A stretch of DNA of 64,000 nt, from NCBI GenBank assembly GCA_950097015.1, contig CATNEN010000038.1:23064001-23128000 (forward strand), in the 5' to 3' direction. The stretch is from Macrostomum hystrix (taxonomy: Eukaryota > Animalia > Platyhelminthes). Positions 1-64,000 of the stretch are shown here, in pieces. A program made the translations under genes and the position numbers. How positions within the stretch are numbered: position 1 is the stretch's first letter; each line of letters begins with the position of its first letter. Under the pieces are notes generated by a model. It worked only from the letters and a program-made list of their open reading frames with translations. It had not been told where the DNA came from and searched no databases.

Positions 1-479
1 TTCTAACTTTGAAAACTTTTGTTTTATAGATGACAAAGTGTCTACATGTCTAAGTCTCTTCGTCATTCATCCTCTGAGAAATTGGACAGATTGTCATCTG
101 GATGACAAAGTTGTAAGATGACAAAGTGTCCAGGTACCACCACTACCACCACCACCAGCAGATATAGCTATCTATTAATACTAATTAGGTAAAAAACATA
201 TTTTTATTGTTTTATATCATTAAAGTCTATAACATATTTCCTTAAACAAATATTTTAGTGCTTACTTTACCTAGTTAGCCCTCTGTAGCTTATGGAAATA
301 TGTATTTTACTAGATAAATGACAATATTATTTCTAGTTTCATTGTGCGCTTTTATTTATTGCAAATTTATGATTCTTGTTATGCTAAACTAAGGATTAGC
401 TCTCGTGAAATCAGATTTACATTTAATATTTGCCATATCAATATCCTTAATCCAGGCCATTACACCTGACTATTTCTAG

Positions 480-1928
480 GAAACTGCCAATTCACCAATC
501 TGTGGCATCTGCACCAACTCTGGTTCAGTTGGCAGGTACACATGCCCAAAATGTGGCATAGCCTACTGTTCAGTAGCATGCTACCGACACGAGCGACACT
601 CGGCCTGCTCCGAGGCATTCTATCGCGACTGCTGCCTGGAGTCCCTGCGCGGCGAGATGGTCGGCTCTGCTGAGAGGCGTGCTATGGCCGACGTGCTGCG
701 TCGTCGACTAGCTCAGGAGGCAGAGGAGAACGCACTTGACAATGTGCTAGACGATGAGGACGAAGACGACGAAGAAGACGATCTGGCCAGTCGGCTAGCT
801 GGCGTTGATCTTGACTCTGACGAACTCGACACTGACGCAATCTGGCGCCTGCTCACCCCAAGCGAGCGTCGGCGCTTTGTACGCAGTTTAGAGACTGGCG
901 AATGCGCCGACTGCCTGCCAGATGTAGCGCCCTGGTGGCAAGGCCCGGTGCGCGACGCTGACAGAGAGCCGCCATTAGCTAAGCCGGATACCACTCTATT
1001 GGCTAGCCTGGCACCTGGGGCATCAAACAAATCGCCTAGTCCTCTGATGCCGCTAGTTCTGCTTGAAGCCCTGCTTGCCTACGCTTACGCTATGCGACTG
1101 AGCAACTGCGACCTGACTGACTGTCCCGATCAGCTGATCACCTGCTGCCGTCTGCTGTGGCCCTGCTTACCCGGCAACACAGCCACCCCAACCTCCGCCG
1201 ACAAGACAGCCACCCCAACCTTTGTCGCTAAGACAGCAACACCAACCTCCGCCGATAGGACAACCACCCCAACCTCCGCCGCTAAGACAGCAACACCAAC
1301 CTCCGCCGCTAAGACAACCACCCCAACCTCCGCCGCTAAGACAGCAACACCAACCTCCGCCGCTAAGACAACCACCCCAACCTCCGCCGCTAAGACAGCA
1401 ACACCAACCTCCGCCGCTAAGACAGCAACACCAACCTCCGCCGCTAAGACAGCAACACCAACCTCCGCCGCTAAGACAGCAACACCAACCTCCGCCGCTA
1501 AGACAGCAACACCAACCTCCGCCGCTTCGTCCAACTCGCCGCTCGCCACTGTGGATCTAACAATAGCCAGATTCTTGCACCGTTTACAGACGCACGCTCG
1601 CCAGCTGTGCTATTCCAATTCGTTGTTCTTAGCCTGCTTGCACGACGCTGTCAGGCTGTTAAATCAGGACCGCAGTCTTAGCTATCTGGAGCGAGCTCTG
1701 GGTGATTTGAAAGCTGCCTTGCAATTTAGCCGCACTCGCTATGCTCGGTTGGCTATTAAACGATTGGACTTCATCGTTGCTTGGCTAGTCTCCGGCGGCG
1801 ACAACCAAGTTGTTAAACAATTGAATAGTTACACTCTGTGTAGCCAACTGGTGCCGTTACTAGAACTAGCTATTTGTCAGTACGCCACAGATTTGGTCGC
1901 TAAGGAGCCGATTGATAAATTAGATTAG
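480..1928 (+). CDS. ZNHIT2: Zinc finger HIT domain-containing protein 2 (ZNHIT2-like); N-terminal Met not encoded locally
   Basis: The frame extends upstream of the ORF-track ATG (657) to the acceptor tttctag| at 478-479 and reads ETANSPICGICTNSGSVGRYTCPKCGIAYCSVACYRHERHSACSEAFYRDC, a zf-HIT CxxC..YxCPxC..YCSxxCY..H..CSE.FY motif. It is followed by the ZNHIT2-typical L..RLAGVDLD...IWRLLTPSERRRF...PWW. Stop TAG at 1926-1928; AATAAA at 2052. Confidence 0.88.
   Translation, partial: ETANSPICGICTNSGSVGRYTCPKCGIAYCSVACYRHERHSACSEAFYRDCCLESLRGEMVGSAERRAMADVLRRRLAQEAEENALDNVLDDEDEDDEEDDLASRLAGVDLDSDELDTDAIWRLLTPSERRRFVRSLETGECADCLPDVAPWWQGPVRDADREPPLAKPDTTLLASLAPGASNKSPSPLMPLVLLEALLAYAYAMRLSNCDLTDCPDQLITCCRLLWPCLPGNTATPTSADKTATPTFVAKTATPTSADRTTTPTSAAKTATPTSAAKTTTPTSAAKTATPTSAAKTTTPTSAAKTATPTSAAKTATPTSAAKTATPTSAAKTATPTSAAKTATPTSAASSNSPLATVDLTIARFLHRLQTHARQLCYSNSLFLACLHDAVRLLNQDRSLSYLERALGDLKAALQFSRTRYARLAIKRLDFIVAWLVSGGDNQVVKQLNSYTLCSQLVPLLELAICQYATDLVAKEPIDKLD
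1179..1529 (+). repeat. 27-bp coding minisatellite (13 x TATPTSAAK) inside ZNHIT2
   Basis: Unit acagcaacaccaacctccgccgctaag repeated in frame with no stops. Confidence 0.92.
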
Positions 1929-2072
1929 TCATTTAAGTACTTCCTGTGTCCGGTTTCAATCTTAAATAGAAGCATTTTATTGTGCATTTTTGTACTCGTA
2001 TTTTGCGACGGCTTTTCAAGTAAAATCTAGCTTGTAATTTTGTTTTTTTAAATAAATATCATCTTTCTTTAG

Positions 2073-5000
2073 TAGCTCACCACTCTACCAGCTGACCACT
2101 CTACCAGCTCACCACTCTACCAGCTGACCACTCTACCAGCTTACCACTCTACCAGCTGACCACTCTACCAGCTCACCACTCTACCAGCTGACCACTCTAC
2201 CAGCTGACCACTCTACCAGCTCACCACTCTACCAGCTGACCACTCTACCAGCTCACCACTCTACCAGCTGACCACTCTACCAGCTGACCACTCTACCAGC
2301 TCACCACTCTACCAGCTCACCACTCTACCAGCTCACCACTCTACCAGCTCACCACTCTACCAACTGACCACTCTACCAACTGACCACTCTACCAGCTCAC
2401 CACTCTACCAGCTCACCACTCTACCAACTGACCACTCTACCAGCTCACCACTCTAGCAACTGACCACTCTACCAGCTCACCACTCTACCAGCTTACCACT
2501 CTACCAGCTGACCACTCTACCAGCTCACCACTCTACCAGCTGACCACTCTACCAGCTCACCACTCTACCAGCTGACCACTCTACCAGCTCACCACTCTAC
2601 CAGCTGACCACTCTACCAGCTGACCACTCTACCAGCTGACCACTCTACCAGCTCACCACTCTACCAGCTGACCACTCTACCAGCTGACCACTCTACCAGC
2701 TCACCACTCTACCAGCTGACCACTCTACCAGCTGACCACTCTACCAGCTCACCACTCTACCAGCTGACCACTCTACCAGCTGACCACTCTACCAGCTCAC
2801 CACTCTACCAGCTGACCACTCTACCAGCTGACCACTCTACCAGCTCACCACTCTACCAGCTGACCACTCTACCAGCTTACCACTCTACCAGCTGACCACT
2901 CTACCAGCTCACCACTCTACCAGCTGACCACTCTACCAGCTCACCACTCTACCAGCTGACCACTCTACCAGCTCACCACTCTACCAGCTGACCACTCTAC
3001 CAGCTGACCACTCTACCAGCTGACCACTCTACCAGCTCACCACTCTACCAGCTGACCACTCTACCAGCTGACCACTCTACCAGCTCACCACTCTACCAGC
3101 TGACCACTCTACCAGCTGACCACTCTACCAGCTGACCACTCTACCAGCTGACCACTCTACCAGCTGACCACTCTACCAGCTCACCACTCTACCAGCTCAC
3201 CACTCCACCAGCTCACCACTCTACCAGCTCACCACTCTACCAGCTCACCACTCTACCAGCTCACCACTCTACCAGCTGACCACTCTACCAGCTCACCACT
3301 CTACCAGCTCACCACTCTACCAGCTCACCACTCTACCAGCTCACCACTCTACCAACTGACCACTCTACCAACTGACCACTCTACCAGCTCACCACTCTAC
3401 CAGCTCACCACTCTACCAACTGACCACTCTACCAGCTCACCACTCTAGCAACTGACCACTCTACCAGCTCACCACTCTACCAGCTTACCACTCTACCAGC
3501 TGACCACTCTACCAGCTCACCACTCTACCAGCTGACCACTCTACCAGCTTACCACTCTACCAGCTGACCACTCTACCAGCTCACCACTCTACCAGCTGAC
3601 CACTCTACCAGCTCACCACTCTACCAGCTGACCACTCTACCAGCTCACCACTCTACCAGCTGACCACTCTACCAGCTGACCACTCTACCAGCTGACCACT
3701 CTACCAGCTCACCACTCTACCAGCTGACCACTCTACCAGCTGACCACTCTACCAGCTCACCACTCTACCAGCTGACCACTCTACCAGCTGACCACTCTAC
3801 CAGCTCACCACTCTACCAGCTGACCACTCTACCAGCTGACCACTCTACCAGCTCACCACTCTACCAGCTGACCACTCTACCAGCTGACCACTCTACCAGC
3901 TCACCACTCTACCAGCTCACCACTCCACCAGCTCACCACTCTACCAGCTCACCACTCCACCAGCTCACTACTCTACCAACTGACCACTCTACCAGCTCAC
4001 CACTCTACCAGCTCACCACTCTACCAGCTCACCACTCTACCAGCTCACCACTCTACCAGCTCACCACTCTACCAACTCACCACTCTACCAGCTCACCACT
4101 CTACCAGCTCACCACTCTACCAGCTCACCACTCTACCAGCTCACCACTCCACCAGCTCACCACTCTACCAGCTCACCACTCTACCAGCTCACCACTCTAC
4201 CAGCTCACCACTCTACCAGCTCACCACTCCACCAGCTCACCACTCTACCAGCTCACCACTCTACCAGCTCACCACTCTACCAGCTCACCACTCTACCAAC
4301 TGACCACTCTACCAGCTCACCACTCTACCAACTGACCACTCTACCAGCTCACCACTCTACCAGCTCACTACTCTACCATTTCACCACTCTACCAGCTCAC
4401 CACTCTACCAGCTCACCACTCTACCAACTGACCACTCTACCAGCTCACCACTCTACCAGCTCACTACTCTACCATTTCACCACTCTACCAACTCACCACT
4501 CTACCAGCTCACCACTCTACCAGCTGACCACTCTACCAGCTGACCACTCTACCAGCTCACCACTCTACCAGCTGACCACTCTACCAGCTCACCACTCTAC
4601 CAGCTCACCACTCTACCAGCTCACCACTCTACCAGCTCACCACTCTACCAGCTCACCACTCTACCAGCTCACCACTCTACCAACTGACCACTCTACCAGC
4701 TCACCACTCTACCAACTGACCACTCTACCAGCTCACCACTCTACCAGCTCACTACTCTACCATTTCACCACTCTACCAACTCACCACTCTACCAGCTCAC
4801 CACTCTACCAGCTGACCACTCTACCAGCTGACCACTCTACCAGCTCACCACTCTACCAGCTGACCACTCTACCAGCTCACCACTCTACCAGCTCACCACT
4901 CTACCAGCTCACCACTCTACCAGCTCACCACTCTACCAACTGACCACTCTACCAGCTCACCACTCTACCAACTGACCACTCTACCAGCTCACCACTCTAC

Positions 5001-5160
5001 CAGCTCACTACTCTACCATTTCACCACTCTACCAGCTCACCACTACCAGCTCAACACCTCTACCAGCTCACCACTCCACCAGTTCACCACTCTACTAGCT
5101 CACCACTCTACCAGCTCAATAAATCTATCAGCTTATTACTCTACCTGCTCATTCTACTAC
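2073..5160. repeat. 16-bp minisatellite (gct[c/g]accactctacca)n, ~190 copies, between ZNHIT2 and ZIP11
   Basis: Directly visible tandem array with a degenerate right edge. Confidence 0.97.
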
Positions 5161-5234
5161 CATCCTGTAATAAGCCTACTCATTTTGATAGGTAATTATC
5201 TAATAACGAGTAATTAAAAAATCTGATACTGCAG

Positions 5235-8200
5235 CTTCGCTTCGTGTCGCCATTGGCGCAGACGGCGCTAGGCACCCTATTCACCTGGGGCCTGACTGCC
5301 CTAGGCGCCGGCCTTGTATTCCTGGTGCCAGCAAACTATTCGCATGCCAGATTGCTGAATGCTAGCCTGGGCTTTGCGGCTGGAGTCATGACTGCCGCCT
5401 CGTTTTGGTCACTGTTAGATCCGGCCATAGACATGGCTCGCAGCAGCGGCCTGTACGGAGCCAAGGGCGAATACGCCTGGCTACCAGTGGCTGTGGGCTT
5501 CGGCGTCGGCGCGGCTTTTGTTATGGCCGCCGACCGTCTGCTGCCGATGTTGGGCATTGCCGGCGGCGACGGTGACGATTTGGTCAAGGAGCTGACTGGA
5601 ACGGCTAGCCAACAGGTAAGGAGGGATGTAGACATCTTTTTTGCTCAATCTTTTGCCGCTTGGTTAGAATATTATTACCTTATTATGTTTTAGCAAGGCA
5701 CTTAACTCTGCGTTGGTTCAGTTCACCCAGCTGTTAAATGGGTACCAGTATTAGCTGGGGGGGTAATTAAGGGTGGCTGTGGCATCCCCCCAGTCCATGG
5801 ACTGAACAGTCGTACGCGGCCTTCAGATGCGCCGCGCAATAGCTGCAGCTGTGCTGTTGGCTGCACATTTGGACCTAATGGGCAGGTGTAATCAAGTTTA
5901 TTATTAATATTATTGTTTCCCATCAGTTGAAATTGTTTTTCTTGTGTAATTCCCTTCAATATTCTAACAGGTCGAACGCTGTCTCAATAATGTTCCCTTG
6001 TTATGCCTCCTCAAGGCTTGTTCTAATTCACAAAAATCCCATTTTTATCCCAACGCAGAGGCGCACGGGTCCAGCTGGCAATCTGCTATTGGAAAACGCT
6101 GCAATGTCTGACGGCAGTGTGGGTGTTCACCTGCTTGAACTGCCCACAGTCACAGAGCCGTTGGGTTCCATTCGCAGACGACCGGGCGGCGGCAGGGACG
6201 AGGCATTCGATGCTTCAGCTCAACAGTGGAGCGGCGAGGACGATAGGTAAGGGGATTGAATCTCTGAAGGGAGTAAATGGTTCTATTATTGACGCGATTA
6301 CAGCCACTCTTTAGGAAACTTTATTAGACAATATGGAATTTCGCAAAGCGATAAAAGGATCACGAATTTAGTATGAAGAAATGAATTTTTTGTGACCTAG
6401 GAAATGGGATTTCTAAATGGTTGATCGTGAAATGGGATTTCTAAATAATTGATTGTGAAATGGGATTTCTAAATGGTTGATTGTGAAATGGGATTTCTAA
6501 ATGGTTGATCGTGAAATGGGATTTCTAATTGATTGATTGTGAAATGGAATTTCTAAATGATTGATTGTGAAATGGGATTTCTAATTGATTGATTGTCAAA
6601 TGGGATTTCTAATTGATTGATTGTCAAATGGGATTTCTAAATGGTTGATCGTGAAATGGGATTTCTAATTGATTGATTGTGAAATGGAATTTCTAAATGA
6701 TTGATTGTGAAATGGGATTTCTAATTGATTGATTGTCAAATGGGATTTCTAAATGATTTGTTTGTGAAATGGGATTTCTAAATGATTGATTGTGAAATGG
6801 GATTTCTAAATGATTTGTTTGTGAAATGGGATTTCTAAATGATTGATTGTGAAATGGGATTTCTAAATGGTTGATTGTGAAATGGGATTTCTAATTGATT
6901 GATTGTGAAATGGGATTTCTAATTGATTGATTGTGAAATGGGATTTCTAAATGGTTTGTTTGTGAAATGGGATTTCTAAATGGTTGATTGTGAAATGGGA
7001 TTTCTAAATGGTTGATTGTGAAATGGGATTTCTAATTGATTGATTGTGAAATGGGATTTCTAAATGGTTGATTGTGAAATGGGATTTCTAATTGATTGAT
7101 TGTGAAATGGGATTTCTAATTGATTGATTGTGAAATGGGATTTCTAATTGATTGATTGTGAAATGGGATTTCTAAATGGTTTGTTTGTGAAATGGGATTT
7201 CTAAATGGTTGATCGTGAAATGGGATTTCTAAATGGTTGATTGTGAAATGGGATTTCTAATTGATTGATTGTGAAATGGGATTTCTAATTAATTGATTGT
7301 GAAATGGGATTTCTAATTGATTGATTGTGAAATGGGATTTCTAAATGGTTGATTGTGAAATGGGATTTCTAATTGATTGATTGTGAAATGGGATTTCTAA
7401 TTGATTGATTGTGAAATGGGATTTCTAAATGATTTGTTTGTGAAATGGGATTTCTAAATGGTTTGTTTGTGAAATGGGATTTCTAAATGGTTGATCGTGA
7501 AATGGGATTTCTAAATGGTTGATTGTGAAATGGGATTTCTAATTGATTGATTGTGAAATGGGATTTCTAATTAATTGATTGTGAAATGGGATTTCTAATT
7601 GATTGATTGTGAAATGGGATTTCTAAATGGTTGATTGTGAAATGGGATTTCTAATTGATTGATTGTGAAATGGGATTTCTAATTGATTGATTGTGAAATG
7701 GGATTTCTAAATGATTTGTTTGTGAAATGGGATTTCTAAATGATTTGTTTGTGAAGTAGGATTTCTAAATGATTTGTATGTGAAGTGAGATTTCTAAATA
7801 ATTTGTTTGTGAAGTAGGATTTCTAAATGATTTGTATGTGAAGTGACATTTCTAAATGATTAGTTTTGATATAAGGTTTTTAATTGACTGATTTTGAAAT
7901 CCAATTTTCGCTCGATTAATAAGGAATCGGATCTTTAGTATGCTGATTAACAAGATCTGTCAAAACAATTAATTGCATAATTATGTGTTTTCAAATTATG
8001 AAAATTATGCTCGTACAATTCATTTTTTTCTTCGACATTGTCAAAGATATTTGCTAGTCATCCCATCTCTCAAATCTGTTTGATCCCAGGCATCCCAAGC
8101 AGTCTAGGCGCGGCCCGGGTTCCTCACCCAGCTGGCGCAGGGTACTGCTGCTAGTTCTGGCCATAACTGTGCACAATGTACCGGAGGGTTTGGCTGTCGG

Positions 8201-8615
8201 CGTCGGCTTTGGCGCTCTGGGCGGCGGTGGAGCCGGCGGCAACCATGGCGACGCTGACAACGCGGCTGGTCACTTTGAAGCCGCTCGCAATCTCGCCATC
8301 GGCATCGGCATTCAGAACTTCCCAGAGGGCCTGGCCGTGTCTCTCCCTCTGCACGCGTCCGGTATGAGTCCGCTGAGGAGCTTCTGGTGGGGCCAGCTCT
8401 CCGGCATGGTGGAACCATTGGCCGGACTCTTGGGCTGCCTACTGGTTACCATGGCAACGCCATTGCTGCCCTATGCTTTGGCATTCGCCGCCGGCGCTAT
8501 GATCTACGTTGTGTTTGACGCCATTGTGCCGGAGTCTACTGACTCGAAATTGACTTCTGCCGGCTCTGTGGTCGGCTTCATTGTAATGATGGTGCTGGAT
8601 GTGGGCTTGTCTTGA
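5235..8615 (+). CDS. SLC39A11: ZIP11/GufA-subfamily zinc transporter (SLC39A11-like)
   Basis: Exons 5235-5615, 6059-6246, 8090-8615 (GT-AG, phases 0 and 2 consistent). Motifs: ALGTLFTWGLTALGAGLVF, SLGFAAGVMTAASFWSLL, WRRVLLLVLAITVHNVPEGLAVGVGFG, IGIQNFPEGLAVSLPL, GQLSGMVEP, FAAGAMIYVV. No in-frame ATG upstream (TAA at 5211). Confidence 0.93.
5688..5912 (+). mobile_element. SINE family 1, 5'-truncated copy (ZIP11 intron 1)
   Basis: Matches the 15700-15998 copy from tttagcaagNcact through cagttcacccagctgttaaatgggtacc and gtccatggactgaacag to ggcaggtgta, then a (tta)-rich tail. Confidence 0.8.
6400..7860. repeat. 28-bp minisatellite (gaaatgggatttctaaatggttgattgt)n in ZIP11 intron 2
   Basis: Direct tandem array, ~50 copies. 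Confidence 0.95.
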
Positions 8616-8669
8616 ATATTGCGCTTCCTTTGGCACAGGCGGTGTTTTGAGTAGACCCTGAGTATAAAA

Positions 8670-9210
8670 TGCTGATCAGGGACCTCTGTACTCAGTACAT
8701 GAAATCTGCTGATCAGGGACCTCTGTACTCAGTACATGAAATCTGCTGATCAGGGAACTCTGTACTCAGTACATGAAATCTGCTGATCAGGGAACTCTGT
8801 ACACAGTACACGAAGTGTGCTGATCAGGGAACTCTGTACTCAGTACATGAAATCTGCTGATCAGAGCCCTCTAAACTCAGTATATGAAATCTTCTGATCA
8901 GGGACCTCTAAACTCAGTATATGAAATCTTCTGATCAGGGACCTCTAAACTCAGTATATGAAATCTGCTGATCAGAGCCCTCTAAACTCAGTACGTGAAA
9001 TCTGCTGATCGGGGCCCTCTGTACTCGGTACATGAAATCTGCTGATCAGGGAACTCTGTACTCGGTACATGAAATCTGCTGATCAGGGAACTCTGTACTC
9101 GGTACATGAAATCTGCTGATCAGGGAACTCTGTACTCAGTACATGAAATCTGCTGATCAGAGCCCTCTAAACTCAGTACATGAAATCTGCTGATCAGGGA
9201 CCTCTGTACC
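8670..9210. repeat. 37-bp minisatellite (gctgatcagggacctctgtactcagtacatgaaatct)n just 3' of the ZIP11 stop
   Basis: ~14 copies; the unit contains palindromes ctgatcag and tgtact-c-agtaca. Confidence 0.93.
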
Positions 9211-10103
9211 CAGCCTCCTAAATGTTCAATGACATTGTGTGTAAAAGCAGCATCTAATATGTATAAATACGAAGATAAACCATTATATTTAGGTTTCGTT
9301 TTAGCTTTAGTGCAGTTTATTAAATATTAACTTTCTCATTACTTTACTAATGATAATGAAGTCAAGTTAATGTGCCAACGACAATGTTATATAAATATTT
9401 ATAATTTACTAAGAATTCGAATATGTGATCATGTAACTTGTGCCTTGCTATTCAGAATAATTGGTTGAATTAAGGTGAGTGTCGATGATGTGTTGAATAG
9501 ATCACATTGATCATTATACGCATTTTTATTATGGATTAAAAATATATATATATTTAGCATTGTTAAGTCAGTGCATGACTGCGAACGAATAGCAATCATT
9601 TAAAATTCCTGTGATCGATATTTTCGTTTAAAACTTATTATATCACAAATAAAGATCGATACAGATACTACTATGGACAGTAATTATAGGGATAAATTAT
9701 TATAATTTGTTAGCAATGTAACTAAAGATTATTAGCGAATAAATACTGGTAAAACAGTCGATTAAACAGTCGATTTAATATTGTATAAAATCTGCCTTCA
9801 AAATTTGATTTTCAATTTTCGGTCTCGTGCATAATGTAATATTGGATTCATTATTATGCTCTTTGCTCGAATAATGAAGTAGTAAGTTTTTATTTTCGCG
9901 TACCCAATTAAATTTTGAAGGCTTCTACATAAATAGTATGCATAATAATAACAGACAAACCAAATATCTGCTTTTAAAAGTCCAATCTGATTAAAAAAAA
10001 CTACAAGGAAAATGAGTTTACACTGATCCATACATACTACTTGAAACGAAGGTATTTCAGTGATAAATCCATTGTGTTGCAAATCCAAGGTGTTTAATTC
10101 CGT

Positions 10104-13100
10104 TTAATAAAGAACTAGGCCCCGATTTATTATGCCATTGTTATGGCTGTAGGCTACTCCGTTAAAATCTGCGTTTCCAAGCTTCGAATTAGCTCGGTTG
10201 ACAACCGATCCTGATTGGTCAGCGGCCTTCAAGCTGTACTGGTACATCGCTACTTCCGGTACCATCTCGGTGGCGCCAATCTCTGGCACGGCGTCCACTG
10301 AAATGGTCAAATTGAATTAAATTAAAATATTCAGTAAGAATTTCTTGGAATTTCACCTAATTACTTACCGTCCTTCCAGCCGTGACCGTAGGCTGTCAGC
10401 GGGTAGGCCATTTCACCGTGCTTCGGGTAGTCCAAGCCTGAAATTAATTATTTTATGTATTTAATTATGCAGTTTTTACATCGTCCCGACCATTCACGCT
10501 ACTGATTTTAAAATCCCAGCTATTCACACCTCAGATTCTGTAATCTCAACTATTCACACCTCAGATTCTGTAATCTCCACCATTCACACCTCAGATTCTG
10601 TAATCTCAACTATTCACACCTCAGATTCTGTAATCTCAACCATTCACACCTCAGATTCTGAAAACCCAACCATTCACACCTCAGATTCTGTAATCTCAAC
10701 TATTCACACCTCAGATTCTGTAATCTCAACCAATCACACCTCAGATTCTGTAATCTCAACCATTCACACCTCAGATTCTGAAAACCCAACCATTCACACC
10801 TCAGATTCTTTAATCTCAACCATTCACTCCTTAGACTATAAAATCCCACACCATTCACACCTCAGATTCTGAAATCCCAACCATTCACTCCTGAGATTCT
10901 GAAATCCCAACCATTCACTCCTGAGATTCTGAAATCCCAACCATTCACTCCTGAGATTCTGAAATCCCAACCATTCACTCCTGAGATTCTGAAATCCCAA
11001 CCATTCACTCCTGAGATTCTGAAATCCCAACCATTCACTCCTGAGATTCTGAAATCCCAACCATTCACTCCTTAGATTCTGAAATCCCAACCATTCACTC
11101 CTGAGATTCTGAAATCCCAACCATTCACACCTCAGTTTCTGAAATCACAACCACTCACATCTTTTGTCACCTGAATACCAATAATTTTGCATCTCATTTC
11201 ACGAGAAGCCAGCAATATTAACTGTTCCTTGTCTTTATGACTGCTTAGATAATATAACTTAAACATGATTTAGAAACTATAGAAAAAAACACCAATTTTA
11301 ATAACCTTTGATCTCCATCTCGGCTGGCACTCGTAGCACCTTGAGCAGTCGCAGGATGCCAAAGATAATAAGCGATGAAATCCCGGACCAGGCAGCGATA
11401 GACAGGGCGCCAACCAGTTGCATGGCCAGGTCGAGGCCGCTCTGCTGGTTCCAGTAGAACAGGATACCGCGGTCGCGACGCAGGAACGCCACACCGATGA
11501 CGCCCCAGAGCCCGCCGCCAAAGTGAACCGCAATGGCTTCCACCTTGACAAAGCAGAAGATAAGTAGACCGCATTGATTAACAGCTATTCTATCATTCCA
11601 TCATTATTATGATATCTTGCTATCTACACAGCGTGATTCGCGTGTGACGTATGGAAGTTTTGATTATCAATTATCAATCAATCAGCGTGATGCCAGTTTC
11701 TATTTATGGAATGCACAAGCATGACGTCAGTTTCTATTTATAGAATACACAAGTTTGACGTCATTCTCCATTTATAGAATACACATAGAGCTCTATGTAG
11801 GAGAAACTATTCGAGCAAAACACAGAATTTTCCAGTCGCTTTAGTCAACCCAAGACTAAATCAAACGTCGTCCTTCCTAAATTCCTTTTTTGGCCATTTT
11901 ATTGCTGTCAAGCTGATTATAAATAAGCTTATCAATAAAAAAATGTTTCTAACCGGATCATCGATGCGCATCAGCAGCACCAGCTCCGACCAGGCCATGT
12001 AGGATCCCGCGGCGATAAATCCCATAACGCAGGCACCCCATGGGTAGACAACATTGCAGCCGGCACAGATTGCTACCATTCCAGCCAGACCACCTGCGAT
12101 AAAGATAATTAGGGTGTTAAATTTTAGAACACTAAATATTAGGGTCGGAACCCGGCTTTCCGTAGGTGTAATTCCTTATTTCGAGGAAATGTTTTGAAAT
12201 GAAGTTAGAAAGGTCTGAAAAAAATGAATGGTATGAACTGATTATACCTGCCCCATTAGGTCCAAATGTGCAGCCGACAGCACAGCTGCAGCTATTGCGC
12301 GGCGCATCTGAAGGCCGCGTACGGCTGCTCAGTCCATGGACTGGGGGGGTGCCACAGCCACCCTTAATCCCGCAGGGTCTTGCTAAGTGTTGTGTCTTGC
12401 TAATGACACAAAACCCCGACCTTTAAAGTCGAGAGTTCGACACTTGAACTTAAACGTACCTACAACCCCAAAGAAATTATTGTAGACAATGTAAAGATGG
12501 TGGTTAAAAAAGTCCTAATTTAAACTCATTTAAGCTACTGCGAAGCATACAAAGTACTTTTTCGATGGCTGAACTCCTCCTTCGGAGAAAAAAGGCGATG
12601 AAAACGCACCGTTTATCATCCTGAGCAGAGACCAGTGCGGACTGCGAATTCTTGTCAGGAGCAGTGTGGTGAAGGCGGCGGTGCTGCCGCTTAGTACTGT
12701 GTTAACCATGGCCGTAGCAACATTGGCGCCGTCATTCTCCTTCTGAATGTGCAGCTGGCTTCCGCCGTTGAAGGCCAAGAAGCCGAAGAACAAAATGAAG
12801 CCGCCTAGTGAGACGAGCGGCACTGAATGGCCGGGTATTGAGCGCGGCTTGCCAGTTTCTGAATCGAACCGGTGCAGACGAGGGCCAAGGATAGCGGCCG
12901 CCACTAGCGCCGCCGTGCCGCCGCTGATGTGAACCACGCCGCTACCGGCGAAGTCCTGCATGGGAGTGGGTTGAGCAGTCTCTGCCTGGTTCACTTTATC
13001 TTGGAATGTCCTGTCTCACTCTCCACCATCTCTCTATCTTTCTCTCCAACTCTCTCTCGACACCTCTCTACCTCTCTGTCTCTCTCTCCCGACGTCTCTT

Positions 13101-15058
13101 AATAATTAAGAAGATTTACTTATTATAGTCACCTTATAATGCGATACCAGCGTGCCATTTTGTGCGGTCAGACCAACAGCTAGCCAGCCAACCGGACTCC
13201 AGGCCCAGTGAGACGAGATCGGATAGACAAAACCTGTGCGCGCGCGGGATTAGAAAAAGCCATAAATAGTACTGCAAGTAGCACGAGTTGCCTTATTTAG
13301 GACAGTTTACAAAGCTAATGTAAATAATTTGTATTAGTTAAGTGAAAGTAAACTCGGAATGCAGCTATTTAATTAATTTGGTTGGACTTTTCTTTTACGG
13401 GCAAGGAAGTGAATAAAAAGTAAGGAGAAAAAATCTAAAATGATCGTCTTTTACTGAATTATTAATTAATTGTTGCACCGAATTTTCCTAATTAATAAAA
13501 CGACAGGACACGAAGATAGTCCGCCGACCTCACTTTGTCTCTGAAGTCAGCAGAATACTTATATTACTATTATTATTATTAATAATACTCAAGGTAAATA
13601 TTTTCGCACTGTCCCAGACAGTAATTAATTAGAGTTTCAAGAAACACAATTTCCGATCTTGACGAAAATACACTGACTAGGCGAGTCTATATATTAAGAG
13701 AAGACAGCTATGCAGAAAGGAAAATTACAAAAGCCTAAAAACACAAAGAGCTTGGATGGCCATCTAGTAGCTTTTACTATTTACCTTCTTTCATATCGCT
13801 GCAAAATGCTGAGACAGGAGAATTACTATTTTTAACTGCATAATTCTATCTCCTATTTGAACTACGCTAAGATATTCAAAAAGTAAAGCATGAAAGAGAC
13901 ATTAAGTCACGAAATGTCATAATATTCCCAGAGTATAAACGACGACTAACTCACTGATTGATAATGACCAGAGCGCACCCATTGATAATGACCAGTTCTC
14001 TGCAGTCTGCACCCATTGATAATGACCAGTACTCTGCACCCATTGATAATGACCAGTACTCTGCACCCATTGATAATGACCAGAACTCACTCCTTGATTA
14101 TGACCAGAGCTCACTCCTTGATTATGACCAGAACTCACTCCTTAATTATGACCAGAACTCACTCCTTAATTATGACCAGAACTCACTCCTTAATTATGAC
14201 CAGAACTCACTCCTTAATTATGACCAGAACTCACTCCTTGATTATGACCAGAACTCACTCCTTAATTATGACCAGAACTCACTCCTTGATTATGACCAGA
14301 ACTCACTCCTTAATTATGACCAGAACTCACTCCTTAATTATAACCAGAGCTATAATTCGGATGCGAGTAATGAGCAGATCTATAATGACCAGAACTATAA
14401 TGACCAGAACTAAATTGACCAGAACTATAATGACTGGAGCTAAAATGAGCAGATCTAAAATGACCAGAATTAAAACTCTGATAATGAGCAGAACTACGAG
14501 TATAACTGGGACAGTAAGTCATTCTTTTATAGTTTTAAACACAAAACTCTTATTATACTACGCAAAGTCGGAGCAACTGCTAAACTAAGCATAGTAAAAC
14601 TAACCCGTAATGAGAAACGAATAGGCCATGTAGGCTATAAACTCGCATCGCTCAGCCAGGGCGCCAGACACAATGGTGGCGGATGTAGCCGCGAACACGA
14701 ACTGAAAAAACCACAGGTGCATCCGACTGTCTGGCAGTTGCGCCATCGCCCATAGACTATTGCCGCAGAAGCCATTGCCCGGCTCGCCGAATGCTAGAGC
14801 AAAGCCAAACACATAGTAGGCTATGCAGCCAATGAATGAGTCCAGTATGTTCTTGATGAGAATATTTGTAGTATGCTTAGATCTGACAGCTCCAGCCTCT
14901 AAGAATGCGAAGCCGCACTGCATAAAATAGATGACAATGGCCATTGTACACAAGAATAACGAGTCCAAGGATGCATTGGTGGCATTCACTGAGGCAGTCA
15001 GCTTGTCCAATTCCAGCGATAAGTTTCGCAGAGCAGCCAGCTCGCCCGGAGTGGACAT
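10104..15058 (-). CDS. amt: Ammonium transporter (Amt family)
   Basis: Minus-strand exons 15058-14605, 13233-13133, 12955-12610, 12093-11954, 11543-11306, 10437-10369, 10297-10104 with GT-AG borders. Motifs: FMQCGFAFLEAGAVRSKHTTNILIKN, FFQFVFAATSATIVSGALAER, VYPISSHWAW, DFAGSGVVHISGG, GFLAFNGGS, NGGLAGMVAICAG, IDDPVEAIAVHFGGGLWG, E.KGLDYPKHGEMAY. Both pore histidines are present. Confidence 0.95.
10490..11160. repeat. 30-bp minisatellite (cattcacacctcagattctgtaatctcaac)n in Amt intron
   Basis: Two homogenised sub-arrays (gtaatctc vs gaaatccc variants). Confidence 0.93.
12243..12469 (-). mobile_element. SINE family 1 copy with internal deletion (Amt intron)
   Basis: Reverse complement starts ggggttgtag..., contains gtgtcattagcaagacac, and its 3' half is nearly identical to the 5688-5912 copy. 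Confidence 0.75.
13955..14500. repeat. Compound minisatellite (33-bp then 24-bp attatgaccagaactcactcctta units) in Amt intron 1
   Basis: Direct tandem units sharing the core atgaccag. Confidence 0.9.
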
Positions 15059-15699
15059 TGTTTAGCAGCGCCTTTCAGATTTTGATTTCCGCCTGAAAGA
15101 AATGATCTATAGCAGACATACTAGTTATATGGGGTCAGGGCAATTGTACAGGGGTCGGGGTTGATAACCTTTAAATACATTAGTACACCAAGCTTTCGCC
15201 TTTGAAAGTGTTGCATAATTGGTTCTCTATAAGCATTGGTTGGTAGTAAAGCATGCAGCCATTTTTAATTGACTGATAGACCAATAGAGACAGAGACAGA
15301 CCTGAGCAGAGACACAGATTGCGAATATTTAATCATTTTCTGTTTAAAAGTTATTCAACAAGTAGGAATGCATTGTGGCCTGTACAATAATGGCTAGTTA
15401 CATCGGTCAATTGTACTTACACTTCTCTCTCCTGCCTGAATGTTTATTCTTTGTACGAGGGGGTGACGCATTTAGTCAGAGTCTGGTGACAATATAATGG
15501 ATAAACAGATGACAACTGACTCATACAGTTCGTGGATAATGGAAGTATAGAGACAGGCTAAAAAACCGCCTATTTTACTATTATAATAGTTGACCTGTGT
15601 ATACTGGTTCGTTATTTCTTTACTGGCCGGTTGATTCCAGTCTAGCTCAGTGCAGGTGGCATTTTCAAGAGAGTAATAATAATTTGTATATACTAAAAC

Positions 15700-15998
15700 A
15701 TAGTCGTTTGAGCGTCGGACTCACGACTTTAGGGTGGGGGGTTCGATTCCCGACTCTATGGGAACAATTTGTGTCCTTTAGCAAGACACTAAAATCTGCG
15801 CTGTTTCAGTTCACCCAGCTGTTAAATGGGTACCAGCATCAGCTGGGGTAATTGAGGGTGGTGTGGCGTCCCCCCAGTCCATGGACTGAACAGCCGTACG
15901 CAGCCTTCAGATGCGCCGCGCAATAGCTGCGGCTGTGCTGTCGGCTGCACATCTGACACAATTGGGGCAGGTGTAGTCAATTATTATTATTATTATTA
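15700..15998 (+). mobile_element. SINE family 1, near full length, tRNA-derived head
   Basis: B-box ggttcgattcc at ~15739, central gtgtcctttagcaagacact...cacccagctgttaaatgggtacc, 3' (tta)n tail. Several homologous copies occur in the window. Confidence 0.82.
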
Positions 15999-18900
15999 TG
16001 AGAGGATAACAATCAAACTGAAGGGATAACAATCAAACTGAGGGGATAACAATCAAACTGAGGGGATAACAATCAAAATGAGGGGATAACAATCAAACTG
16101 AGGGGATAACAGTCAAACTGAGGGGATAAAAATCAAACTGAGGGGGTAACAATCAAACAGAGGGGATAACAGTCAAACTGAGGGGATAACAGTCAAACTG
16201 AGGGGATAACTGTCAAACTGAGGGTATAACTGTCAAACTGAGAGGATAAAAATCAAACTGAGGGGATAACAATCAAACTGAAGGGATAACTGTCAAACTG
16301 AGGGGATAACAGTCAAACTGAGGGGATAACAATCAAACAGAGGGGATAACAATCAAACTGAGGGGATAACAATCAAAATGAGGGGATAACAATCAAACTG
16401 AGGGGATAACAGTCAAACTGAGGGGATAACTGTCAAACTGAGGGGATAACTGTCAAACTGAGGGTATAACTGTCAAACTGAGGGGATAACTGTCAAACTG
16501 AGGGGATAACAATCAAACTGAGGGGATAACTGTCAAACTGAGGGGACAACTGTCAAACTGAGGGGATAACAGTCAAACTGAGTGGATAACAATCAAACTG
16601 AGGGGATAACAATCAAACTGAGGGGATAACAGTCAAACTGAGGGGATAACTGTCAAACTGAGGGGATAACTGTCAAACTGAGAGGATAAAAATCAAACTG
16701 AGGGGATAACAATCAAACTGAGGGGATAACTGTCAAACTGAGGGGACAACTGTCAAACTGAGGGGATAACAGTCAAACTGAGGGGATAACAATCAAACAG
16801 AGGGGATAACAATCAAACTGAGGGGATAACAATCAAAATGAACGGATAACAATCAAACTGAGGGGATAACAGTCAAACTGAGGGGATAACTGTCAAACTG
16901 AGGGGATAACTGTCAAACTGAGGGTATAACTGTCAAACTGAGAGGATAAAAATCAAACTGAGGGGATAACAGTCAAACTGAGGGGATAACTGTCAAACTG
17001 AGGGGATAACAATCAAACTGAGGGGATAACTGTCAAACTGAGGGGACAACTGTCAAACTGAGGGGATAACAGTCAAACTGAGTGGATAACAATCAAACTG
17101 AGGGGATAACAATCAAACTGAGGGGATAACAGTCAAACTGAGGGGATAACTGTCAAACTGAGGGGATAACTGTCAAACTGAGAGGATAAAAATCAAACTG
17201 AGGGGATAACAATCAAACTGAGGGGATAACTGTCAAACTGAGGGGACAACTGTCAAACTGAGGGGATAACAGTCAAACTGAGGGGATAACAATCAAACAG
17301 AGGGGATAACAATCAAACTGAGGGGATAACAATCAAAATGAACGGATAACAATCAAACTGAGGGGATAACAGTCAAACTGAGGGGATAACTGTCAAACTG
17401 AGGGGATAACTGTCAAACTGAGGGTATAACTGTCAAACTGAGAGGATAAAAATCAAACTGAGGGGATAACAATCAAACTGAGGGGATAACTGTCAAACTG
17501 AGGGGACAACTGTCAAACTGAGGGGATAACAGTCAAACTGAGGGGATAACAATCAAACTGAGGGGATAACAATCAAAATGAGGGGATAACAATCAAACTG
17601 AGGGGATAACTGTCAAACTGAGGGGATAACTGTCAAACTGAGGGGATAACTGTCAAACTGAGGGGATAACTGTCAAACTGAGGGGATAACTGTCAAACTG
17701 AGGGGATAACAGTCAAACTGAGGGGATAACAATCAAACTGAGGGGATAACTGTCAAACTGAGGGGATAACAATCAAACTGAGGGGATAACAATCAAAATG
17801 AGGGGATAACAATAAAACTGAGGGGATAACAGTCAAACTGAGGGGATAACAGTCAAACTGAGGGGATAACAATCAAAATGAGGGGATAACAATAAAACTG
17901 AGGGGATAACAATCAAACTGAGGGGATAACAATCAAACTGAAGGGATAACAATCAAACTGAGGTGATAACAGTCAAACTGAGGGGATAACAATCAAACTG
18001 AGGGGATAACAATCAAACTGAGGGGACAACTGTCAAACTGAGGGGATAACAGTCAAACTGAGTGGATAACAATCAAACTGAGGGGATAACAATCAAACTG
18101 AGGGGATAACAGTCAAACTGAGGGGATAACTGTCAAACTGAGGGGATAACTGTCAAACTGAGAGGATAAAAATCAAACTGAGGGGATAACAATCAAACTG
18201 AGGGGATAACTGTCAAACTGAGGGGACAACTGTCAAACTGAGGGGATAACAGTCAAACTGAGGGGATAACAATCAAACAGAGGGGATAACAATCAAACTG
18301 AGGGGATAACAATCAAAATGAACGGATAACAATCAAACTGAGGGGATAACAGTCAAACTGAGGGGATAACTGTCAAACTGAGGGGATAACTGTCAAACTG
18401 AGGGTATAACTGTCAAACTGAGAGGATAAAAATCAAACTGAGGGGATAACAATCAAACTGAGGGGATAACTGTCAAACTGAGGGGACAACTGTCAAACTG
18501 AGGGGATAACAGTCAAACTGAGGGGATAACAATCAAACAGAGGGGATAACAATCAAACTGAGGGGATAACAATCAAAATGAGGGATAACAATCAAACTGA
18601 GGGGATAACAGTCAAACTGAGGGGATAACTGTCAAACTGAGGGGATAACTGTCAAACTGAGGGTATAACTGTCAAACTGAGAGGATAAAAATCAAACTGA
18701 GGGGATAACAATCAAACTGAGGGGATAACTGTCAAACTGAGGGGACAACTGTCAAACTGAGGGGATAACAGTCAAACTGAGGGGATAACAATCAAACTGA
18801 GGGGATAACAATCAAAATGAGGGGATAACAATCAAACTGAGGGGATAACTGTCAAACTGAGGGGATAACTGTCAAACTGAGGGGATAACTGTCAAACTGA

Positions 18901-19340
18901 GGGGATAACTGTCAAACTGAGGGGATAACTGTCAAACTGAGGGGATAACAGTCAAACTGAGGGGATAACAATCAAACTGAGGGGATAACTGTCAAACTGA
19001 GGGGATAACAATCAAACTGAGGGGATAACAATCAAAATGAGGGGATAACAATAAAACTGAGGGGATAACAGTCAAACTGAGGGGATAACAGTCAAACTGA
19101 GGGGATAACAATCAAAATGAGGGGATAACAATAAAACTGAGGGGATAACAATCAAACTGAGGGGATAACAATCAAACTGAAGGGATAACAATCAAACTGA
19201 GGTGATAACAGTCAAACTGAGGGGATAACAATCAAACTGAGGGGATAACAATCAAACTGAGGGGATAACAATCAAACTGAGGGGATAACAATCAAACTGA
19301 GGGGATAACAATCAAACTGAGGGGATAACAGTCAAACTGA
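15998..19340. repeat. 20-bp minisatellite (gaggggataac[a/t][a/g]tcaaact)n, ~165 copies, with higher-order duplications
   Basis: Direct array. Rare variants recur: agtggataac at 16581/17081/18061 and aacggataac at 16841/17341/18321. Confidence 0.97.
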
Positions 19341-19814
19341 TGCTAAGGTCTTGAAGTTTGAACTAGATGGCCATGATGCATTTTGAGATACAGTTGCAGC
19401 TGTCTAAATGTGGTTTTAACCGGGTCTGGTTGGTCAATGAGAAATTTGTAAGCCGTTGGTTATTTTGAATTTTTTGCTGTTTGGGTATCTGCACGATAAA
19501 TGTTTAAAAACACTCAAAATACCAGCTGTGACTGGACTTATCTTTCTGGCTGTTAGCAACTGATCATACGCTCGTACTAAAAACTGTGTGCTTAAGTTCG
19601 TCGGTCGGAAATAGCTAGATAGTACACTGAACTACAATGTGAACTGACAAAGCCAATCTAATGAAAATCATTACATAGTTGGTTTCGCATAACTTAGTAT
19701 AACTTAGTATGTTACGCAGAAAAAAACAAGGCTAGTAACCAAAAGTTGACAGCGATAAAACTATGGAATGGATCGGGAATAGAAAGCGTGAGATAGAAAA
19801 GGGAAGGATGAGAC

Positions 19815-20290
19815 TGGTGAGAGATGAGACACAGGATCAGAGATGAGACACGGGAGAGATGAGACACGGGATCAGAGATGAGACACGGGAGAGATGAGAC
19901 ACGGGAGAGATGAGACACGGGATCAGAGATGAGACACGGGAGAGATGAGACACGGGAGAGATGAGACACGGGAGAGATTAGACACGGGAGAGATGACACA
20001 TGGGAGAGATGAGACATGGGAGAGATGAGACACGGGAGAGATGAGACACGGGAGAGATGAGACACGGGAGAGATGACACATGGGAGAGATGAGACATGGG
20101 AGAGATGAGACACGGGAGAGATGAGACACGGGAGAGATGAGACACGGGAGAGATGAGACACGGGAAAGATGATACACGGGAGAGATGAGACACGGGAAAG
20201 ATGAGACACGGGAGAGATGACACACGGGAGAGATGAGACACGGGAAAGATGAGACACGGGAGAGATGACACACGGGAGAGATAAGACACG
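19815..20290. repeat. 16-bp minisatellite (gggagagatgagacac)n
   Basis: Direct tandem array. Confidence 0.93.
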
Positions 20291-22157
20291 GTATCGCAGA
20301 GGGACAAAGGCCATAGGATCTTGAAGCTCTGCTGGCCGTTTCAGGCTTATTATTCTGTTATTCCTGATGTCTCTGCAGTTTTATACTTTCGACACTAACT
20401 TTCGACTTTCGACGTAACAGTTACCCCGCAAGTGCGCTGCTTACATTATTGAAACAATATAAAACCTTCAAAAGAGCCTTTCAAACCAGATTTAAGCAGC
20501 TAAAGCAGCTCTTCAGCACGCTTGTCAAACATGCTGACTAAAATGCATTATTATTCGCTTTAAATATCATTCTGACAGAATACACATTAGATGAGCTAAG
20601 TAGTAGCAATATTAGATAGCCAATTAAATCTGGTATGCTTGATTAGCTTCTCTGCTATTGTTGAATGAGCGTAGAAGTCTTCAGGACAAGTGGCATGTGC
20701 GAAGAAAAGCGCGCCGTGAAAGCTAGAGTTAAGAAAATTATTAGCATGAGAGACTAGCTCTTGTCAGTTCCAGTCGGTTGAGTCTATGACTCTATTCCAT
20801 TTGCTGCCACACAAAAGTAAACATTGTTCTTTGCAGTTTTGCAGTTTTGAAGGCTACGCAGGGTCTGTGTATATGTAAAGGTTTTTGCTAATGTCTTCTG
20901 ACAGCAATTTGTATATACAGATTTAGTAAGACGCAATTGCTTGCGCTGATCAAAGACAGAGCTTTATAACTATTCGGTACATCGAGTAGCATATATATTG
21001 CCTACACTTCAATAACGTCACTTATGAAAAAATAAACCTGTATATGACCGTGAAGCGTCGTCGTATTTGATATGTGCGCATATCATACATTCTAAACGAC
21101 TGATGCGTTATAAAAATATCATCAATTAGCTGCCCGCGGTCGACTTGTTGGATTATGTTTCTGAATATACGCGCTGCTGACCAATCGCCATATATTGTAA
21201 ACATCTAATATGTTTAACAAGTCAGCTAATTTTTTCGTAAAAAGAATTACGACGTTTTTATTCCGAAATTATAAAGTCTTAGTGTATAGACTTATATCGA
21301 GTTTACACTGAGCAATAGTAAAACGTTTAGATGATTACTATTGGCCACCAGCACCATGGCGAATTCTAAGGAATCCATCCCCGCACGTCATTACACTTCT
21401 TTAGCAGCGATTGTAATTGCTACATTAAACATCCGGCGATGGAAAGTGCCACGCGTGCCAGACTAAAAGCCATAGTAAATGTCAAAGCAAAATTTGAAAT
21501 CTGCTCAAATTTTACGTACTATAACAAGCGTAGCCTTATCCTAAATTTTTTAAATAAAAAAGCCTTGATACTTACGCACTAATTTTGTATATATTCTTAC
21601 TTTAAAAACAAAAAGCAAATAAAATGAGCTCGACAAAAATATTTATATCATCGTGCCGTTACTAATTCGACTGCAACATTTTCCATTGGAATTTCTTTTC
21701 TCCCCTACCTCCGGACACATGACTTGTTGCCAATGAGAAGTAAAGTTTTTTAATTTTATCGTTTAGTCATAAAAAACTGGCTAGCTCTATATATTCAAAA
21801 AAACGAATTTCAAAAGTCTTGAAAGTGCGAGTTTCCACTAACTTTTTAAGAAACTCTGTTTAGATTCAAGTAAGTATTTATAGTCATTGTCACATAACAT
21901 TGGGTAGTAAAAACGCTGATAAAAATCCATAATCATAGCCTTCATATAAAATTTAAGTATCTTTTTAATTTCAATACTCTAATTTTGAACTTAATTTCAA
22001 GTAGTGCTATTTTTAGCAAACTTCTTAAATAAAAACTAAATGTAGTATATATCTCGAAAAGCAGAAGCAATTTCTTTTTTTAACATTTTCTTTTAAAATT
22101 TGTATAGCTATGTAATATCATTTTAAATACAACATAGTTAAGCAATATAAAAATAAA

Positions 22158-22460
22158 ACTTGACTACACCTGCCCCAATTGGGTCAGATGCACAGCCAAC
22201 AGCACAGCCATAGCTATTGCATGGTGGATCTGAATGGTTTGTACACTGTTCAGTCCATGGACAGGGGGACACTACACCCATCCTCAATTACCCAGCTAAT
22301 CTGCTAATGCTGATACCCATTTAACAGCTGTGTTAAACTGAATTGAAACAATGCAGAGTTAAGTGTCTTGCTAAAGGACACAGATTGTTCCAGTGGAGTC
22401 ACACAAACCCCAGACCTTAAAGTCATGAGTCTGACACCCTAACCACTAGGCTACAACCCC
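22158..22460 (-). mobile_element. SINE family 1, full-length diverged copy
   Basis: Reverse complement begins with the tRNA-like ggggttgtagcctagtggttagggtgtcagactcatga (A-box region) and continues through the same core to ggggcaggtgtagtcaag. Confidence 0.8.
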
Positions 22461-22863
22461 TGTACATATCCATGCTGAGAGTCAAAGGGAATTATTTTAG
22501 CTTGCTGTTTTTAACACTTGTCTAGTAGCTCTTGCTATATTTAATTTCTAGTTATTATTTATAATATGTATAATGCTATTGTCTTAGCTATATTCCTTAT
22601 ACAGCTAGGCCTAACCATACATTATACTTAGATACTTAGAGTACTTAATAAAGAAATTTTACAATACTTGTACTACTTTATATTTTATAGTCTAGAGTAC
22701 TCATTTGATGAATGTTATATTAAAATATTTGTAATTTTTTATGTTTTATAAAGGTGATTCTATGGTAAAGCACTGTATCTATTGTACAGTTTCAATAGCT
22801 GCCTTGTGTTTTATGTTGAATGGTTGCTTAGGCCCTATCATTTTTCAGTTACTGTCAGCAAGC

Positions 22864-25800
22864 ATGTCTGCTAGATATCAACAGCAACAGCAGCAGCAGC
22901 AGCAGCGCAGTCGTGGTCGCTTACGCAATGGTGGCACAAATGGTTCAGCAGCTAACAATGCTGCCACCTCCAAATCTTCTTCTAAGTCGCCATTGCCTGT
23001 TTCTGCTACAGTTTTATCTGCTGCTTCTACAACTGCGCCTATTTCTAGTGGCAGCAATGTCAGTGCTAGCACCGGCGTTGCCAATAGCAACAGCTTTGAC
23101 AAGCTGAAACAGGCGGTACTGGAGGAGGGCACTAATGCCCGCAATCTGCTCAAATTCAATGTGCCAGTCGAAGACGCAACCGCAGTCGCTGCCGCAGCAG
23201 CCGCTTCGTGTTCAGCGACAGCTGCTTCTGTTGGCACAACGACTGCCTCGTCGAAGCCATCTTCTAGGAGGGCTTCGACCACTGCCACAGTGTCGCATCA
23301 GGTAGTTAATTGAATTTCAATGAACTTCTCAACATGTGGCACCAGCTGACTATTGAGTCCCTAAATGCAAATTTTAGTGCCTGTCTAAAGGATTCAAATA
23401 TTTCCAGTGAAGTCGAGAATCGAACCACTGACCTTCATGAGCCTGAAGCTTTAACCATTTAAACCTTCTATGTAATTCATGATTAGCTACTATATTCATT
23501 ACAGTTATCCTACCTAACGTACCTTACCTCAAGTTAAAGAACCCGCCAATCACCGACATTATTATCAGCATCCCGCCGGCGGCGCCAGTTCGCGCAAGAA
23601 ATCCTCAACCCCGGTTCGAGCTCCGGACCTTCGCGAACGCTACTGGGCCCTCCTATTAGAGAATCTGAAGCGCACTATTGACGAAATCTATTCGAATTGC
23701 GAAGCGGATCAGAGTGAAGCTGAATGCCGCGAGGTGCACATCATTCTGGAGCACTGCTGCCGCGACTTTGCGGCCCTGATTGAAAAGATTCGCCTTTTCC
23801 GCGAGGACGGAGCCGCTGATAGGCCGGGCGGCGCGCCCATCGCCTGGGTGGAGAGAAAAACATCCCCTTGCAAACCGATTATGAAACAGGTATGCCCAAT
23901 CCCGATCCTCCTAGCCCCTGTCCAATCCCGATCCTCCTATTCCGCTGTCCAATCCCGATCCTCCTAGCCCCCTATCTAAATCTCGATCCACCTAGCCCCT
24001 GTCCAATCGCGATCCTCCTAACCTTCTGTCCAATCCCGATCCTCCTAACCCGCTGTCCAATCCCGATCCTCCTAGCCCCTGTCCAATCCCGATCCTCCTA
24101 ACCCCCTGTCCAATCCCGATCCTCCTAACCCGCTGTCCAATCCCGATCCTCCTAACCCGCTGTCCAATCCCGATCCTTCTCCATCCTCCAGGTTCTGGAG
24201 CGCAGCCTTAACGCCGGCAGTAGTCGCGTACGCAGCCCAGTGACCGCCGGTGGCTGCAATCTTTCTTGTGGCTCCGGCAGCTGGGCTGATAAAGTTCGCG
24301 CCAGTCTACTAGAACAGGAAACTGTTGCTGCTGCTGCTGCTGTTGCCGCTGCTGCTTCAGCCGCAGGCACGACCACGGGACCTGCTACAACAGTTGTAGC
24401 CGCTGAACCAACCGCATCGCCATCCACTTTAAATCTGGATGCTTCATCAATAGCTCCGGCCTCTGAAGATGCCGCCTTTGCATCCGCCGCCGCCGCCGCC
24501 GCTGCTGCTTCCATAGCTCCTGCAGCTGTAAGCGACTCCTTGGTCTCAGGCGAGGCCATCGGTCCCGTCGACAGCGGCTGGGCCGTAGTTCTCCGTCGCA
24601 ATCGTCGCGGTGTAGTTAAAGCTCTCTATAGCGTAGCGGACTCTTTAGCTGTTTCAGCCGGCTGCGACAAAGCCGACAAAGCACCCGTTGCGTCAGAGAC
24701 TAGCCGGGATACTGATGACAAACTTACCGATATTGAGCGGCATCAATCGGAGGAGCCACAGGCTGAAGCTCGCAAAGATTTTGCCAGCGAGACTGCCACC
24801 TCTGCCTCCGTTTCTGCTTCACCTGAGACCAACCCTGGCGCTTTAGATGCCGAGCCTGCTACTTGCAGCGCCAGCGAAATTGACGACGAATCAACTGGCG
24901 ATATTGAACAGCTGGAGAGGTGAGTTCAAAGTAGGTGTTGGCTAGTGGGCTGGTGTGACGTATCTTCTCCATCCTGTCTTATTTACCTCCTGTCTCATCT
25001 CCCTCCTGTTTATCTACCTCCTTTTCTCCCTCCTGTCTCATCTCCATTCTATATTATCTCCCTTCTATCTTATCTACGTCCTGTCTCATCTCCCTTTTGT
25101 CTCATCTCCCTCCTGTCTCATCTACCTCCTGTCTCATCTCCCTCCTGTCTCATCTCCCTCCTGTCTCATCTACCTCCTGTCTCATCTCCCTCCTGTCTCA
25201 TCTCCCTCCTGTCTCATCTACCTCCTGTCTCATCTCCCTCCTGTCTCATCTCCCTCCTGTCTCATCTACATCCTGTCTCATCTCCCTCCTGTCTCATCTC
25301 CCTCCTGTCTCATCTACCTACTGTCTCATCTCCCTCCTGTCTCATCTACCTCCTGTCTCATCTTCCTCCTGTCTCATCTCCCTCCTGTCTCATCTCCATT
25401 CTATATTATCTCCCTTCTATCTTATCTACGTCCTGTCTCATCTCCCTTTTGTCTCATCTCCCTCCTGTCTCATCTCCCTCCTGTCTCATCTACATCCTGT
25501 CTCATCTCCCTCCTGTCTCATCTCCCTCCTGTCTCATCTACCTACTGTCTCATCTCCCTCCTGTCTCATCTACCTCCTGTCTCATCTTCCTCCTGTCTCA
25601 TCTACCTCCTGTCTCATCTCCCTCCTGTCTCATCTCCCTCCTGTCTCACCTCCCTCCTGCCTCATCTACCTCCTGTCTCATCTCCCTCCTGTCTCACCTC
25701 CGTCCTGTCTCATCTACCTCCTGTCTCATCTACATCCTGTCTCATCTCCCTCCTGTCTCATCTCCCTCCTGTCTCATCTACCTACTGTCTCATCTCCCTC

Positions 25801-26417
25801 CTGTCTCACCTTCCTCCTGTCTCATCTTCCTCCTGTCTCATCTACCTCCTGTCTCATCTCCCTCCTGTCTCATCTCCCTCCTGTCTCACCTCCCTCCTGC
25901 CTCATCTACCTCCTGTCTCATCTCCCTCCTGTCTCACCTCCGTCCTGTCTCATCTACCTCCTGTCTCATCTCCCTCCTGTCTCATCTCCCTCCTGTCTCA
26001 TCTCCCTCCTGTCTCATCTCCCTCCTGTCTCACCTCCCTCGTGTCTCACCTTCCTCCTGTCTCACCTTCCTCCTGTCTCATCTCCCTCCTGTCTCATCGT
26101 TTACTTTCCTCAGGCAATTGGACGCTATGGAACGTGACCAGGCCGAGCTTGAGACCGCTCTCAGTCACGAAGAATTGCACAACCTGGTTGACTACACCCG
26201 CCCAATGACCTGGGACGAGCTTGTGGCCCAGAACACCAGACTGCAGCAGACCACTGTGCCATGGGAGCTCATGGCCGCCCTGCAGGAGGAGGAGGACGCC
26301 GACGATGAGACCTTCGGCGAGCGGGCGCGAACTCCGGGCCGTAGCGCCCACATTCACGACAAGCTGTCCGCCTGGCGGCGTGGAGATGCTGACGCTGACA
26401 AACTAGCTGAGAAACAG

Positions 26418-26449
<32 letters not shown>

Positions 26450-29400
26450 CTCTGTCTGTCTGTCTGTCTGTCTGCCAGCAAGTCAAGTCCAGCTGTCAGA
26501 TTTCTCATTGCTAGGTTAAAGCACGCGAGACTCGTGAGCGACTATTTGAGGAGCGCGTGGAGCGAGTCCGCGACCTCACCAAGCGCATCGACGAAGTGAA
26601 GCGCGAGAGGCACCGGCTGCTAGAGGAGCGACGCTGCCTGCTGGAGCTGCGAATGAGTCGCGCAGAAGCTAAACGACAGGCGGCACTCGAGGAAAAGGTT
26701 ATTTAAAGGCTTTCTTGACACACATTCTGTTATTCTCTGACACATTCTGTTATTCTCTGACACATTCTGTTATTCTCTAACACCTTTCACTCTCCAACGC
26801 AAAAAAACTTGCAGATCCGCAAGGCTCACGACGAGGAGACGAAAGGTCGCGAGATCCAATTTATCCAGAGCCTTGGGGCTGAGCAGCGCCAGGCGGACAT
26901 TGCTGCTAAGCACGCTGAGAGCGAGCAGCGTCTAGCCGAACAGGAAAAGCTCCGGCGTCGACGCAGCGAAATCAACGCCGAGCGCGAAGCGGCAGCCGAA
27001 ATTCGACGTCGAAATATTGAAGAGATTCGATTGGCTAGACTAGCTAGTCAACAGGTGCGAATTCTGTTTTTGGGATTCTTAGAAAAGGGATATTATAATT
27101 TTTTTAATTTGGAATTTAGGATCTTAGGATTCTTAGAATCTGGATCTTAATATTTTTATAAATAGCATCTAAGGACTCTTGCGATTATTAGAACTAGGAT
27201 CTTTAGACTATTATAATTAGAATCCTTAGATTGTTATAATTAGGATCTTTAGATTATTATAATTAGGATCTTATGACTATTAGAATTAAGATCTTAGGGA
27301 TTAGGAATTAGGATACTCAACGCTATAGCTATCGCTGCTTGTTCAATTGCTAATTCTTGTCGTGATTTTTTTAATACAGGAACGCCGAGCTTGTAAAGAG
27401 CGAGAAATTGCTGAGAAGCGCGAAGCTGCAGCGGCTGAGCGAGCTCGGAGTCGCACCGAGCGGGAGGAGAAGCGACAGCAGTTGCACAGCCAGCTGGAAG
27501 AGGAGCATATGCGCAGCATCACCCAGCTCAAAGATCGGATCGAGCGAAGGCAAGCTGATACTCAACGGAGGCATGCCGAGCAACTCAAAGGTTGTGTATG
27601 CTGGATCTGTAGCTTCTGAGGTTTTGGGATCTGTAGCTTCTGTGGTTTGGGGATCTGTAGCTTCTGAGGTTTAGGGATCTGTAGCTTCTGTGGTTTGGGG
27701 ATCTGTAGCTTCTGTGGTTTGGGGATCTGTAGCTTCTTGGGTTTAGGGATCTGTAGCTTCTGGGGTTTAGGGATCTGTAGCTTCTGTGGTTTGGGGATCT
27801 GTAGCTTCTGTGGTTTGGGGATCTGTAGCTTCTTGGGTTTAGGGATCTGTAGCTTCTGGGGTTTAGGGATCTGTAGCTTCTGTGGTTTGGGGATCTGTAG
27901 CTTCTGTGGTTTGGGGATCTGTAGCTTCTGGGGTTTAGGGATCTGTAGCTTCTGTGGTTTAGGGATCTGTAGCTTCTGGGGTTTAGGGATCTGTAGCTTC
28001 TGTGGTTTGGGGATCTGTAGCTTCTGTGGTTTGGGGATCTGTAGCTTCTTGGGTTTAGGGATCTGTAGCTTCTGGGGTTTAGGGATCTGTAGCTTCTGTG
28101 GTTTGGGGATCTGTAGCTTTTGGGGTTTAGGGATCTGTAGCTTCTGTGGTTTGGGTATCTGTAGCTTCTGTGGTTTGGGGATCTGTAGCTTCTTGGGTTT
28201 AGGGATCTGTAGCTTCTGGGGTTTAGGGATCTGTAGCTTCTGTGGTTTGGGGATCTGTAGCTTCTGTGGTTTGGGGATCTGTAGCTTCTTGGGTTTAGGG
28301 ATCTGTAGCTTCTGGGGTTTAGGGATCTGTAGCTTCTGTGGTTTGGGGATCTGTAGCTTCTGTGGTTTGGGGATCTGTAGCTTCTGGGGTTTAGGGATCT
28401 GTAGCTTCTGTGGTTTAGGGATCTGTAGCTTCTGGGGTTTAGGGATCTGTAGCTTCTGTGGTTTGGGGATCTGTAGCTTCTGTGGTTTGGGGATCTGTAG
28501 CTTCTTGGGTTTAGGGATCTGTAGCTTCTGGGGTTTAGGGATCTGTAGCTTCTGTGGTTTGGGGATCTGTAGCTTTTGGGGTTTAGGGATCTGTAGCTTC
28601 TGTGGTTTGGGTATCTGTAGCTTCTGCGGTTTGGGGATCTGTAGCTTCTGGGGTTTGGGGATCTGTAGCTTCTGGGGTTTAGGGATCTGTAACTTCTGTG
28701 GTTTGGGGATCTGTAGCTTCTGGGGTTTAGGGATCTGTAGCTTCTGTGGTTTGGGGATCTGTAGCTTCTGTGGTTTAGGATCTGTAGCTTCTTGGGTTTA
28801 GGGATCTGTAGCTTCTGAGTGGTTTAGGATCTGTAGCTTCTGAGTGGTTTAGGATCTGTAGCTTCTGAGTGGTTTAGGATCTGTAGCTTCTGAGTGGTTT
28901 GGGATCTGTAGCTTCTGAGTGGTTTGGGATCTGTAGCTTCTGAGTGGTTTGGGATCTGTAGCTTCTGAGTGGTTTGGGATCTGTAGCTTCTGAGTGGTTT
29001 AGGATCTGTAGCTTCTGAGTGGTTTAGGATCTGTAGCTTCTGAGTGGTTTGGGATCTGTAGCTTCTGAGTGGTTTAGGATCTGTAGCTTCTGAGTGGTTT
29101 GGGATCTGTAGCTTCTGAGTGGTTTAGGATCTGTAGCTTCTGAGTGGTTTAGGATCTGTAGCTTCTGAGTGGTTTGGGATCTGTAGCTTCTGAGTGGTTT
29201 GGGATCTGTAGCTTCTGAGTGGTTTGGGATCTGTAGCTTCTGAGTGGTTTGGGATCTGTAGCTTCTGAGTGGTTTGGGATCTGTAACTTCTGTGGTTTGG
29301 GGATCTGTAGCTTCTGGGGTTTAGGGATCTGTAGCTTCTGTGGTTTGGGGATCTGTAGCTTCTGTGGTTTAGGATCTGTAGCTTCTTGGGTTTAGGGATC

Positions 29401-32400
29401 TGTAGCTTCTGAGTGGTTTAGGATCTGTAGCTTCTGAGTGGTTTAGGATCTGTAGCTTCTGAGTGGTTTGGGATCTGTAGCTTCTGAGTGGTTTAGGATC
29501 TGTAGCTTCTGAGTGGTTTGGGATCTGTAGCTTCTGAGTGGTTTAGGATCTGTAGCTTCTGAGTGGTTTAGGATCTGTAGCTTCTGAGTGGTTTAGGATC
29601 TGTAGCTTCTGAGTGGTTTAGGATCTGTAGCTTCTGAGTGGTTTGGGATCTGTAGCTTCTGAGTGGTTTAGGATCTGTAGCTTCTGAGTGGTTTGGGATC
29701 TGTAGCTTCTGAGTGGTTTAGGATCTGTAGCTTCTGAGTGGTTTAGGATCTGTAGCTTCTGAGTGGTTTAGGATCTGTAGCTTCTGAGTGGTTTGGGATC
29801 TGTAGCTTCTGAGTGGTTTGGGATCTGTAGCTTCTGAGTGGTTTGGGATCTGTAGCTTCTGAGTGGTTTGGGATCTGTAGCTTCTGAGTGGTTTAGGATC
29901 TGTAGCTTCTGAGTGGTTTGGGATCTGTAGCTTCTGAGTGGTTTGGGATCTGTAGCTTCTGAGTGGTTTGGGATCTGTAGCTTCTGAGTGGTTTGGGATC
30001 TGTAGCTTCTGAGTGGTTTGGGATCTGTAGCTTCTGAGTGGTTTGGGATCTGTAGCTTCTGAGTGGTTTGGGATCTGTAGCTTTTGTGTTTGTCTATTCT
30101 GTTACAGGCATCTCAAGACGAGCCTTCGATCTGAGCATACTGCGGCATTCGTCCGCTCGCGACGAGTCGCCCTCAGCGCCGCCAGCGAGGCCTTATCCGC
30201 GTGCTCAGTACTGCTCAGCCTGCCGAGTACTAATACGATCAGAGGTCGAGCTCAAAGCCCACCTGCGCTCCAGGTCACACCTATCGGGCCTTCGCGAAGC
30301 CGAAGCCGACACAGACGCCGACGCTTACAATCTGGCGCACATTGTCGACGCCCCGGCGCCCGAATCTGGCGCCGGGGTTGGCACCAACGCCAGCTATGCT
30401 AAAGCGTTGCGGAAGCGAGCTAGAAAGCTGAGGCAGAAATTTTCAAATAAGGCGCGCGAATTTCAACAGCAACTGCAGGCGTTCGATAGCGGCTCTCCTA
30501 GCACCACAGCCGTGCCTAAATGGCTGCGCGAGATTAAACGACTGCTGACTCTGTCCAATGTGTCTTCGTCTGGTACGAATGGTAACTGCTCAGCCGCTGC
30601 AGCAGCTAGCTGGGTTCCTACCCGGTCTACGGCGCTAGATCGTGCGCTTAACGAAGGTCTGAGGTTCGCGTCGCAGCAATTTTATCAAGAACAGCAACAG
30701 CAACAGCAGGAGGAGCAGGTCATGCCCTGGTCGGAGGTTGAGGGTACGGCTACTCTAGCTCAACTACTTGAACAGCGACTGCCGGATCGTAGCTTGGCAC
30801 TGTGCCAACAACTGCTGTGCATTCAAATAGCCAGGTGAGTGGAAAGCTAGCTTTTTAAGCCTATGGACTAGCTTTTTTTGGCTGGTTTGAAAGCGTGTGA
30901 TTTTAGAATTGGCATCTTGGGATTCTTAGAATTCGGGTCTTAAGATGCTTAGAATTGGAGGTCTTGGGATTCTTAGAATTGGTATCTTGTGATTCTTAGA
31001 ATTGGCGTCTTGGGATTCTTAGAATTGGTATCTTGGGATTCTTAGAATTGGTATCTTGTGATTCTTAGAATTGGGGTCTTGAGATTCTTAGAGTTTGAGT
31101 CTTGCGATTCTTGGAATTTAGGATCTTGGGATTCTTAGAATTGGTATCTTGTGATTCTTAGAATTGGGGTCTTGAGATTCTTAGAATTGGGGTCTTGGGA
31201 TTCTTAGAATTGGGGTCTTGAGATTCTTAGAATTGTGGTTTTGGGATTCTTAGAATTGGGGTCTTGGGATTCTTAGAATTCGGGTCTTAAGATGCTTAGA
31301 ATTGGAGGTCTTGGGATTCTTAGAATTGGTATCTTGTGATTCTTAGAATTGGCGTCTTGGGATTCTTAGAATTGGCGTCTTGGGATTCTTAGAATTGGTA
31401 TCTTGGGATTCTTAGAATTGGGGTCTTGGGATTCTTAGAATTGGTATCTTGTGATTCTTAGAATTGGTATCTTGTGATTCTTAGAATTGGTATCTTGGGA
31501 TTCTTAGAATTGGCGTCTTGGGATTCTTTGAATTGGTATCTTGTGATTCTTTGAATTGGTATCTTGGGATTCTTAGAATTGGTATCTTGTGATTCTTAGA
31601 ATTGGGGTCTTGAGATTCTTAGAATTGGGGTCTTGGGATTCTTAGAATTGGCGTCTTGGGATTCTTAGAATTCGGGTCTTAAGATGCTTAGAATTGGAGG
31701 TCTTGGGATTCTTAGAATTGGTATCTTGTGATTCTTAGAATTGGCGTCTTGGGATTCTTAGAATTGGTATCTTGGGATTCTTAGAATTGGTATCTTGTGA
31801 TTCTTAGAATTGGGGTCTTGAGATTCTTAGAGTTTGAGTCTTGCGATTCTTGGAATTTAGGATCTTGGGATTCTTAGAATTGGTATCTTGTGATTCTTAG
31901 AATTGGGGTCTTGAGATTCTTAGAATTGGGGTCTTGGGATTCTTAGAATTGGGGTCTTGAGATTCTTAGAATTGTGGTTTTGGGATTCTTAGAATTGGGG
32001 TCTTGGGATTCTTAGAATTCGGGTCTTAAGATGCTTAGAATTGGAGGTCTTGGGATTCTTAGAATTGGTATCTTGTGATTCTTAGAATTGGCGTCTTGGG
32101 ATTCTTAGAATTGGCGTCTTGGGATTCTTAGAATTGGTATCTTGGGATTCTTAGAATTGGGGTCTTGGGATTCTTAGAATTGGTATCTTGTGATTCTTAG
32201 AATTGGTATCTTGTGATTCTTAGAATTGGTATCTTGGGATTCTTAGAATTGGCGTCTTGGGATTCTTTGAATTGGTATCTTGTGATTCTTTGAATTGGTA
32301 TCTTGGGATTCTTAGAATTGGTATCTTGTGATTCTTAGAATTGGGGTCTTGAGATTCTTAGAATTGGGGTCTTGGGATTCTTAGAATTGGCGTCTTGGGA

Positions 32401-35068
32401 TTCTTTGAATTCGGGTCTTAAGATGTTTAGAATTGGAGGTCTTGGGATTCTTAGAATTGGTATCTTGTGATTCTTAGAATTGGCGTCTTGGGATTCTTAG
32501 AATTGGTATCTTGGGATTCTTAGAATTGGTATCTTGGGATTCTTAGAATTGGCGTCTTGGGATTCTTTGAATTGGCGTCTTGGGATTCTTAGAATTGGTA
32601 TCTTGTGATTCTTAGAATTGGGGTCTTGGGATTCTTAGAATTGGGGTCTTGGGATTCTTAGAGTTTGAGTCTTGGGATTCTTGGAATTTAGGATCTTGGG
32701 ATTCTTAGGATTGGGGTCCTGGGATTCTTAGAATTGGGGTCTTGGGATTCTTAGAATTGGGGTCTTGGGATTCTTAGAGTTTGAGTCTTGGGATTCTTGG
32801 AATTTAGGATCTTGGGATTCTTAGGATTGGGGTCCTGGGATTCTTAGAATTGGGGTCTTGGGATTCTTAGAATTTGGGATCTTGGGATTCTTTGAATTGG
32901 GGTCTTGGGATTCTTAAATTGGGGTCTTGGGACTCTTGGAATTTGGGATCTTGGGATTCTTAGTATTTGGGATCCTGGGATTCTTAGAATTGGTTTATTT
33001 CTAGAAATTCGATCTTGGGATTTAGGTATTTAGCTGGTGAAGCAGAAATTTCTATACTGGGGAAATTTATTTATGGTCTGAATGTGGCACAAGTATGTTT
33101 ATTTGTTAAATCGAAGTAAAAATCACGTGAATTCGGCCCCACCAATCTGCACTTACCTCAGAAGTGCCAAGTGCGCCAAATACTTGCTGATGTCAGGCCG
33201 GGCGCCAGCGCTGCTTGACCTTCTTGGCCGCCTGCCAGACAACCTGGTTCCTGTACTCACCCAGCTGTTTCATCAGCTGCCTAGGGCCAGCCTATCGGAG
33301 AAGCCGACCGTTGGCGGCCTTGGCGCCCAAGATCTGCTAGCCTACCTGCTGTGCTCAGGCGCAATGGACTCACTGGCTGGCCTATTGCAAGCCGCTAGCG
33401 GTGCCAAGCCGCATTCGCCGCAGCAGCTGTCTGGCGCTCTGGGCCTGATGCGGGCGCTTCTAGAAGCCGGACTGCACGAGATGGAACTATTGACCCAGCT
33501 GACGCAGGTGAGGAATTCAATTCGGGTTTCTATGGCGTTGCTATGGGCGCTATCTTAGTATCTAGGGTAGCGACTCGTATAATATAACTTGCTTTGAAGT
33601 TTAGATGCGAAACAAACTTAAAGTTATAACGAATAACCATGGTTGCTGAGGCGTTGCTAAGGTGTCATATTGGTTGCTATAAGCGTCAAACTAGGAGTCG
33701 TAAATTATTTTTTGCATTTAACCAAATTCTTTTTTTGTCGGATTCGGTCTGAGGCCGCATTGGTTGCTACGATTTATTTAACATTATATTGTTACTACGG
33801 TTTTAAAATGCAATATTAAATGAAATAACAAGTACTGCATAGTTGCTGTCGTTGCTACGGTATAGTATTGGTCGCCATGGGATCGTATTTGTTTCTATGG
33901 GATAGTAATTTTTGCCATTCGATCGTAGTTGTTGCCATGGGATAGTAATTATTGGCATGATAGTAATTGTTGCTATGGGGTAGAAATTGTTGCTATGGGG
34001 TAGAAATTGTTGCTATGGAATAGTATAGTTTGCTATTGGATAATATTGGTTGCTATGGGATAGTAATTGTTGCTATGGGATAGTATAGTTTGCTATTGGA
34101 TAATATTGGTTGCTATGGGATAGTAATTGTTGCTATGGGATAGAAATTGTTGCTATGGGATAGAAATTGTTGCTATAGAATCGTATAGTTTGCTATTGGA
34201 TAATATTGGTTGCTATGGGATAGTAATTAGTGCCATGGGATAATATTGGTTGCTATGGGATAGTGTTGGTTGCTATGGCGTAGCTTAGCTACAGTGCTGC
34301 TTTAGGAAAATACTCGATTACGTAGTTGCTTGGTAAAGACAGATGTCTTGTATTTCTGCATACCTTTTAAATGTTGTATCCTCACCGCAGGCGCTGATTC
34401 CTCTTCTGTACTCGCTGCTGCTGCAACCGCCAGCCGGCTCTAGTCCTGATTGGTCCTTAGTAGGGCCCGCCATGCGCCTGCTTCGCTCACTATTATTAGC
34501 CGGTGGCAAGAATCTAGTCGTCGACTGTTGTTTATCCGACGATGTACTGAGCCTGGAGCTGCGTCACATTGCCGCGTGCGTCCTGCGCTCGCCTGAGGCC
34601 TGTCCGCAGCCAGACTATCTGCTCCACCCCCTACTGGACTGTTTGGCCATTGTAGCTAGCCTAGGCGGTCCGGACGGCCAGACCTGCGCCCAATCGGGGC
34701 CGTCGCCGACTGTGCTTCAATTATTAGCTAAGCTGCCGTTTCGTTACTTTACAGAGCCCAGCCTACGCACTGTACTATTCCCAGCTGTCCTAGCCTGCAC
34801 TATTAACAATTTGGCTCATTTGAGAATTCTTGCCCAAGATTTGTCGCCTAGAATGGTGATAGCCTTCCTGGATTCTCTGCCGAATTCCACTGCGGATTCT
34901 GCTACTGTTAGTAGTGGCATTGCATCCGAATCGGCCAGAGTGCTAGATCTGGTTGTTCCAAAGGCTATCTTCAATGAGATCAGAGCCTACTATGCGGATT
35001 TTCTGCTGCAGCAGTCTTCTGCTCCTGTCTCCACACCTGCTTCTTCAGTCGCTGTGCCAGTTGTTTAA
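22864..35068 (+). CDS. SCAPER: S phase cyclin A-associated protein in the ER (SCAPER-like)
   Basis: Exons 22864-23301, ~23569-23889 (acceptor uncertain), 24192-24919, 26114-26417, 26515-26697, 26815-27054, 27380-27590, 30108-30834, 33162-33507, 34391-35068; phases consistent. SCAPER_N motif DLRERYWALLLENLKRTIDEIYSNCEADQSEAECREV, ARTPGRSAHIHDKLS, coiled coil RKAHDEETKGREIQFIQSL, C2H2 finger CSACRVLIRSEVELKAHLRSRSH, C-terminal SGPSPTVLQLLAKLPFRYF...LFP. Confidence 0.92.
23897..24185. repeat. 26-28-bp minisatellite (tccaatcccgatcctcctaacccgctg)n filling SCAPER intron 2
   Basis: Direct tandem array. Confidence 0.9.
24960..26098. repeat. 16-bp pyrimidine-rich minisatellite (ctcatctccctcctgt)n in SCAPER intron 3
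   Basis: Direct array; explains the three overlapping low-complexity ORFs. Confidence 0.95.
27602..30082. repeat. 24/25-bp minisatellite (ggatctgtagcttctg[a]gtggttt..)n in SCAPER intron
   Basis: 24-bp units switch to 25-bp units near 28800, with a brief return to 24 bp near 29280-29400. Confidence 0.96.
30900..33020. repeat. 23-bp minisatellite (gattcttagaattggtatcttgg)n with higher-order structure
   Basis: Marker variant ttcgggtcttaagatg recurs at ~30932, 31279, 31671, 32018 and 32410 (alternating ~347/392-bp spacing). Confidence 0.95.
33860..34280. repeat. ~20-bp degenerate minisatellite (ttgctatgggatagtaattg)n
   Basis: Direct imperfect array in the last SCAPER intron. Confidence 0.85.
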
Positions 35069-35354
35069 TCGATTAAATTGATCATCTGCTCATCGATTTG
35101 AAATCATTCAAACTTGTCATTGAATTTCTCTGTCCGTCCTTTTTTGTTAAGAAAATGTTCTCTTGTTAAAATTTCTTAATTACAATCTGACAGTCGACAT
35201 TCTGACAGTAGAAAATCTGCAACTTTCTAATCGTAAACGATTGCTACAAATGCCAGTCAGTAGGTAGTGGCGCAAATTTATGGTAAAAAATAACTTTTTC
35301 AGCGCTTGAAGGAGGCATTTGACCCTAAAATTGTGTTTTATTTATCAGGGTTAG

Positions 35355-35815
35355 TGCAGGCCCTGAAGAATTGGTGGTTACGAGGGTAACTTCAGGCCCT
35401 GAAGAATTGGTGGTTACTAGGGGTACTGCAGGCCCTGGATAATTGGTGTTTACCATGGCAACTTCAGGCCCGAAGCATTGGTTGTTACTAGGTAACTTCA
35501 GGCCCTGAAGAATTGGTGGTTACTAGGGCAACTTCAGGCCCGAAGCATTGGTTGTTACTAGGTAACTTCAGGCCCTGAAGAATTGGTGGTTACTAGGGTA
35601 ACTTCAGGCCCGAAGTATTGGTGGTTACTAGGTAACTTCAGGCCCTGAAGTATTGGTGGTTACTAGGTAACTTCAGGCCCTGAAGAATTGGTGGTTACTA
35701 GGTAACTTCAGGCCCTGAAGAATTGGTGGTTACTAGGTAACTTCAGGCCCTGAAGAATTGGTGGTTACTAGGGGTACTGCAGGCCCTGGATAATTGGTGT
35801 TTACCATGGCAACTG
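35355..35815. repeat. ~35-bp minisatellite with internal palindrome (gtaacttcaggccctgaagaattggtggttactag)n
   Basis: ~13 copies; cttcagg-c-cctgaag inverted repeat within the unit. Confidence 0.9.
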
Positions 35816-36282
35816 CTTTCCCTGAAGTATCTCCAGGTTGGGTAACGTCCGCCACAAAATGAGTATGAGCTGTGCCACTGTAGATGTACTTTTATGTATA
35901 TAATACAAATTTTTACTACTATTTTACTAATATATATTATCCTGAGCTCTGGCTATGAAGCAACTATCCTTATGCCTCGAGCCATATTTTTGCAAGACTT
36001 CGCGATGCACAATTACAAAAGTACACTTTTTTCAAAAGCTTTCATCGCAAAACTGTTGGCGAAAAATAATTACACGATGCTCTGGTTTGCTTAATTTGCA
36101 ATGTGATTTTTCTTAATCAACATAAAAATTATTCCCCTCTGCTTTAGTTACGACAAATATATTCTGTATTTTTCTGCCCTATCAGCTTATCGGACGGTTA
36201 CGAGTATAATGCTTACGTTGTTTAGTAAATGACTTAGTATATATTCGTTTAACACTTTATTTCTGTGTTTGAAAATATTCCT

Positions 36283-36968
36283 TATAGGGATCTGCATCCC
36301 ACGTATAGGATCTGTATCCCACGTATAGGGATCTGCATCCGCGTATAGGGATCTGCATCCCGCGTATAGGATCTGCATCCCGCATATAGGATCTGCATCC
36401 CGCGTATAGGGACCTGCATCCCGCGTATAGGATTTGCATCCCGCGTATAGGGACCTGTATCCCACGCATAGGGATCTGTTTCCAGCGTAAAGGGATCTGT
36501 ATCCTACGTATAGGATCTGTATCCCGTGTATAGGGATCTGCATCCTACGTATAAGGATCTGTATCCCGTGTATAGGGATCTGCATCCTACGTATAAGGAT
36601 CTGTATCCTACGTATAGGATCTGTATCCCGCGTATAGGATCTGTATCCCGCGTATAGGGATCTGTATCCCGCGTATAGGGATCTGTATCCCGCGTATAGG
36701 GATCTGTATCCTGCGTATAGGGATCTGTATCGTGCGTATAAGGATCTGTATCCCGCGTATAGGGATCTGTATCCTGCGTATAGGGATCTGTATCCTGCGT
36801 ATAGGGATCTGTATCGTGCGTATAAGGATCTGTATCCCACGCATAGGGATCTGTATCCCGCGTATATGGATCTGTATCGTGCGTGTAAGGATCTGTATCC
36901 CGCGTATAGGGATCTGTATCCCGTGTATAGGGATCTGTATCGTGCGTATAAGGATCTGTATCCCGTGT
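36283..36968. repeat. 20/21-bp minisatellite (ggatctgtatcccgcgtatag)n
   Basis: Direct tandem array. Confidence 0.92.
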
Positions 36969-37519
36969 ACAGAAGAACAGTGCTCCAGTTCGTGATGTAT
37001 ATCCTAGGCGCGGTCCAGATCCCTTAAAGGAATCTGTATATTTAGGGGATGAACGCTAAGCTATTAAGGGATCACTCTGAAGTTTGCATTCCGAATTGGC
37101 TTCTTGAGCACACACGCACAGTACATGCGGATGAAGCTGCACCAATTTCAGTCATAACTCGTCCTACTTAGCTCGTCTCAGTTTTGTTTTCATATCCCAT
37201 GCAAATTGGTCCTGCCTGATGTAGGCTGAATGCAGTTTTTCTGACTCGCCGCCATCGAATCGATGCAATATGATCAATTGTAGCTCGTATGCTCACTGAG
37301 CGCAAAAGATAGAAGCGGTACAGTAAAGCCTAGATTGGCCCAGTTTCTGCATTTAATAATTCTGACTTTATTCTTCCCATCGCGTTTACTCTGACTACAA
37401 GCTCCTCTTCTCTATTTCTCTATTTCTGTTCTTTTCTGGTACAGTTTTTGTATCAGGGTCAAAGTTCGATTCTGGTTTAAATGTTTTCTGAGGGATTTTT
37501 TCTGTGAAAAGCTGAAGGA

Positions 37520-37910
37520 GTGGAATAGTTGGGTAGAGGAGGTAGAGTGGAAGAGGAAGGGTAGGAGAGGTAGAAAGGAAGAGGTAGGGTAGGAGAGGTA
37601 GAAAGGAAGAGGAAGGGTAGGAGAGGTGGAGTGGAAGAGGATGGGTAGGAGAGGTAGAAAGGAAGAGGAAGGGTAGGAGAGGTAGAAAGGAAGAGGAAGG
37701 GTAGGAGAGGTAGAAAGGAAGAGGAAGGGTAGGAGAGGTAGAGTGGAAGGGATAGGGTAGGAGAGATAGAAAGGAAGAGGAAGGGTAGGAGAGGTAGAAA
37801 GGAAGAGGAAGGGTAGGAGAGGTGGAGTGGAAGAGGATGGGTAGGAGAGGTAGAAAGGAAGAGGAAGGGTAGGAGAGGTAGAAAGGAAGAGGTAGGGTAG
37901 GAGAGTTAGA
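37520..37910. repeat. 28-bp purine-rich minisatellite (ggaagaggaagggtaggagaggtagaaa)n
   Basis: Direct tandem array. Confidence 0.9.
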
Positions 37911-38774
37911 TTGTAATAAGATGGGTAGGAGATGGAAAGTTGAAAATGAGATTGTATTCGACAGTAAAATAGTTTCTGCATGTGTACCGTACCTCTCTGT
38001 TTTTATAGCTTCGCACAGCTAATAGATATAAGAGTGCTCAGTGAGTTTTCGATATAACTTATGCTCGTAATCTCTTGTTTCATATTTTATATTCATGGCC
38101 ATTCCACATGGGTATAAAAGCATCAGCAGCGACTGGAGTGTGTGTGTGGTGTTGGGTGGGAATGCAAATGAGATGTGTCACTTGGGAAAACTTGGCCGTT
38201 GAAATGCGACTAAAACTGCATGAGCAATTGTCCTATAGTCTAGAATCTGATAAAGAATTTATTGGCTATGCAAATTCGCAACGTTGGCCCGAAGTGGAAA
38301 ACGTTGTCTGTTTCGACTGCTTGTTATTAGGACGATCTGATCCCACTGTTTGTCCATGGGAGTTACTGAATACGAGTATTATCTAATATTGTAACCAAGA
38401 ATATACGAGTACTAGAATGTGAATGAGCTATAGTGCTTTACTGTGATTTACGAGTATACTCGAAAATTACGTAATTAAAGGTCGAATGCCTGATCGTGCA
38501 CAGCGTGATTCAAGGTCAAATGCATGCTTATGCAATTTGAGTGATTCAAGGACAATCAAGGTCATTGCGTGCCGATCTAATTTTTGTGACTCATGGTCAA
38601 ATATTTTCTCGAGCACTTTCAAGGTCGAATGCGTGATCGTGTACTGCACGACGCAAGGTCAAATGCGTTCTCTTATACTTTGCGTGATTCAAGGTCAAAT
38701 GTGTGACAATGCTGTGTGAGCGATTCCAGATCAAGTCAGTAAAGTGTGTGCTCATGAGTTTGCTTAAAGTATGC

Positions 38775-40570
38775 TCAGAACTCTCCGACGGAGCTTCCCC
38801 TCCAGCGTCGCCGACGCCGACGCCTTCCAAGGACCCGATTAGACAGTACATTGTGCAGGGCGAACACAAACGGCTTCGGGCAGGACAGCAGATCGATCTC
38901 CCGACGGCTGTAGCGGCTGAACTCTGCACCGCCATTCTCCGAGTTGTCGTCGAAGAAGTCCAACCAAAGCAGATGCTCACCGTCATCCGAGCTGCTTCTC
39001 AACGATTCGAACGGCATCGCCCAAAGCAGCTTGCGCGCCTCGTCCTCTGAAGCATCTTCCTGCTCCAGCTGTGCCATCCGGAAGCCGAGCTCAGGATCTA
39101 CGGACAATAAACAGCGGCAGCCCTCGTATAGACAGGCCAGCGTCAGTGGCCCACCGCAGGCCGCGTCCGCGATGCCCTCTGACAGCGCCGCCGTCCAGCC
39201 GGCCAGACTGGCGGCCGACTCCGCAGCGAAGCTACGAGTCTCAACGCCGTGCGATACGCCACTACGCAGGACAAACTGCCATCGTCGCTGGTGCTGTCGC
39301 TCCCTGTCGGAGAGCTGCGACTCGTCTGGCGGCAGTAGAAGGCGACTGGATTGCAGATCGATGCAGTACTGAGCGGCATCGGTGCCGGCAGCTTCAACAG
39401 CCAATGCGGCGTCTGCTGCGTTGGCAAAGACAATGAACTGGTCGGCCGCTAGCAGGCAGAAGACGCGGCGCCAAGAGACCGGCGTCCCGTCGATTCGCTC
39501 GCTCAGCCAACCGGCACGTCGGACTCCAAGCGTAGCCGCCGATGTCATTGCCCAGTCGTCTGCTAGCGACTCGACTGCCGATTCGACACCGCGAAACCAG
39601 GCGTCGGCGCCTGCCAGGCTGGAGGCTCGAAGACGACACCGTCGACGACCGCGTGGACTGCGCAGCTCAATGCAGCGAGCCTCTTCAGCTTCAGCTTGGC
39701 CGTCTTGGACATCGAATCCGGTGCGACTCAGCTGCGCCAGCCGCAGCGGGAGGATGCGTACATTGTCAGCCTCGCGCTGGCGCTGCGGCGACGCCAGGCG
39801 CAGGTGTTTCACTTCGAGTTCGAGACGACCATTTCTGCGTCGACTGTCCCGACAGGAGCGCTTCAGGGCCCGGACTGCTTCGTCATGGCTGGCCGAGCGC
39901 AGGTCCTCGCCATTCACGGATAAGATGGCGTCGCCGATGTGCAGGGAACCGGATCTGTCGTAGGTTGCATAAAACCCGATCAATTTTTTTGCGAGTTTTC
40001 TAATTTAATTATTCCCAAATAATCTCCATACCTGTCCGCTGCCATGCCTGGAAAGATTCGGCTAATGATGATAGGCATCTGATTCTCTCGGCCGCCTTTG
40101 ATGCTGACACCGAGACCGACGCCATCCTCGTGGTCGATCAGCACCATGCGCTTCTGGGTGGGAACGTCTTGGAAGGGATTCGATTCGGGAATTGCTTTAG
40201 AATTTTAAAATGAACTGCCTGGGTCTATTTTCCATCCAAAAGTTTTACCCGATGAAGTTTCAACTGCTTCGGTCGAGCTGCTTCGGTTTCGACTTCTCGT
40301 CGATGGCATCAAATCGACTTGATCGTGACTGATAGAAAATTTGTCTAGCATAGTGGTCACTCGGTTGGCAAAGGTGCTGTCTCCGAGTGATTCAACTTTA
40401 GCTTCCTCCGGATTATTGGCAGATCTAGCAGAGTGAGGCTGACCGGGTCTCACAACCAGGGCCTCTTTGTACAGGCTCACAGTGGCGCGCAGCCAACTGC
40501 TGTCTGATTTGCTTTCTGATGCGCGAACTTCAAGATCTCCAGTCATTATTGGTTGCTCCGCGGACTCCAT
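38775..40570 (-). CDS. Syntrophin (alpha/beta-like; split PH, PDZ, PH2, SU domain)
   Basis: Minus-strand exons 40570-40249, 40194-40032, 39954-38775. [65 protein letters not shown]2 GWLSER, SU domain [25 protein letters not shown]...[16 protein letters not shown]. Confidence 0.92.
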
Positions 40571-41326
40571 GGACCAGCTGTGTTGTAGTTAGTCGTGTTT
40601 CTGTGCTGACAGCAAATAAAAATCTTACGCGAGTTACTCACGTGTGCGGCGAATGGATTCGATTAAGTAAACTTTTTCGTTAATTTGTTGTACTTACTTT
40701 TGCTTAAAAATTATTTTAACACAACGATTTACTTTTAGTTTTCCAAAAAATGTAAAAACGCTTTGCTATTTTTCCTTTTAGGCTAAAAAGCTTATACTTT
40801 GTTTCTTTGAAGTATATTTTCCGGGTTTGACAAATGTAATTTTTTCTCTTGTAAAAAACTGACATTTTTGTTTTACCAGTACTTGCGCCTAAATCTCTAT
40901 AGACTTGATTTGGGATTTTAAACTCCAAAAATAGAGTAAATTTTATATTCGATTTATTATTTAAAGTTAATTATATTATCTTTTGATAAGCATTTAATAA
41001 AATAACTAAGTAAATAGCAGCAAAGATTTTATTTGATCATTTTTGCTAACTTTCGAACCCAGAATATTTATTTCAGTGGGTTAGTTTTAATTTTTTTTAT
41101 TTCGCGAGATTATAAGACAATGTTTCACAATTACGTGCTTTGTAACAGAAGTTATTTTTTTTAAACCAATGTATTTGAAAGGAAATAAAATTGTGAGATA
41201 ACACAAGCAATGGAATAAAATTTTACATGTATGCTGCTTTAGTAGAGCAAAAAATTGTTTTGAAAATGATCCACACACCGCATTGGTAGACAGTCATTGA
41301 GTCTAAATGAAATTGAGGCAGAATTA

Positions 41327-41370
41327 CTAAGAGTCCGGCTTGGCGCGCTTCCTGCGCTGCCCATTAGCTG

Positions 41371-41408
<38 letters not shown>

Positions 41409-42247
41409 CGCTTGATGGCAGCGGCACTGGGGGGCTTCTTTGAAGCAGCCTTCGTTGCCGGCTTCTTTGCCTTCTTCTTGGGCTTTTCTTCTTCCTCCTC
41501 TTCGTCTTCTTCTTCCTCATCGTCTTCCTCCATCTCTTCTTCCTCGATGTCCTCTTCCTCGTCCTCATGGGACTGCTCGTTCTCACCTTCCTCCTCCTCC
41601 TCCTCCTCCTCCTCCGCTTCTTCTTCTTCGTCTTCGTCTTCTCCGCCGCCCATCAGAGGCACAACCCGGTGTACTCGGTGAGTTCCAGTCAGCCACACGG
41701 GTCCGTCCCCTTCGGTTAGCTCAAAGATGCACGAAGACGCTGTGCCATTGGCGAACTGCTGCTGCTGCTGAACACCAGAGTCGCCACCAGTCTCCAGGAC
41801 GAATTCGTGTCCAAGAACCAGGGTTCGCTGCGTAGCGGGATCAACGCAGACGATGGGCGTTCCTCCAGAACTGTACTTTTCTTCTTTTTCCTTTTCCTTC
41901 TCCTCCTGGCGCTGCTGCTGCTTGTCCGCAGCGCCCTGAGTTCGAACTGTGACCAGATGAATGCCCGTAGCCTTGGGCGACAGCACGCAGCCAGTTACGT
42001 GAAGTAGGTGACGCGTGGCACCTTCGTCTTCTTTGTTGTCGTCGTGATCAGCTTCCTTGTTGTCTTTCGCATTCTCGTCGCCATTCTTGGCAGTCGAGTG
42101 CTTCCCTGACTCCGCCGGCCTGTCAGGGTGCCATTCGAAGCGCGGCTGTTCGCGAGTTAGCTGACAGCGCCAAAAGTGCACAGAAACCTGCTCAACTCGC
42201 TGCTCTTGCATGGCCACTAGAGTGCTCAAATTGAATGCCGACGACAT
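41327..42247 (-). CDS. Nucleoplasmin-like histone chaperone (NPL core + acidic tract + basic NLS tail), intronless
   Basis: First ATG at 42247. Core-like segments FWRCQLT...F.W, LHVTGCVL, HLVTV, PIVCV, FELTEGDGPVWLTGTH, then a long E/D tract and KPKKKAKK...RRKRAK. Confidence 0.75.
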
Positions 42248-42379
42248 TTTTAATAGTGCTTCTAACAATTTTGAAATATTCTGTCCGGGTGTTGGACCTG
42301 CAGTGGATGAATAATAGACTGCAATTTATAACTTGTCTTCGCTCATCGATCAATAAAAATATACTTCTCTCCCTGCCTC

Positions 42380-42510
42380 ACTTCTGATTGGCCAGCATGA
42401 ATATTTTACATGCCTTTGTAGAGAGAAATGTTTTTATTTCTCGTCTCTCACTCTAATCTAAACACAGGAGACGCGGGAGCCAATCAGAATTGACTGAATT
42501 ATTATTGGTT
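42380..42510. promoter_or_regulatory. Cluster of three CCAAT boxes upstream of the nucleoplasmin-like gene
   Basis: ctgATTGGcc (42387), agCCAATcag (42480) and ATTGGtt (42504), resembling NF-Y consensus. Confidence 0.45.
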
Positions 42511-42638
42511 GTGTGTACGCATGAATTGATATTAGATAACAGTAACTGGGGTAGAGAAAACCGACGGTACGTTTGTTTCCGTATTCCTATTTTCGAGCGT
42601 GGTTTCTATCGTCTAGTTTGTGATTGCTAAATCGAATA

Positions 42639-43241
42639 TACTCAGCAACAGCTAAACCCCCCCAACTCACGCTGTCACACGGGCACAAAAGTTAAGCAAT
42701 GTCTTTAATTCTAGTCTCAGTATCGTGTGTAGGAACCACGAGCATGCAAAAGTGCTGTGACTCGTCGTGGCATCCTGATCACCAGCTGCTATGCAGAGCT
42801 GCTACAGCAGCAGTTTCTGCCATTTGCTACGACAACCTTTGGCGGCCCGCAGAACTGCATGCTTCAAGACGACAACGCTGCGCCACATCGAGCAGCACAC
42901 GTGCAGCTGCTGAAGGAGCAGCTCGGCATTCGCACATTGAACTGGCCGTCAAAGACTCCAGACATGAACCCCATCGAGCATGTCTGGGACTTTGTAAAGC
43001 GAAGAGTTCAGCAGGATGCCCCACAGAATGCTGAACAGTTGCGACTGGCGGTGCTGAATGCCTGGCAGCAGCTGCCCTAAGAGTTCATCAACCGGCTGGT
43101 GATCAGGATGCCACGACGAGTATCGGCACTTTTGCATGCTCGTGGTTCCTACACACAATACTGAGACTAGAATTAAAGACATTGCTGAACTTTTGTGCCC
43201 GTGTGACAGCGTGAGTTGGGGGGGTTAGCTGTTGCTGAGTA
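42639..43241 (+). mobile_element. Non-autonomous Tc1/mariner derivative (DD34E fragment) with ~150-bp terminal inverted repeats
   Basis: Flanked by TA. TIR tactcagcaacagcta...atcctgatcaccagc matches the inverted copy at ~43092-43241. Internal QDDNAAPH...WPSKTPDMNPIEHVW has 34 residues between D and E. In-frame TAA at 43078, then EFINRLVIRMPRRVSALLHARGSYTQY*. Confidence 0.92.
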
Positions 43242-44679
43242 TACATCGCGTCTAAATTTATCGATTTAATTTATCGAATTCATTTATTGATTTGCATACC
43301 TAAATTTCTTAAATTTCTTTTACAGAAAGAACACAGAACTAATTATTACCTGTCTGATATTTTCAACACTAGTCAAGAAAGTTAAACTAGAGCTTCTTCT
43401 ATAAAGCTATGTAATTTTCCTTGGCAAAGGCATCAACTTACGAGTATAACAAATATTGTGATCTAAAATAATTTTAACTAATTGTATTTTATTTGCGGAA
43501 CAATCGGAGGATACTTTGTGGTCTTCCAATGAAGACCGATTGTTGCACACCTTAATTGTCTATGGCCATGACTTGCTATTGTCTTGCTAAACTGCCTATA
43601 GACTTTTTAGACCATAGACATTTTGAGCTTGCGCCACTGATGTATTGCTGCTGCACTCTCAGACTTAGTCATTGCCGGCCCCAAACAATAGTTACAAAAA
43701 CTACGTCATCGAGATTAGTTTTATAATCGTTAAGCTGTAAGACTATCTGAAATAACAGAGGCTGTCAGACAGAAAGGTTATTTCTTTCATATTTTTATAT
43801 TGTCTAAAAAATAAGCAAAAATGCAAATTCGAAAATGCCCCTGCGATGCTCTATCAATTGTTATCAGACAGTTTTCTCATGAAATTGTATTTGTTTAAAT
43901 TTGTGCTTGTTATCCTTCTTTGTTTGCTATCTTAGCTAGCTGCAATTAAATAAAGTATCGGCGAGACTAGAGCAAGATTAGACAGAGGAGAGGACGAAAA
44001 AATACAATAGCGCATAAGCCTGTCATAAAATGAAGAGCATAGTCTCTAGTCCCTAGATTGTCTGTAGGCTCTTCTTAAAGCCAGACCGAGGCTTCATAGA
44101 ATGTTCTAGATAGACACTAGCGGAGTTTCATTCTCCTTCTAGTTGAGCCTGCAGTGCACTCACAAAAAACTACCTCCTATTTTTTCATGCTCTCTCTAGT
44201 TTTTCTTTTCTTTTTACGTATAAAGTTTCTTCGTAAAGCTATTTATTTACTTCTTACTGACTGGAGAGGAAAGACAGAAAGAATGAGAGCTATAGGTAGA
44301 GATAGATTGAGATAGATTGAGGTTCGAGTAGATGCACAGAATTGATGATCTTTCTATACAGAAAGTTTTAAAAGGGGGTGCAAGGCTATTGCAGCTCGGC
44401 AAGGCACTTGAAAACAACCAGAATATTCCTTCCTTTCTACTTCCAACTATGCTATCAAGGTCGAATTATCATAGTAAATAACAAGTTTGCATTGATTTCT
44501 AGACCAAAACTTTGTTGAATTTGAAAAAAATCCCTTCTGACACAGGTGAGTGAGAGCTTTTTTCTGTGAAAACGGAATTCAATTACAAACGATAGCAATA
44601 TATTCGAAAGATGAAATCAGAGATTAGGATATGACCAGCTAAAATCATAGCAATTTTTTTCTCCTATTCAGCTTCTAGA

Positions 44680-45935
44680 CGTGACAAGAGCAGTAGGAGA
44701 ATATGCGACAAGAATAGTAGGAGAAGACTTGACAAGAATTGTAGGAGAGAACAAGTGACAATAATCGTAGGAGAGAAGTGACAAGAATCGTAGGAGAAGA
44801 CATGACAAGAATCGTAGGAGAAGACATGACAAGAACCGTAGGAGAAGACATGACAAGAACCGTAGGAGAAGACATGACAAGAATCGTAGGAGAAGACTTG
44901 ACAAGAATCGTAGGAGAAGACATGACAAGAATCGTAGGAGAAGACATAACAAGAATCGTAGGAGAAGACTTGACAAGAATCGTAGGAGAAGACATAACAA
45001 GAACCGTAGGAGAAGACATAACAAGAATCGTAGGAGAAGACATGACAAGAATCGTAGGAGAGAACTTACAAGAATCGTAGGAGAGAGGTGACAAGAATCG
45101 TAGGAGAGAAGTGACAAGAATCGTAGGAGAGAAGTGACAAGAATCGTAGGAGAAGACGATAAAAGAATCGTAGGAGAAGACATAACAAGAATCGTAGGAG
45201 AAGACATGACAAGAATCGTAGGAGAAGACGATAAAAGAATCGTAGGAGAGAAGTGACAAGAATCGTAGGAGAAGACATGACAAGAATCGTAGGAGAAGAC
45301 ATGACAAGAACCGTAGGAGAAGACATAACAAGAACCGTAGGAGAAGACATAACAAGAATCGTAGGAGAAGACATGACAAGAATCGTAGGAGAGAACTTAC
45401 AAGAATCGTAGGAGAGAGGTGACAAGAATCGTAGGAGAGAAGTGACAAGAATCGTAGGAGAAGACATGACAAGAATCGTAGGAGAAGACATGACAAGAAT
45501 CGTAGGAGAAGACGATAAAAGAATCGTAGGAGAGAAGTGACAAGAATCGTAGGAGAAGACATGACAAGAATCGTAGGAGAAGACATGACAAGAACCGTAG
45601 GAGAAGACATAACAAGAACCGTAGGAGAAGACATAACAAGAATCGTAGGAGAAGACATGACAAGAATCGTAGGAGAGAGGTGACAAGAATCGTAGGAGAG
45701 AAGTGACAAGAATCGTAGGAGAGAAGTGACAAGAATCGTAGGAGAAGACGATAAAAGAATCGTAGGAGAAGACATAACAAGAATCGTAGGAGAAGACATG
45801 ACAAGAATCGTAGGAGAGAAGTGACAAGAACCGTAGGAGAAGCCGATAAAAGAATCGTAGGAGAAGCCGATAAAAGAATCGTAGGAGAAGCCGATAAAAG
45901 AATCGTAGGAGAAGACGATAAAAGAATCGTAGGAA
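44680..45935. repeat. 23/24-bp minisatellite (gacaagaatcgtaggagaagacat)n
   Basis: Direct array downstream of a strong donor cag|gtgagt at 44545/44546, so probably within an intron of the plakin gene. Confidence 0.95.
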
Positions 45936-46051
45936 AAGTCGGAAAAGACTCAAAATCGCAGCACAAAGATATTGTCACAGAATTTACTCTTTCGCGTTGC
46001 TATGAGTCTCGTGCGTTTCCAATTCGCGCAAGGCTCTGTAACGCACCCGAC

Positions 46052-49000
46052 ATGCTGGCGTCTAAAAAGCCGACGCCGCTGCCCGCTGCGGAGAGAGAAG
46101 CGGAAGACTGGCTGTCCGCGAACTCAGCAGCCGTGGCCAACCCTCAACTAGGCTGCAGCCAGCAGGCGCTGCTGCGTCAGGAGATTGACCAGGAGAAGCT
46201 TTTGAACGAGATTGACAAATTGAACTCCCGTCTAACGGTTTCAATCGACGCTGCTGCAGCCGCAGAACTTACCGACAAGCTTCAACGGGCCAGGAATGAA
46301 GTTTCAATTAACCGGGATGCTGTCGCTTACCTGCGCGAGATCGCTGGCCTCGAGAATGTCCTGTCCGAGTCATGCCGTCGGGCTGCCAACCAGGCCATTG
46401 CTCTGTCGCAGCGGCAGGCCGCAGACTTTGGCGGAAACAGCGGCAGGGTGAGAGGACTGGGTTATTTTTCAGTTATTTTTTTACAGTAGGTGGGTTTATC
46501 ACACTTTATAATAAGTCTGACACATAAAAACGTATTTCGAAAAATCTAAACATCTAAACCAGCTCATCAGCAGCGAGGTCTCCCAGACCTGGGAGTGGAT
46601 CACCCGGCTGGGCGAGCTGACCCAGCTGCATCTTAAAAACTCCGCCGACTATCACTCCTTCTATCACGACGCGAACGAGTTGGACGGATTGTTAAACGCA
46701 CGTAAATTGAGCAATGCGCAGGTCCTAAGCTCGATTCCTTCATCGACTGGTCAACTGAGCGCCATGCAGCGAATGAACACCGTATTGAGCGTAAGTTAAA
46801 TATTGTGCAATTGAAATATGAACGAGACCTTAATAATGATTTTTATAACTGCAGGAGAGCTGCGGGCAATGGCACATCATTCAGTGACACTAGACTCGCA
46901 GCCAGCGAGGAGGCAATTCTACCCGTTTCGCTGACTCCTGAGCACACACGCACACAGATACTGTACGCAGGCATACGCTCACACAGGTGTGTACATCTGC
47001 CCTGACTTTCTCATCGTCAGGCAGTGTTCACTCTCACTGTGCCTTGGAGGTTGGCCCTTAAGGGCGTAAATTGCACGACAAGCCCCCAAGCCTTCTCTCC
47101 GCGGCTGCGCCCCAAATGTATGTGGCCTCGCCGCGGAGTCGAGCTGAGGGACCTTGGTGCGAGTGTTAAACGCGTTAACCGCTCTGCCACTCACCCCCGA
47201 AAGAGACCTTAGATTTGCTAGCTCGCAATTCCTCGACTTTTCCAGGACAACTTCTCCAACTTTCTAATGCTGTGGCAGCGGGCTGATCAGCTTGTGACGC
47301 GCAGTCATCGAGTTGTTCCGGTGTACCGTCGGAATCGACCACTGGACGCACCGCATCCCGGACGGAACATCTTCCGGTTCGATGATGGCGAGGCAAGTTC
47401 ACTGCAGATTGTGATAACGATTGTGATCCATTGACTATTTGAAGACAGTGGTTAGAGCTGCAGACTCTTTGACCGAGAGATCTTGAGTTCAAATGTCAAC
47501 TTGGTAGAGAACTTAAATCGACAATCGATCAATTTATCAATCAATATTGAATCTCTCCAGCCAAACAATTTGTTGTGAAGAAAGAAAGTCCATTAAAAAT
47601 TGCATATTTTTATTGGTTCGCCAAACATAAGCCTCGTATTTGTTTCCACAGAACACACTGCTAGACTCGGAGGAGGTTACTGTGCTGGATAATACGCACC
47701 CGTTCACCTGGAAGGTGCGAAAAGCCGATGGAACAGTTGTCGAAGCCCCGAGCATCTGCATTTGGCTGCCGCCACCAGACACGGAGGCTGTGGAAGTTGC
47801 CATCGTGTAAGCATTGCTGACTGGCCATTGTACTTGTATGTTCTTGAATCTGTAGCATGCCCCAGATTTTTTGGTGGATATGATACGAAATGATCGACTT
47901 AACTCGATGGTCGGGGTTCAATTCTTGACTCCACTGGAAATAATATGCATTGAACTGGATTGCTTCAGTTCACCCAGCTGTTAAATACTCGTAGATCGCA
48001 AAAAGACTAAAGATTTCAGGAACTATCTTTTTGTTGCAGCATACGCAAGAAGTTGCTAAACACGTGGGCAGCGCTGCTAAGTAGGCTGAGAACCTGGCTC
48101 GTAAATTGCTTCACCGTCTATCTGAGGGGCCTTGGAAACGGACCAGTTGTGAGTTGTTTTTACTTGTGAATGCGAAATTTCTAGTATGAGAAGATTCTAG
48201 TAGGAGAAGACGTGACAATAGTTCTACAAATGTAATGGCACGGAGACCCAAATCATATTTTTAAAAAATCTTATTTTAGTTCGTAGCAGCCAGCCTACTG
48301 CCGAAATTCCGCGACTTTCTCAACCATCTGGAACGGGCCGCCGGCGATGTTCTGGCTGACGTCGAAGGACGCCAACAGCTGCTGAGCGCACTGCGAGTTG
48401 TGCTTAACAATCTGATGCCGTGTGGTGAGAGTGATAATAACTATATTATTAGCAGGAGGGCTGCCGGCAATGCCACATCAATTGGTAACACTAGACCCGC
48501 AGCCAGTGAGGAGGCAATTCTGCCCTTTGACTTACTTTGACTTAGCTGCAGGGTGGTCCATGGACGCAGCGGGGAGGCGAGGATCACCCATACCGCTAAC
48601 CCCTGTAGGCCCGCAGACAGGCAAGGGCGCGGGGCCGGTCAGGGTGGTCCGCCGGTCCGTCCTGCAGCGTTGTCTTCCGTAGGGAAGAACGTGGCTCGTC
48701 TAATTGCCCGGAGGAACTGGACGAGCCGTGGAATGCTGTCGGGCTGGCAGATCTCGTCCATAGGCGGGTTGGGCCCGAGGTAGCGCAGCCGGTCTCTGTT
48801 AAAGAAAGGCCAGTGACACACAAAGTGCTCAGCATCTTTGTTGTCGTACTCACAGAATGGGCAGAGTTCACTCTCAAGGTCGCCCCGGCAGAAACAGTGC
48901 CTAGCGAGGTAGCCGTGGCCCGTGAGGGTCATGGCGAGGGCGCGGATATCCTTCCGGTTTTGGTTCAAGAGGATGTTCCTAAGCCTGCGGGACGGGCGCG

Positions 49001-52000
49001 GAACTGCGGCACGGGATTGCCGCCAGTTCTGGGTGCCCGCCCATCTGTCCCTGTGGAGGGACTCAGCCCAGTCATCAATAAGGCGATTGATGACCTTGAT
49101 GGGGATCGGGACCAGGGGAGCAGGGCCCAGGAGAGAGCCAGAGCCACCTTGCTTGGCAAGGGTATCCGCTAGCTCGTTCCCTGGGAAGCCCGCATGCCCT
49201 GGGAGCGATTCTGCCAATTCTGCTGGCTCCTGAGCAGGCACGCACACAGATAGCAGGTACAGACACAGGTGTGTACATCTGCCCCGACTGTACAATGTCA
49301 TGCAGTGCACAATGTCAACTGTGAATTGGAGGTTGACCCACTAAGGCGCAAATTGCACGAAAAGCTCCCAAGCCTTCTCTCCACGACAGAGCCTCAAATG
49401 AATGTCGGTGCGGAATCTAGCCCAGCGACCTTGGGCGAGAGGCAAATGCCTTAACCGCTCTGTTACTCACCTTCAGGTGCGAGTGATACACTGATATTAT
49501 GAATCCATTGTTGCAGCGCTATTATTTGGCACCAGTTTTTAGTATGTATCTGTAGTACATGACAATAGTATTGGTATTTGGCATTGATATTCAGAGTTTT
49601 ATTTGGCATCGGTACTTGCTATAGGAATCAATATTGATATTGTTATTTCTTTTAAGATTTTACTTCTCATATGTACTTTCAGACTCTGACGACCAAGCTG
49701 CTGTAGGGGAGAGCGAGGTGCTCCGGATGAAGTCGCTGCTGCAGAAGTTAATGGACCACCTGCGACACTGGAAGCACCTTAACGACCAGATGGATTATGC
49801 CAAGCAAGATCAGCGTGCTCTGCTGCAGGAGACAACTCAAGTGCTCTCTGCTTTCAGTGTTCTCAGGTAGCGTGATAAGGTCTCTATGAAAGATCAATAA
49901 TTTCTATGAAATCAGTACAAGACGATCCAAAGACGATGAAAATTTGTTAAATGTTAGTTTTGTCTATGTTTATAGAGGCCTTGAATTAAATTGATAATTT
50001 ATTGAATTTTCAGCCGAGTGCAGAATGAGAGCCTGTCGCAGCTGGAAGACCTCCAGGCCAGGATTGACGAGTGGCGCTTTCACAGTCCGATGTCACGCGC
50101 CTCGTCGGTTAGACGGAGTGAAATTCTGGTGAGGTCATCAAAAATAACTGAATACGAACTGTCAGTTTTTTAATCTTTTTTGCTCGGAAATTTCAAACAG
50201 GATGCCGTTGCGGCTACAATCAGCCAGGTTGGCACTCGCAGCAGGACTGGTCGAGACAGTGCAGTCAGCGAGCGACTACTAAATCAGGAGCCGCCACGCG
50301 CCGCCTCGGGACCGCAGTCGCCGCCGGTGATTGACAACTGGATGTCGGAGATTTTACAGCATTCTAAGCTAAGCCAGCAATGGCCCGGCGAAATCGGAAA
50401 GTCGACACACCGAGGCACCCAAACTGACGCAAAAACAGGCGAACGTGAGGGTGAAGAATGGCCTAAGTATGTTGACGCCTTTTCTGCGTACGGAAGGCTT
50501 GAAAGTGCTAGCTTAGAAAAGACGGAGCTTTCGCGACTTGTCTACAACTACGTGCAAGAGCACGAGGAAGAGGTGAAGGCGTTCTTACACAAGAACTGTC
50601 CTAGTCCGATAGTCAACGCGGCCTCCACCTTCGGGACGGTAGCTGGACAACCGATAGACATAATGGACAGTATGGCCCATATCGAAGAAGCGATTGAATC
50701 TCGCCAAAGTATCCGAGTAAAAACTTCTCAACTGCAAACAGTCCAGACAGACAATGCTGAGAGTCAGACTACACCGGTGCCCGTGGCAACAACGGAAGTG
50801 AACTTCCTCCGAACCTTTGAAGACGCTTGCACTGTCAGTCGTCAGGCTGTGACTGACGCAAAAGTCAGTTGCAAGCCTATTGAAACACAGCTGAAAAAGG
50901 CCTCTACAAGAGACACAGTTAGTGTCTTCTGTGTTGATTTGTGTAATAACGAGACAGCTACAGTTAACGCTTCAATTAGCAAAGAGACACAGACAACAGA
51001 AGACTTGCAGGAAAAAAATGTGACGTCCTTAGCAAAAGAAATGGGAGCACACAGCCAGGTTGAACATCAAAGCGATGGAGTACAAGCCAGGGGTCAGCAG
51101 CCACTGTCCCACAGCATAGTCGCTTCAGAACCACAACAGGTGGCAGAAAAGAGCTCATTTTTCGAAGATGAACCAGAAAAAAGTAAAACTTCAAAGAAAC
51201 AACAAACTGGAAAACACGAATTGGCACCAACAACAGAGAAGGTTAACTCATGTGTATGCTATAATCAAGATTTGCGCGTAACAGACTGCATGACCTTCAT
51301 CGACTCGTCATGCCAAGAGAGCCAAGTACAAAAAAGCCAGGTGTTCATTGAATCAGGCGTCAGTTGCAAAATAGAAATGCTTAATAGCTTAGTAGGCATT
51401 ACAGCTCATCCAAAAATATCCCACTGCGAAACCTTCCTAGAGACATCGTACGACGAGGCCAAAGTACAGGCGCTACAGACAGTCAGCGAGATGGGCTTCA
51501 GCGAGCAGACGTTCCAGGCCGACGGGTCCATCTGCTTCCGACTAGAGCCCGAGCTAGCAGTGTGCGGTAGCTTCCTCGAGACAACGTACGATGAGGCCAA
51601 AGTACAGGCGCAACAGGCAGTCAGCGAGATGGGCTTCAGCGAGCAGACGTTCCAGGCCGACGGGTCCATCTGCTTCCGACTAGAGCCCGAGCTTGCAGCT
51701 TGTCAGAGCTTCCAGGAGACGTCGATCGCCGAAGCTAAAGTACAGGCGCAACAGGCAGTCAGCGATATGGGCTTCAGCGAGCAGACGTTCCAGGCCGACG
51801 GGTCCATCTGCTTCCGTCTAGAACTCGAGCTTGCAGCTTGTCAGAGCTTCCAGGAGACGTCGATCGCCGAAGCAAAAGTACAGGCGCAACAGACAGTCAG
51901 CGAGATGGGCTTCAGCGAGCAGACGTTCCAGGCCGACGGGTCCATCTGCTTCCGACTAGAGCCCGAGCTTGCAGTGTGCGGTAGCTCCCTCGAGACAACG

Positions 52001-55000
52001 TACGATGAGGCCAAAGTACAGGCGCAACAGGCAGTCAGCGAGATGGGCTTCAGCGAGCAGACGTTCCAGGCCGACGGGTCCATCTGCTTCCGTCTAGAAC
52101 TCGAGCTTGCAGCTTGTCAGAGCTTCCAGGAGACGTCGATCGCCGAAGCAAAAGTACAGGCGCAACAGACAGTCAGCGAGATGGGCTTCAGCGAGCAGAC
52201 GTTCCAGGCCGACGGGTCCATCTGCTTCCGACTAGAGCCCGAGCTTGCAGTGTGCGGTAGCTCCCTCGAGACAACGTACGATGAGGCCAAAGTACAGGCG
52301 CAACAGGCAGTCAGCGAGATGGGCTTCAGCGAGCAGACGTTCCAGGCCGACGGGTCCATCTGCTTCCGACTAGAGCCCGAGCTAGCAGTCTGCGGTAGCT
52401 TCCTCGAGACAACGTACGACGAGGCCAAAGTACAGGCGCAACAGGCAGTCAGCGAGATGGGCTTCAGCGAGCAGACGTTCCAGGCCGACGGGTCCATCTG
52501 CTTCCGACTAGATCCCGAGCTTGCAGTGTGCGGTAGCTCCCTCGAGACAACGTACGACGAGGCCAAAGTACAGGCGCAACAGGCAGTCAGCGAGATGGGC
52601 TTCAGCGAGCAGACGTTCCAGGCAGACGGGTCCATCTGCTTCCGTCTAGAACTCGAGCTTGCAGCTTGTCAGAGCTTCCAGGAGACGTCGATCGCCGAAG
52701 CCAAAGTACAGGCGCAACAGACAGTCAGCGAGATGGGCTTCAGCGAGCAGACGTTCCAGGCCGACGGGTCCATCTGCTTCCGACTAGAGCCCGAGCTTGC
52801 AGTGTGCGGTAGCTCCCTCGAGACAACGTACGATGAGGCCAAAGTACAGGCGCAACAGGCAGTCAGCGAGATGGGCTTCAGCGAGCAGACGTTCCAGGCC
52901 GACGGGTCCATCTGCTTCCGTCTAGAACTCGAGCTTGCAGCTTGTCAGAGCTTCCAGGAGACGTCGATCGCCGAAGCCAAAGTACAGGCGCAACAGACAG
53001 TCAGCGAGATGGGCTTCAGCGAGCAGACGTTCCAGGCCGACGGGTCCATCTGCTTTCGACTAGAGCCCGAGCTAGCAGTCTGCGGTAGCTTCCTCGAGAC
53101 AACGTACGACGAGGCCAAAGTACAGGCGCAACAGGCAGTCAGCGAGATGGGCTTCAGCGAGCAGACGTTCCAGGCCGACGGGTCCATCTGCTTCCGACTA
53201 GAGCCCGAGCTAGCAGTCTGCGGTAGCTTCCTCGAGACAACGTACGACGAGGCCAAAGTACAGGCGCAACAGACAGTCAGCGAGATGGGCTTCAGCGAGC
53301 AGACGTTCCAGGCCGACGGGTCCATCTGCTTCCGACTAGAGCCCGAGCTAGCAGTCTGCGGTAGCTTCCTCGAGACAACGTACGATGAGGCCAAAGTACA
53401 GGCGCAACAGGCAGTCAGCGAGATGGGCTTCAGCGAGCAGACGTTCCAGGCCGACGGGTCCATCTGCTTCCGACTAGAGCCCGAGCTAGCAGTCTGCGGT
53501 AGCTTCCTCGAGACAACGTACGACGAGGCCAAAGTACAGGCGCAACAGGCAGTCAGCGAGATGGGCTTCAGCGAGCAGACGTTCCAGGCCGACGGGTCCA
53601 TCTGCTTCCGACTAGAGCCCGAGCTTGCAGTGTGCGGTAGCTTCCTCGAGACAACGTACGACGAGGCCAAAGTACAGGCGCAACAGACAGTCAGCGAGAT
53701 GGGCTTCAGCGAGCAGACGTTCCAGGCCGACGGGTCCATCTGCTTCCGACTAGAGCCCGAGCTTGCAGTGTGCGGTAGCTCCCTCGAGACAACGTACGAT
53801 GAGGCCAAAGTACAGGCGCAACAGACAGTCAGCGAGATGGGCTTCAGCGAGCAGACGTTCCAGGCCGACGGGTCCATCTGCTTCCGTCTAGAACTCGAGC
53901 TTGCAGCTTGTCAGAGCTTCCAGGAGACGTCGATCGCCGAAGCCAAAGTACAGGCGCAACAGACAGTCAGCGAGATGGGCTTCAGCGAGCAGACGTTCCA
54001 GGCCGACGGGTCCATCTGCTTCCGTCTAGAACTCGAGCTTGCAGCTTGTCAGAGCTTCCAGGAGACGTCGATCGCTGAAGCCAAAGTACAGGCGCAACAG
54101 ACAGTCAGCGAGATGGGCTTCAGCGAGCAGACGTTCCAGGCCGACGGGTCCATCTGCTTTCGACTAGAGCCCGAGCTAGCAGTCTGCGGTAGCTTCCTCG
54201 AGACAACGTACGACGAGGCCAAAGTACAGGCGCAACAGGCAGTCAGCGAGATGGGCTTCAGCGAGCAGACGTTCCAGGCCGACGGGTCCATCTGCTTCCG
54301 ACTAGAGCCCGAGCTTGCAGTGTGCGGTAGCTCCCTCGAGACAACGTACGATGAGGCCAAAGTAAAGGCGCAACAGGCAGTCAGCGAGATGGGCTTCAGC
54401 GAGCAGACGTTCCAGGCCGACGGGTCCATCTGCTTCCGTCTAGAACTCGAGCTTGCAGCTTGTCAGAGCTTCCAGGAGACGTCGATCGCCGAAGCCAAAG
54501 TACAGGCGCAACAGACAGTCAGCGAGATGGGCTTCAGCGAGCAGACGTTCCAGGCCGACGGGTCCATCTGCTTCCGTCTAGAACTCGAGCTTGCAGCTTG
54601 TCAGAGCTTCCAGGAGACGTCGATCGCCGAAGCCAAAGTACAGGCGCAACAGACAGTCAGCGAGATGGGCTTCAGCGAGCAGACGTTCCAGGCCGACGGG
54701 TCCATCTGCTTCCGACTAGAGCCCGAGCTTGCAGTGTGCGGTAGCTCCCTCGAGACAACGTACGACGAGGCCAAAGTACAGGCGCAACAGGCAGTCAGCG
54801 AGATGGGCTTCAGCGAGCAGACGTTCCAGGCCGACGGGTCCATCTGCTTCCGACTAGAGCCCGAGCTTGCAGTGTGCGGTAGCTCCCTCGAGACAACGTA
54901 CGATGAGGCCAAAGTAAAGGCGCAACAGGCAGTCAGCGAGATGGGCTTCAGCGAGCAGACGTTCCAGGCCGACGGGTCCATCTGCTTCCGTCTAGAACTC

Positions 55001-58000
55001 GAGCTTGCAGCTTGTCAGAGCTTCCAGGAGACGTCGATCGCCGAAGCCAAAGTACAGGCGCAACAGACAGTCAGCGAGATGGGCTTCAGCGAGCAGACGT
55101 TCCAGGCCGACGGGTCCATCTGCTTCCGACTAGAGCCCGAGCTTGCAGTGTGCGGTAGCTCCCTCGAGACAACGTACGATGAGGCCAAAGTACAGGCGCA
55201 ACAGGCAGTCAGCGAGATGGGCTTCAGCGAGCAGACGTTCCAGGCCGACGGGTCCATCTGCTTCCGTCTAGAACTCGAGCTTGCAGCTTGTCAGAGCTTC
55301 CAGGAGACGTCGATCGCCGAAGCAAAAGTACAGGCGCAACAGACAGTCAGCGAAATGGGCTTCAGCGAGCAGACGTTCCAGGCCGACGGGTCCATCTGCT
55401 TCCGTCTAGAACTCGAGCTTGCAGCTTGTCAGAGCTTCCAGGAGACGTCGATCGCCGAAGCAAAAGTACAGGCGCAACAGACAGTCAGCGAGATGGGCTT
55501 CAGCGAGCAGACGTTCCAGGCCGACGGGTCCATCTGCTTCCGTCTAGAACTCGAGCTTGCAGCTTGTCAGAGCTTCCAGGAGACGTCGATCGCCGAAGCC
55601 AAAGTACAGGCGCAACAGACAGTCAGCGAGATGGGCTTCAGCGAGCAGACGTTCCAGGCCGACGGGTCCATCTGCTTCCGACTAGAGCCCGAGCTAGCAG
55701 TCTGCGGTAGCTTCCTCGAGACAACGTACGACGAGGCCAAAGTACAGGCGCAACAGGCAGTCAGCGAGATGGGCTTCAGCGAGCAGACGTTCCAGGCCGA
55801 CGGGTCCATCTGCTTCCGACTAGAGCCCGAGCTTGCAGTGTGCGGTAGCTCCCTCGAGACAACGTACGATGAGGCCAAAGTACAGGCGCAACAGGCAGTC
55901 AGCGAGATGGGCTTCAGCGAGCAGACGTTCCAGGCCGACGGGTCCATCTGCTTCCGTCTAGAACTCGAGCTTGCAGCTTGTCAGAGCTTCCAGGAGACGT
56001 CGATCGCCGAAGCAAAAGTACAGGCGCAACAGACAGTCAGCGAGATGGGCTTCAGCGAGCAGACGTTCCAGGCCGACGGGTCCATCTGCTTCCGACTAGA
56101 GCCCGAGCTTGCAGTGTGCGGTAGCTCCCTCGAGACAACGTACGATGAGGCCAAAGTACAGGCGCAACAGGCAGTCAGCGAGATGGGCTTCAGCGAGCAG
56201 ACGTTCCAGGCCGACGGGTCCATCTGCTTCCGTCTAGAACTCGAGCTTGCAGCTTGTCAGAGCTTCCAGGAGACGTCGATCGCCGAAGCCAAAGTACAGG
56301 CGCAACAGACAGTCAGCGAGATGGGCTTCAGCGAGCAGACGTTCCAGGCCGACGGGTCCATCTGCTTCCGACTAGAGCCCGAGCTAGCAGTCTGCGGTAG
56401 CTTCCTCGAGACAACGTACGACGAGGCCAAAGTACAGGCGCAACAGGCAGTCAGCGAGATGGGCTTCAGCGAGCAGACGTTCCAGGCCGACGGGTCCATC
56501 TGCTTCCGACTAGAGCCCGAGCTTGCAGTGTGCGGTAGCTCCCTCGAGACAACGTACGATGAGGCCAAAGTACAGGCGCAACAGGCAGTCAGCGAGATGG
56601 GCTTCAGCGAGCAGACGTTCCAGGCCGACGGGTCCATCTGCTTCCGTCTAGAACTCGAGCTTGCAGCTTGTCAGAGCTTCCAGGAGACGTCGATCGCCGA
56701 AGCCAAAGTACAGGCGCAACAGACAGTCAGCGAGATGGGCTTCAGCGAGCAGACGTTCCAGGCCGACGGGTCCATCTGCTTCCGTACTAGAACTCGAGCT
56801 TGCAGCTTGTGCAGGAGCTTCCAGGAGACGTACGATCGCCGAAGCCAAAGTACAGGCGCAACAGACAGTCAGCGAGATGGGCTTCAGCGAGCAGACGTTC
56901 CAGGCCGACGGGTCCATCTGCTTCCGTCTAGAACTCGAGCTTGCAGCTTGTCAGAGCTTCCAGGAGACGTCGATCGCCGAAGCCAAAGTACAGGCGCAAC
57001 AGACAGTCAGCGAGATGGGCTTCAGCGAGCAGACGTTCCAGGCCGACGGGTCCATCTGCTTCCGTCTAGAACTCGAGCTTGCAGCTTGTCAGAGCTTCCA
57101 GGAGACGTCGATCGCCGAAGCAAAAGTACAGGCGCAACAGACAGTCAGCGAGATGGGCTTCAGCGAGCAGACGTTCCAGGCCGACGGGTCCATCTGCTTC
57201 CGTCTAGAACTCGAGCTTGCAGCTTGTCAGAGCTTCCAGGAGACGTCGATCGCCGAAGCAAAGTACAGGCGCAACAGACAGTCAGCGAGATGGGCTTCAG
57301 CGAGCAGACGTTCCAGGCCGACGGGTCCATCTGCTTCCGACTAGAGCCCGAGCTAGCAGTCTGCGGTAGCTTCCCTCGAGACAACGTACGACTGAGGCCA
57401 AAGTACAGGCGCAACAGGCAGTCAGCGAGATGGGCTTCAGCGAGCAGACGTTCCAGGCCGACGGGTCCATCTGCTTCCGACTAGAGCCCGAGCTTGCAGT
57501 GTGCGGTAGCTTCCCTCGAGACAACGTACGATCGAGGCCAAAGTACAGGCGCAACAGGCAGTCAGCGAGATGGGCTTCAGCGAGCAGACGTTCCAGGCCG
57601 ACGGGTCCATCTGCTTCCGTCTAGAACTCGAGCTTGCAGCTTGTCAGAGCTTCCAGGAGACGTCGATCGCCGAAGCCAAAGTACAGGCGCAACAGACAGT
57701 CAGCGAGATGGGCTTCAGCGAGCAGACGTTCCAGGCCGACGGGTCCATCTGCTTCCGACTAGAGCCCGAGCTTGCAGTGTGCGGTAGCTCCCTCGAGACA
57801 ACGTACGACGAGGCCAAAGTACAGGCGCAACAGGCAGTCAGCGAGATGGGCTTCAGCGAGCAGACGTTCCAGGCCGACGGGTCCATCTGCTTCCGACTAG
57901 AGCCCGAGCTTGCAGTGTGCGGTAGCTCCCTCGAGACAACGTACGATGAGGCCAAAGTACAGGCGCAACAGGCAGTCAGCGAGATGGGCTTCAGCGAGCA

Positions 58001-61000
58001 GACGTTCCAGGCCGACGGGTCCATCTGCTTCCGTCTAGAACTCGAGCTTGCAGCTTGTCAGAGCTTCCAGGAGACGTCGATCGCCGAAGCCAAAGTACAG
58101 GCGCAACAGACAGTCAGCGAGATGGGCTTCAGCGAGCAGACGTTCCAGGCCGACGGGTCCATCTGCTTCCGTCTAGAACTCGAGCTTGCAGCTTGTCAGA
58201 GCTTCCAGGAGACGTCGATCGCCGAAGCCAAAGTACAGGCGCAACAGACAGTCAGCGAGATGGGCTTCAGCGAGCAGACGTTCCAGGCCGACGGGTCCAT
58301 CTGCTTCCGTCTAGAACTCGAGCTTGCAGCTTGTCAGAGCTTCCAGGAGACGTCGATCGCCGAAGCAAAAGTACAGGCGCAACAGACAGTCAGCGAGATG
58401 GGCTTCAGCGAGCAGACGTTCCAGGCCGACGGGTCCATCTGCTTCCGTCTAGAACTCGAGCTTGCAGCTTGTCAGAGCTTCCAGGAGACGTCGATCGCCG
58501 AAGCCAAAGTACAGGCGCAACAGACAGTCAGCGAGATGGGCTTCAGCGAGCAGACGTTCCAGGCCGACGGGTCCATCTGCTTCCGACTAGAGCCCGAGCT
58601 AGCAGTCTGCGGTAGCTCCCTCGAGACAACGTACGATGAGGCCAAAGTACAGGCGCAACAGACAGTCAGCGAGATGGGCTTCAGCGAGCAGACGTTCCAG
58701 GCCGACGGGTCCATCTGCTTCCGACTAGAGCCCGAGCTTGCAGTGTGCGGTAGCTCCCTCGAGACAACGTACGATGAGGCCAAAGTACAGGCGCAACAGG
58801 CAGTCAGCGAGATGGGCTTCAGCGAGCAGACGTTCCAGGCCGACGGGTCCATCTGCTTCCGTCTAGAACTCGAGCTTGCAGCTTGTCAGAGCTTCCAGGA
58901 GACGTCGATCGCCGAAGCAAAAGTACAGGCGCAACAGACAGTCAGCGAGATGGGCTTCAGCGAGCAGACGTTCCAGGCCGACGGGTCCATCTGCTTCCGA
59001 CTAGAGCCCGAGCTAGCAGTCTGCGGTAGCTTCCTCGAGACAACGTACGACGAGGCCAAAGTACAGGCGCAACAGGCAGTCAGCGAGATGGGCTTCAGCG
59101 AGCAGACGTTCCAGGCCGACGGGTCCATCTGCTTCCGTCTAGAACTCGAGCTTGCAGCTTGTCAGAGCTTCCAGGAGACGTCGATCGCCGAAGCAAAAGT
59201 ACAGGCGCAACAGACAGTCAGCGAGATGGGCTTCAGCGAGCAGACGTTCCAGGCCGACGGGTCCATCTGCTTCCGTCTAGAACTCGAGCTTGCAGCTTGT
59301 CAGAGCTTCCAGGAGACGTCGATCGCCGAAGCCATAGTACAGGCGCAACAGACAGTCAGCGAGATGGGCTTCAGCGAGCAGACGTTCCAGGCCGACGGGT
59401 CCATCTGCTTCCGACTAGAGCCCGAGCTAGCAGTCTGCGGTAGCTTCCTCGAGACAACGTACGACGAGGCCAAAGTACAGGCGCAACAGGCAGTCAGCGA
59501 GATGGGCTTCAGCGAGCAGACGTTCCAGGCCGACGGGTCCATCTGCTTCCGACTAGAGCCCGAGCTTGCAGTGTGCGGTAGCTCCCTCGAGACAACGTAC
59601 GATGAGGCCAAAGTACAGGCGCAACAGGCAGTCAGCGAGATGGGCTTCAGCGAGCAGACGTTCCAGGCCGACGGGTCCATCTGCTTCCGTCTAGAACTCG
59701 AGCTTGCAGCTTGTCAGAGCTTCCAGGAGACGTCGAACGCCGAAGCTAAAGTACAGGCGCAACAGACAGTCAGCGAGATGGGCTTCAGCGAGCAGACGTT
59801 CCAGGCCGACGGGTCCATCTGCTTCCGACTAGAGCCCGAGCTAGCAGTCTGCGGTAGCTCCCTCGAGACAACGTACGATGAGGCCAAAGTAAAGGCGCAA
59901 CAGGCAGTCAGCGAGATGGGCTTCAGCGAGCAGACGTTCCAGGCCGACGGGTCCATCTGCTTCCGTCTAGAACTCGAGCTTGCAGCTTGTCAGAGCTTCC
60001 AGGAGACGTCGATCGCCGAAGCCAAAGTACAGGCGCAACAGACAGTCAGCGAGATGGGCTTCAGCGAGCAGACGTTCCAGGCCGACGGGTCCATCTGCTT
60101 CCGACTAGAACTCGAGCTTGCAGCTTGTCAGAGCTTCCAGGAGACGTCGATCGCCGAAGCCAAAGTACAGGCGCAACAGACAGTCAGCGAGATGGGCTGC
60201 AGCGAGCAGAAATTCCAGAGTGACGGTTTTGTCGTATGTCGAGTTCAACAGTATTGTTCTAGTGTCTGTATTTCACCTGAGCCGACGATTGTGTGTTGCA
60301 GTAGCTCTTTGGAGATGGAATACGTTCGATGTTGTATTCGTGCTCAGAATGCCGTTGTTGAATCTTACATTTTTATTAAGCCAGAAGTGGCCTTTGCGTG
60401 TGTTAGTGTTGGACCTAAGTCTAGTGTTTCATTCTGCCATAGCTTTTCAGAAACATCTTTAGAGGATTCGAGAGTTCGGGCAAGGCAGGCAGTCGCTTAT
60501 TTTGGGTACAGTTTTGGTTCGCAGCCGCTGGTATCCTTCACTGCGTCGTATTTTGAGCGGCAAGTCGTTCAGAGCAATGCACTGTGCCATACAGTTGCTC
60601 TTTGCAATTCGAATATCGAACACAAGCAAGCGATCGCGAATTCGGGGGTTGTTATTGGAAAGGAGGCGGTGGAATGCTGCATAAGGAGTGAGTGGCACGC
60701 CAGTGTAATCGAAGGAGGCACACATTTTGAGCATCGGTATGAGACCAGTGGTGCACGGTTTTCCGCACCTATTGTTCAGAACTCAGCCGTTCAAGTTGAG
60801 AAGCAAACCGCTGAATCACTCGTCGTTTCTGTTCGGAGTAGTGTTGTTCTCTCGTCCGCCTGTTTCGAGATCGAAGTATCTGAGTCCAATGCATCATTCA
60901 ACCGCAGAGCAAAGCAAGCAGATCGGGGGTCGCTTTGGCGTTCATCGATTGGAATTTCGAGTGGAAGTTTCTGGGCCGGACCGCCGGCTCTGGAAGTTCA

Positions 61001-61352
61001 GTCAACTCATGCATTCATCGAGGAGACTAAAGAGCATCGAGCTGCTATCCTGACTTTTGACGCGTCAGTGGTTCGGAACGAGACAGGCTTTATTGCTAGC
61101 AGCGGCAGCTGCTTGGAAATCCAAGTGGCTCTGACTGGTGTTCGAGTCAGGCCGGAAGCTGTCTCGGCGCCGCACGCTCGCCTGCAAGCCAGCGTTACTA
61201 GTCGCAGTCAGGATTCGACCGACAATGTCAGAGGTGTGGCTGGGCGTCTGCTTGCTCCGCCGTCCGCCGTGCTCACCACTAGTGTAACTCCGCGCGGCTC
61301 GGAGGTAGATCTGCTCAGCGAATATGGCACAGTGTTCGACAGGGACGACTAA
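46052..61352 (+). CDS. Giant plakin-domain protein (spectrin-like repeats + plakin SH3) with a C-terminal array of ~63 x 46-aa repeats; start uncertain
   Basis: Exons ~46052(or 45981)-46447, 46563-46790, 47246-47392 (GC donor), 47652-47806, 48040-48148, 48280-48424, 49683-49866, 50014-50128, 50201-61352; phases consistent. Plakin-like TWEWITRLGELTQLHLKNSADYHSFYHDANE and RSHRVVPVYRRNRPL...EVTVLDNTHPFTWKVRKADGTVVEAPSICIWLPPPDTEAVE. Indels at 56785-57535 break the last exon (likely assembly artefacts). Confidence 0.8.
46850..47197 (-). mobile_element. SINE family 2, full length, tRNA-derived head (plakin intron)
   Basis: Reverse complement starts ggggtgagtggcagagcggttaacgcg...ggtccctcagctcgactcc (A and B boxes). 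Homologous copies at 48451-49470 and 62425-62692. Confidence 0.8.
48451..49470 (-). mobile_element. SINE family 2 copy interrupted by a LINE insertion
   Basis: 48451-48524 and 49208-49470 align to the two halves of the 46850-47197 copy. Confidence 0.8.
48525..49207 (-). mobile_element. 5'-truncated non-LTR retrotransposon (RNase H C-terminus + Cys/His knuckle + 3'UTR)
   Basis: Encodes LPGHAGFPGNELADTLAKQG (RNase H) ... LTGHGYLARH...CPFC..DAEHFVCH. The 3' end has (taagtcaaag)x2. Flanked by direct repeat attctgcc (48517-48524 and 49208-49215). Confidence 0.85.
51422..60215 (+). repeat. 138-bp (46-aa) coding tandem repeat, ~63 copies, two main variants
   Basis: A: EPELAVCGS[F/S]LETTYDEAKVQAQQ[A/T]VSEMGFSEQTFQADGSICFRL; B: ELELAACQSFQETSIAEAKVQAQQTVSEMGFSEQTFQADGSICFRL. 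Confidence 0.97.
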
Positions 61353-61529
61353 TGTGTTTTGTTGACTCGGAAGCAAGTCTAACTAGGCTTCAGTTTTTTT
61401 AATTCGATGTTAACTGTTGTTCTTCTTTCTGTTTTTTTTTCTTATTTTCCGGAATTTCAAATATCCAGTTATCACAACGATGTTTTCAGCTTCAAAATAA
61501 TCACATGGCCCAGTTCTTAGAGAATCCGA

Positions 61530-61680
61530 CTTCTCACTAGCCAGATGTATAGTGGGTACCAGCACCAGCTAGGGTTAGAAATTCTGGTTGGTGGTAGTAA
61601 CCCACCTTCAGTCCATGGACCAAACAACTTTACACAACCTTTGTATGCTCCTCCAGTGGTTGCACATTTGGCCAAACTAC
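61530..61680 (+). mobile_element. Degenerate SINE family 1 remnant
   Basis: tgggtaccagcaccagct...cagtccatggac...tgcacatttgg resembles the SINE1 core and tail. Similar remnants at ~23370-23460 (-) and ~47905-47985 (+). Confidence 0.5.
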
Positions 61681-62424
61681 GCTATAGTTTCTTTTTCTAA
61701 TTATTAAATTTGATTCTCAAGATGGGCACAGTTTAAATTTTTTTATATTTTCTTCCCGCTGATTATGTTCGCGTTTTTCTTAGAATAAGAAATTACTTAG
61801 ATAAAAAATCTGGTTTAGTACATTATTTTTACTAACATTCTGCTAACTTAGTCTCATAAAACTCTTTTTTGTAATAATTCTTAATTAAAAACGTACAAGT
61901 CTCATGATGTCTTGTTTTACTGTTGGATTTGTATTTCTTCAAATCCATTAGATAATATTGTTAGTATTTATTCCAAAGTGACGTATATGAGTAGTGAGAC
62001 AGTTTAGACATTTTTAATTCCATTTAGCAGTTCTTTTTCTACCATTTAGTTTAGTGTCTAAATAACCTCTGCTTGTTTGTGTTCTAACTTGTTTGCCTAT
62101 CAAAAGCGAGTTTAATTTTACTCAAATACCAAAGACGACGCTAAACTACCATACCATTTAAATTAAAATTCATAGATACTATACCAAAGAAATGCATCAA
62201 ATATGTAGACTTTTTCATTTTATAATATTCTATCTATCTCTGGTATTACTACGAGTAGTATGTTGCGATGCGATTGCATTTCCACCTGTTCGTGCTCTTA
62301 CAGCTGTGATCTCAGTGACAGACAATCTTTGTAATCTCCGTGCTGTGATAATAGTACATGTAGGACTATATAAGCTAGCTCGTATTTTTGTGGACGCCAA
62401 CTATGAAACAACGTAAAGGTCCTC

Positions 62425-62692
62425 GTAACGCATTTGCCTCTCGCACCAAGGTCCCCGAACCCGAGTCCGCGGCGAGGTCACTTTCGTTTGGGGCGCCGCC
62501 GCGGAGAGAAGGCTTTGGGGGCTTGTCGTGCAATTTACGCGCTTGAGGAGCGACCTCAAAGACACAGTGATAGTGTACACTGCCTGACGACGAGAAAGTC
62601 AGCGCAGATGTATACACCTGGGTGTATGTGTGTGTGCTCAGGAGTCAGCGAAATGGGCAGAATTCCTCGCTGTTTGCGGGTCTATTGTCACC
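62425..62692 (+). mobile_element. SINE family 2 copy
   Basis: ctcgcaccaaggtccc...ccgcggcgagg...ggagagaaggctt...gtcgtgcaatttacg...gctcaggagtcagcgaaa matches the reverse complement of 46850-47197. Confidence 0.8.
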
Positions 62693-63829
62693 TGTGAGTG
62701 ATCGTTCACAGATCAGTCAATTAGACCTTTTGACAAGTCGCTACCTGACCTGGATATATTTACACTAGGTGTCATCGAGCTGCATCCATGCCCAGCATGA
62801 GCAATCTATGGACGAAGCATCCAACTGGTCACTGTTTGGTAGACACCGAGCCGCTGTCGTCCAGAGATCTAATTAGGCGAGCTGTCTTTTGCCGAAAACA
62901 CAATAGATTTGCACAATAGATGTTCGGGAGTTCGGATAGTTTCAATGCATTTTTCATGGCTTGGGCGAAAGCTTAGCACAATGTAACTTGTGTAAAACGC
63001 GATGCATATTGGATGAGATTAATTCTACTAAAGATTTGTGGCTCAGACAAAAGAAAGATACAAATAAATAGAGCCTTCGGGCGACGTTGTGAGGCAGGCC
63101 ACTAAACTATGATACTAAATTTCGTTACTTCTACCTGCTCGTTGGGAGCTTTCAATTGTTAGACGCAGGTTAAAATATACCATTGAAAGAATCTGGACAG
63201 TGTCTGCGCATGCCATTCTAAGTGTCCTCAGCTATTGTCCGATAGTCTATTGTCAGTCTAAATGCCTCGAGGCTACATCAGGTGGGAGGTTTTCGGGTCG
63301 AGTCGCCTAGATTCGTTTTAGACAATTTAATGAAAGGCTTTATAAATATTAGCTGTAGCATGCACACACCGAGCCACTACATCTGCTTTGGCCAAGTTCA
63401 GCTCGAATTGTGCTCGCATACTAAATAACAGTTGCTGCACGTTTTCAGCGGCAATCAGACAGTTTCTAGAAGCAGGCATGGCCAAAGTCGAGGTTGAGAT
63501 GGTTGGGTGGGGTTGTGCGCCGACAAAAACGACCCACAAGAATAAAAGACCAAACCGGTCCTATGCTCAGGCTGCATGAGTTCTACAAACCATTTGCGAG
63601 TCTTAATTGCAGGCGCTTCAAGCAAACAGGCACAGAAGCAAGCATCCAAGCTTTTGAGTTTCGAAGAGTTTTTTGACGATAGCAGTTTAAGAAGTAGTTT
63701 TCTCAAGCGATTTATAATGTGAGTAATAATCAATACGTTGTGTTTCTAGGGGTAGCACTGATTTTTTAGGTGCCTATAATTTTCAAACAAAATTTATGCC
63801 TAAGGGTCATGCAACTTTCGTATAACGTG

Positions 63830-64000
63830 GCGCCACTAAGGATTAAGAGGGCGCCACCATGGATTTAGAGGGCGCCACCATGGATTTAGAGGGCGCCACC
63901 ATGGATTTAGAGGGCGCCACCATGGATTTAGAGGGCGCCATAGCGGATTTAAAGGACGCCACCAAGGATAATGAGGACGCCACCATGGATAATGAGGACG
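63830..64000. repeat. 21-bp minisatellite (gggcgccaccatggatttaga)n running to the window edge
   Basis: Direct tandem units. Confidence 0.85.

Follow-up and report, generated by a model that had tools for sequence, protein, structure and literature searches.

Plakins link cell junctions to the cytoskeleton, and their binding targets are set by their tails, which are built either of plakin repeats or of a spectrin rod with a GAR domain. In the plakin domain of desmoplakin and plectin (PDB 3r6n and 3pe0), an SH3_10-type SH3 domain sits amid three-helix spectrin-like repeats, within SR5; desmoplakin has no N-terminal actin-binding CH pair. The gene described here, gene A (44363-61352, + strand), lies in a window of the Macrostomum hystrix genome, by which we mean the whole stretch of 64,000 nt that was analysed, and it resembles desmoplakin in both respects. 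However, its head is only 493 aa long, about four repeats, and lacks the SR7-SR9 part of a full plakin domain (about 900-1,000 aa); it has no plakin-repeat domain and probably no dimerising coiled-coil rod.

Other described plakins share single features with it. Periplakin and envoplakin are likewise compact and lack an actin-binding domain (ABD), and their heads target membranes and junctions. They carry a heptad coiled-coil rod, to which envoplakin adds one plakin-repeat domain, whereas gene A has a 63-unit acidic tandem repeat in that place. Many tandem modules, some near-identical, are also packed into one very large exon in epiplakin and in Drosophila shot, with its giant plakin-repeat exon (PMC2173965). 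There the modules belong to the canonical plakin-repeat type (Pfam Plectin), in contrast to the 46-aa unit of gene A, which has no match in Pfam, the PDB or the ESM Atlas. Taken together, the observations below suggest that gene A is probably a real, transcribed, single-copy plakin-head gene of about 4,200 aa with a giant repeat tail, a member of a flatworm plakin subfamily whose product would be a cytolinker, located in the cytoplasm and carrying a modular tail specific to its lineage.

Exon chain and plakin-type head

The exon chain was read from spliced transcript contigs, which come from four runs of one study: a 5′UTR exon is followed by eight small coding exons, and a terminal exon closes the chain. 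Exon ends were taken from these contigs and then refined to canonical splice sites. The nine coding exons are joined at GT/GC-AG borders, and coordinate arithmetic shows that the coding phases of all exons are compatible. The features, all in window coordinates, are as follows.

About 44363-44545, + strand: 5′UTR exon; its 5′ limit is the reach of the contigs; donor AG/GTGAGT
44677-45938, no strand: non-coding 24-bp minisatellite, 53 copies, in intron 1 (TRF); removed by splicing in all transcript contigs
46033-46447, + strand: coding exon 1, from contigs; ATG at 46052 (MLASKKPTPLP...); first spectrin-like helices
46563-46790, + strand: coding exon 2, from contigs; spectrin-like helices (…NSADYHSFYHDANELD…)
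47246-47392, + strand: coding exon 3, from contigs; end of a helix and N-terminal half of the SH3; a GC-AG intron comes next
47652-47806, + strand: coding exon 4; C-terminal half of the plakin-type SH3 (…DNTHPFTWKV…APSICIWLPPPD…); Pfam SH3_10
48040-48148, + strand: coding exon 5, from contigs; post-SH3 helix
48280-48424, + strand: coding exon 6, from contigs; spectrin-like helix
49683-49866, + strand: coding exon 7, from contigs; spectrin-like helix
50014-50128, + strand: coding exon 8, from contigs; final head helix
50201-61352, + strand: terminal exon (e9), about 11.2 kb; linker, repeats and C-terminus
50201-51432, + strand: non-repeat linker, about 410 aa; gapless coverage by transcript contigs, no Pfam match
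51433-60218, + strand: tandem array of 63 units of 138 bp (46 aa); one open frame (for its breaks, see the next line)
56735-57569, + strand: four adjacent indel-bearing units, located by unit spacing; frame broken in the assembly
60219-61352, + strand: degenerate repeats and C-terminal region, about 380 aa; in the frame of the last 19 repeats, TAA at 61350-61352

The initial annotation of this DNA had proposed, from the letters alone, that eight small exons splice in frame and that the eighth joins the repeat-bearing exon through a 50128-50201 junction; the contigs confirm both proposals, and the junction is present in 4/4 runs. Because gene A is single copy at the DNA level in this assembly, the spliced contigs are not derived from a retrocopy, and that origin was ruled out. 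The loose 5′ ends of the contigs (128-181 nt) have a unique match at 44514-44543, in the 5′UTR exon, which also contains one short uORF ATG, at 44449. Transcript depth is alike over head and linker. Because RNA coverage follows the exons as far as about 51504 and ends before most of the repeat array and the 3′ end, we infer the expression of these parts from the open reading frame alone.

The SH3 that the annotation had recognised as plakin-type holds up well. SH3_10 (PF17902) is found in exon 4 alone above the Pfam cut-off (E 8e-9; 35.9 bits against 22.8), and the best PDB sequence matches are plectin and desmoplakin, exon 4 aligning to 3pe0 and 3r6n. The M. lignano orthologue P0001 matches the full profile (positions 1-65, E 3.4e-11), with profile positions 1-24 mapping to its counterpart of exon 3.

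The structure of the head was modelled on P0006, the M. lignano orthologue of a gene A paralogue, rather than on the joined gene A protein; the gene A exons are 21-55% identical to it. In the AlphaFold model, pLDDT is above 85 over residues 10-480 and helical repeats flank the SH3; the helices stop near residue 483, with low-confidence sequence beyond. The top Foldseek match is SR3-SR6 of desmoplakin 3r6n (E 8e-12, 460 columns), plectin 3pe0 also being matched, and the model superposes on SR3-SR6 of both proteins with 15-18% identity in the structural alignment. On this model, the gene A SH3 is predicted to lie inserted within a spectrin-repeat tandem (the SR3-SR6 ‘long arm’).

When all exons, linker, repeats and C-terminus were scanned with Pfam, SH3_10 was the sole result, and no exon matched the features (N-terminal CH-CH, spectrin-repeat rod, EF-hands, GAR) of spectraplakins (MACF1, dystonin, Shot, VAB-10B). 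No CH domain, signal peptide or transmembrane segment is evident, as had been noted at the outset. Upstream of gene A lie unrelated minus-strand genes and a mariner transposase fragment. Hidden upstream exons encoding CH domains were considered and rejected: the transcript begins at the 5′UTR exon, and upstream of it stand those genes and that fragment.

The repeat-bearing terminal exon and its reading frame

The count of 63 units of 138 bp agrees with the roughly 63 acidic 46-aa units, each with two Cys, that had first been described. There are 29 units of type A (…LELELAACQSFQETSIAEAKVQAQQTVSE) and 30 of type B (…LEPELAVCGS[SF]LETTYDEAKVQAQQAVSE), the other 4 being those with indels. Each 46-aa unit contains 2 Cys and 1 Lys and is acidic, with a net charge of -5/-6. 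The composition of the repeats (Gln 12.9%, Glu 13%, F 8%, Cys 4.3%) is, in its F and Cys contents, unlike that of a disordered chain. In the linker, which is 32% identical to P0001 over 88%, local BLAST identified a block at about 50402-50716 (…VYNYVQEHEEEVKAFLHKNCPSPIVN…) that is common to paralogues B and C and to the M. lignano orthologues.

The repeat had been called unrecognised and the classical plakin tails absent, and the database searches are in accord with both statements. A nine-unit sample gave only summed sub-threshold noise in Pfam, with 0 stretches passing on their own; the repeat alignment, run as a profile against the PDB, matched nothing (E 0.31); and the ESM Atlas held no usable match to the repeats or the linker. 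A search with 10 repeat units, in which candidates were 253-805 aa long, found no homologous protein at E ≤ 0.001. Pfam has no match in the linker or the C-terminus, and plakin-repeat domains (Pfam Plectin, PF00681) are absent from the linker, the nine-unit sample and the C-terminus. Plectin repeats are likewise absent from gene A and the family proteins scanned (P0003, P0004, P0007, P0009, P0010, P0011, P0032 and P0063). In the downstream sequence examined, no coding ORF follows the stop codon of gene A, and plectin-repeat exons in that position were rejected for want of any coding signal.

AlphaFold prediction for four units from a 10-row alignment reached a pLDDT of 41.7. The model shows a 22-residue helix and a hairpin in each unit, the helix not being continuous from unit to unit; because of the low pLDDT, this helix-hairpin unit is a weak prediction. 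The residues kept across species and paralogues (EMG, ADG, [FY][KR]xE and CxS/TFxE) map in this low-confidence model to the helix cap, the hairpin turn and the strands.

The terminal exon had been presented as one clean ORF, and this did not survive inspection: in the present assembly it consists of two ORFs in different frames (50180-57484 and 57570-61352), split by indels at 56735-57569. The four units concerned measure 142, 137, 140 and 140 nt (+4, -1, +2 and +2; net +7 nt). On either side a single frame is open, over 38 units before the breaks and over 19 units plus the C-terminus after them. Judged from the sequence, the four frame-breaking indels are most likely consensus errors of the assembly. 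Without them, the ORF would code for about 4,207 aa. Were the breaks real, gene A would be a recent pseudogene, or translation would end at the stop codon at 57482-57484 and yield a shortened protein of about 2,900 aa with the head and 38 repeats. The assembly as it stands, with its four indel-bearing units and their net +7 nt, agrees with such a reading, as does the ORF of the neighbouring gene B, which is likewise split, by a 1-nt insertion. We nevertheless consider real breaks unlikely. The 3.8 kb downstream, comprising 19 perfect units and 380 aa of unique C-terminus, has stayed open in one frame, and gene A is transcribed at similar depth on head and linker. Furthermore, the unit alignment shows that 7/8 indels retain both variants at sites that differ between the unit types, the pattern expected of misaligned reads in a consensus. 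With consensus errors as the favoured explanation, gene A serves as a warning that coding repeat arrays can carry such errors even in chromosome-level assemblies.

A flatworm family of plakin heads with giant tails

Gene A had appeared to be a singular oddity. It is not: the chromosome carries at least three such genes, orthologues occur in M. lignano, and relatives occur in flukes and tapeworms. Gene B is a tandem paralogue directly downstream of gene A, and gene C lies 1.9 Mb away as an intact single ORF of 6,657 aa. Both share the build of gene A, and the paralogues carry 24- and 57-aa relatives of its unit. Fourteen SH3_10 loci are present in this 220-Mb genome, of which at least three, all on one chromosome, have giant repeat exons; such exons were examined at three of the 14.

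Gene A belongs to an undescribed flatworm gene family. Its members have a head of about 490 aa that begins with a Met about 25 aa ahead of W-L-x-x-N…G-C-x-Q-Q-A-L, an SH3 at about residues 225-290, and one giant exon that encodes both linker and tandem repeats. Among the members are genes A, B and C and M. lignano PAA49746.1, PAA76340.1 and PAA91320.1. Compared one exon at a time, gene A and the M. lignano database proteins align at identical borders. Exon 1 aligns to the N-termini of P0003, P0004 and P0006 of that species, with the Met start at the same place; exon 2 is 65-76% identical to P0003 and P0004, and exon 3 is 85% identical to P0002. The A/B tandem arrangement also recurs on one M. 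lignano contig.

The orthologues in M. lignano are filed in databases as "hypothetical / Desmoplakin SH3 domain-containing protein". One of them, PAA49746.1 (BOX15_Mlig017584g1; UniProt A0A267DKR5, ‘Desmoplakin SH3 domain-containing protein’), is 60-85% identical to gene A in exons 3-6. The two share their exon borders, the linker block and the same tandem neighbour, and the 46/57-aa repeats of PAA49746.1 are of the same repeat family. It differs in being an uncharacterised partial model of 1,377 aa. By hand count its units are about 41% identical to those of gene A, and they have one conserved Cys rather than two.

Relatives in Fasciola, Taenia, Dibothriocephalus and Sparganum combine the same head with other repeat tails. 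The nearest relatives outside the flatworms are short SH3_10 plus plectin-repeat proteins of annelids (Owenia, Paralvinella) and one nemertean (Tubulanus), a type also found in M. lignano (P0012-P0028). In these proteins the head follows the family plan, and about residues 225-310 form the SH3; unlike gene A, they are 750-1,000 aa long and end in canonical plectin repeats. The lineage-specific tail that had been postulated is upheld, the unrecognised repeat being restricted to a lineage. The literature on plakin or plectin in Macrostomum, other flatworms, planarians, Schistosoma or tapeworms, or on M. lignano gene ids, yielded no relevant paper.

Possible roles of the tail

We favour the following picture of the protein. 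The 493-aa head would comprise about four spectrin-like repeats with an inserted SH3, equivalent to SR3-SR6 of desmoplakin and plectin; by analogy with plakin domains, it may dock the protein, probably cytoplasmic, to a membrane or junction complex. The 11.2-kb terminal exon would supply the 410-aa linker, the 63 near-identical acidic units and the degenerate C-terminus. The tail may be a chain of small helix-plus-β-hairpin modules that provides the cell cortex with a spacer, spring or scaffold of great length and negative charge. In the flatworm subfamily, the coiled-coil rod, the plakin-repeat tail or the spectrin/GAR tail would have been swapped for fast-evolving tandem repeats, which concerted evolution would keep alike inside each gene.

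The initial annotation had suggested a ruler, an elastic element or a cross-linkable cortex protein, for example in epidermis, muscle attachment or adhesive-organ cells; these are candidate roles. Two other functions of the tail were weighed. Envoplakin, periplakin and involucrin are transglutaminase substrates, and the tail could similarly be a substrate for covalent cross-linking, either of Gln to Lys by transglutaminase or of Cys to Cys, within an insoluble intracellular layer comparable to the one that proteins with involucrin-type Gln/Glu-rich repeats, as partners of periplakin and envoplakin, form in the cornified envelope. The richness in Gln (12.9%), Glu (13%) and Cys (4.3%), the two Cys and one Lys per unit, and the ABD-less type of head, as in periplakin, envoplakin and desmoplakin, would all fit. 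However, composition is the sole argument, the M. lignano orthologue and gene B have kept just one of the two Cys, and neither an enzyme link nor tissue data were found; we therefore rate cross-linking as very unlikely.

Alternatively, the tail could be a multivalent docking array in which the unit motif (Q-x-V-S-E-M-G…E-Q…A-D-G) recruits a small partner in many copies, for example the dynein light chain LC8. A short core is indeed kept between species far better than the rest of the unit (about 41% unit identity with M. lignano, hand count), and TQIG/xQTD-type motifs occur in the tails of the fluke and tapeworm relatives. Yet a scan of 3,438 aa encoded in frame by the terminal exon of gene A found 2 TQT and 10 loose [TIVSC]Q[TVI] anchors, so the anchors do not occur one per unit, and no TQT-type anchor recurs from unit to unit. 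The sole Cys-Gln candidate, ACQSF, reads CGS in the 30 type-B units, and the conserved Gly and Asp-Gly sites would suit structural turns in the predicted fold. An LC8 array was rejected, the motif being absent, and docking arrays in general appear improbable.

The preferred reading, a cytolinker with a modular tail, has a bolder extension that we consider doubtful. Together with its relatives of 24 and 57 aa, the 46-aa unit could be a new, autonomously folding helix-plus-hairpin module that replaced the plakin rod and tail and gave rise to phylum-specific giant cortical proteins; these would be the long-sought protein basis of the flatworm epidermal terminal web or tegument skeleton, a layer whose thickness or elasticity would depend on the number of repeats. 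If the family does form the cortical skeleton of the epidermis or tegument, it would bear on the mechanical strength of soft-bodied animals that have no cuticle and, if so, also on the tegument of parasitic flukes and tapeworms. Across the whole phylum, a junction-docking head seems to have been kept while the tail was exchanged, several times over, for giant fast-evolving tandem repeats. Gene A itself is a clean case of concerted evolution in a coding minisatellite.

Transcript and frame of gene A

The window occupies C38:23064001-23128000 of the 220-Mb, 42-contig M. hystrix assembly, and its protein matches are best to M. lignano proteins (60-85% identity). Transcript evidence for gene A, the + strand gene at about 44363-61352 that combines a plakin-type head with a giant repeat tail, was drawn from four small public RNA runs of one study, in which about half of the sampled words of 45940-51400 were present. 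The RNA contigs placed on this stretch are devoid of introns.

Features of gene A (cover, block covered by RNA contigs, before the splice-site shift)
44677-45938, 24-bp minisatellite (TRF), intronic
46031-46446, + strand, cover
46562-46790, + strand, cover
47246-47390, + strand, cover
47650-47806, + strand, cover
48040-48148, + strand, cover
48280-48423, + strand, cover
49682-49862, + strand, cover
50010-50127, + strand, cover
50200-51400, then about 104 nt more into the first repeat, + strand, cover
50201-61352, + strand, terminal exon (11,152 nt)
51433-60218, 138-bp array of 63.6 copies (TRF)

At their 5′ ends, the contigs carry an extra 128-181 nt that match uniquely at 44514-44543, which makes the 24-bp minisatellite intronic and the first exon a 5′UTR exon. 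This exon contains one ATG, at 44449, which opens a 10-codon upstream reading frame (MLSRSNYHSK, then stop) before the main start codon at 46052. After shifting to canonical sites, all introns are GT-AG except 47393-47651, the GC-AG intron after exon 3, which interrupts the SH3 domain. Together with the contigs, these borders and the exon phases, all compatible by coordinate arithmetic, confirm the proposed in-frame joining of the small exons (eight, encoding 493 aa) to the terminal exon; the 50128/50201 junction, for which the initial annotation had proposed a cDNA check, was seen in 4/4 runs. A genome search finds gene A as a single copy at the DNA level; the intron-free contigs therefore reflect spliced RNA, and a retrocopy was rejected as their source.

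Transcript cover ends at about 51504, and the repeat array and 3′ end rest on the open frame. The initial description was sound except that it had overlooked breaks in the frame of the terminal exon: the array spans two long + strand ORFs (50180-57484 and 57570-61352) that differ in frame, owing to four units of deviating length. Spacing departs from 138 nt at 56735 (142), 57153 (137), 57290 (140) and 57430 (140), a net gain of 7 nt, and is 138 nt everywhere else. In the unit alignment, seven of eight indels lie at sites that differ between unit types, with both variants retained (for example, cgt-cta and cga-cta becoming cgtacta). Retention of both variants in a consensus is the kind of trace that misaligned reads produce. 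Past the indels, 19 units and 380 unique residues are open in a single frame. Given these two features, the frame breaks are quite likely to be an assembly artefact.

Head and repeat tail

The exons of gene A were searched singly rather than as a joined protein. Exon 4 by itself matches the Pfam domain SH3_10 (E = 8e-9), in agreement with the plakin-type SH3 head first proposed. A search with the linker, the non-repeat start of the terminal exon, retrieved the M. lignano fragment P0001, which starts exactly at exon 3 and agrees in splicing with the gene A model. P0001 matches the entire SH3_10 profile (E = 3.4e-11); among PDB entries, plectin (3pe0) and desmoplakin (3r6n) match it best. The complete head of another M. 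lignano family member, P0006, was modelled by AlphaFold with pLDDT >85 over residues 10-480, with three-helix repeats surrounding the SH3. The top Foldseek hits of this model are desmoplakin SR3-SR6 (3r6n, E = 8e-12 over 460 columns) and plectin SR4-SR5.

Pfam detects no CH domain, as had been noted, and no plectin repeat, spectrin rod or EF/GAR domain in the gene A exons. Minus-strand genes and a mariner fragment lie 5′ of the 5′UTR exon, and no coding sequence was found downstream of the stop codon. The head is therefore a truncated plakin domain that lacks the ABD.

Upstream neighbours of gene A
38775-39983 and 41327-42268, - strand, two ORFs (named by eye only): one syntrophin-like, with a PDZ-like stretch; one nucleoplasmin-like and very acidic, with long stretches of Glu/Asp and of Gln
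42733-43077, Tc1/mariner-type transposase ORF fragment (…DDNAAPHRA…WPSKTPDMNPIEHVWD…), between the upstream gene and the 5′UTR exon, recognised by eye

The predicted array of about 63 units of 46 aa with two Cys each was reproduced: 63 units were counted, with a mean pairwise nucleotide identity of 92%. Types A (29 units) and B (30) and the four indel-bearing units follow one another in no regular order, and every unit contains two Cys and is acidic (net charge -5 or -6). Their composition is E 13, Q 13, A 12, S 10, F 8 and C 4.3%, more hydrophobic than a typical disordered chain would be. As initially reported, the unit is unfamiliar, with no match in Pfam, PDB or Atlas, and none in a 5.8-billion-protein index at the candidate lengths searched (253-805 aa). 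AlphaFold drew each of four units as a 22-residue helix and a β-hairpin, at a pLDDT of 41.7 that is not confident. Residues kept across paralogues and species (C-x-S/T-F-x-E, Q-x-V-S-E-M-G, A-D-G and [FY]-[KR]-x-E) map in this low-confidence model to both ends of the helix (start and cap), to the turn of the hairpin and to the second strand, a placement that hints at a folded module.

From these features we infer how the protein might work. Having no signal peptide or TM segment, it would be cytoplasmic. Plakin domains dock at junction or membrane complexes; the head would attach to such a complex, and the tail, in which small modules would form a long acidic chain, could act as a spacer, spring or scaffold. 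An LC8 array does not fit the tail, which has two TQT in 3,438 aa and loses its sole Cys-Gln candidate in the 30 type-B units. A tail in a cross-linked matrix is a conceivable alternative, to which the composition of the repeat would point.

Paralogues, relatives and likely history

The initial interpretation was reasonable, but the claim that gene A is unique was overstated: it has at least two paralogues, is one of 14 SH3_10 loci in this genome, and has M. lignano orthologues and fluke and tapeworm relatives. Its tandem paralogue, gene B (C38:23129667-23158251), starts about 1.7 kb beyond the window end with its first coding exon at C38:23129667, has its SH3 exon at 23131105 and carries, 5′ of that first coding exon, a minisatellite with a 21-bp unit (window 63829-64000 on to C38:23129370). 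A single inserted T, which turns gaatgcg into gaattgcg, divides its reading frame into ORFs of 3,717 and 2,692 aa. The units of gene B have 46 or 57 aa; the longer form equals the shorter one with 11 aa inserted. Gene C (C38:25056890-25082555, at 25.06 Mb; loci L023, L029, L024 and L030) has a single intact ORF of 6,657 aa, in which 24-aa units (SGCFKESHLSESRAQFKEEVAVTA) are arranged in a higher-order pattern; PAA91320.1 is the orthologue in M. lignano. Genes A, B and C have in common the head and the linker block VYNYIxExxxEVKxYLHxxxPxxIVN. The 14 SH3_10 loci, on contigs C2, C3, C7 (two), C9, C24, C34, C37, C38 (three), C39 (two) and C41, seem numerous for a genome of 220 Mb.

The M. lignano orthologues of genes A and B lie on a single 76-kb contig. 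Units of gene A and M. lignano are about 41% identical (hand count of printed sequences), against 92% nucleotide identity within gene A, a disparity indicative of concerted evolution. More distant members are found in Fasciola, Taenia ('Plectin, partial', 'titin-like') and Dibothriocephalus, in Sparganum (4,221 aa) and in M. lignano itself (up to 4,370 aa). In the members P0003, P0004, P0007, P0009, P0010, P0011, P0032 and P0063, no Pfam domain except SH3_10 passes its cut-off, and the tails are built of other repeats. The nearest non-flatworm relatives, annelid and nemertean proteins of 750-1,000 aa, have a head of the same layout and end in C-terminal plectin repeats, and M. lignano also retains one protein with an SH3_10 head and plectin repeats. 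The likely history starts from a short spiralian plakin with a plectin-repeat tail, which in flatworms gave way to expanding tandem repeats. Gene A represents a plakin variant that databases already contain as uncharacterised proteins; the M. lignano orthologues are named only hypothetical or 'Desmoplakin SH3 domain-containing protein', and a literature search found no paper on gene A or its family.

Repetitive sequence around gene A

Copies of a short interspersed element, with common translated strings such as VCTSALTFSSSGSVH, are abundant and transcribed; in the RNA runs, summed contig depth over the two intronic copies reaches about 9,400, versus about 16 for gene A. Minisatellite arrays are plentiful in the introns and intergenic DNA of this genome.

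Repetitive elements in the window
46855-47220 and 48319-48684, short interspersed element, intronic
62375-62700, short interspersed element, downstream of gene A
24945-26519, 27695-28801, 36187-36840 and 37412-37981, further long minisatellites with spurious multi-frame ORFs
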